32,000 nt of DNA from Nitrospira sp. (lineage in GTDB: Bacteria; Nitrospirota; Nitrospiria; Nitrospirales; Nitrospiraceae), in assembly GCA_965247795.1 (NCBI GenBank), contig OZ252033.1, positions 786,486 to 818,485 of the forward strand. Reading direction: 5' to 3'. Below, one piece after another: positions 1 to 32,000 of this stretch. The notes under the pieces were generated by a model, which saw nothing but the letters and a program-made list of their open reading frames with translations, was not told where the DNA came from and did not search any database. The position numbers and the translations under genes were made by a program. Within the stretch, counting starts at the first letter, position 1. Each line of letters starts with the position of its first letter.

Positions 1-1474
1 GCCGATGCTCTACATGGGATATGTCGGATTCTCTGTGGCCTTCGCGTTTGCCATTGCCGCGCTGCTGGGGGGCAATCTCGATGCCGCCTGGGCACGCTGG
101 TCTCGCCCGTGGACGACCGTGGCCTGGTGTTTTCTGACGGTCGGAATCGCGCTGGGGAGTGGCTGGGCCTATTACGAACTGGGTTGGGGAGGGTGGTGGT
201 TCTGGGATCCGGTCGAAAACGCGTCGTTCATGCCCTGGTTGGCCGGAACCGCGTTGATTCACTCGCTCGCCGTGACCGATAAGCGGGGCGGCTTTAAAGT
301 CTGGACCGTCTTGCTCGCAATCCTGGCGTTTTCGTTGAGCCTGCTCGGGACGTTTCTCGTGCGCTCCGGTATCTTGACCTCTGTCCATGCGTTTGCCACT
401 GACCCGAAGCGTGGCTTGTTCATCCTCGTGTTCCTGGCCGTGGTGATTGGAGGTGCGCTGATCTTGTACGCGTGGCGCGCACCGCGCGTGGGACTGGGCG
501 GCGGGTTTTCCCTCCTGTCACGCGAGGCGATGCTGCTGGCCAACAATGTGTTACTGCTCGCGGCTATGGGGGCGGTGTTGTTGGGCACGCTGTATCCCTT
601 GTTCCTGGATGCGCTGGGCCTCGGGAAAATCTCTGTCGGTCCACCCTATTTTGACGCCGTCTTTGCCCCTCTGATGACACCGGCCGTCTTTTTGATGGGG
701 ATCGGGCCTCTTGCGCAGTGGAAGAAAGCAAACCTGCCGGCATTGGCATTGCGACTGCGCTGGGCATGCGGAGTCAGCATCGTGACCGCCCTCGCGCTGC
801 CGTTTGTCCTGGGCAAGTGGACGCCATTGATCAGCCTGGGGCTCCTGCTGGCAATCTGGATTGTGACGACGGCCGCGATTAACCTGCGTGAACGGCTGGC
901 CCATGTTGACGGCAGCAGCCTCGTGGGCCGCCTGGCCGCGGTACCACGATCGTATTGGGGCATGCTCCTGGCCCACTGCGGAGTTGCCGTGTTCATCGTC
1001 GGCGTGACCATGGTGAAGGGCTTCGAATCGGAGAAAGACGTACGGATGAACGTCGGAGAGACGACGACCATCGGCGGCTATACTTTCCGATTCGACGGCG
1101 CGCAAGATGTCACAGGGCCGAACTATACGGCATCGCGCGGGACGTTTCGTGTGAGTCAGGATGGCCATGACACGACCGTGCTGTATCCGGAAAAGCGCCG
1201 CTATACTGTCCAGAATCAGATCATGACCGAAGCCGCGATCGATTCTGGATTGCTGCGCGACCTGTATGTGGCGTTGGGTGAACCGCTCGACGATGGCGCC
1301 TGGAGTGTGCGGCTCTACCACAAGCCTTTTGTCAATTGGATCTGGGGTGGATGTTTGCTCATGGCGTTAGGCGGCGTGCTGGCCATTACCGATCGCCGCT
1401 ACCGACTCGCGTGGCGCCGTGAAGAGCTGAATGTGCCGGCGGCGACACAGACGGTTGAGCGGACGGTCACATGA
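1..1474 (+). CDS. ccmF: Cytochrome c-type biogenesis heme lyase subunit CcmF, C-terminal ~490 aa (5' end lies outside the window)
   Basis: The reading frame is open to the window edge. It contains the heme-handling WWD signature WGGWWFWDPVENASFMPW and many TM segments. Its stop overlaps the next start (ATGA at 1471-1474). Confidence 0.95.
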   Translation, partial: PMLYMGYVGFSVAFAFAIAALLGGNLDAAWARWSRPWTTVAWCFLTVGIALGSGWAYYELGWGGWWFWDPVENASFMPWLAGTALIHSLAVTDKRGGFKVWTVLLAILAFSLSLLGTFLVRSGILTSVHAFATDPKRGLFILVFLAVVIGGALILYAWRAPRVGLGGGFSLLSREAMLLANNVLLLAAMGAVLLGTLYPLFLDALGLGKISVGPPYFDAVFAPLMTPAVFLMGIGPLAQWKKANLPALALRLRWACGVSIVTALALPFVLGKWTPLISLGLLLAIWIVTTAAINLRERLAHVDGSSLVGRLAAVPRSYWGMLLAHCGVAVFIVGVTMVKGFESEKDVRMNVGETTTIGGYTFRFDGAQDVTGPNYTASRGTFRVSQDGHDTTVLYPEKRRYTVQNQIMTEAAIDSGLLRDLYVALGEPLDDGAWSVRLYHKPFVNWIWGGCLLMALGGVLAITDRRYRLAWRREELNVPAATQTVERTVT

Positions 1475-1998
1475 AACGGTTTCTCCTCCCGTTTGCGATC
1501 TTTGCAGTCGTGGTCGGCTTTCTGACAGTCGGGCTGACGCTCGACCCGCGTGAAGTGCCGTCTCCCTTGGTGGGGAAGTCGGCGCCAGATTTTTCCCTGC
1601 CGCAGCTCCATGATCAGGAGAAAGTATTTTCGCCGAACGAGCTGACGGGTAAGGTTTGGCTGCTCAACTTCTGGGCTTCTTGGTGCGGTGGCTGCAAGGT
1701 CGAGCACCCGGTCCTCATGCAGCTCGCACACTCCGGGGAGGTGCCCATCTATGGCCTGGACTACAAGGATCGAAGGGAAGAAGCGCTGGCGTGGTTGAGA
1801 CAGCGGGGCAATCCCTATCCGCTGACAGCCGTGGATGAAGCAGGGCGCGTGGGCATCAACTATGGAGTCTACGGCGTGCCCGAAACTTACGTGATCGACA
1901 AGCAGGGGGTCATTCGCTACAAGCAAATCGGGCCGTTGGACGAGGACATCGTGAACGGGAAGATCTTGCCCCTTGTCAGGGAGTTGCAGAACCAATGA
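1471..1998 (+). CDS. ccmG: Thiol:disulfide interchange protein CcmG/DsbE (periplasmic thioredoxin for apocytochrome c)
   Basis: N-terminal TM anchor and a thioredoxin fold with WASWCGGCKVEHP (CxxC). ATGA overlaps with ccmF and ccmH. Confidence 0.93.
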   Translation: MKRFLLPFAIFAVVVGFLTVGLTLDPREVPSPLVGKSAPDFSLPQLHDQEKVFSPNELTGKVWLLNFWASWCGGCKVEHPVLMQLAHSGEVPIYGLDYKDRREEALAWLRQRGNPYPLTAVDEAGRVGINYGVYGVPETYVIDKQGVIRYKQIGPLDEDIVNGKILPLVRELQNQ

Positions 1999-2456
1999 GA
2001 TGGCTCTCAGTGATAATCCTTCTCCTCCCATGCCTTGCTGCGGCGGAAGAGGCCAGGCCGCTCGCCGACAATCCGCAGGTCGAAACGCGTTTGAAACACC
2101 TGGCCGTCGAGCTCCGTTGTTTGGTCTGTCAGAACCAAACGTTGGCCGATTCGGACGCGCCGCTCGCGGAAGACTTGCGCCGAGAAATTCGCGAGATGAT
2201 CGCCAAGGATATGAGCGACCAGGACATTATCGACTTTCTCGTTGCGCGCTATGGAGATTTCGTGTTGTATCGACCCCCCTTGAAGGCCACGACCGCGCTG
2301 CTCTGGCTGGGGCCGTTTCTCTTGCTGATCGCAGGCGCAACGACGTTGGTGTTTGTGCTGCGCAGGAGACAGAAGAAGCTTGCTGACGTGGCATTGTCGG
2401 AAGAGGAGCACATCCGTGTCGCGCAGATGCTCTCCGAAGGAGCCAAGAACCCATGA
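1995..2456 (+). CDS. ccmH: Cytochrome c-type biogenesis protein CcmH
   Basis: Signal peptide, LRCLVCQNQTLADSDAPLA (LRCxxC motif) and a C-terminal TM helix. ATGA overlaps on both sides. Confidence 0.93.
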   Translation: MRWLSVIILLLPCLAAAEEARPLADNPQVETRLKHLAVELRCLVCQNQTLADSDAPLAEDLRREIREMIAKDMSDQDIIDFLVARYGDFVLYRPPLKATTALLWLGPFLLLIAGATTLVFVLRRRQKKLADVALSEEEHIRVAQMLSEGAKNP

Positions 2457-4114
2457 CGCTCATGTTCTGGCTCATCGCCTCGGCCATGACCGTTCTCGTC
2501 CTCGGTCTCCTGTTGTGGCCGTTGTTGAAGCGCACTGCCGCCGCAACGGGAGAGCAGGAGAAGACGCTGTCGGTCTACCGACAGCAGTTCGCGGAATTGG
2601 AGCAGGACCGGACAAACGGCCTGCTCACCGACGAACAGTATAAGCTGTCGCGACATGAGCTGGAGCGCCGTCTGCTGGAAGAAACGGGCGCCACGGAGAC
2701 GATGCCCACACAGGCATGGCGACAGGTGAACAGCAGGCTGGTAGCTCTTGCGCTTGCCATGATCATCCCGACTGCCAGTGGGGTGCTCTATTGGACACTA
2801 GGGAATCCGCTCGCCATGACGCATCCAACTGCGCCCTCGACGTTCTCCCAAGGAAGTTCTGAGGACGCTCTTCAGGGCTCTGGTGGACTCGCGGTGGTGG
2901 TTGAGCAACTGAAGAAGAAGCTTGAACAGAATCCCAGTGACGGCGTGGGGTGGGTCTTGCTTGCGCGCTCCTATATGGCAATGGGGCGTCATGCCGATGC
3001 CGTGCCGATCTACGAGAAAGCCGTGAAACTGAATCCTGATAATGCGCAGTTACTTGTGGACTATGCCGATGCGCTCGGTATCCACCAGGGTCGCAAGCTG
3101 GAAGGCAAGCCCGACGGCTTGATTCAACGGGCACTGAAGATCGATCCACACAATGTGAAGGCGCTGATGTTGGCCGGGACCGTGTCCTTCAACCGAAAGA
3201 ATTACGCGCGCGCGGCCAAGGACTGGGAACAGGCTCGCGCGAACCTTCCTGCGGACGCAGAGCCGGAAGCGGCGCAGGAACTGACGGCTAGCATTGCAGA
3301 AGCCCAGCGCCGACTTGATGGCAGCCCAACGATGATGACCGCGAATGCGGCACTGGCGGCGCCGGCCAAGCCGACCGGGCAGATTGGATCGTCGCGTGCG
3401 ATCAGCGGCACGGTGACGCTGGCGCCGAGCCTGGCTGGCAAAGGATCTTCGACGGACACGTTGTTCGTGTTTGCACGCGCGGTCAATGGCCCACCGATGC
3501 CTGTGGCCATCGTGCGTGCGACGAAGAACGATTTACCCTTCACGTTCCGGCTCGATGACTCGACCAGCCCGATGCCGTCCAGAAAACTCTCCGACGTAGG
3601 CACGGTGGTGATTGTGGCCCGTCTGTCGAAGTCCGGCAGAGCCATGCCGGAAAGTGGAGATCTGGAGGGGATGAGTCAGCCAGTGAAGCCTGGAGTGGAG
3701 GGGATCACTATCGTTATTGATCGTGAACGACCGTCGGCGCCAGCCAAGCCGACCCAGCAGATTGGATCGTCGCGTGCGATCAGCGGCACGGTGACGCTGA
3801 CGCCGAGCCTGGCCGGCAAAGGATCTTCGACGGACACGTTGTTCGTGTTTGCGCGTGCGGTCAATGGCCCACCGATGCCTGTGGCCATCGTGCGCGCGAC
3901 GAAGAACGATTTACCCTTCACGTTCCGGCTCGATGACTCGACCAGCCCGATGCCGTCCAGAAAACTCTCCGACGTAGGCACGGTGGTGATTGTGGCCCGT
4001 CTGTCGAAGTCCGGCAGAGCCATGCCGGAAAGTGGAGATCTGGAGGGGATGAGTCAGCCAGTGAAGCCTGGAGTGGAGGGGATCACCGTCGTCATTGATC
4101 GTGAACGACCGTAA
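2453..4114 (+). CDS. ccmI: Cytochrome c-type biogenesis protein CcmI/CycH with a duplicated C-terminal domain
   Basis: N-terminal TM helices with a charged loop, then a TPR-like segment (ARSYMAMGRHADAVPIYEKAVKLNPDNAQLLVDYADAL...). A CycH-type C-terminal domain (ISGTVTL.PSLAGKGSSTDTLFVFARAVNGPPMPVAIVR...) follows and is present twice in tandem. Confidence 0.9.
   Translation: MTLMFWLIASAMTVLVLGLLLWPLLKRTAAATGEQEKTLSVYRQQFAELEQDRTNGLLTDEQYKLSRHELERRLLEETGATETMPTQAWRQVNSRLVALALAMIIPTASGVLYWTLGNPLAMTHPTAPSTFSQGSSEDALQGSGGLAVVVEQLKKKLEQNPSDGVGWVLLARSYMAMGRHADAVPIYEKAVKLNPDNAQLLVDYADALGIHQGRKLEGKPDGLIQRALKIDPHNVKALMLAGTVSFNRKNYARAAKDWEQARANLPADAEPEAAQELTASIAEAQRRLDGSPTMMTANAALAAPAKPTGQIGSSRAISGTVTLAPSLAGKGSSTDTLFVFARAVNGPPMPVAIVRATKNDLPFTFRLDDSTSPMPSRKLSDVGTVVIVARLSKSGRAMPESGDLEGMSQPVKPGVEGITIVIDRERPSAPAKPTQQIGSSRAISGTVTLTPSLAGKGSSTDTLFVFARAVNGPPMPVAIVRATKNDLPFTFRLDDSTSPMPSRKLSDVGTVVIVARLSKSGRAMPESGDLEGMSQPVKPGVEGITVVIDRERP
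3359..4111 (+). repeat. In-frame tandem duplication inside ccmI: copy 1 3359-3736, copy 2 3737-4111 (period 378 bp)
   Basis: My codon-by-codon alignment found 11 nucleotide differences over 375 aligned nt. Seven codons differ synonymously and three carry replacements (G->Q, A->T, I->V). Confidence 0.98.
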
Positions 4115-4129
4115 CGCTGGGAAGCCCAC

Positions 4130-4936
4130 AGGTCTCTCTCTCTTCTTTCACACCACGCTGCTCGACCTCCTGCCGCTGATCCTTGCCCTGGTCCCGTATT
4201 CCCGTCGCCACAGCAAGAAGGAAACCCACCGCCGCGCTCGCCTGGTCGAGACCGTCAAGTCGGGGCTCGCAACGCCCCTGACGCTCCATCCGGTCATGAA
4301 CACCAACACGTGAATCGGATCGAGCGCCTGTGTCGGACCCTGTCCGAAACACGCGATTGGGATCGTGAGAGGCACAGCACGGTTCTGGTGGAGCTGGACC
4401 ACGGCATCGGCCTCAGCGCCTGCGAGGCGGCGTGCCCAATCGAAGCGATCCAGCCAGTGTTCGGGACGGAGCCGTGTGGGATCGATCTCCCATTCGTCAC
4501 ACCCCGACCTGTGCGACCCACCATGTCCGACCTCTTCATCGTCGGCGAGTTGGGTGGGATGGGGCTGATTCACAAAGGAGTCGAGCAAGGAGCGCGGGCG
4601 ATCGCGTCCATCTACAAAAACACAGAGAGTGCCAATGAGCAGGATGGTGTGATCGTTGGCGCCGACCCAGCCGGCAGCTCTCCATCCCCACCGGCCAGCT
4701 AAGGAGCATGGTTGGCGATTCGTGACGGTCGAACAGGACGACTCACTCGGCGGCTCGCTCTACCACGACCCGCATCGGAAACCGGCCATGACGGTCATAG
4801 CATGTCGGAGCATCCCACGGCGATCGCGTATCCCACGGTGACCGTGGAGCCGGCTGCGGGTGGTCTGGCTGAGGACGCCCTGGGAAAACAAGAACTTGTG
4901 GCCCTCATGCGGTTCTACGCCGAGACCTATCATTGA
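4130..4936 (+). pseudogene. Decayed remnant of a membrane-anchored 4Fe-4S ferredoxin-domain / FAD-NAD(P) oxidoreductase
   Basis: Similarity is scattered over three frames. The pieces are a TM/charged N-terminus (LLPLILALVPYSRRHSKKE...SGLATPLTLHPV), a ferredoxin-like ACEAACPIEAIQPVFGTE with upstream Cys ligands lost, DLFIVGELGGMGLIHKGVEQGARAI, a degenerate dinucleotide-binding DGVIVGADPAG, then VTVEQDDSLGGSLYHDPHRK. Several frameshifts and stops are present and the total length is far too short for the family. Confidence 0.45.
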
Positions 4937-5021
4937 ATCATGGCACATGACTTGCTTCAGTTATTTTAAGTAGTACAATTTAAGCAGTATAGCTAGGTCC
5001 ATAATTCCACTTAAATTTCAA

Positions 5022-5050
5022 TTGACAGCTGATAAACGCTACTATATATT
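5022..5050 (+). promoter_or_regulatory. Sigma70-type promoter candidate for the hao-cyc operon
   Basis: TTGACA (5022-5027), a 17-nt spacer and TATATT (5045-5050) sit in an AT-rich island ~50 nt upstream of the haoA ATG. A GGGGGAGGG Shine-Dalgarno precedes the ATG at 5098. Confidence 0.5.
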
Positions 5051-5097
5051 TCCGCGCGAATGAAGCAACGTGCGCATATTACGGGGGAGGGCATGCT

Positions 5098-6825
5098 ATG
5101 AAAATGAGGCTGGGGCTTGGAATGGTAATAGCCTTCTGCGGATCACTATACGCCTCGACCGTGCAAGCGGACTTCCCCACGATCCCCAAGGAACTCTACA
5201 AGGCGCTCAACATCGAGCGGTCAGCTACGCCCAAGGAATTGTACGAGGCGGTGGTGAAACGATACCTGGATCCGGAGCAAGGCTTTGGGAAAGGGCAGTA
5301 CGCCGAGTTCTGGGAGCCAATCCCCTACAGCCAGTACCTTGACCCTGGGTCCTTCTACAAGCCGCCGCAGTCGGTTAAAGAGATCTCGACACGCGAAGAG
5401 TGCGTCGAGTGCCATACCGACGAGTCGCCCGGTTGGGTAATCGCGTGGAAGCAGAGCTCCCATGCCAATCTGCAGAAGATCCGCAACCTCACCCCGCGTG
5501 ATGACATCTATTACAAGAAAGCAAAGCTGGAGGCGATCGAGGAGAACCTGCGCTCGATGGGCAAACTCGGCAAGAATGAGAAATTGCAGGAAGTCAGCTG
5601 CATCGATTGCCACTTCTCCATCAATACCAAGAAGAAGGCCGACCACCGGAAAGACCTGCGCATGGGCACCGCCGATGTGTGCGGCACCTGTCACCTGCAG
5701 GAGTTTGCTGAACGGGAGTCCGAACGGGACACCCTCACCTGGCCGGCTGACCAGTGGCCCAAGGGCCGCCCGTCGCACGCGCTGGACTACAGGGCCAACG
5801 TCGAGGTGCAGGTGTATGCAGGGATGCCGGAACGCGAGATCGCCGAAGGCTGCACCGGGTGCCACATCAATCAGAACAAGTGCGACACCTGCCACGTTAG
5901 GCACGCATTCTCGGCGGCCGAGTCGCGTAAGTCTGAGGCCTGCGGGACCTGCCACAACGGGGCCGACCACAACAATTGGACAGCCTACAGCTTCTCACGG
6001 CACGGAATGAACTATCAGGCGGAGAAAGCAAATTGGAATTTTAACGTGCAACTCAAGGACGCTCTCGACAAGGGCGGGCAGACCTCGCCCAGCTGCCAGA
6101 CCTGTCACTTTGAGTACAATGGCAAGTTCGGCTCGCACAACCTGGTGCAAAAGGTGCGCTGGGCGAACTACCCCTTCGTGCCCGGCATCCGGGAAAACAT
6201 CTCCAGCGAGTGGTCCGAGCAGCGCCTGGATATGTGGGTCAAGACCTGCACCAATTGCCACTCCGAGACGTACGCCCGCGCCTGGCTGGACTGGATGGAC
6301 AAGGGCACCTTCGCGATGCTTGATAAATACGATGAGGTGCATAAGATAGTGAAGAAGCAGTTTGATGATGGCCTGCTCACAGGCCAGAAGACCAACCGCC
6401 CGAAGCCTCCGGCCCCGATCAAAGACGGGTTCGAGCAGTTCTTCCAGATCTTCTGGTCAAAGGACAACAACCCGGCTTCGATCGAGCTCAAGCTCTTTGA
6501 AATGGCTGAGGATCATATGGTGATGGGGCATGTGAGCCTCGCCCACGTCTACTGGGGTGGGTTTACCTACACCCAAGGCTGGGGGCCGATGAATCGAGCC
6601 TATGTCGAGATCATGGACGAGACCACGAAGCTCAAGGAGACGATGGCGCTGCAAGCACGGGTCGCCAAGCTCGAGCAGGGCCCCATGAGCAGCATGCTCG
6701 ACCTCATGAGCAGCCTTGACAGCACGGGTGCGAAGCTTTCGCTCGGAGGCTTGGGCGTCGGGATGCTACTGACCGGCACGCTCACGCTCGCCGGGTGGCG
6801 GAAGCGCAAAAGGAACGCTCGTTGA
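5098..6825 (+). CDS. haoA: Hydroxylamine dehydrogenase/oxidoreductase, octaheme subunit HaoA
   Basis: Signal peptide plus eight CxxCH motifs (CVECH, CIDCH, CGTCH, CTGCH, CDTCH, CGTCH, CQTCH, CTNCH). It is colinear with my recollection of Nitrosomonas europaea HAO, including [19 protein letters not shown] (cross-linking Tyr position) and the C-terminal hydrophobic tail + WRKRK. Confidence 0.97.
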
Positions 6826-6875
6826 TCTCCTCTCCTGTCCCTGAGCGCCATGGTGTGCGTTCCTGAACGGCCACC

Positions 6876-7889
6876 GTGGCGACTCGACTGGGAATTAAAC
6901 TCCTCCCGTCACTAGGAATCGTTCTGGTGACGGGAGGAGTTTTTGTGCTCGGCTGGATCGCGTACCTGTGGCTCCTCCCCGTGCCGGCACCCTACCGCTA
7001 CCATCTCGTCGAGAAGGGCGGGGTCGGCAAGTTCGCCCAACTTGGGCTGGAAGCATGGCCGGGTCTCACCATAGGTCAGTACGAAGTACGCGTGGACTCT
7101 GTGGACAAGCCCATCGCCGTGGTCTATCGCGCGACCCGCGACGACGCCCCACCCGTCTTGCTCAACTGGGAGAGCGGCGTCAGCGAACCGTTAGGGTTCA
7201 TCGGGAGCAAACTATCCGAGTTGACCACGGTGGCGACGGCGATTGCCAAGCATACGCCAACAGATGCCGTCGTCCTCGCATGGTGGGACACCTCACGCCA
7301 AGTGCAACTGCTCGCCGACCGCGACACGGTGTTCACATCCCACCTCAGGCAGCCGATGATGGTGCCTTCCTACTGGACCGGACGGAGCGCTGCCATCGAC
7401 ACGTACGAGCGCGAGTTCTGGGGCGCCCCGGCGCCGTTCGAAGAGCGTCGGCACTTCGAGCGCTTCGTCGACGCGCTGGCGGCGGATCCGAACGAAGGCG
7501 TGGTGATGCTGCGCGAGTTGGCCGGCCCGCGCGAGGCGTATCTGGTGGTCCATGTCACCGATATCTATAAACTGGGACTGATGCGCCCGGAGCGCCTCGA
7601 CCTCGCCTTCAAAAATTTCCCGATACCCAGCGACGTGCACGGGCTGGCCCAGCACGTGAAGGCCTGGATGACAAACAACAACTACGACACGTACACGCTC
7701 CAATCGCTCTCCGAGGCGTCGGTACGCGGCTATTTCCTCCGCGAGGTCAAAAGCGGCTACCCACTGCTCGCGCAGTTGCTGCCCTTCACGGACTGGGCGC
7801 CTCTTGACCTGGAAGCGGTGCAGCTCATCTACCAGCACGGCGGCTATTGGGTGTACAAGCTCACTCCTGCAGAGCCGTCCGGTGTCTGA
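6876..7889 (+). CDS. haoB: HaoB (orf2 of hao clusters), membrane-anchored periplasmic protein
   Basis: GTG start at 6876, the only start after an in-frame stop at 6864. It has an N-terminal TM helix and occupies the conserved position between haoA and cycA. The call rests mainly on synteny. Confidence 0.8.
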   Translation: MATRLGIKLLPSLGIVLVTGGVFVLGWIAYLWLLPVPAPYRYHLVEKGGVGKFAQLGLEAWPGLTIGQYEVRVDSVDKPIAVVYRATRDDAPPVLLNWESGVSEPLGFIGSKLSELTTVATAIAKHTPTDAVVLAWWDTSRQVQLLADRDTVFTSHLRQPMMVPSYWTGRSAAIDTYEREFWGAPAPFEERRHFERFVDALAADPNEGVVMLRELAGPREAYLVVHVTDIYKLGLMRPERLDLAFKNFPIPSDVHGLAQHVKAWMTNNNYDTYTLQSLSEASVRGYFLREVKSGYPLLAQLLPFTDWAPLDLEAVQLIYQHGGYWVYKLTPAEPSGV

Positions 7890-8046
7890 TGGCTTCAGCA
7901 GCCGCAGTGGTCCAAGGGCGCGGGGGGTGTTATTCTGTGTAGCAAAGTGTCGCAAAACGATGATACCATATGGCTATAAGCCATGGTGAGAGTCCAACCA
8001 CGACGAGAGTTGTGTGAAATGTTGGTGTGATGAAAGGAGCTATCTC

Positions 8047-8757
8047 GTGAATCATCCCATGATGCACGTACTCGCCGCTGCTGCGGTGTTCGTGATTCTG
8101 GCCGGAAGCGCGACCGCCGAGCCGATGTTCGAAGGGAAGAAGAAATGCTATAATTGCCACAAGAGTCAGGGCAAATCCTGGGACAAAACTGCCCACGCCA
8201 AGGCCGTCAACTCGCTCAAGCCCGAGGCTCGGGAGAAAGCCAAGCTCAAGGCCAAGCTCGACCCCAAGAAGGACTACACCGAGGACAAGGATTGTATCGG
8301 CTGTCACGTGACCGGATTCGGGGAGGAAGGCGGGTATATCGTTCAGGACCCGGACAAATTTCTGAGGGGCGTAGGCTGCGAATCCTGCCACGGGGCGGGC
8401 AGCGACTATCGAAAAATTCACCGCAAGAAGGGTGAGCGCTTTGAAAAGGCGAAAGAGACGGCGTCGCGCGAGTCTCTCGCGGAGGTCGGGGAAGACTTCG
8501 AGTTCATCGAGGCGTGCAACGCCTGCCACCTGAACTACGAGGGGTCGGGATGGAAGGGCACGAAGAAACCGTATACCCCGTTCACCCCCGAGGTAGACAA
8601 GAAGTATGTGTTCGACTTCGACAAGTCCGTACAGGACAGCGAGGCCATGCATGAGCATTTCAAACTAGAGGGCACGTTCACTGGCCCGCCTGTCTTTAAA
8701 TTCCATAAGGAATTTCAAGCCAAGGCCAAGCCGCTCCCAGCCGACGAGGAGGAGTGA
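8047..8757 (+). CDS. cycA: Tetraheme cytochrome c554
   Basis: Four heme motifs (CYNCH, CIGCH, CESCH, CNACH). It aligns closely to my recollection of N. europaea c554 (PFEG.KKC..CHK.Q..SW..TAHAKA, MHEH.KLEG.F.G.P.FKFH.EFQA.AKP). The start is set at GTG 8047, 7 nt after AAAGGAG; ATG 8059/8062 or the ORF-track start 8014 are alternatives. Confidence 0.95.
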   Translation: MNHPMMHVLAAAAVFVILAGSATAEPMFEGKKKCYNCHKSQGKSWDKTAHAKAVNSLKPEAREKAKLKAKLDPKKDYTEDKDCIGCHVTGFGEEGGYIVQDPDKFLRGVGCESCHGAGSDYRKIHRKKGERFEKAKETASRESLAEVGEDFEFIEACNACHLNYEGSGWKGTKKPYTPFTPEVDKKYVFDFDKSVQDSEAMHEHFKLEGTFTGPPVFKFHKEFQAKAKPLPADEEE

Positions 8758-9350
8758 TGGCCGGGCGGTTACGGCGCTACCTGAGCGTGTCGGGCGGCAC
8801 CCTGCTCATCGGCGCAGGGCTTGCGGTCGTGTCGATCGTTGTGATCTTCGGCGGCGAGGCCGCCCTGTCCACGACCACGTTCTGCGTGAGTTGCCATTCC
8901 CAGACCTACCCGTATGAGGAGCTGAAAAAATCCTCGCACTACGGTGCGCTCGGTTCCGATCCGGGCTGCAAGGACTGCCACATCCCCCAGGGCTTGAGAA
9001 ACTTCCATCAGGCGTTGTGGGCGCACTTCTACGACGGACCACAGGAACTGTTCGCGGAGATCATCCACGACTACTCGACGATCGAGAAATTCAACGAGCG
9101 TCGGCTGGGGATGGCCTACTACGCGCGCATGAACATGAAGAAGGAGGACAGCGTTACCTGCCGGGACTGCCACCAGAATACCAGGCCTCCCGGGAAGTCC
9201 GCTAAGGCCGCGCACAAGAAGATGGAAACGGAGGGCGCGACGTGTATCGATTGCCATCAGAACCTGGTGCATAAGAAAGTCCCCGAGATGGATCTCACTG
9301 CCAGTCTGGCGCAGGGCATCATGGTGATGAAGGAGGAAGACGAAGATTGA
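8754..9350 (+). CDS. cycB: Tetraheme membrane-anchored cytochrome cM552 (NapC/NirT family quinone reductase)
   Basis: N-terminal TM helix and four heme motifs (CVSCH, CKDCH, CRDCH, CIDCH). Strong similarity to my recollection of N. europaea CycB (GGEAALST..FC.SCHS..YP..ELK.S.HYGALG..PGCKDCHIPQG). The start is GTG 8754 or ATG 8757, overlapping the cycA stop, and the C-terminal tail is acidic. Confidence 0.95.
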   Translation: MMAGRLRRYLSVSGGTLLIGAGLAVVSIVVIFGGEAALSTTTFCVSCHSQTYPYEELKKSSHYGALGSDPGCKDCHIPQGLRNFHQALWAHFYDGPQELFAEIIHDYSTIEKFNERRLGMAYYARMNMKKEDSVTCRDCHQNTRPPGKSAKAAHKKMETEGATCIDCHQNLVHKKVPEMDLTASLAQGIMVMKEEDED

Positions 9351-9697
9351 GTCTCACCCGTGAGAAGATCTCCCCAGCAGTGCCGTGCTGGAGGCCTCGC
9401 GTGAGCGGTGCGTCCTTCAGGGGAGGCACACGACCACCGGAACCCCTACTCGAAACATATCGACAAGGGCCGCATCTCGGAGGCGGCAGAGATCGGCAGC
9501 AAGTCGCTCCCCGCGCTAGTACTGGGTAGCTAGGTTTTTCCCATCAACTTCGGAGCCGGCCTATCCGATCTCACATGACTGCACCGTGACGGGTTTGGTT
9601 GGTGGGGCGAGGGCCCTTCGTCGACCGTCCACGAATCGCACAGCCGCCTGAACCCGGTTCATCGGTCGTGTCCAGAATGTGAGGGGTCTGGACCGCA

Positions 9698-10420
9698 TCA
9701 CCCACCAGCCCCCTGTAGCCTCGCGGAGGTACTGGCTGTCGTCCCGGTGGCCGCCCGCCGTCCTAAGCGCTCCCGCCATCTGACCGAAAGGGCCGGACAG
9801 GCGGCAAGCGCACGCGCTGCCTCCACGTCGTGCGTGCGGTGGTGCATCACGTCGTTCGCGGCGGCCACAGTCCACTCGGGGTGCGGCCGCTTGGTCAACA
9901 GCAGTTTCGCTCCCGCCTGGACGTGGCCCTGTCGCAGTACTCGAAAATACCAGCCCGTGCGGCCGCTTTGCTGGACCCTGAGGGCCAAGTCCTTCATCCG
10001 CCACCGCCGTGCCAGCTTCCAGCATGGCTGTCGGGGCTGGGACAGTTGGACTAGCGCGTGGCTGATCTCGAACACATCGCCGATGCATACATCAGCCTCC
10101 AGCAGCCCCTCGGTGGTGAAGTTCTCACCGAATGCTCCGCAGGGCAGGGCTGCCAGGCCAAGATTTCGCTCCCAATACGGGTAGTGCTCGGCCGGGTAGA
10201 CGTTCACCGCCTTCTCAGGCCCCCCGTGGTTCTGCAGGTCGGCTTGGCTGTCCCCGGCGAGATTGACGCGCCCTAGTCGAACCGAGCCGGCAACCGGCTC
10301 TTTGAAGAAGCCGGTTGTCCAGATCTGATCCATCGGATCGGTTGTGTCAGCCCGCCCGACTGTCCGTGGGACCCCGATCTGCACCGAGAGGAGTTCGGCT
10401 TCGACTACGACCTCACCCAC
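9698..10420 (-). CDS. MOSC domain-containing protein (YiiM-like)
   Basis: YiiM/MOSC-type pattern: GD.QADL..HGG..KAV..YP.EHY..W, GENFT..GL.E..VCIGD, L.QLSQPRQPCWKLARRW, SGRTGWYFRVL..G.V. The start is set at GTG 10420, 6 nt after AGGAGG; the ORF-track start 10444 is less likely. Confidence 0.85.
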   Translation of the reverse strand: MGEVVVEAELLSVQIGVPRTVGRADTTDPMDQIWTTGFFKEPVAGSVRLGRVNLAGDSQADLQNHGGPEKAVNVYPAEHYPYWERNLGLAALPCGAFGENFTTEGLLEADVCIGDVFEISHALVQLSQPRQPCWKLARRWRMKDLALRVQQSGRTGWYFRVLRQGHVQAGAKLLLTKRPHPEWTVAAANDVMHHRTHDVEAARALAACPALSVRWRERLGRRAATGTTASTSARLQGAGG

Positions 10421-10514
10421 TGGTATCCTCCTCTGCCGCCGCACCTGAATAATCGGCCCGCGATCTTGTACTCAGGGTACACCTTCTTGCTGTTGAGTTG
10501 AAGGGGAAATCCGG

Positions 10515-11310
10515 TTGTGTACGCGTCCTCTCAATCTGAAACGATTCAACAGGAGAACGTTCTGGCACACGAGTCCCCCGAGCCAGGAGGTACCCAAGCG
10601 TCATGCGACGTGCACCGAGACCCACATCATCAGCATTCTGAAGGAGGTCGATGCGGGCCGGCCCGTCACCGAGCTCGAGCGGACGTACGGCATCAGTTCC
10701 GCGACCTCCGATACGTGAGCAGTCAAGGACGGGGTTCAGAGGCGTCGGATCGCACGCGGCTGAAGGCGAGGCGGTTCTCGTGTGCCAGCGCAAGCGCCTG
10801 TATGCCGACTCATCGCGGGAGAATACGGCGCGGGAGGATGCCCTCGTACAAAAGTGCGACGGCCTGCTGAACGGTGGGAAGTCGGTACGCACCTGGTCAC
10901 GAATATTGGGGGCCTTCGAAGGGGAGACGTCGTTGCCGGCCGAACGGGTGGTGCGAGTGCTGGTGCAGGTAGTGGCTTGGCGGGGCTAGCCGCAGGCGAT
11001 TCGGCTCGACAAGGATCCTACACGCATCGCGGCGCGTGTCATGACCTGGTGTCTGGAGTGGGTAATTGAGCTGCGGGAGTTCCAACTCGGAAAGCCGGAT
11101 CAGAACGCTTTCCTCGAGCGGTTCCCTCGAACCTCTTGCATAGGAGTCCTCCATGCCGAGGTGTTCGAGTCATTGGACCATTTCCGCACTGATCTCCCGC
11201 ATCTGGTTGCAGAGTGACAACGAAGACAGGCTCGATGACGCCGTGGCGGGCCTCTCGCCTGTTATGGATCGGGCTCAACTTGAAGCCGGAAGTTCTCCTA
11301 TAGTAGTGTC
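10515..11310 (+). mobile_element. IS3-family transposase remnant (orfA HTH plus the C-terminal end of the orfB integrase core); frameshifted and internally deleted
   Basis: The orfA-like piece HIISILKEVDAGRPVTELERTYGISSAT matches the IS3 pattern (E)QII.ILKE.EAG..V.ELCR..GIS.AT. A coiled-coil piece KRLYADSSRENTAREDAL lies in another frame. The orfB tail reads P.AIRLDKDP....V..WC....IEL.F.QLGKPDQNAFLERF......E.......F.SL.H. Multiple frame changes occur, and the ~0.8 kb length falls short of the ~1.2-1.3 kb of intact elements. Confidence 0.6.
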
Positions 11311-11403
11311 TCCATGACGGGGATGCGTACAATGCTCTCGCGTCCCCACGCCGCATACCATGCCTGGTCACCGGTTTCTCACGCAGGATTCAGGGTACAT
11401 GCC

Positions 11404-12318
11404 ATGAGGGAGACACTGCTCCGCCATTTCCCACAAAGGAATGCCGCGTATGCGCATAGAACACGGGATTATTTTATCGCGGCATTTACATTTTTTTGCG
11501 TCGCGGTCAGTTCGATGGGTGAAGTAAGCCCGAGCGTAGAAAAACAACAGGCCCTAGGGTTGATCGCGTGGGTATTCTTGGGTGGGTTATTGCTTGGTGA
11601 AAATAGAGAAACAAGAATGCAGGTGGCCATTGCCATTGTGTTTGCCACTATCGGCGAGCACTTTGCTTCTCTCTATATGGGTGGCTACACCTATCGGTTT
11701 GAGAACGTACCGACCTATGTGCCGCCCGGTCACGGGATGGTGTATTTAACCGCGATTGCGTTGGCTCGTTCCGGGCTGTTCGTCAGATATGCCAGAGGAA
11801 TCGCCGCCTCTGTGGTATTGATGTGGGGCGTATGGTCTATGTGGGGTATCAGTGGATATGCCGAACAGGGTGATGCACTCGGTGCGTTACTGTTTTGTGT
11901 GTTTTTGGTCTGTCTTTTTGCAGGTCGCTCGCCGATGGTGTATCTCGCCGCCTTCTTTATTACGACATGGCTGGAATTAATCGGCACAGCAGTTGGAGCC
12001 TGGAAATGGGCGGCCATAGACCCTGTGCTGGGATTGTCTCAGGGAAACCCGCCAAGTGGGGTGGCTGCCTGGTATTGCCTCGTTGATGCAGTCGCCATCG
12101 GCGGAGCTGCGCCATTAGTGCGTGGCATGAAACAGGCCGGTACGTGGTGTCAATCCTGGGGCTCTTCTTTCACACGAGCGGGTGGGTGTTCGATTTTGGT
12201 AGATGCCCGGGAGCATGCCCGTGAGGATGTTCAGGCGCCGATCCTCCTCACCGCGCAAGCCCTACACCCGTCGTGGAGGAACCCGGATCTTGTTGTTGAG
12301 TCCCTCGACACTACGTAA
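11404..12318 (+). CDS. Hypothetical polytopic membrane protein (orphan); its 3' end probably runs into IS-remnant sequence
   Basis: An ORF with 6 or more hydrophobic segments and visibly AT-richer codon usage than its neighbours. The start is taken at ATG 11404 because the 11314 start overlaps the IS3 remnant. The last ~120-160 nt are antisense to ISL3-like sequence, so the C-terminus may be chimeric. Confidence 0.4.
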   Translation: MRETLLRHFPQRNAAYAHRTRDYFIAAFTFFCVAVSSMGEVSPSVEKQQALGLIAWVFLGGLLLGENRETRMQVAIAIVFATIGEHFASLYMGGYTYRFENVPTYVPPGHGMVYLTAIALARSGLFVRYARGIAASVVLMWGVWSMWGISGYAEQGDALGALLFCVFLVCLFAGRSPMVYLAAFFITTWLELIGTAVGAWKWAAIDPVLGLSQGNPPSGVAAWYCLVDAVAIGGAAPLVRGMKQAGTWCQSWGSSFTRAGGCSILVDAREHAREDVQAPILLTAQALHPSWRNPDLVVESLDTT

Positions 12319-12860
12319 GGCTCGTTGTTCTCGGGATTGCAGTATAGGCGGCGACCCCAGTCGCGGTACTCAATCATCTTGGCACCCGCATCAGCAGGTC
12401 CACGTCTCCCCGGTTTCAGCGACGCTTTCGACGTCTTTCAGGAGTCACAGACTGGTCGTGCCCAGTTTGCTCTTTTGTCATTCCACAATCGGCCAACGAA
12501 CTCCTTGAGCGGGGAGACGGTGCAACTGGTGATGAAGGGTGGACACCCGACCGCCCCAGTCGCCGGACACTCGGCCTTCCTCTGACTCTGCTGCGGCGCT
12601 GAAACAGGGGGGGGGAAACAGCTGAACGTCGTATCTCAGTGCACAGGATGGCGCATATCCTATGAGGAGGAGCCAGCCTGGCTGCAGCGGGACCTGGTCC
12701 TCGTGACGGTTCCAGAATGATGTGCGGTACGCCACGAAGGCAGCCCCTTTGGGGGACAATCCGGACAACACACACCACACTCGTCGAGTTACGGTGCAGG
12801 AGAACGTCTAGAGGACGGTACGCGGTGGCGGAGCAGGTTTGGTGGCGGAGATACATTAAA
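12190..12860 (-). mobile_element. ISL3-family transposase C-terminal remnant (pseudogene; stops and frameshifts)
   Basis: My minus-strand translation of 12202-12318 reads SVEGLNNKIRVPPRRV*GLRGEEDRRLNILTGMLPG. This resembles the ISL3 C-terminal signature (VEG.NNKIKV.KRRAYG.RD.EY..LKIL...LP). Upstream, FSAAAESEEGRVSGDWGGRV...HRLPAQGVRWPIVE resembles the preceding helical region. A G9 run and frame breaks interrupt it. Confidence 0.5.
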
Positions 12861-12988
12861 CGGGGAGGAAAAATCTCGCTCAGGATCAGAGACTATACCG
12901 AACCAGGGGCACCGCCGTTCCGCTGCGTGAAATCAGGTATCTTCGGGGACACTGCGTGCCAGGTCATCTCGTTCGTAGAAACGCATCG

Positions 12989-13021
12989 ATCCGCCTTCCC
13001 GTCTCGCGACGGGGGGCGGAT
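12989..13021 (-). terminator. GC-rich stem-loop ~40 nt downstream of the amoB stop (candidate amoCAB terminator or 3' stabiliser)
   Basis: atccgcc..cccgtc tcgc gacggg.ggcggat gives 7 + 6 bp arms with a small internal loop and a 4-nt loop. Only a weak U-tract follows on the - strand. The adjacent 14-bp perfect palindrome cacgcgtacgcgtg lies at 13028-13041. Confidence 0.45.
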
Positions 13022-13060
13022 CGGTGTCACGCGTACGCGTGCGTAGCCAACACTTCTAGC

Positions 13061-14329
13061 TCAAACTCCCCCCTTCGTAAAGGTCGGGATCACGGCAGCG
13101 TAAATCGGGTTAATGAAGCGCTCACCAGACTCGTTCCAACTCATCAGCAACCCTCCCATGCGCTGATCAGGATCGTGAAGGATGTCCACGAGACGCTGCA
13201 CTTCCCACAGCACGTCCTTCGACTCGAGCTTGATCACTCTGGTTTCACCGGGCATGATCGCGTCCTCGTTGTCCAGCGTCAAGCCCTCTGCTGCCACGAG
13301 CTCCTCCGGGTAGTCTGGGTCGCTTTTGGTTTGACCGAACTTGTTGAGGAACCTGATCCCTGCCGTCGTGAACTCTCCGATAGTCGCGGGTTCCTCACCG
13401 TTGTTGGTGACGGTGAAATCAATGCGCAGCGCGCGACCCGGCACATCATACTCCGCGTGATTCACCTCAACCGTGAGAGGGTTCGGCGCGATCGGCAGCG
13501 GTACGATCTTGGCTTCGCCGGCCTGGAGAGGAACGGTAATCGGGTGATTGGCTTCCGCCCCGAAGTACCCAATCGCGACCAACGCAAGGACTACTACCAT
13601 CAGAATTGACCCCACTTTGCGGTCGATCGGGTCAAGCAACAATGCGTCCCCTTGTGCCGCCAGCACCCGGGCGCGAATGAGGAACATCGGTCTGACCGCG
13701 AAGAAACCTATCCAGAAGAGCGCGAGGGCAATATATATAGCGTGCCACCACAACCCGGTGCTCGTGCCCACGACCTCCGAATCGTACGTTTCTCCCGTCA
13801 GCGTTTCGATCGGGTTGGTAAAATCCCTGTCTCGGCCCGTGATATCCATCCAACCCCCCGGCCCGGCGACCGGCCCGGCCTCCTTGATGGACAACATCGG
13901 GTGGATGTGGTGATGCCCAGTTAACCGAGCCTTCAACGTGACTTCATACTCGTAGTCCCGACCGATGTCCAGCGGGCCTGAGAGGAACATCGGCTGCCCG
14001 TTCATGAACGAGCTGAGACGCACGAACACCGAACTCGGGGAGCCCACGTTTAGGAACGAACGGGTAGGTTTGACGACGGCCCTCGGCCAGTCTTCCGCCA
14101 AGTGAAACTTGCCCTTCAGCGTCGCGATCCCATTGATGGGGGTCGACCGACCGTTCTCCCCTAACCACTGTGTGTCATACCAATTCACAGTCCGCATCCG
14201 CAGGAACGGTTCCTGGGATCGCTCCCCGTGGGCTGCAGCGGGAATGGGCTCGACTGTCAAGGTGAGCGCCAGGGTCACCATCCCGCAGAACCCGATCATG
14301 CACAATTTGACTACGTTTTTGGCGTTCAT
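13061..14329 (-). CDS. amoB: Ammonia monooxygenase subunit B
   Basis: Signal peptide ending AAA|[19 protein letters not shown] (the N-terminal His of the Cu site) and the HHHIHP (HxH) motif. Two C-terminal-half TM helices separate the cupredoxin-like domains. The start overlaps the amoA stop (ATGA, 14326-14329). Confidence 0.97.
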
Positions 14330-15171
14330 ACTTTCCCCTCTACAGTTTGAACCTTCTCGCCACGTGCTATATCGCCGTACGCGAACACATCAGACACCTT
14401 CGACGTTCGGTTCCTGGCGTCTGTGAGGTAAAAGTGCGCGGTGCAGAAGAACTTCCCGAACTGCCACCACAGGATGTACATCAGCGAGGAGGCGAAGGCC
14501 GCGAAGAACGCGGAGATCATGGTGCTGTGCCCGCCGAATGTGCGAAGCGATCCCACCTCGATCATCCGTATATACTCAGGCGTCCCGGTCCGGACATATA
14601 GGAAGCCCATGTAGTCGGCCCACGAGAGCAGCGTCCCATCAACGACGACCGGAGTCTTGCTGTACGCGAAGAGGGCCCAGTTGGTCGGGTAAAACAGCGC
14701 TGCGAACAGCCATGCCCCGGCCACCGCCGTGATCACCCAGCTCCGGGTCAGCAACAGGATTATGTCGAGGCATATCGCGCTGGGGAGCAGGGTGGCGGGC
14801 ATGACGAAGTTGAACGGATAGTGGGCCCACCACCACCAGGCGAAAGTAACCGTGATCCACTTTCCGGTGAGGAGCGCCAGGATCGTCATCGTCGCGCCAA
14901 ACGGTTGTCGATAGTTCACCCAGAGGTAGTACTGGAGGGCGGCGCAAAAGGTGATTGCCGTGACGGGTGTCACCACCACCCACCACTGCCGGTCCTTCCA
15001 ATCGAGCCAGAAATCCCAGTCTCCCGCGAGCAGGTCGAAGTGCATGTGAAAAGTCCCGATTGTGGTGACAAATAAGATCGGGAGGAAATAGATATAGTCG
15101 ATATGTCGGGACATTCTGACGCCTTCCGGCGGCAGGTTGGCAGCTTTCACAATCGCGTCGGTTCTAAACAT
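14326..15171 (-). CDS. amoA: Ammonia monooxygenase subunit A
   Basis: Colinear with my recollection of bacterial AmoA ([60 protein letters not shown]). GGGAGGAG Shine-Dalgarno upstream. Confidence 0.98.
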
Positions 15172-15208
15172 CTGTCTCCTCCCTTATTCCAGCCGGCTGG
15201 TTGGCCGA

Positions 15209-15237
15209 CCCCGCTCTCCGGCATTCGGAGAACGGGG
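15209..15237 (-). other. 12-bp stem-loop in the amoC-amoA intergenic region (transcript-level structure)
   Basis: On the - strand RNA it reads CCCCGUUCUCCG-AAUGC-CGGAGAGCGGGG (one G-U pair), starting 27 nt after the amoC stop. No U-tract follows. The palindrome ccagccggctgg and the amoA Shine-Dalgarno come next. Confidence 0.5.
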
Positions 15238-15263
15238 CTGACCATCCGATAGGCAACTACGTG

Positions 15264-16055
15264 TTAGAACGGTTTCAGAATGGCCTTGTTCGCGCCGTTC
15301 CAAATCACATCCGACAGGTTGGACATGCGGGAAACGATCTGCGCCGCAACCCCTCCGGCTGCGCCGAACAGGCCGCACCAGCCGAGCGTTACGAACCCCC
15401 AGTGTAACGGCGCGGCAAAGAGTTCATCCACGAACCAGAATGCATGACCCCACTCGTTGAGCCCCACATTGGGCAGAATAAACATCGGTCCCACGACCGC
15501 TGCCACCAAGGGAAACGAGGTTGCTTTGCCGTACAGCGGCAACCGGGTCTGTGCATACAGGTAACTCGAGACCCCGCAGGTGATGTACAACGGGAAGGTG
15601 CCGTAGAAGGCAACGATATGGCTGGCGGTGAAGCTCGTATCGCGGATGATCACCTGGTGCCACGACGCGTCCTGCTCCAGGGTATAGCTCCCGGCGTAGT
15701 ACACTCCCCAGATATAACACGCGAGCCACATCATCCAATAAAAATACCGCTTGAGCTCCAACTTTGGATCCAGGTTGGCGAGGTTACGATCCCGCGTCGT
15801 CCAGAGCCATCCTACGGCAATGGCAAAGAATGTGGCGTTAGCGAGGATGTTAAACCGCCACAGACCCATCCACACCGATTCGAATTCCGGTGTCATCGAG
15901 TCCAATCCGTACTCGTAGCCATACATGCGCTGATACCCGACCCAGAACACGCCAATTGCCAACATCGAGAACCAGCCCATCTTGAACTTTCTCGAATCGT
16001 ACCATAGCGACATGTCATACCCGGTGTCGCTGGATGTTTGAGGTGACGCAGCCAT
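15264..16055 (-). CDS. amoC: Ammonia monooxygenase subunit C
   Basis: Colinear with my recollection of N. europaea AmoC ([69 protein letters not shown]). GAAGGAGG Shine-Dalgarno upstream. Confidence 0.97.
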
Positions 16056-16091
16056 GTTACCTCCTTCTATGGAAGAATTTGTGATCCACCA

Positions 16092-16100
16092 TTTATATCA
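16092..16100 (-). promoter_or_regulatory. Alternative extended -10 promoter candidate upstream of amoC (short-leader option)
   Basis: The - strand reads TGaTATAAA (an extended -10 TGnTATAAT-like element) ~37 nt upstream of the amoC ATG. The -35 (TGGGTA) is poor. Confidence 0.25.
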
Positions 16101-16299
16101 TATCCCGTTCCAGTTACCCACGTTCCCGTGGAAAAGTCCCGCTAAAAGTGCCCGCTGTTTGCATTCGTATTATTCGTAGAAAGTATCCGATAAAGGGTCG
16201 CTGTGAGTCAAGCAAAATATCATGTTCGAGCCCCCATCAAAGATCAATCCTGGTAATGGGTGGCATATGGATAGGCGTATCGCCCTCTGTGCCCACGCA

Positions 16300-16328
16300 C
16301 ATATACTTCAGCGTGCGTGAGATGTCAA
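16300..16328 (-). promoter_or_regulatory. Candidate sigma70 promoter upstream of amoC (long-leader option)
   Basis: On the - strand: TTGACA (16328-16323), a 17-nt spacer and TATATG (16305-16300), ~245 nt upstream of the amoC ATG. The -10 hexamer lacks the terminal T, so this is tentative. Confidence 0.3.
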
Positions 16329-16420
16329 GGGGGACGGCCATCGATTGCTTCCTTCATCTTGTCTCCTCAATAACGCCAGTTGAACCGGGCGTTTCCAACC
16401 ACGCCGCGCCGGACCCCTAC

Positions 16421-16452
16421 GCTCCCACATGACGCTGCTCCCACATGACGCT
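16421..16452. repeat. Perfect 16-bp tandem direct repeat (gctcccacatgacgct x2) ending within the copD stop codon
   Basis: Read directly from the sequence: 16421-16436 equals 16437-16452. The last repeat base is the first base of the tca (TGA) stop of copD. Confidence 0.95.
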
Positions 16453-18473
16453 CAGTGCACATGGTCGTCCGGCGGCGGCAGGATTTCCTTCTCCCGGTTG
16501 AGTTGATCGATCTGCCTCATCAATGCGCCGATGTCTGTCCATCCCGCCCCGTCCCCTGCAGGGATCCAGCGCGCCCGCAAATAGCCGTACCGGTCCACGA
16601 GGAACTCCATGTGTGGTGGGATTGTCCCCTCGCCGAACAGATCGGGATTGGCGAGGGTTCGACGGAACAAGGCGTAGCTGTGCGCGATCTTCGTCGCACC
16701 CTGCGTCACCACCGGGAAAGGCATGTCTGCCGTGATCGCCGCCATCTCCTGTGGGGTGGGGTCATGCACGGGCACCGCCAGTACCACCGTCTTGCCGCGA
16801 CTGATCGTGGTGTACGCCGCCCGCAACTGCTCGAGCCGCGCGCGCGACTCCGGCCACGAAAACAGGACCAGCAACACCGCAGTTTGTCGGCGGAAGTCCT
16901 CCAAGGTGCCGCTCGACCCGTCATGCGCGGAATAGGAGAAGTTCTGCGGGGCCATGTAGGGCTGATCGGGGACGACGCGGGGGCTGATAAGGCGTGCCTG
17001 GTAGCCGCGGGACGTGGCATGGAGAAAGTTCACGACATCCCAGCGATCCTCTTCCGAGAGTTTGTCGGCCCACGCCGGCATGCCTGTACCAGGAATACCG
17101 TGGGTCAACCAGTGGAAAAAATCGCCGACGGTATGCAAGGCGGTGTGCGGCTCCGTGAGCAGATCCACCGGTGGCTTCGCGAAGGTCTTGGCCAGAACGC
17201 CATTGCCCTTGGCTTGGGGTCCGTGGCAGGGGACGCAGTTCACGGCGTAGTGGGTGATCCCGTTGGCAATGGAAATGGCATCGAACGGGACCGGCGTGTT
17301 GCGATAGGTTTCCGGATACGCCTGAACGGCAAGGGCAGGCAGCGCCACGACGAGCGCACAGGTCGCCAGCGCGGCCGGGATGGCAATGCGCCACTTCGTC
17401 TTCCACCGCTTGGTCCAACCGAGGGCGACCGTTCCCCCTGCCAGAACGAGAACGACGATTCCGATCCACACGCGGATCATCACGCTCGGTATGCCCCACG
17501 TGGCGTCGATGGAGAAGCGGAATGGATAGGGCCAGTCCTGAATGACAGCATGCTTTGCCGGTACGGAGTTCGCCAGCAATGTCGCTGCCAACACCAGCGC
17601 GAACGCGAGAACGACTTCGACGGTGATCCACCGCCGAAGTCCTCGTCCGCCGGCCGCATCTCCAGCCCCGTTCAGGCCGAGTGTCGGCAGCCAGACGAAG
17701 CGCGCGCGCGCGGCGATCACGAGAATCACCGCGAGCAACGCAACCTTTGCATTGAGGAACCAGCCGTAGCTCGTCGCGACCAATGCGGCGTAGCTTGTGT
17801 CCACCATGCGATCCGCAACGATGAGGCCGGTTGCAACGACCGCGACCATTACGGGCAGCGCCATTGCCGAGAACTGCTTCAGGGTCTGGAGGTCGGACCG
17901 ATCCGCTTCCTCGCGTGATCGTTTCCCGGTGGCGGCGAACATCACGGTGAGGAAGGCCGGCAGCCCTCCGAACCAGACGCTCGCCAGAACGCGGTGCAGC
18001 GCGTGAGGCAGGACCGCTGTCAGGGACAGTTCTTCGGCTGCGGAATGGCTCGCGAACGATTCCACAGCCAACGTCAGTGCGGCGACCGACGCGCACAGCC
18101 CGTATCGCCAAGGCGCCCTAGGCGACGACCGAACGTAGAGGACCATCCCGCACACGACGAGTGCAAGGGTCGCGCGTACCGTCCAGATCAATCCTATGCG
18201 GGTCTGCTGTACAAGTTCTAGCCAGGCTCCCGGGCGCCACAAATTTTTGGCAACGCCCGTCGCCTCCGCCGTAGTCGTGGCAAGCAAGCCCAGCAACCCC
18301 AGCAGAAGCGGGACCGCTAGCCACGGCAACGCCCGTTCCAGGCGGGTGAGCCATGGGTTGTCGAAGGCGCCTCTCTCGCGCCCGGCAATCGCAAGAAAGA
18401 CGTAGCCGCCGATCAAGATCATGTTGGACGTAAGCTGTAACCAGCGGATCAGCGCGTCGATGACCTCGATCAT
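16452..18473 (-). CDS. copD: CopD-family copper-handling membrane protein fused to a mono-heme cytochrome c domain and a C-terminal thioredoxin-fold (AhpC/TSA/redoxin-like) domain
   Basis: About 10 TM helices in the first ~385 aa. The heme motif CVPCH (17223-17237) is followed by a GTGMPAW Met-ligand context. The C-terminal ~190 aa has a redoxin-like strand/helix pattern (VLLVLFSWPES...GKTVVLAVPV...PFPVVTQG...HMEFLVDRYGYLRARW) but no Cys where the active site would be. The start overlaps the copC stop (ATGA). Confidence 0.9.
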   Translation of the reverse strand: MIEVIDALIRWLQLTSNMILIGGYVFLAIAGRERGAFDNPWLTRLERALPWLAVPLLLGLLGLLATTTAEATGVAKNLWRPGAWLELVQQTRIGLIWTVRATLALVVCGMVLYVRSSPRAPWRYGLCASVAALTLAVESFASHSAAEELSLTAVLPHALHRVLASVWFGGLPAFLTVMFAATGKRSREEADRSDLQTLKQFSAMALPVMVAVVATGLIVADRMVDTSYAALVATSYGWFLNAKVALLAVILVIAARARFVWLPTLGLNGAGDAAGGRGLRRWITVEVVLAFALVLAATLLANSVPAKHAVIQDWPYPFRFSIDATWGIPSVMIRVWIGIVVLVLAGGTVALGWTKRWKTKWRIAIPAALATCALVVALPALAVQAYPETYRNTPVPFDAISIANGITHYAVNCVPCHGPQAKGNGVLAKTFAKPPVDLLTEPHTALHTVGDFFHWLTHGIPGTGMPAWADKLSEEDRWDVVNFLHATSRGYQARLISPRVVPDQPYMAPQNFSYSAHDGSSGTLEDFRRQTAVLLVLFSWPESRARLEQLRAAYTTISRGKTVVLAVPVHDPTPQEMAAITADMPFPVVTQGATKIAHSYALFRRTLANPDLFGEGTIPPHMEFLVDRYGYLRARWIPAGDGAGWTDIGALMRQIDQLNREKEILPPPDDHVH

Positions 18474-18874
18474 TTCTGTTGCACTTTGCCCTTCACCGTG
18501 AAATTGAAGGACGACTCCACCACGTGGCCGTCCACCGATAGCACCCGGAACGTCACGGAATACGTTCCGGACGCCAGGTTCGGCAACGGCAACACGATGG
18601 ATTTCTGGTCATCCGGAGCAAGGTGAAGCGTGACCTCGGTTACGGAATTCTTCTCGGCGTCGAGAACGACAAGCGAAGAGTAGGCGCCTTCAATCTCCTC
18701 GTTGAACCAGAGCCGTATCTGCGACGGCGCCTCGGTGAGGACAGCCCTGCGCGGCGGCTCCGCCTTGACCAGCAAGGCATGTGCCAGTGCCGGGGTGACC
18801 GGCACGCCCATCGCCATCGCCATCACCGCGCCCACTATGACGCGCTTGAGCACGTGAACCGCCAATGCATTCAT
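18470..18874 (-). CDS. copC: CopC periplasmic copper chaperone
   Basis: The start is set at ATG 18874, preceded by GGAGGAG; the 19078 start would add 68 non-signal residues. The signal peptide ends ALA|HALLVKAEP (mature N-terminal His typical of CopC), followed by an Ig-like beta pattern ...GTYSVTFRVLSVDGHVVESSFNFTV. Confidence 0.9.
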   Translation of the reverse strand: MNALAVHVLKRVIVGAVMAMAMGVPVTPALAHALLVKAEPPRRAVLTEAPSQIRLWFNEEIEGAYSSLVVLDAEKNSVTEVTLHLAPDDQKSIVLPLPNLASGTYSVTFRVLSVDGHVVESSFNFTVKGKVQQK

Positions 18875-19320
18875 CGTAACTCCTCCTCGTCCTTGACTAC
18901 TGCGTTCAAGCGCCACGTTGTCCATTTGACTGTCGAGGGCGATTACCTGGACACACGTTGGTCCCACATATGAGGGTTCGGGATGTGACGTAAGTGGTCG
19001 GGGGCCGTGGAAGACTACCCAAGCACCGCAGCGGAATTCACGCGCCGCGTCGCTCCTCAAACGATGGCTGTTCGGCATCCATCAGAGAGCGGTCAACCAG
19101 GAGCATCTGGACGGCGACCTCGACGGGATCGCGTGTCGGTTCGCCCGCCACCTTATCCATCCCAGCATCGTGACACGCTCTTTCATCGGATGGTGCCAAC
19201 GCCATGGCGGTCAATCCCGCTCCCTACTGAGTTGATTGTGAACCCTGTCCGTAGCCCAACCGAAAGAGATGGGGCGGACTTGAGTGCAGGGACTATCCCC
19301 GAATGACTGTCAGACTGCCC

Positions 19321-19908
19321 TCAATTTTGTGCAGGACTCGATTTCTGCTCACGCGGGACCCGGTAGAACGCGAAAAACACGATCACCCCTATACTGGTAA
19401 CTGCTGCGAGCACACCTATGATGTTGAGCCAGGGCCATTTCGGTTCCCCCACGGAGAATGGGAATCGCGAGACATGCGCTTGCTCGTCGCCCACCGTGAC
19501 CAGACCGACGAACTTGCCGGGCTTGTCAAAGGTGTATTCGAAGTCGACCGAACCGGCGGGGTAGACCTTGGGCGGGATGTGTAAGATCGTGATGGCCGCA
19601 AGATCCTGCTCCGAGCCCGTATCCCTGATTATCCGAACCTCGGTGGGCAAAGAGCGGAGTTCATATTCGAGATAATCGAGCACCACCACCGTGTAGCCGA
19701 TCGCCGGAATGTCCTCGCAGAATTGCGTCTCTTGCGTTTGTCGAGGCTGATAGCCGGTGAAGTGCATGTTGTAGGGTCCGATCTTGAGTATGCACAAGTC
19801 CTCTGCCATGGACAGTCCTCCATGAGCCTGAATCTGTGCGGGGTATAGGATTCCGATCGCCAACAACACGCACCAGCACAGCGCTTTCAGATCTTGGAAA
19901 GAGTGCAT
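19321..19908 (-). CDS. AmoD/AmoE (PmoD-family) periplasmic copper protein with a C-terminal TM anchor, paralog 1
   Basis: Signal peptide ending IQA|HGG and a conserved block HG...MAED.C.........HF..YQP......Q.C.DIP..G shared with the neighbouring paralog. It has a single C-terminal TM helix and a GGAGAAAGGA Shine-Dalgarno. It lies second in transcription order, the position of amoD in AOB amoCABED operons. Confidence 0.7.
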   Translation of the reverse strand: MHSFQDLKALCWCVLLAIGILYPAQIQAHGGLSMAEDLCILKIGPYNMHFTGYQPRQTQETQFCEDIPAIGYTVVVLDYLEYELRSLPTEVRIIRDTGSEQDLAAITILHIPPKVYPAGSVDFEYTFDKPGKFVGLVTVGDEQAHVSRFPFSVGEPKWPWLNIIGVLAAVTSIGVIVFFAFYRVPREQKSSPAQN

Positions 19909-19989
19909 GCGGATCCTTTCTCCGGCTTGGCCAATCGTAGACTCGATACTCGCGCACCTGCGTCGTGGGACGGAACCCCTCCTGGCTTT

Positions 19990-20562
19990 CTACGAACGGA
20001 TGGAAGACCACCACCTTCGCACTCGCTTCGATTTCTGGAGTTCATACACAAGCAAGGCCAGCAGCAGCAGTCCGATCACTGGCCCTGTCGCGGAACGCAC
20101 AAACTGCGAATAGCTAGGCGTCTGTACCCGCAACTGGTAGTGCAATGGGCTCAGCCCTACCGGCGTGATGATTAACCTATACAGGCCCTTGTCTAGCCTG
20201 GCTTCGCCCTTGACCACCCCGTCCGGGTGGGAGATCGGACGCCAGAATGCCACCGTCTGCTCTTCTTCTGTCTCGGTGAGTCCCCTCACGACCCGCATAC
20301 TGACTGGCATGGAGCGTAGCTCCCGGTCCACCAGGTCCACGACCAGGAAGGTGTCACCCTCCCCGGGAATGTCCGTGCAGTATTGAGCTTTCGGCTCGTA
20401 TTGAGGCTGGTAGGCGCTGAAATGCACCATGGCCCCACCTACCCTACGCATGCAAGGGTCTTCTGCCATTGCCACGCGCCCATGCCCTGCAGCTGCGCCG
20501 GGGTACAGTACTGCGATAAGGATGAGAATCGTAGCGCCTGCCTGTGTCACTTGCCTAATCAT
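19990..20562 (-). CDS. AmoD/AmoE (PmoD-family) periplasmic copper protein with a C-terminal TM anchor, paralog 2
   Basis: Signal peptide ending AAG|HGR, the same conserved block as paralog 1 (C-x7-M-x-H spacing here) and a C-terminal TM helix followed by basic residues. Confidence 0.7.
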   Translation of the reverse strand: MIRQVTQAGATILILIAVLYPGAAAGHGRVAMAEDPCMRRVGGAMVHFSAYQPQYEPKAQYCTDIPGEGDTFLVVDLVDRELRSMPVSMRVVRGLTETEEEQTVAFWRPISHPDGVVKGEARLDKGLYRLIITPVGLSPLHYQLRVQTPSYSQFVRSATGPVIGLLLLALLVYELQKSKRVRRWWSSIRS

Positions 20563-20703
20563 GACCGGACCCTGCGACTAAGTCCTTCGATGCCTCAATT
20601 CGATCATTCTTGTCTACATTTGATTCGTCGGGTGAGCCCTCCTGGGGCATGATCGGCTACGCACCACTACTTCAGTGCACCCGTCCACCCAGAGGGTCAC
20701 CCA

Positions 20704-21100
20704 GGAGCTAAGTATTTATCATTCTTAAGCCAACTTTTTCAAGTATGTCCGCGTCGCGAGTGTGAGCGTCTGGTCCGTAAGACGAACGCCGAGCGGCGCG
20801 CATGCGGAATCACCTGCTGGAGGCAATTCGTAGCCATGTTGTACTGTCAGCGTAGACGCGCCCATGTCCTGCACGAGAAGATATACGGAGGGCTGACCAG
20901 TTGTGAGGACAAGCTGAACCACGTGGGCATTCAGGCGGCTAAACGCTCTAGCCTAGCCTATGCGAACGAACAATGGCCCTAGTGGCTCGATGCGCAGCGC
21001 TTCTACCAACTCCTTCAACGGTGCCAAGTCGGAGTCCCCCTTCCCCAGAAGTTCCGGTAAAAGAATATTCTCGATCGTTGACGCGCGTCAGAAAAGACCT
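20704..21100 (+). mobile_element. IS4/IS5-superfamily transposase N-terminal remnant (DUF4372-type N-terminus); pseudogene
   Basis: My + strand translation reads QLFQVCPRRECERLVRKTNAERRACGITCWRQFVAMLYCQRRRAHVLHEKIYGGLTSCEDKLNHVGIQAAKRSSLAYANEQWP*WLDAQRFYQLLQRCQ...KFR*KNILDR*. This follows the family pattern FSQL...PR.EF...V.K...ER....F.CW.QF.AM...QL....SLR.I..GL.....KL.H.GI......STLA.ANE.R.W. There is no start codon, three in-frame stops occur, and the DDE domain is absent. Confidence 0.6.
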
Positions 21101-21139
21101 CCTGATGAGGGCTGTTGTGAGCACAGTGCACGGTGGGGA

Positions 21140-21650
21140 CATTGCGTGTCCTGACAGGTTCTCCAGGAATCAGGAGAAGGCGATGCCGGATGGGCTTCGA
21201 GCGAGATGAACTTGCCTCTGATGCCATAAAGATACCCTGACCTATACCAGCACTCGTGGTGATGGGCGATGAGGATCGACGCTCCCTAAAGAAAGAACAG
21301 AGTTCGAGCAGAGTCGCTCCTAGCCGGGAATGGTTCTGAATGGCGACGTAGTACTCAGGCTCAGGGGAGTCTCTGCTCTCGACGAGATGGGGCGGGAGCA
21401 TCAAGAGCCCGATATCGTGAAGCCAGGCGGCGAACTCGAGGTCATGCATCTCATCGACATCGTGCGCCATATGCCTGCCCGATCATGAGCGCTATGGTGG
21501 CGGTTCGCCGCCCATGACCTGCATACCAAGGGAGCGCGCGGTCGATCTCTTTGCTGACCTGGCGGACGAGGATGGGTTCGACGTCGCGGCGTGAGGACAG
21601 CGGGAGAAGGAGGTGGTCGATCTTCTGGAGCAAACCGTGAACTCTCTAGA
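21140..21650 (-). pseudogene. HD-GYP domain (c-di-GMP phosphodiesterase-type) gene remnant, frameshifted and 3'-truncated
   Basis: Three pieces lie in different - strand frames. These are ...ALPWYAGHGRRTATIALMIGQAYG (HD start), then DEMHDLEFAAWLHDIGLLMLPPHLV...HSRLGATLL (HDIG), then HHHECWYRSGYLYGIRGKFISLEA (the HHHERWDGSGYP.GL.G..IPL.A motif). The remnant ends against the IS4-like remnant. Confidence 0.55.
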
Positions 21651-21707
21651 TGCCTGGTTTGATCTCATTATGGGGTATCGACGTGCATACGACATCCTTC
21701 AAGAACA

Positions 21708-21749
21708 ACCCAGAGCCCAAAACCACCAATGTGATGTTGGGCTCTGGGT
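21708..21749 (-). terminator. 13-bp perfect inverted repeat (acccagagcccaa / ttgggctctgggt, 16-nt loop) ~45 nt downstream of the 21795 gene end
   Basis: Read directly from the sequence. The stem is GC-rich. No clear U-tract follows, so it may be a 3' stabiliser or protein site rather than an intrinsic terminator. Confidence 0.35.
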
Positions 21750-21794
21750 GCAAAACCTCTGGCCGCTGAATGGTTTTGGAATAGAAGTAACCTG

Positions 21795-22313
21795 TCAGGA
21801 TTCTTCTTCCCGTTTTCCAGGCCTCAAGGGCTGATTCAGTACCCACATTTCATAGAGCGGTACACTCAGCATGACCAGGAAGCTCAGGGTCATTAAGATG
21901 TCCCCAGTCAGCATCGTGACCACAAAGATGGGTGAGACATAGCTAATCAGCCACGGTGAGAGAAGATCGAGGATCACGCCGCCGAATCCTGCCCAGGTCA
22001 TCGCCGCTTTGAGCCCATGGCTGGCGCTTGTGAGATACATGACATGGATCAAGATCATGAAGATGACCGGCATAGTGAAGAGGTGAAAATGGGTGATTTC
22101 TGCCAGTTCGCGAAAGGACATGGGTTCGCCGAAGGTTGCGTCGGACCCGCGGTAGTGCTCGGCAATACCCTGTGGTGAGAGGCTGGTCATGCTATGCGCC
22201 CAAAAGAAGGAAAAGGTAAAGCCTGCCAGCATCAAGAGTAAAAACATTGTGTACAACAACCGAATGTGGCGATCCGAGTCGCGCAGTTTGAATCGCTGAT
22301 TAAAGTTTCGCAT
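21795..22313 (-). CDS. Hypothetical 4-TM membrane protein with conserved-looking His residues (HYRG loop; THFHLF and LIHVMY in TM2)
   Basis: An ORF with four clear hydrophobic helices, lying 24 nt downstream of the FMN-binding protein gene on the same strand. I recognise no family. Confidence 0.6.
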   Translation of the reverse strand: MRNFNQRFKLRDSDRHIRLLYTMFLLLMLAGFTFSFFWAHSMTSLSPQGIAEHYRGSDATFGEPMSFRELAEITHFHLFTMPVIFMILIHVMYLTSASHGLKAAMTWAGFGGVILDLLSPWLISYVSPIFVVTMLTGDILMTLSFLVMLSVPLYEMWVLNQPLRPGKREEES

Positions 22314-22337
22314 GATAGGACGCTCGGTCCGCTTCAG

Positions 22338-23021
22338 CTAGTTTCCAAAAATGGACGTAAAGAAGCCCTTCTCTGATTTGCGGACAGGGACGGTGTTGCT
22401 GCCGATTCCGGCTGGCTTCAAATAGAACTCATCGATGAGCACCAACACGCGTTTAATTCCTGCGCTCATGGAGCGAACCGACATCGTCGCCCCGCTGATA
22501 TTGATGATGTCTTTATTAATGCGGATGGGATCGTACACCGTCTTGCCTTCATACTGTACGTTGAAGCGCTTTCTGCCGACTTCGCTTCCTCTGGCCTCGC
22601 GAAAGACGAGTAGTTCGACGTTGGAACACGCGCCCGTGGCATCCACGCCGACCATGTAGGTCATGTGTTTATGTTTGCCGATCGTGTTGTGCACCATGGC
22701 ATAGCCGTCGACTTTGTCGCCGGTTTCACCAATGTACAGTTCGAAAGTCTCTTCGGGGAACTTCCAGCCGATGCGCTGCTCGATCACGTCCTTCTTTTCC
22801 TGGCTCAAGCGAATGACTTCTTTGCGGACACGTTGTGACGTGGGTAGGGTGAGCTTCACCGTGGCCTCTTCGGTCATGAACACTTCCGCGTGGTTCATCT
22901 CGTCCTTGGAAAGATACCGCTGAAGTTCGCTATCCCAGATACGGTCCGCCGCGGACAGTTCCGTTGACAGTACAAGCCCGATTAAGAGCAGACTCGAGAC
23001 GAATTTTACGCGAGTGAACAT
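22338..23021 (-). CDS. Periplasmic FMN-binding domain protein (NqrC/RnfG/NosR-N-type) with a covalent flavinylation motif
   Basis: Signal peptide (LSTELSA|AD). The FMN_bind pattern runs G...DGYAMV......G....M.YMVGVD..G....VE.L.F.E..G... and ends in DIINISGATMSVRSMSAGIKRVL. The SGAT codons lie at 22485-22496. Confidence 0.85.
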   Translation of the reverse strand: MFTRVKFVSSLLLIGLVLSTELSAADRIWDSELQRYLSKDEMNHAEVFMTEEATVKLTLPTSQRVRKEVIRLSQEKKDVIEQRIGWKFPEETFELYIGETGDKVDGYAMVHNTIGKHKHMTYMVGVDATGACSNVELLVFREARGSEVGRKRFNVQYEGKTVYDPIRINKDIINISGATMSVRSMSAGIKRVLVLIDEFYLKPAGIGSNTVPVRKSEKGFFTSIFGN

Positions 23022-23467
23022 CCGTGCTCCTCCAGTTTAGCCCCCAGGCGAGTTTGTACGTCACGCATCACCTCCTCAGAGGGATCGGTCGAGGCCCAAT
23101 CAAAGAGTCGTGATCCCCCGACGAAGGCCCAGCGCTGCCGTTGCTCACCAACGCTGATTTTGGTGACGTCATCCAGCCGTTTCACGGTGAGGGTAATACG
23201 AGACCGATCTTTGCTGTCCTCCGACAACTCGCGTTGCAGGACACCGTAGGTCCGTCCCGGCATCGGAATTTCTAGCCAGGTGGTCACGATGAGACCAGCA
23301 TCCCGGTCCTTGGTGGAGATCGACCGGTCATTCACGGACTCGAGGGCAGCCTCCCACGCATGGTCGTAACTGCAGACGGCAAATCGCTGTTGCATGCCGC
23401 TCATGGAGGTGCAGGCATTCAGGAGGAGGGGTGTGATACACAACATTATTAAACAACCGAAACGCAT
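23006..23467 (-). CDS. Lipoprotein, BamC/NlpB-like helix-grip pattern (function unknown)
   Basis: The start is set at ATG 23467 (MRFGCLIMLCITPLLLNAC, lipobox LLNAC). The segment HAWEAALESVNDRSISTKDRDAGLIVTTW resembles the BamC-type motif. The gene overlaps the downstream gene by 16 nt. Confidence 0.65.
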   Translation of the reverse strand: MRFGCLIMLCITPLLLNACTSMSGMQQRFAVCSYDHAWEAALESVNDRSISTKDRDAGLIVTTWLEIPMPGRTYGVLQRELSEDSKDRSRITLTVKRLDDVTKISVGEQRQRWAFVGGSRLFDWASTDPSEEVMRDVQTRLGAKLEEHGCSLA

Positions 23468-23533
23468 TGCCAAGAATTCCTCTTCCCCTTGTTCTCTCCT
23501 CACCATCAGGGCGAGGAGAGGACAATTGAACTT

Positions 23534-24970
23534 CTAGAAGTACGTCGCCGCCTGCACCAGGAATCCATTGCCATTGATGGGGCTTCCGCTGGATCCAAGA
23601 TCTGCAGAAGCGACAAGGCCCGTCGCATTTTTCTGGGTATTGAACTGCCAGTCAAACTTCAACACGGTGTCTTCAATCGGTCTGAAGTTGATACCGAGCG
23701 TCAGGCGTTCCAACTCCCGACGATTCCCTCCCCCGGCAAGACCACGGGTACGGTCGTCGGTATCCGTGTCCACTTGCCCCCAGCGCACGACGGCAGTGAA
23801 AGTCGAGGCATCAGAGAAATGACTCGGGGCCAGGTTCTTGAGGAACTCAGGCATGAAGTGATAATTTCCTTGTAGGTAATAGCCTTGCATGCCTGCGGGG
23901 CCAGTCCCATTGTTGCTAATTCTCGACCAGGCCGCTTCTCCAATGATCTCAAAGGGGCCGCGCTGGAACGTCCAATCTACCGCAAAAATGTCAAGGTAGC
24001 TGCTGCCCATAGTGGCCGTCGCATTCCGGTACAGTCCGTGGTAGGCCGACCCGGCCACTTCAATGCCCAACCTGGGGCTGAAGGCGACCCGACCGACGAC
24101 GGCTTTACTATCATTGCGGTCCCGGGACACGCTTCCGCGCGCGCTGCGTACGCCTAAATCCGTGATATCGCCGGCCGTTGAGCTCACGCCGTTGACGGCG
24201 TAGATTTCATAGTCGAGTTTTGAAAGAGCGGTTGGGTAGAGGGTGCCGTAGAGGCCGGCGCCCGATTCGAACCAGGTGCTGGGGATGATGACCCGGGACA
24301 CCATGGGCCGATCGACCAGATCGTTGAGCGGAGAATCGTGGAGTAAGTTAAACTTGCCGACTGGCATCAGGAGGATACCGGCGCGCAAGTTGATCGGCTC
24401 GGTAATCAGATAGTCCAATTGAGCGAACTCGATTTTGATGGAGCCATCTCCACTCTCTGGGGCATCCGTCCCCCCCCGCTCGATCTCAATTTCGGTGGCG
24501 AACTTCACGCGGTTGGTAATAGCCGCATAGATAAAGGGCACCAGTCTCTGCTGTCCGAATGACTGGCGGCTTGGATTGTCCAGGTTTCGGCGAGACAGGT
24601 GGTTGTACATCACGTCGACATAGCCACCGAGTGTGGCTTTTGGCGCGCTCAAGAACGGCTTGGCGTAGATCAGTTTTCCAGACCCGGTCGTGCCGAATCC
24701 GAGGGGGATGCGTTCCTCACCCTTCCGTTCGACTGAAATGTCCTTCATATCGCCAGTCGGGGTCGGGTATTGGACGGCGTCCGGCTGACCTTCTTGCTGT
24801 TCCATGGTTCGCTCCATAGAGCGCTCGCGCCGCTCAAGCTCCTGCATCCGCTTGTTGACTGCCTCGTCGACTAGCTTCTTAATGTCCTCCGGGGTCATGT
24901 TTTCCGCCAAAACTGGCATAACCGACAAACTGGCGATCACGAGAACCCCGAGGATTGACTGGATCTTCAT
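23534..24970 (-). CDS. Outer-membrane beta-barrel protein (porin-like) with an N-terminal coiled-coil segment
   Basis: The start is set at ATG 24970, after GGAGG. The signal peptide ends PVLA|EN, followed by a charged helical stretch (EDIKKLVDEAVNKRMQELERRERSMERTMEQQ). Alternating amphipathic beta pattern follows, ending ...LVQAATYF (terminal aromatic OMP signature). Confidence 0.7.
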   Translation of the reverse strand: MKIQSILGVLVIASLSVMPVLAENMTPEDIKKLVDEAVNKRMQELERRERSMERTMEQQEGQPDAVQYPTPTGDMKDISVERKGEERIPLGFGTTGSGKLIYAKPFLSAPKATLGGYVDVMYNHLSRRNLDNPSRQSFGQQRLVPFIYAAITNRVKFATEIEIERGGTDAPESGDGSIKIEFAQLDYLITEPINLRAGILLMPVGKFNLLHDSPLNDLVDRPMVSRVIIPSTWFESGAGLYGTLYPTALSKLDYEIYAVNGVSSTAGDITDLGVRSARGSVSRDRNDSKAVVGRVAFSPRLGIEVAGSAYHGLYRNATATMGSSYLDIFAVDWTFQRGPFEIIGEAAWSRISNNGTGPAGMQGYYLQGNYHFMPEFLKNLAPSHFSDASTFTAVVRWGQVDTDTDDRTRGLAGGGNRRELERLTLGINFRPIEDTVLKFDWQFNTQKNATGLVASADLGSSGSPINGNGFLVQAATYF

Positions 24971-25322
24971 CGGTAACCTCCGTGGTGAGTACGGGTGTGG
25001 TCTGACTCGGGACTCGGTGGTCTCTGGTCTCGTAGTGCAGGTGCAATTCGGATAAAATGACTGAGTTGCGATCCGGGATAGACCTCCTTTCATGAATCGA
25101 TCCATGATGCGACACGGCTCCATCCTTCAAGAGCGGAGAAAGGGATCATGACAATAGCGTTTGCAGCGCGTGCACTTGAGTTCAAACCCTTCCCCAACGA
25201 CTTTGGCGATCAATTGCCCACACTCGCCTCGAGGTTCACTGCGTTGGCTGCAACCCGACTGGCTGGATTTTGAGGCGACCAAAGTGGCGTCGGAGTTGCG
25301 ACGGACAGCCTTGCAAATGAAA

Positions 25323-25350
25323 TTGAGAACGATTATTAATATCTTATATT
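25323..25350 (+). promoter_or_regulatory. Sigma70 promoter candidate for the lipoprotein-apbE operon
   Basis: TTGAGA (25323-25328), a 16-nt spacer and TATATT (25345-25350) lie in the AT-rich divergent intergenic region. Confidence 0.45.
25325..25343. promoter_or_regulatory. Fur-box-like operator overlapping the promoter
   Basis: gagaacgattattaatatc matches the 19-bp Fur consensus GATAATGATAATCATTATC at 14 of 19 positions (my count). It spans the -35 hexamer and the spacer. Confidence 0.35.
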
Positions 25351-25441
25351 ATTATATGGATCTATTGTCAAGAGGGCTGTTCCTGACTTGATAAAAGATG
25401 GGTCGAGTGCATTCCAGAACACAGTACCCTATAATTTCCCC

Positions 25442-26062
25442 ATGGTGAGAGCCAGTAACACGCATGTCTGGTTGGGAAGTGTCATCGGAGGACTTGCCTT
25501 GAGTCTGTGGGGGTGTGCAGCGGACCTTCCCCCAATGGTAGAGGACACTCAAGTTGCCGAAGGCGTGGTGGTGGGGAGGGCCCTGGCGGTCCTTACTGGT
25601 GAAACGCGCCGGTGGTATGAACCGGAAATACGGTTTTTCGAGTTTGAAGATCTACAGACTCACGAGCGTTTCAAAGTGGAGATGAAGTCCGATGATCGAT
25701 ACTTTGTGGTCGCGCTGCTGTCTGGAGAATATCGGCTCAACAGGGTACAAATCAGTGAGGGGCCGTTCATGTCCATGGCGCAACTGGCCATGGATTTTTC
25801 AGTCAGGAATAGTCCCGTCACCTATCTGGGCACATGGCGCTTTGGAGTAGACTCGCCGCGCTATGGACGGATGGTCGTTGTGTCGATGATGCTTGATCAA
25901 GGCGAGACGGAGCAGGCGCTTGAGTTTCTCACGAAACGGTATCCCTCTATCGGCAAGCCGACTATGGTAGAAATGCTCCCGCAACCGTCCCAAATGGAAG
26001 CTCGGTTATACGAAGTCATGCCCTATCCACGTTACAAGTACTTTCGTCGACATCACTGGTAG
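25442..26062 (+). CDS. Hypothetical lipoprotein
   Basis: The start is set at ATG 25442 (MVRASNTHVWLGSVIGGLALSLWGC, lipobox-like LWGC). The ORF-track start at 25388 is a TTG and adds 18 non-signal residues. I recognise no family. Confidence 0.6.
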   Translation: MVRASNTHVWLGSVIGGLALSLWGCAADLPPMVEDTQVAEGVVVGRALAVLTGETRRWYEPEIRFFEFEDLQTHERFKVEMKSDDRYFVVALLSGEYRLNRVQISEGPFMSMAQLAMDFSVRNSPVTYLGTWRFGVDSPRYGRMVVVSMMLDQGETEQALEFLTKRYPSIGKPTMVEMLPQPSQMEARLYEVMPYPRYKYFRRHHW

Positions 26063-26077
26063 GGATCAGCGACAGTC

Positions 26078-27103
26078 ATGAACTCACGAAGCTCGCAGTC
26101 AACTCTTGTCACCGCGATTAGTCTACTCGTTGCGCTTCTGGCTGGCTGTGTGGGTGTGCAATCCGGCCCTAAGCCTGTTGTCGTCAAGCGAACCCAGCTG
26201 CACATGGGGACGCTCGTTTCAATTATGGTGGTGGCCTCGACCGAGGCCATCGTACAGTCGGCGATCACGGCTGGATTCGCTGAAATCAAACGGTTGGAGC
26301 AGTTGCTCAGTACCTGGATTCCAACGAGCGAATTGTCCAGGGTCAATCTCGCTGCGGGACAGCAGCCTGTGGGCGTGAGCCGAGAGACGTTGGAACTCGT
26401 CAGCCGATCATTGGAGATGGCGAAAATCACAGAGGGTGGGTTCAACATTGCCGTCGGTCCAGCCGTGGAAGCCTGGAGTGTCACCGAGCAGCGGCGAATT
26501 CCAAGCGCGGGCGAGCTTGACCGGCTACGCCCTCTAGTCGACTGGACGGCAATTCAGTTTGATATGGCGGCGGGAACGATCTTTCTTCCAAAGTCAGGCA
26601 TGCGCATTGATATCGATGGAATCGGGAAGGGCTATGCGGCCGACATGGTCGTCGAGATTCTCCGGAAAGAAGGTGCGCGCGGAGGAGTTGTGGCGCTCTC
26701 CGGTGACATTAGGACCTTCGGTGACTTGCCCGGTATGACAGGGTTCCCGGTAGGGATTCGACATCCGCGGCGGGAGGGTGCGCTAGTGGCGACGATTGAC
26801 CTCCGGAATGAAGCCATCTCGACGGCCGGCGATTATGAGCGCTACTTTGAAGAGGGCGGGATTCGTTATCATCACATCCTCGATCCGATTTCGTTAGCGC
26901 CGGCGCGCAAATGCCAGAGCGTAACGGTGATCGCCAAGGAGGGGACGGTGGCAGATGGTCTCGACACCGGGATTTTCGTTCTGGGCCCTGAGAGAGGCAT
27001 GGCGTTGGTCGAGCGACTGCCAGATATAGAGGCGGTTATCATTGATGACCAAGGGAAGGTGATGGTGTCGTCAGGGCTTCGGCCTCGATTGCGTTACCCA
27101 TGA
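26078..27103 (+). CDS. apbE: FAD:protein FMN transferase ApbE (lipoprotein)
   Basis: Lipobox LLAGC. ApbE hallmarks are present: HMGT.VSI, SEL.R.N, AVGP..E.W, IDIDGIGKGYAAD, AISTAGDYERYFE..G.RYHHILDP, VTVIA...T.ADGLDT..FVLG. Confidence 0.93.
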   Translation: MNSRSSQSTLVTAISLLVALLAGCVGVQSGPKPVVVKRTQLHMGTLVSIMVVASTEAIVQSAITAGFAEIKRLEQLLSTWIPTSELSRVNLAAGQQPVGVSRETLELVSRSLEMAKITEGGFNIAVGPAVEAWSVTEQRRIPSAGELDRLRPLVDWTAIQFDMAAGTIFLPKSGMRIDIDGIGKGYAADMVVEILRKEGARGGVVALSGDIRTFGDLPGMTGFPVGIRHPRREGALVATIDLRNEAISTAGDYERYFEEGGIRYHHILDPISLAPARKCQSVTVIAKEGTVADGLDTGIFVLGPERGMALVERLPDIEAVIIDDQGKVMVSSGLRPRLRYP

Positions 27104-27182
27104 GACAGAGGGTTCTCGTGCGAGGGTGCTCATGTACCTGCATGGATTGAGTATGGGTGGATGAATCTCCCGCAATTGTCTC

Positions 27183-27503
27183 GTGCTGGCATTTGGAGTG
27201 TGTGCCTGCAGCGAATTCGAAACAAGGTATTTTCAAGACAAGGTCAACCAAGTTACGCAAGGAGCTGTGGCACGTCGGTATGGGGACCCACACAAGCTCG
27301 ACAAGTTGCCGGATGGGCGGTCAGTCTGGACCTACTTCGATCGGGGGAGTGGCACGAGTGGCTATAGCGGCTATGCGCGCGCGTCCTACTGTCGGGCCTA
27401 TGTCATGACGTTTGATCAGGCCGAGGTGCTACAGGATTGGAAGCAGCAGGATTGTGCGACTCGTCCCGCGACAATTACTGAACCGTTTTTAAATCGTAAA
27501 TGA
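27183..27503 (+). CDS. Small hypothetical protein, possibly a BamE/SmpA-like lipoprotein (start uncertain)
   Basis: A GTG-initiated ORF. The segment AVARRYGDPHKLDKLPDGRSVWTYFD resembles the SmpA/OmlA pattern. The hydrophobic N-terminus LAFGVCAC is too short for a normal signal peptide because an in-frame TGA at 27162 blocks extension. The 3' end overlaps tonB convergently by 29 nt. Confidence 0.35.
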   Translation: MLAFGVCACSEFETRYFQDKVNQVTQGAVARRYGDPHKLDKLPDGRSVWTYFDRGSGTSGYSGYARASYCRAYVMTFDQAEVLQDWKQQDCATRPATITEPFLNRK

Positions 27504-28602
27504 TCGAAAACTTCACCGGTATCTGGGGGCGTGCCAACGGACGAGAGAGCTTGATGGGCGGTCCTTTTTTTACATCTTCTACGGCGACTTGATCGAGCAT
27601 CGTGTTGCCGGAACTCTTGCCCACGCGCACGTCTCTCACCACTCCATCCTCGTGGAGCAACGCCATCAGCGTGACCTTCCCCTGAATCCCTTCAGATCGC
27701 AACATTGCAGGATAGCGTTTATCGAGATCCTCGATCCAATGCGCCATGAGCTCTGAGAGCCATCCGTAATCGACTTTGGCAGGCTTGGGTTGGCCAGCGG
27801 GAGTGAGAGCGGCCACTTGTGGCTCAGTCACGGGGGCTGGCGGCTGATGTACCGGTGTCTTACTGTGTGTGGCTGCCGAATCATCATGAACAGGGGGTAT
27901 TAGCTCAGTGAGCAGAGTCGATGTTCGCTGTGGAAGGGGCTCAAATGTTTGTGAAGGTACAGCCGGTGTAGCGGGTGTGGGATCGTGTGGGGGCGAGGCC
28001 ATAGGTGTATCAACCGCCTGGAGTGCAGTCGTCGTCTGAGCACGTTGCGACGATGTAACACTGGGAGGTGTAGGCGACGGGACTGGATCGGGCTGTTGTA
28101 TCACCTGGTCTGTCTTTGCGATGGGCGCAGGAGGAGAAGTTTGCTCACGAGCAGGTTGATGATCCGATTCTGGCTTTGATAAAATAGGTTGAGTGGGGGC
28201 GAGTTTTGCGATCGGTGGCGGTGGGGGCACTGGCTTTTCTACGACAGGAGCGACGGGAGCTGGGGGTGGGATTGCCGGTGTCTCAACTCTCGGTTGGGAA
28301 GGGTCTGCCACAGGATGAGCAGTCGCTGTGGGCGGATCGGACTGCTGGAGTGTCGGAGCCGGGACGGTTTTCACCCGAGCTGGCGATCCGGAGGCTTCAG
28401 GAGTCGAGGGAGCGGCTATCGGCGATGGCGTGACCATCGCCACTTGCCAAGTGAACGGTTCTGCTTGCGGAGCCAACTGCAGGTGCTGCACGAAGAGGAT
28501 GGCGGTGAAGGCCAGGCTGCCATGCAGCAGACAAGCCACAAGCCATCCTATTGCTCTTGGGCCAGTTCTATCGATGCGATGGGGAATTGAATCGATAATC
28601 AC
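27475..28602 (-). CDS. tonB: TonB-family energy transducer with a very long Pro-rich spacer
   Basis: N-terminal TM helix with His (WLVACLLHGSLAFTAILF), a roughly 200-residue P/T/A/Q-rich linker and a TonB C-terminal domain (YPAMLRSEGIQGKVTLMALLHEDGVVRDVRVGKSSGNTMLDQVAVEDVKK). The GTG start overlaps the exbD stop (GTGA). Confidence 0.85.
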   Translation of the reverse strand: MIIDSIPHRIDRTGPRAIGWLVACLLHGSLAFTAILFVQHLQLAPQAEPFTWQVAMVTPSPIAAPSTPEASGSPARVKTVPAPTLQQSDPPTATAHPVADPSQPRVETPAIPPPAPVAPVVEKPVPPPPPIAKLAPTQPILSKPESDHQPAREQTSPPAPIAKTDQVIQQPDPVPSPTPPSVTSSQRAQTTTALQAVDTPMASPPHDPTPATPAVPSQTFEPLPQRTSTLLTELIPPVHDDSAATHSKTPVHQPPAPVTEPQVAALTPAGQPKPAKVDYGWLSELMAHWIEDLDKRYPAMLRSEGIQGKVTLMALLHEDGVVRDVRVGKSSGNTMLDQVAVEDVKKGPPIKLSRPLARPQIPVKFSIIYDLKTVQ

Positions 28603-28973
28603 CGTCGAATGACCTCGAGACTGATTTGTTGAAATCCCAGGCCGTGAATTTCGTCAACCACAGCCACGAATTTCTCCAGCGACGTCACTTTATCTGCACG
28701 GACGACGACGGCTGACGCGCGAGGCTGCGTGGTGAGTGCTGACGGGAGACCACCTTCAGGGATCGGTTTGTCATTGAGAAACAGACCGCCCTTCGGCGTC
28801 AGTGTAATGACGATGGGCACATCTTTTCGATCGCCGACGGCCTTGGCCTTGGCCAAGTTCACGGGAATCTGGCCCGTGCTGATGAATGTGGCGGTGGTCA
28901 ACACGATGACGAGCAAGACCAGCATGACATCCACGAGCGGGATGACGTTGATCTGATCAATGTCCTGATCCAT
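28599..28973 (-). CDS. exbD: ExbD/TolR biopolymer transport protein
   Basis: INVIPLVDVMLVLLVIVL TM signature and a periplasmic domain of typical length. It sits between exbB and tonB. Confidence 0.9.
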   Translation of the reverse strand: MDQDIDQINVIPLVDVMLVLLVIVLTTATFISTGQIPVNLAKAKAVGDRKDVPIVITLTPKGGLFLNDKPIPEGGLPSALTTQPRASAVVVRADKVTSLEKFVAVVDEIHGLGFQQISLEVIRR

Positions 28974-29388
28974 GCTGCGCCTTGTATTGGGTCAGGAGTT
29001 CGGTCACGCGACGACGAAGCACGTTGTTCATGACGACACAGGGAATGGCCACCAGAAGGCCGACGACCGTGGCCTTCAATGCCAGGCTCAAGCCGATCAT
29101 GATGGTGTTGACGCCCATCGTGCCAGACGTGCCCATCGTATGAAACGTCAACATGATACCAAGGACGGTCCCCAGGAGGCCAATGTAGGGAGCGTTGACG
29201 GCCACGGTTCCGATGATGACGAGACGTTTGGTGAGGGTGATTTCCAGCAGCAGCACATTGGAGAACTGAGATAGCTTCACCCGCCGGAAGAAGAACCAGC
29301 GTTCGACTGCGACAGCCACCGACCACAGGCTCATGGCCAGTAAGAGCCCGATTATTCCGTAATCTATGGCGTGCTGCAACGAGTCCAT
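28957..29388 (-). CDS. exbB: ExbB (MotA/TolQ/ExbB proton-channel family, short form)
   Basis: Three TM helices with the APYIGLLGTVLGI and ALKATVVGLLVAIP motifs. AAGGAG Shine-Dalgarno upstream. Confidence 0.85.
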   Translation of the reverse strand: MDSLQHAIDYGIIGLLLAMSLWSVAVAVERWFFFRRVKLSQFSNVLLLEITLTKRLVIIGTVAVNAPYIGLLGTVLGIMLTFHTMGTSGTMGVNTIMIGLSLALKATVVGLLVAIPCVVMNNVLRRRVTELLTQYKAQHGSGH

Positions 29389-29511
29389 CGCGACTCCTTA
29401 TGGCCGGTAGGTGGGACCCGAACTGGCGGGGTGGGAGCTGTTACACTGGTCCATCAATGCCAGATTACGGGGAAGCCTGTCAATCAGCGTGCACATGGGG
29501 AGCACGCCCCT

Positions 29512-30636
29512 CTATCGGGACAGTTGGTCAGCTCGAAAGAGCACGGTATGCGTCGCGGAAACACGGAGTTCAACCGCTGTGCCGTCCTGGTAGACGCTGG
29601 TCGAGCTTTCGCTACTATGCACGATTTGGCCGGAAGGGAGCTGGACCGTATAGAGATTCTCCGAGCCCCGGAACTGCCGAGCCACGATCCGAGATCCGGT
29701 CGACTTGATCGGCATGAGGTGAACATCGTCAGGGCGGATCATCACGACCACCGGGGCCCCCTCTTCACTGCTCAGTGTGTTAGGAAACTCCCCCAGTTCA
29801 GTGTGGACCATGCCCTGTTGGATCCGCCCAGTAATAAAGTCGGCCTGCCCGACGAAGTCGGCGACGAATGGAGTCGAGGGGACGTGGTAGATCATCTCCG
29901 GCGAATCCATCTGTTCAAGCACACCTTGGTTTAACACGGCGATCCGGTCAGCCATGGCAAAGGCTTCGTCGTGATCGTGTGTGACCAAGATGGTCGTCGT
30001 TTTCATCCGGCGCAAGAGCGCATGGAGTTCATGCCGCATGCGACCGGCCATATCAGGGTCAAGATTGCTGAATGGTTCATCCAGCAAGAGCATGACCGGA
30101 TTCTGCACCAATGCCCGTGAGAGCGCCACACGCTGCTGCTGTCCGCCGGACAATTCATGCGGGTAGCGCCGCTCGAATCCTTCCAGGCCGGTGAGTCGCA
30201 GCATCTCTTGGACCTGACATTTCCTCTCAGCCCGTGACAGGTGGCGGAGTCCAAAAGCAATATTGTCCGCGACGTGCAGATGGGGGAACAGGGCGTATTC
30301 TTGGAAGACCATGCCGACGCGCCGTTCTTCAGTTGGAATTGTTTTGGAGGAAGAAGAGACGCGTCGGCCTGACAGAAAAATCTCTCCGGACTGCACCGGC
30401 TCGAAGCCCGCGATCGCCCGCAGAATGGTGGTCTTACCGCAGCCAGATGGGCCGAGCAGACAGAGAATTTCCCCTTCTTGTACCGAAAATGAAATATCAC
30501 GGATAGCCAAACGGTGTGGATCGTAGGCACACGACACCGAGCGAAGTTCCAAGATTGAAGACTCCGGCGTGTAGAGATTGACCTGACCTTGGAGCCGGTC
30601 AGTTTCCACGGGGGTCATGTGTGATTCTATGGCCAT
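29512..30636 (-). CDS. ABC transporter ATP-binding protein, Fe(3+)/polyamine importer type with a C-terminal TOBE-like domain (FbpC-like)
   Basis: Walker A GPSGCGKTT, Q-loop, signature LSGGQQQRVALSRAL, Walker B MLLLDEPFSNLD, H-loop VTHD and a ~130-aa C-terminal extension. The start is taken at ATG 30636, 9 nt after the permease stop; TTG 30660 is the ORF-track alternative. Confidence 0.9.
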   Translation of the reverse strand: MAIESHMTPVETDRLQGQVNLYTPESSILELRSVSCAYDPHRLAIRDISFSVQEGEILCLLGPSGCGKTTILRAIAGFEPVQSGEIFLSGRRVSSSSKTIPTEERRVGMVFQEYALFPHLHVADNIAFGLRHLSRAERKCQVQEMLRLTGLEGFERRYPHELSGGQQQRVALSRALVQNPVMLLLDEPFSNLDPDMAGRMRHELHALLRRMKTTTILVTHDHDEAFAMADRIAVLNQGVLEQMDSPEMIYHVPSTPFVADFVGQADFITGRIQQGMVHTELGEFPNTLSSEEGAPVVVMIRPDDVHLMPIKSTGSRIVARQFRGSENLYTVQLPSGQIVHSSESSTSVYQDGTAVELRVSATHTVLFRADQLSR

Positions 30637-30644
30637 CGGTGTTC

Positions 30645-32000
30645 CTACGCTGCTCGCCAATCGCGTGAGAGCAACAGCACCATCGGCGGCAAGCCCACAA
30701 GCACGATGAGCAGCGCGGACGGAGCTGCCAGTTGGTAGTATTCTTCACTCGCTTCCAGCCAGACACGGACCGCAAGTGTGTCAAACCCCACCGGTCGCAG
30801 GAGTAGCGTTGCCGGGAGTTCCTTCATCGTCTGCAGAAACATCAGGACCCAGGCGACGATAAATCCATTGCGGATGAGTGGCAGTGTCACGCGCCGCCAG
30901 GTTTCCTGAACCCCAAGCCCTAGTGTGCGGCCCACTTCTTCAAGATTGGGCGTGACTTGCTGCAGCGCTGGTTCAAGTGATTGGAGCCCGGCAGGGAGAA
31001 AGTGCAGCACGTAGGCAACGATCAACACGATCGCGGTGCCATAGAAAAACGGCATCAGTTTGAGAAAGAGGACCAATACGGCGAGTGCCGCCACTGGTCC
31101 CGGAAGCACATAGCCGGCATAGGCGACCTGTAAACAGCCGATACTGAGCCATGTCGGTTTCCGGCTCGCGAGATAGGCCAGCGGGAGGCCAATCAGCACT
31201 CCTGCGGTGGCGGCGAGGGACGACAGCAACGCGCTGTTCCACATAAAACCGAAGAAGCGAGCATCCAGAATCGCTTGAGCCTCAGGGGACAGGCTCCACT
31301 GAATGAGCAGATAAGCTGGGACGCCGAAGGCCGCACCAACGATGGCAGCAAGATACGCAGTGAATACCGCGGTCTTGAGCCATCCACATTGGATTCGTTG
31401 CGGCACGCGGTAGCGCCCCGTTATCTGATAGAACCGGCTCTTGTGGCGGAACCATCGCTCGGCTATTAAGAAAACCAAGGCAAGGACCACCAGCAAGATA
31501 CTGAGGATACTCGCAGCCGTGTTGTCAGACCGTCCGGTTAATTGCTGAAACACCGCGTAGGTCATCGTTTGGTAGCGCAACAGAGAGACGGCGCCGAAAT
31601 CGGATACGACGTACAGTATCACCAGTGCGACACCGGCGACGATGGATGGGCGCAGCAGCGGCAGGGTCACGCGCCACATCGTTTGGATGTGCGAGACGCC
31701 ACACGTACGGGCCATTTCCTCAAACGACACGTTTACACTTAAGAGTGCACTACGAGTGAGAAGATATACAAAGGGAAAGGTGTCGAGCGCCATCACGAGG
31801 GTCGCGCCCCAGAAGCCTTGGGGCGAGAAGATTCTGGCCTGGGGCCCTGCGACCGTCTGCCAGAGGTGCTCGACCGGTCCACCGAATCCCAAGAGATAGT
31901 TATAGACATAGGCCAACACGTAGGTCGGCATGGCCAGCGGCAGCACAAGGGCTATTTCCCAGAGCCAGCGCCCGCGAAAATCGAAGCGCGTTACCATCGA
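30645..32000 (-). CDS. Fused two-domain ABC importer permease, iron(III)-type (FbpB-like); the N-terminus lies outside the window
   Basis: More than 450 aa are visible, with two tandem MetI-like permease modules (two EAA-type loops: EEMARTCGVS... and EEVGRTLGLG...). The frame is open to the window edge, and the first visible residues correspond to an internal region of such permeases. Confidence 0.85.
   Translation of the reverse strand, partial: SMVTRFDFRGRWLWEIALVLPLAMPTYVLAYVYNYLLGFGGPVEHLWQTVAGPQARIFSPQGFWGATLVMALDTFPFVYLLTRSALLSVNVSFEEMARTCGVSHIQTMWRVTLPLLRPSIVAGVALVILYVVSDFGAVSLLRYQTMTYAVFQQLTGRSDNTAASILSILLVVLALVFLIAERWFRHKSRFYQITGRYRVPQRIQCGWLKTAVFTAYLAAIVGAAFGVPAYLLIQWSLSPEAQAILDARFFGFMWNSALLSSLAATAGVLIGLPLAYLASRKPTWLSIGCLQVAYAGYVLPGPVAALAVLVLFLKLMPFFYGTAIVLIVAYVLHFLPAGLQSLEPALQQVTPNLEEVGRTLGLGVQETWRRVTLPLIRNGFIVAWVLMFLQTMKELPATLLLRPVGFDTLAVRVWLEASEEYYQLAAPSALLIVLVGLPPMVLLLSRDWRAA

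Follow-up and report, generated by a model that had tools for sequence, protein, structure and literature searches.

The window analysed here, a 32,000-nucleotide stretch of a Nitrospira sp. contig (OZ252033.1, positions 786,486 to 818,485), opens with a cytochrome c maturation cluster on the forward strand. Its first gene, ccmF (5–1474), is truncated at the 5' end by the edge of the window and is recognized by Pfam models CcmF_C (461 bits) and Cytochrom_C_asm; it is followed by a thioredoxin-like ccmG (1471–1998; Redoxin/AhpC-TSA) and by ccmH (1995–2456; CcmH, 176 bits). These three genes lie immediately upstream of ccmI (2453–4114), with overlapping stop and start codons. Farther along the same strand are haoA, encoding an octaheme hydroxylamine oxidoreductase (5098–6825; Pfam Multi-haem_cyto, 448 bits), haoB (6876–7889; NCBIfam TIGR04392, 374 bits), and cycA and cycB, encoding cytochrome c554 and the NapC/NirT-type cM552 (8014–9350; Pfam Cytochrome_C554 and Cytochrom_NNT). 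The amoCAB genes (Pfam AmoC, AMO and Monooxygenase_B) occupy positions 13061–16055 of the reverse strand, and copCD are also present with them in that more distant part. Because amoCAB occur together with hao, and because every relative bearing an organism name is a Nitrospira, the window is the ammonia-oxidation island of a comammox-type Nitrospira.

The ccmI and haoA genes are separated by a spacer (4115–4935, forward strand) that three-frame translations show to be the frame-broken relic of a 4Fe-4S ferredoxin/FAD-oxidoreductase gene. The window's own open reading frames in this spacer gave no Pfam match, and it was the counterpart in the related locus L016 that matched Fer4 and NAD_binding_8. 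The decayed spacer is common to the window, L016 and another relative, L084, both of which have a single-copy ccmI. The signal peptide of the HaoA in the window is unrelated to those of L016 and of clade B.

The ccmI gene of the window encodes 553 amino acids, compared with about 420–430 in its relatives that carry one Ig domain. NCBIfam TIGR03142 (CcmI) matches amino acids 4–119, the N-terminal CcmI membrane domain, with 101.2 bits against a cut-off of 29.3. Pfam recognizes one TPR_CcmH_CycH domain (PF23914; 81.9 bits, cut-off 42) and two Ig_CycH domains (PF23892), the latter with a total of 228 bits from two stretches, the better of which covers positions 2–108 of the 108-position model. The periplasmic TPR domain (amino acids 144–288, nucleotides 2882–3316, forward strand) also matches the structure of NrfG (PDB 2e2e) with E = 1.6e-11. 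The NrfG equivalog model NF007692, however, scores 49.9 bits, far under its cut-off of 306, and the protein is therefore CcmI and not NrfG. Since the TIGR03142 and Pfam matches agree with the position of the gene, directly downstream of ccmFGH and upstream of haoAB and the genes that follow, it is the ccmI of a hao-linked ccm cluster of the System I type.

An AlphaFold2 (AF2) model of the whole protein begins with long helices at the N terminus, which lead into the helices of the TPR domain (pLDDT >90). Beyond these, the model shows two separate seven-strand beta-sandwiches (amino acids 317–425 and 443–551, pLDDT 73–89), preceded by linkers predicted to be disordered (amino acids 291–314, with pLDDT <50, and 428–440; the inter-domain linkers have pLDDT <50). 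A single unit modelled by itself reached a pLDDT of 87.6 and a pTM of 0.82. Thus, in the predicted structure, the CcmI described here is a membrane-anchored TPR protein with two independent Ig_CycH sandwiches on flexible linkers. A sequence search of the PDB with CcmI matched only the TPR part; none of the solved structures covers Ig_CycH, and a Foldseek search of the PDB with the Ig domain returned only distant beta-sandwiches, namely the T2SS pilotin 5wec (TM around 0.5) and transthyretin. Two motifs, LPFxFxLDDS and SKSGxAxPxxGDLxGxS, are kept between the Ig domains of proteins that are only about 40% identical overall, and with these conserved motifs the module may be regarded as a putative periplasmic interaction surface.

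The two Ig_CycH domains are encoded by a tandem repeat at the 3' end of ccmI. Tandem Repeats Finder reported a sole array, at positions 3357–4112, with a period of 378, 2.0 copies, 97% matches, no indels and a score of 1435; the entire array is contained in the single open reading frame 2453–4114. Copy 1 (3357–3734, forward strand) encodes a linker and the first Ig_CycH domain, and copy 2 (3735–4112, forward strand) a linker and the second, the last base of copy 2 being the T of the stop codon TAA. Each unit thus encodes the linker sequence APAKPT.QIGSSRAISG plus one complete domain, and the unit that was duplicated is a linker plus sandwich module. Base-by-base comparison at an offset of 378 found 11 mismatches in 378 positions (97.1% identity), located in copy 1 at 3364, 3377, 3378, 3422, 3436, 3475, 3478, 3517, 3709, 3710 and 3715. 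They affect 10 codons, of which seven differ synonymously and three by replacement (G->Q, A->T and I->V). A repeat of this length at 97% identity is far beyond chance. The sequence-only reading had proposed that 378 bp were duplicated in tandem and in frame, giving CcmI a second C-terminal domain, and the repeat finder, the direct comparison and the two Pfam Ig_CycH matches bear this out; its tally of nucleotide and codon differences was reproduced exactly, while the limits that it gave for the copies (3359–3736 and 3737–4111) have to be moved two bases leftward.

The breakpoints could be placed by a three-way junction print-out and by alignment with the single-copy genes of L084 and L016. Copy 1 ends in ...CGACCG T and continues as CG GCG CCA, and copy 2 ends in ...CGACCG TAA. 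In the junction codon, TCG (Ser, 3734–3736, forward strand), the T therefore stems from the former stop codon, and the CG from GCG, a codon of the linker. Because the junction lies inside the stop codon, the duplication removed the stop codon of copy 1 and preserved the frame. The event would have copied the last 378 bp of ccmI, comprising the flexible linker and the entire Ig_CycH sandwich, in tandem and in frame; with the right breakpoint within the stop codon, translation would read through into the second copy, and the product would be a membrane anchor and a TPR domain followed by two near-identical Ig modules on disordered linkers.

A microhomology-mediated origin was considered and set aside, the actual junction being without microhomology. 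The single-copy relatives carry an imperfect direct repeat, GCGCCGG..AAGCC, at the start of the linker and just past the stop codon; by our own count on the printed sequence, recombination at this repeat would give an out-of-frame unit of 376–377 nt that retains the stop codon, and this route was likewise rejected.

Synonymous differences predominate between the copies. The method of Nei and Gojobori gave seven synonymous base changes for 99 sites and four non-synonymous ones for 276, and hence a dN/dS of 0.20 (Fisher p = 0.0095), a value that comes from eleven changes and so has little power. None of the three replacements falls at any of the 18 invariant positions in an alignment of 108 domain sequences. 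This pattern fits purifying selection acting on both copies, albeit with low power, and agrees with the excess of silent changes that had been pointed out from the sequence alone. A modular layout of this kind may tolerate additional copies, which purifying selection would then retain.

The closest relative found is L084, whose CcmI (P0143, 427 amino acids) has one copy of the unit and which is colinear with the window on either side of it. Positions 1–3361 of L084 align with 377–3734 of the window at 92.6% nucleotide identity, and positions 2979–6986 with 3730–7762 at 84.3%, and the single unit of L084 aligns to both copies in the window. From the colinear flanks and the single unit that matches both copies, it follows that the window has the L084 arrangement plus 378 bp. 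L016 and L017 are likewise single-copy in their layout and share the spacer. When the N-terminal 302 amino acids were used as the query, all relatives at 78–87% identity were 419–433 amino acids long with one Ig domain, although near-identical tandem repeats can collapse in short-read assemblies, so that some of these apparently single-copy relatives may be under-counted.

Each copy is closest to the other: they share 97.1% identity, compared with 91.5–93.1% to the single-copy outgroups L084 and L016. The synonymous divergence between them (0.074) is about half of that between the window and L016 (0.13–0.14). Polarization with L084 and L016 assigned six derived bases to copy 2, four to copy 1 and left one ambiguous; since derived changes are found in both, both copies evolved after the event. 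We therefore agree with the sequence-only reading in calling the duplication recent, the nearest relatives being single-copy with colinear flanks: from these comparisons it appears to be specific to the lineage of the window and relatively young. Nine of the ten polarizable derived changes fall between -26 and +122 nt around the junction; this clustering gave p = 0.011 in a sign test conditioned on the sites, and p = 0.035 when adjacent bases were treated as single events, for a hypothesis formed post hoc.

That the repeat is an assembly artefact, produced for example by joining two strain variants of one Ig-coding segment in tandem, we consider extremely unlikely. It is true that the exact protein is recorded from one contig only, and that a degenerate pattern of the junction had no match in the metagenome contigs searched, so that the duplication has so far been seen in one genome only. 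However, that recorded contig is 3.07 Mb long, and the same architecture, near-identical copies included, is present in many independent assemblies on contigs of 0.1–2.9 Mb. An artefact would also have had to create a precise in-frame chimeric codon that abolishes a stop, and to distribute derived, mostly synonymous changes over both copies with respect to two outgroups. The sequence-only reading had argued from the non-identity of the copies that they are not artefactual, and the derived changes in both, together with the clean chimeric junction codon, do speak against a trivial artefact.

Duplicated Ig_CycH domains also occur in other Nitrospira. The 119 best full-length homologs of the protein (69–76% identity, all from Nitrospira metagenome bins) without exception have two or three Ig domains; those with two are 543–559 amino acids long, and one with three has 688. 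The genome loci of these multi-Ig homologs are clade-B-type comammox clusters, for example those of CG24A, RSF3 and RCB, and Palomo et al. (10.1101/138586) reported a 'duplication of CcmI' as a feature unique to comammox of clade B. Within clade B the copies are positional orthologs, first with first and second with second, with 78–90% DNA identity between positions, and the clade B duplication is therefore old. Younger events are superimposed on it: the copies in L015 are 97.9% identical, and L011 and L013 have triplications. Clusters formed at 90% identity contain members of 428, 558 and 688 amino acids together, a mixture of lengths that could reflect either true copy-number variation or repeats that collapsed when short reads were assembled.

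In clade B the repeated unit has 390 nt and a left breakpoint four codons farther upstream than the one in the window; its junction falls in a TAT codon, of which TA comes from the stop codon and the last T from TTT. Since unit length, junction codon and breakpoint all differ, the sequence comparison indicates that the duplication in the window is independent of the clade B event; a shared origin was rejected in view of the breakpoints, the unit lengths (378 versus 390) and the nearest-neighbour relations of the copies.

Concerted evolution would offer another account of the apparent youth of the repeat, in which an old duplication shared with clade-B-type Nitrospira has been homogenized by gene conversion. 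In the top homologs, the Ig domains within a protein are indeed always closer to each other (80–98% amino acid identity) than to the domain of the window (74–84%), and the near-identity of the L015 copies stands out in a clade where 78–90% is otherwise found. The copies in the window also share an identical run of 191 nt, which has P = 0.0046 under uniform rates. This run, however, is the most conserved part of the unit between orthologs as well (6 of 191 versus 20 of 187 positions differ from L016; Fisher p = 0.15), and partial gene conversion within the window repeat was rejected on the same ground, the run being also the slowest-evolving stretch between orthologs. Furthermore, the unit and junction codons are unlike those of clade B, the positional orthology of the clade B copies shows that conversion is not pervasive there, and all of the nearest relatives of the window are single-copy with colinear flanks. 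We hence regard an old, converted duplication as very unlikely. It is, by our assessment, quite probable that the repeat is real and arose fairly recently, in this lineage only, by an in-frame tandem duplication, an ordinary instance of an event that recurs in CcmI evolution.

Clade-B-type loci have a further small gene between ccmI and haoA, which consists of a Sec signal peptide and one Ig_CycH domain. At 78–79% identity, the first 54 nt of this gene and part of its leader match the beginning and the leader of the haoA that follows. The chimeric gene is therefore what formed at the junction when a tandem duplication copied the stretch reaching from the Ig part of ccmI into the signal-peptide part of haoA. 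Selection on the stand-alone gene is purifying (omega 0.09–0.22). A third Ig match and a small Ig open reading frame were sought in positions 4115–5097 of the window, and neither was found there.

The distribution of the module beyond Nitrospira was surveyed by searching the 126-amino-acid unit against 1.84 billion representative proteins, which returned 5051 matches, and by counting domains in the best 150 clusters (50% identity). Among these best 150, 57 have two or three Ig_CycH domains (51 with two, six with three), and their internal copies range from 32% to 98% identity. Pfam recognized a TPR domain with two or three Ig_CycH domains in 10 of the 10 such multi-Ig proteins that were checked. 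One of ten multi-Ig clusters looked up is named Usitatibacter, with relatives that include forms of 541–556 and of 410–418 amino acids, and one two-Ig ccmI is the first gene of a plain ccmIABCDEFGH operon that has no hao in its vicinity. CcmI homologs compared for one versus two domains thus turned out to include multi-Ig forms commonly, and the view that the doubled protein is unusual and without a described counterpart does not hold, given that forms with two or three domains are found in 119 of 119 top homologs as well as in those 57 clusters. On the sequence evidence, the architecture of TPR plus two or three Ig_CycH domains does not appear unusual, separate duplications with other breakpoints having apparently occurred in clade B and in unrelated bacteria. 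What is new here is an independent and young instance; the Pfam family and the multi-domain proteins were already in public data.

A further suggestion of the sequence-only reading was that, with its domain doubled, this chaperone of apocytochromes could be adapted to substrates very rich in heme, of which the octaheme HaoA is an example. The genomic setting gives this idea some appeal: in Nitrospira, each multi-Ig ccmI with visible context adjoins haoA; the stand-alone Ig gene of the clade-B-type loci, which is selectively maintained, encodes a secreted product and lies behind a duplicate of the leader and signal peptide of haoA; and the module has been amplified independently at least three times at this single gene boundary. 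But a single Ig domain is found in around thirty clade-A-type loci with the same ccmFGHI-haoAB-cycAB layout, and the closest relatives of the window are HAO-linked with a single Ig as well; the single-Ig CcmI of clade-A type matches that of Ca. N. nitrificans (429 amino acids). Conversely, two-Ig CcmI occurs without hao in the plain ccm operon, and it is also found in dozens of divergent clusters. Apocytochrome binding by CcmI and NrfG has moreover been assigned to the TPR domain, not to the C-terminal region (PMC3884852), and the Nitrospira cases derive from very few events, so that the association carries no statistical weight. Because a single Ig is the norm beside HAO, multi-Ig proteins exist without it, binding is assigned to the TPR domain and the Ig domain has no solved structure, we find the proposed adaptation unsupported and judge it highly improbable.

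A broader proposal is that selection acts on Ig_CycH copy number as a tunable trait of the maturation cluster linked to HAO in comammox Nitrospira, the module handling apo-HAO or another multiheme substrate and its dosage aiding maturation. The amplifications that can be cited for the ccmI-haoA boundary are the 378-bp duplication in the window, the 390-bp duplication of clade B, the further triplications, and the secreted Ig gene driven by the haoA leader. We think this proposal unlikely too. If the Ig module is an interaction surface, a second one would add another putative binding surface, and possibly greater reach or higher avidity in the CcmFHI complex.

As a single observation the duplication has small weight, being one more independent case of an architecture already held many times in public data. 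Its value is that of a dated natural experiment, in which one-Ig and two-Ig ccmI alleles occur in close relatives beside the same hao genes. Young copies that appear to be under purifying selection mark the linker plus sandwich as an evolutionary module, and could guide work on the C-terminal domain of CcmI. For comammox genomics, the ccmI-haoA boundary is repeat-rich, and short-read assemblies may miscount its copies.

Among characterized systems, the protein most resembles the CcmI/CycH of the CcmFHI complex in Rhodobacter capsulatus and Pseudomonas aeruginosa, which is known to bind apocytochrome c and to be required for holocytochrome formation (PMC3884852). In P. aeruginosa CcmI, a disordered linker leads from the TPR domain to an uncharacterized C-terminal alpha-beta region (PMC3884852). 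The N-terminal membrane anchor, periplasmic TPR domain, disordered linker and C-terminal region are shared, as is the location of the gene after ccmFGH, but the R. capsulatus and P. aeruginosa proteins have one C-terminal Ig_CycH module and the window protein has two. NrfG, the TPR subunit of the NrfEFG heme lyase, has a homologous TPR domain and offers a parallel in that a Ccm-type chaperone is encoded beside a specific multiheme substrate, although its match is limited to the TPR part of the window CcmI.

The two-Ig CcmI of Usitatibacter-like Betaproteobacteria (P0270 and P0432) have the same Pfam architecture, TPR_CcmH_CycH plus two Ig_CycH, and single- and double-Ig forms likewise occur side by side among close relatives. 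They differ from the window protein in being only around 40% identical to it, in having internal copies that are 73% identical, and in the absence of hao. The clade-B-type CcmI, such as that of Nitrospira sp. CG24A (688 amino acids, three Ig domains), differs in its older copies and longer unit, and its loci have the extra stand-alone Ig gene, which the window does not. Both nevertheless have the gene order ccmFGHI-hao, and in both the linker plus Ig_CycH unit is repeated in tandem and in frame, the stop codon being the site of the right breakpoint.

Nine of the 10 derived base changes between the two copies of the tandem duplication in the window's ccmI are located at 3709–3856, i.e. within −26 to +122 nucleotides of the junction (3734/3735), with almost no change in the outer half of either repeat copy. 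A sign test gave p = 0.011 for the changes (9/10) and p = 0.035 when they were counted as events (7/8), for a hypothesis framed post hoc. Such clustering may reflect error-prone synthesis at the breakpoint, the import of a patch by recombination or altered constraint at the new inter-domain linker.

Among homologous proteins, the 90% identity clusters of P0002 and P0022 bring together CcmI sequences of 428, 558 and 688 amino acids, corresponding to one, two and three Ig modules on near-identical backgrounds. Most of the 428-amino-acid forms are carried by short contigs. Either the copy number is genuinely polymorphic or short-read assemblers have collapsed the repeat.

The spacer between ccmI and haoA consists of a decayed gene for a 4Fe-4S dicluster/FAD-NAD(P) oxidoreductase, found at 4115–4935 in the window and, in two single-Ig close relatives, at 1182–1880 (L016) and 3364–4320 (L084). 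The L016 copy retains one open frame with Fer4 matches, and the copies in the window and L084 are interrupted by stops and frame shifts. Beyond the spacer, neither the signal peptide of the window's HaoA (5098–5170) nor the AT-rich region upstream of it bears any relation to the MTVKFWLRCGL... leader found in L016 (2436–2500) and clade B. The window's HaoA has only 65–72% identity to every compared genome-contig locus, whereas its ccmI has 81–87% identity to its nearest relatives. Taken together, these sequence comparisons hint at a history different from that of ccm, either for the 5′ end of hao only or for the entire hao cluster. Another single-Ig close relative, P0145 (84% identity), is encoded in a full ccmABCDEFGHI operon (locus L082), after which a nucleotidyltransferase/HepT toxin-antitoxin pair (9718–10403) takes the place of hao. 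Thus, linkage to hao is not universal in this ccmI lineage.

Elsewhere in the window, the 16-bp sequence GCTCCCACATGACGCT is perfectly repeated in tandem, its two copies (16421–16452) lying immediately downstream of a 673-amino-acid CopD-cytochrome c-thioredoxin-like fusion gene (16452–19078, minus strand) that adjoins copC.

In clade-B-type comammox loci, a small gene encoding a Sec signal peptide (pattern M.DKFWLRCGLLVCGVLLAA..AYA|EP) and one Ig_CycH domain is situated between ccmI and haoA. It was found at 7901–8353 in L003, at about 7514–7957 in L021 and at 5942–6406 in L085, as well as in L015, L020 and L037. Its first 54 nucleotides, and part of its leader as well, have 78–79% identity to the beginning and leader of the haoA gene that lies downstream, and because of this resemblance the small gene appears to have arisen at the junction of a tandem duplication extending from the Ig region of ccmI into the haoA signal peptide. 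Omega values of 0.09–0.22 indicate that it is under purifying selection. A 'CcmI duplication' has been reported in clade B by Palomo et al. (10.1101/138586), and it probably corresponds to this small gene.

Follow-up and report, generated by a model that had tools for sequence, protein, structure and literature searches.

A set of four genes, encoding an outer-membrane porin, a secreted RnfG-like flavoprotein, an Aq_1264_TM-family protein of the inner membrane and the flavin transferase ApbE, lies in a 32,000-nucleotide stretch of comammox Nitrospira DNA (the window) and recurs in at least five further bacterial phyla. The conservation of this uncharacterised set is the new result. We tentatively read the region as encoding an envelope module, under Fur control, that acquires iron by reducing it and has these four proteins as its core, a reading to which we give somewhat less than an even chance. 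An earlier note on this DNA had proposed a ferric-reduction or electron-shuttling step coupled to iron import, and that interpretation is partly supported. The FMN_bind protein, ApbE, the 4-TM protein, the porin, two lipoproteins, TonB-ExbBD and an ABC importer, which it had named, were all found in the window at the positions it gave them.

The flavoprotein gene (22338..23021, minus strand; 227 aa) matched Pfam FMN_bind (E 6e-6, exceeding the gathering score), and its product has a cleavable-looking N-terminal signal peptide. In the NCBIfam comparison it was RnfG-like, with 23 and 19 bits against family cut-offs of 205 and 102, and a PDB profile search returned RnfG as the closest solved relative (9eri_G, E 1.7e-13). 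The SGAT motif described previously occupies residues 176-179 (22485-22496), and G177, T179 and S181 were unchanged across eight distant module homologues. Covalent flavinylation of NqrC and RnfG by ApbE is established chemistry, and Thr179 is the predicted site of covalent FMN here. ApbE (26078..27103, plus strand) is a lipoprotein with the lipobox LAGC that matched Pfam ApbE at E 1e-80 and NCBIfam ApbE at E 5e-43, the latter under the equivalog cut-off; both HMM searches proposed in the earlier note (FMN_bind and ApbE) therefore found their family. The note had also considered that the flavoprotein might belong to a known complex encoded elsewhere, but the cluster and the sampled neighbourhoods lacked Rnf and Nqr partners (RnfA, C, D or E; NqrB, D, E or F), and the membrane protein fits no described flavinylation-associated membrane family.

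The gene for this 172-aa membrane protein (21795..22313, minus strand) lies directly downstream of the FMN_bind gene, at a spacing of 24 nt. Its homologues carry PF27139, which assigns it to the Pfam family named Aq_1264_TM; we found no literature on this family. An AlphaFold2 model (mean pLDDT 92.8) placed four TM helices at residues 15-43, 67-93, 99-125 and 128-157. The histidines previously noticed in and next to TM2 are H75 and H77 at its start, H90 within it and H99 just past it. G56, H75 and H77 are invariant in the family, while H90 is kept in only 82% of members and E72 is found in 75%. H75 and H77 form an HxH motif at the periplasmic end of TM2, and Y/H53-Y54-R55-G56 lies in a periplasmic loop, with H53 frequent in members lacking H90 so that a three-His periplasmic cluster results. 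Natural fusions to ApbE, found in three independent family clusters, gain a fifth helix from the lipoprotein signal sequence that they retain, which implies a cytoplasmic C-terminus and a periplasmic HxH loop.

The protein had no sequence or fold relative among PDB structures, including FoxB (entry 7ABW was in the set searched), CybB and Nqr/Rnf subunits, and no DUF4405 or Ferric_reduct match in Pfam at E <=0.1. No cofactor fold was recognisable in it, the invariant HxH being the one candidate feature. Judged by its sequence, the protein is set apart from every described flavinylation-associated membrane family. Heme binding by H75 and H77, which are only two residues apart in the same helix, would be possible only across an oligomer interface. 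With E72 accompanying the HxH, and H53 in part of the family, a metal site is as plausible here as a heme site.

The same iron-uptake module could contain a membrane protein that handles iron itself, as a periplasm-facing Fe(II)/Fe(III) site or a small permease, with the flavoprotein's electron donor encoded elsewhere. We consider this unlikely, although the invariant HxH at the periplasmic membrane edge, E72 in three quarters of the members, the Y/H53-Y54-R55-G56 loop and the three-His cluster that H53 often completes in members lacking H90 would all suit it. At many loci, too, only the porin, the flavoprotein and the membrane protein are encoded and a neighbouring transporter is absent; since such loci have one inner-membrane protein, Aq_1264_TM could be the importer there. 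However, four helices with few intramembrane polar residues make an improbable permease, and the protein was unlike any known metal transporter in the Pfam and PDB comparisons. Moreover, the linked transporters (FTR1, Feo, ABC) are complete, which makes an extra permease superfluous, and the flavoprotein would be left without local electron input. For the reductive module that we favour, we infer an electron-donor role for the Aq_1264_TM protein.

The gene order of the cluster (ABC, ExbBD, TonB, ApbE, porin, lipoprotein, FMN_bind, TM172) was kept in Nitrospira (L001-L080), with FMN_bind adjoining the gene for the 172-aa protein in 75 of 80 loci and a contig end cutting three of the five exceptions. 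In all seven distant contexts, including Binatia, Archangium, Methylomirabilota and Omnitrophica, FMN_bind and ApbE lay beside the family member. We further sampled 80 diverse metagenome loci and scored adjacency at flanks of at least 1 kb (n = 42) or at least 4 kb (n = 14). FMN_bind or ApbE was adjacent to Aq_1264_TM in 42/42 of the former; FMN_bind and porin were within 4 kb in 14/14 of the latter, and ApbE in just 6/14. Beyond the core genes, the neighbourhoods were heterogeneous. The co-conservation by which the earlier note wished its proposal to be judged hence takes the form of synteny across Nitrospira and of a porin, FMN_bind, Aq_1264_TM and ApbE core in other phyla. These data refute the view of the genes as unrelated neighbours with the flavoprotein's complex encoded elsewhere, to which we assign next to no probability: adjacency is kept in at least six phyla and in every informative metagenome locus, successive reading frames overlap at their ends, and fused genes occur. 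The suggested link to the heme demand of HAO is speculation; the module is found just as well in Nitrospira that are not comammox, N. lenta (L058, L060) among them.

In many loci the Aq_1264_TM gene abuts or overlaps apbE (e.g., L082, L084 and L087). Together with the three clusters of natural ApbE fusions and conserved aromatics that could stack flavin, this arrangement would fit a membrane protein that serves flavinylation, through FAD export for ApbE or membrane anchoring of ApbE, and stands outside the redox chain. For most Gram-negative bacteria, no settled route is known by which FAD reaches ApbE in the periplasm, which also counts in favour of such a helper. We nevertheless regard this role as improbable, given that FMN_bind and porin accompany the gene in all long-flank loci but ApbE in fewer than half, and that the 25 commonest families in the neighbourhood scan include no Rnf or Nqr family. 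The stretch directly upstream in L086 and L088 holds an ECF-type module akin to Listeria flavin-trafficking components (PMC9973259), which would make a second flavin exporter superfluous in these loci.

The porin ORF (minus strand) reaches 25123, but the true start is M52 at 24970, giving a 478-aa protein (23534..24970), the same as called protein P0388, with a signal peptide, an N-terminal coiled-coil helix and a C-terminal Phe. Its homologues carry PF07396, named porin; 16 strands were predicted, and OprO and OprP were the top PDB fold matches of a low-confidence model, consistent with an OprO/OprP-type outer-membrane porin. Porin homologues adjoin the module in five of the seven distant contexts (L082-L085 and L087). 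Both lipoproteins reported earlier have lipoboxes. The small one (LNAC; 23006..23467, minus strand, ORF reaching 23506) shares 16 nt with the start of the FMN_bind gene, is conserved in Nitrospira, has a homologue in L085 (E 7e-14) and gave only a weak DUF3576 match. The other (LWGC; 25388..26062, plus strand) is first in the ApbE operon, belongs to no known family in Pfam and NCBIfam searches and occurs in roughly half of the loci from Nitrospira. A conserved 106-aa ORF after ApbE (27183..27503, plus strand) had no family match and was detected in about one third of them.

Between the divergent porin and lipoprotein-ApbE operons lies, in agreement with the Fur-box-like promoter of the earlier note, the Fur-box-like 19-mer GAGAACGATTATTAATATC (25325..25343), which matches the E. 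coli Fur consensus at 15/19 positions and is the top match in the window. Of the 55 intergenic regions that we measured in Nitrospira, 44 contained it without a mismatch; each locus had a single strong site, and nearly all of these loci had no rival consensus match equal to or above it. A sigma-70-like promoter, proposed from consensus matching only, overlaps the site (25323..25352, plus strand; TTGAGA, spacer of 16-18 nt, TATATT/TATTAT; 10/12 matches). Fur-box-like sites of at least 14/19 also directly precede the module operon in seven loci outside Nitrospira (L082, L083, L086, L098, L120, L122 and L145), whose G+C is 65-71% in six and 48% in L086. Neighbours of the module include HemP and the recurrent genes for Fur, P19, ferritin, Bfd, FeoAB and an FTR1-cytochrome c fusion; iron genes were few among the 111 ORFs of 23 dereplicated metagenome loci (FeoB 2, TonB-dependent receptor 2). 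The conserved element, the adjacent Fur gene and the recurrent iron genes support predicted iron control.

The links to FTR1-cytochrome c fusions and P19, systems that couple transport to a redox change of iron, and the CCP_MauG-like and cupredoxin genes near the module in L082 and L084 could also indicate a module running the opposite way, with Fe(II) oxidation feeding FTR1/FbpA-type Fe(III) importers. Flanks without an iron gene at many loci would likewise suit a general-purpose outlet for flavin electrons, periplasmic or extracellular, with no particular tie to iron. We find either version quite unlikely, since Fur-box-like sites upstream of the module in several phyla tie it to iron supply. 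Protein-bound FMN is a low-potential couple, suited to reduction of Fe(III) chelates and not to Fe(II) oxidation; FMN is a poor Fe(II) oxidant at neutral pH, and Nitrospira habitats are oxic with scarce Fe(II). For the favoured reductive module, we infer that Fe(III) is the substrate.

Downstream of ApbE, domain searches recovered TonB (27475..28602; Pro-rich spacer and TonB_C), ExbD (28599..28973; E 2.7e-21) and a short, exbB2-type ExbB (28957..29388; MotA_ExbB), all on the minus strand, with ExbB passing TIGR02805 (150.4 bits vs a cut-off of 135.35). TonB-ExbBD sits in the Nitrospira cluster; its functional tie to the module is putative. The window holds no TonB-dependent receptor, as had been noted, and its sole ORF above 600 aa is a CopD-cytochrome c protein. 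Two details of the ABC importer had to be revised. Homology assigns it no substrate, the closest curated matches being PhnS2/T2/U2-like and all below cut-offs, and the supposed ATPase-permease fusion is two separate, overlapping minus-strand genes, an ATPase (29512..30660; ABC_tran and TOBE_2) and a permease (30645..32000; 5' end outside the window) that is itself fused from two BPD_transp_1 domains. Homologous Nitrospira loci have genes for a periplasmic binding protein and Fur upstream of the permease, as in L012, whose permease has 527 aa. Beyond Nitrospira, the module is linked to differing transporters (FTR1, P19, Feo, ABC) or to none.

In the reductive module, iron limitation would release a Fur-family repressor from the conserved box, and both operons would be expressed. 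The periplasmic lipoprotein ApbE would then place covalent FMN on Thr179, as the invariant G-x-T-x-S and ApbE chemistry on NqrC and RnfG suggest, while small, probably anionic, ferric species may enter through the porin. In the weakest step, the Aq_1264_TM protein would dock the flavoprotein at the membrane and pass it electrons from the quinol pool by way of a site around the periplasm-facing HxH. Reduced FMN would in turn reduce Fe(III), and the iron would be imported by the transporter linked in each lineage, in Nitrospira the adjacent Fur-linked ABC importer and elsewhere FTR1-cytochrome c, P19, FeoAB or an ABC importer. Iron reduction and assimilation have been tied to flavinylated systems whose partners are PepSY-like, MsrQ-like, P19 or DUF4405 proteins (PMC8238504, PMC11334425).

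Among known systems, MtrCAB-type conduits likewise combine an outer-membrane beta-barrel, a redox protein in the periplasm and a partner in the inner membrane, encoded together. However, the 16-strand OprO/P-type diffusion porin is too small to sheathe a protein as compared with the 26-strand MtrB, and a single-flavin protein stands in place of a multiheme cytochrome. Flavin-based extracellular electron transfer in Listeria (Ndh2, EetA/EetB, PplA, FmnB; Light et al. 2018, as cited in PMC8238504) similarly passes electrons from quinol through small, cofactor-unassigned membrane proteins to an ApbE-flavinylated FMN_bind lipoprotein and extracytosolic Fe(III). The Listeria system is Gram-positive, has no outer-membrane component, uses unrelated membrane proteins and is respiratory, in contrast with the predicted Fur-controlled assimilatory role here. 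The flavoprotein aligns with RnfG almost from end to end, the flavinylated Thr of the S/T-G-A/S-T motif included, but differs from RnfG/NqrC in scoring far under the RnfG family cut-offs, in its cleavable-looking signal peptide and in the absence of Rnf/Nqr partners. DUF4405/FezC and MsrQ-like cytochromes b (Huang et al. 2024, PMC11334425) also pair a small polytopic, His-conserved protein with apbE. FezC is thought to form heme sites by homodimerisation (PMC11334425), as a protein with HxH plus H90 would need to do, although the six helices of DUF4405 carry four central histidines and Aq_1264_TM has two invariant ones on a single helix. The Gram-negative PepSY-like (FoxB/VciB-type) and DUF2271 systems with ApbE (Meheust et al. 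2021, PMC8238504) likewise encode ApbE together with a flavinylated protein outside the cytosol and a small His-bearing inner-membrane protein, and they share Fur control, links to iron transporters and TonB, and proposed periplasmic ferric reduction. In contrast to these, the Nitrospira membrane protein has no PepSY/PepSY_TM domain or FoxB fold or sequence match, its flavoprotein is an RnfG-like FMN_bind protein and not DUF2271, and a dedicated porin belongs to the core of the Nitrospira-type module.

The window derives from a comammox Nitrospira, has a G+C content of 52-63%, and carries ccmF, a ccmG-like gene, ccmH, ccmI/cycH and genes for a multiheme HAO, cytochrome c554 and a NapC/NirT-type cytochrome, together with amoCAB, copC and a copD-cytochrome c fusion; the iron-module cluster occupies its right-hand third. 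All of the components that an earlier note had listed for this cluster were found in the window, namely the FMN_bind flavoprotein, ApbE, the membrane protein, the porin, two lipoproteins, TonB, ExbD, ExbB (which scored above the TIGR02805 cut-off) and the ABC ATPase and permease, the gene for the latter running past the window end. The same note had seen no TonB-dependent receptor gene, and none was found in the window, where the sole ORF longer than 600 aa was that of the CopD protein. Between copC and the module lie genes for two paralogous secreted proteins of ~190 aa (19321-19908 and 19990-20562, both minus strand). Both have a TM helix at the C-terminus, and neither matched Pfam or NCBIfam. 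Three tandem copies of this paralogue occur beside copCD and amoCAB in other comammox loci, and these proteins may be AmoD/AmoE-like copper proteins. What looks like a decayed HD-domain gene separates the amo/cop island from the iron module: the stretch 21015-21695 (minus strand) holds overlapping ORF fragments, three in number and in differing frames, of which the largest has a weak HD_5 match (E 5.7e-4).

Among the best 80 of 445 matches in a genome-collection scan, all of them Nitrospira loci, the cluster order was kept (ABC permease, ATPase, ExbB, ExbD, TonB, small ORF, ApbE, lipoprotein, porin, lipoprotein, FMN_bind, membrane protein), and it was common to comammox members and to canonical nitrite oxidisers (for example N. 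lenta). Adjoining amo/cop genes were seen in some Nitrospira loci only, with the orientation going either way. Breadth outside Nitrospira was assessed using seven single loci and one scan of 80 diverse metagenome contigs. All seven distant loci (Binatia, Archangium, Methylomirabilota, Omnitrophica and three further lineages) had FMN_bind and ApbE genes beside the gene for the membrane protein, Aq_1264_TM. A homologue of the window porin was found in five of these (E 1e-26 to 4e-89), and the other two had a weakly Porin_O_P-like or unannotated gene at the porin position. Across the 80 metagenome loci scanned, FMN_bind or ApbE adjoined the membrane-protein gene in 42/42 loci with flanks of at least 1 kb on each side; where at least 4 kb was available on both sides, FMN_bind and porin genes lay within 4 kb in 14/14 loci and ApbE in 6/14. 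These adjacency counts indicate that the core consists of the porin, the RnfG-like flavoprotein and Aq_1264_TM, with the maturing ApbE usually, though not always, encoded locally. Since a pooled Pfam scan of 111 flanking ORFs revealed no dominant additional partner and a heterogeneous wider neighbourhood, TonB, the ABC importer, FTR1 and the like are lineage-specific add-ons outside the core, and the linked transporter a lineage-specific choice. The earlier note had made its proposal depend on co-conservation, which proved to extend across Nitrospira for the cluster and beyond Nitrospira for the core. Taken together, it is reasonably secure that the porin, flavoprotein, Aq_1264_TM and ApbE genes act together.

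One Nitrospira locus, from Nitrospira sp. RSF48 (L078:9471-10513), has the membrane-protein gene right after ApbE and a Fur-box-like 19-mer at 9682, with porin, lipoprotein and FMN_bind absent, and thus represents either a natural deletion variant or a rearrangement. In two loci outside Nitrospira, L086 and L088, Rrf2 regulators are encoded between FMN_bind and ApbE.

The flavoprotein (22338-23021, minus strand) carries a signal peptide predicting an extracytosolic location and matched Pfam FMN_bind (PF04205) at 27.2 bits against a gathering cut-off of 22 (E 6e-6). The SGAT motif read earlier at 22485-22496 corresponds to residues 176-179, and T179, the predicted FMN acceptor, G177 and S181 were invariant across eight distant module homologues, with S, T or A at motif position 1. 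RnfG was the closest solved relative (profile search against the PDB, E 1.7e-13), and scores against the NCBIfam RnfG models were 23 and 19 bits, under the cut-offs of 205 and 102. RnfA/D/E or NqrB/D/E partners were found in none of the 80 Nitrospira loci, the seven distant loci or the neighbourhood scan; this agrees, for the neighbourhoods sampled, with the earlier statement that an Nqr or Rnf partner is lacking. ApbE (26078-27103, plus strand) matched Pfam PF02424 over model positions 1-266 (E 1e-80), has a LAGC lipobox and is thus also predicted to be extracytosolic; its NCBIfam score of 147 bits was under the E. coli ApbE equivalog cut-off of 498 bits. From these sequence features, it is reasonably secure that the flavoprotein is a predicted extracytosolic ApbE substrate. 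A C-terminal tail, G-[FW]-F-x-x-[IL]-F-G-N, is common to the flavoproteins of Nitrospira (window 22338-22400) and of the non-Nitrospira locus L085 (8930-8998), which share 48% identity, and is missing in the remaining homologues; this tail may act as a docking peptide.

The porin ORF spans 23534-25123 (minus strand), with the true start at an internal Met at 24970 that gives a protein of 478 aa, identical to protein record P0388. Most of its listed homologues carry Porin_O_P (PF07396) and are named porins; the window protein itself had no Pfam match. Its AlphaFold2 model, of low confidence (mean pLDDT 50.7) because the alignment was shallow, has 16 strands, with OprO and OprP as top fold matches at a TM-score of ~0.4. 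An MtrB-like sheath role was ruled out by the protein's size, its ~16 strands and its OprO/P-like character. Eight Nitrospira loci (L010 at 10894-12207, L015, L016, L020, L030, L055, L071 and L073) encode a diverged second porin paralogue (42-49% identity) directly downstream of the membrane-protein gene, which the window lacks. In Archangium (L083:4198-5685) and a metagenomic lineage (L085:4623-6227), the porin shares its operon with a GT-C/PMT-like membrane glycosyltransferase homologue (PMT_2, TMEM260_N), whose gene immediately precedes that of the porin.

The gene for the 172-aa membrane protein (21795-22313, minus strand) lies 24 nt beyond the end of the flavoprotein gene. Homologues of 98% to 23% identity all carry Pfam PF27139 in precomputed annotation, a family that takes its name, Aq_1264_TM, from a hypothetical protein of Aquifex and comprised 500 clusters at 50% identity in an exhaustive search. 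Over 215 non-Nitrospira representatives, H75 was 100% and H77 about 100% conserved, followed by G56 (99%), F24 (92%), K102 (89%), Y54 (88%), W157 (87%), H90 (82%), and E155 and M156 (80% each). The AlphaFold2 model (mean pLDDT 92.8) has four TM helices, with a further, short helix within the first loop, and the charge distribution places the N-terminus in the cytoplasm. Consistent with this orientation, three family representatives outside the window (P0191, P0248 and P0269) are natural fusions of an N-terminal Aq_1264_TM to a C-terminal ApbE, whose linker retains the lipoprotein-type signal/lipobox as a fifth TM helix. Charge distribution and fifth helix together put the Y/H-Y-R-G loop and the HxH pair (H75 and H77, at the start of TM2) on the periplasmic side.

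We propose that the membrane protein would be the route by which electrons pass from quinol to flavin, because it is the sole inner-membrane protein of the core; this is the weakest step of the model. HxH, whose histidines are the only invariant ligands in the protein and sit on a single helix, could equally be a periplasmic iron site. The natural fusions, by which the Aq_1264_TM family is physically tied to ApbE, would also fit a protein that may instead serve flavin supply. H90 covaries with F76, the Phe separating the two invariant histidines, and family members without H90 often have a His at position 53 in the periplasmic loop. Pairing of H90 with M156 as His/Met heme ligands was ruled out, since these residues vary independently.

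Membrane partners described for flavinylated systems are NapH-like, MsrQ-like, PepSY-like, DsbD and Nqr/Rnf-like proteins (PMC8238504) and, in addition, DUF4405/FezC (PMC11334425). The 172-aa protein matched none of these types (PF12801, PF01794, PF03929/PF16357, PF02683, NqrB/RnfD-like and PF14358, respectively, the last being DUF4405). It had no match at E <=0.1 in a Pfam model set without PF27139 and none in NCBIfam; against the PDB, no match below E 0.4 was obtained by profile search, and the best Foldseek match had an E of 0.77 and a TM-score <0.45. Without a sequence or fold match, the protein is thus none of the described flavinylation membrane partners.

The link to iron comes from the promoter and the neighbouring genes. 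The divergent promoter between the porin operon and the lipoprotein-ApbE operon contains GAGAACGATTATTAATATC at 25325-25343, which matches the E. coli Fur consensus at 15/19 positions, the top match in the window, and overlaps a sigma-70-like promoter. This 19-mer was exact in 44 of the 55 measurable Nitrospira intergenic regions, where identity of the flanking proteins falls to 45-75%, and nearly all Nitrospira loci lacked a second site equalling its Fur-consensus match. The only other window stretches with at least 75% A+T, 4952-5050 (upstream of the HAO gene) and 20709-20748 (downstream of a 190-aa paralogue), had no Fur-consensus match at >=13/19. Seven loci outside Nitrospira likewise have sites of at least 14/19 right in front of the module operon: L082, L083, L086, L098, L120, L122 (16/19) and L145. 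The G+C content is 65-71% in six of these loci and 48% in L086; the site of L083 (Archangium) is in a divergent ApbE/porin-operon promoter arranged as in Nitrospira. Judging from these predicted sites, expression under a Fur-family box is reasonably secure.

Iron-related genes recur near the module outside Nitrospira: a Fur gene in L082, L085, L086, L087, L098, L120, L122 and L145; a cytochrome c-FTR1 fusion gene immediately preceding that of the flavoprotein in L082, L093, L098, L103 and L120, and also in the L122 cluster; ferritin, Bfd or HemP in L082, L084, L085, L122, L125, L128 and L158; two P19 genes in L085; and FeoAB in L086. An ABC importer of the Nitrospira type is encoded in L085 and L087. 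The earlier note had called the transporter in the window Fe(3+)-type; its ATPase and two-domain permease are present, but the assignment is not supportable from homology. The make-up of the importer (two-domain permease, TOBE_2 ATPase, binding protein of the SBP_bac_1/6/8/11 class) fits the architecture of Fe(III) importers (FbpABC/AfuABC/FutABC). Its best curated matches were PhnS2/T2/U2-like, all under cut-off, and the ferric model PRK11432 scored 260 bits against a cut-off of 496. In the Nitrospira locus L012, the genes that precede the ABC permease encode Fur (E 8e-35) and a periplasmic binding protein, and it is the adjacent Fur gene that suggests iron as the substrate.

We infer that the locus could be a Fur-controlled reductive iron-acquisition module, in which small ferric species would enter through the porin, Fe(III) would be reduced by reduced FMN, and the iron would then be handed to the adjacent importer. 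The opposite direction, Fe(II) oxidation, is argued against by established redox chemistry, since FMN is a low-potential couple and thus favours Fe(III) reduction. With confidence slightly short of even, we propose that Aq_1264_TM proteins are inner-membrane partners of ApbE-flavinylated proteins and constitute a class that is both new and widespread; that with the RnfG-like flavoprotein and a dedicated porin of the OprO/P type they would form a self-contained, Fur-regulated envelope pathway in which ferric iron is reduced for uptake and siderophore receptors are not needed, found in at least six phyla, with Nitrospira among its carriers; and that their invariant HxH on the periplasmic side would define a quinol-to-flavin or iron-handling site of a new kind. 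In soils, waters and treatment plants, nitrite is oxidised mostly by Nitrospira, comammox members of which perform complete nitrification, and the iron need of the genus is large owing to its heme and iron-sulfur enzymes. For these bacteria, the module points to an iron route independent of receptors, and the conserved Fur-type box offers a direct handle on expression studies.

Extracytosolic flavinylation occurs in about half of bacteria, with thousands of genomes lacking an assigned membrane partner, and its link to iron assimilation has already been described (PMC8238504). Neither that study nor PMC11334425 mentions the porin or the Aq_1264_TM family, and literature searches on Aq_1264_TM, Nitrospira ApbE, or porin with FMN-binding protein and ApbE found nothing relevant; the module itself is new, as far as the literature shows. 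It supplies a candidate membrane partner family for flavinylation, joins a dedicated outer-membrane porin to flavinylation for the first time, and as a three-protein system provides a simple test bed for the transfer of electrons or iron between inner membrane, periplasmic flavin and cell exterior. Supplementary file 1 of PMC8238504 lists, unremarked and under the label OrganohalideReductase, a cluster of Emcibacter_A sp002749135 (NVVY01000001.1_100-103) that encodes ApbE, an OprO/P porin, FMN_bind and an uncharacterised protein of 210 aa (K09939). This cluster looks like a relative of the module in Proteobacteria, with another small membrane protein.

The quinol-to-flavin role proposed here for the membrane protein is the one filled elsewhere by EetA/EetB in Listeria and by FoxB, MsrQ and DUF4405 cytochromes. 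In L086 (7387-8980) and L088 (7385-8978), the membrane-protein gene is directly preceded by genes for NusG_II and for a fused ECF-transporter/Hpre_diP_synt_I/CbiQ protein, which are similar to the ECF components that handle flavin trafficking in the electron-transfer locus of Listeria.
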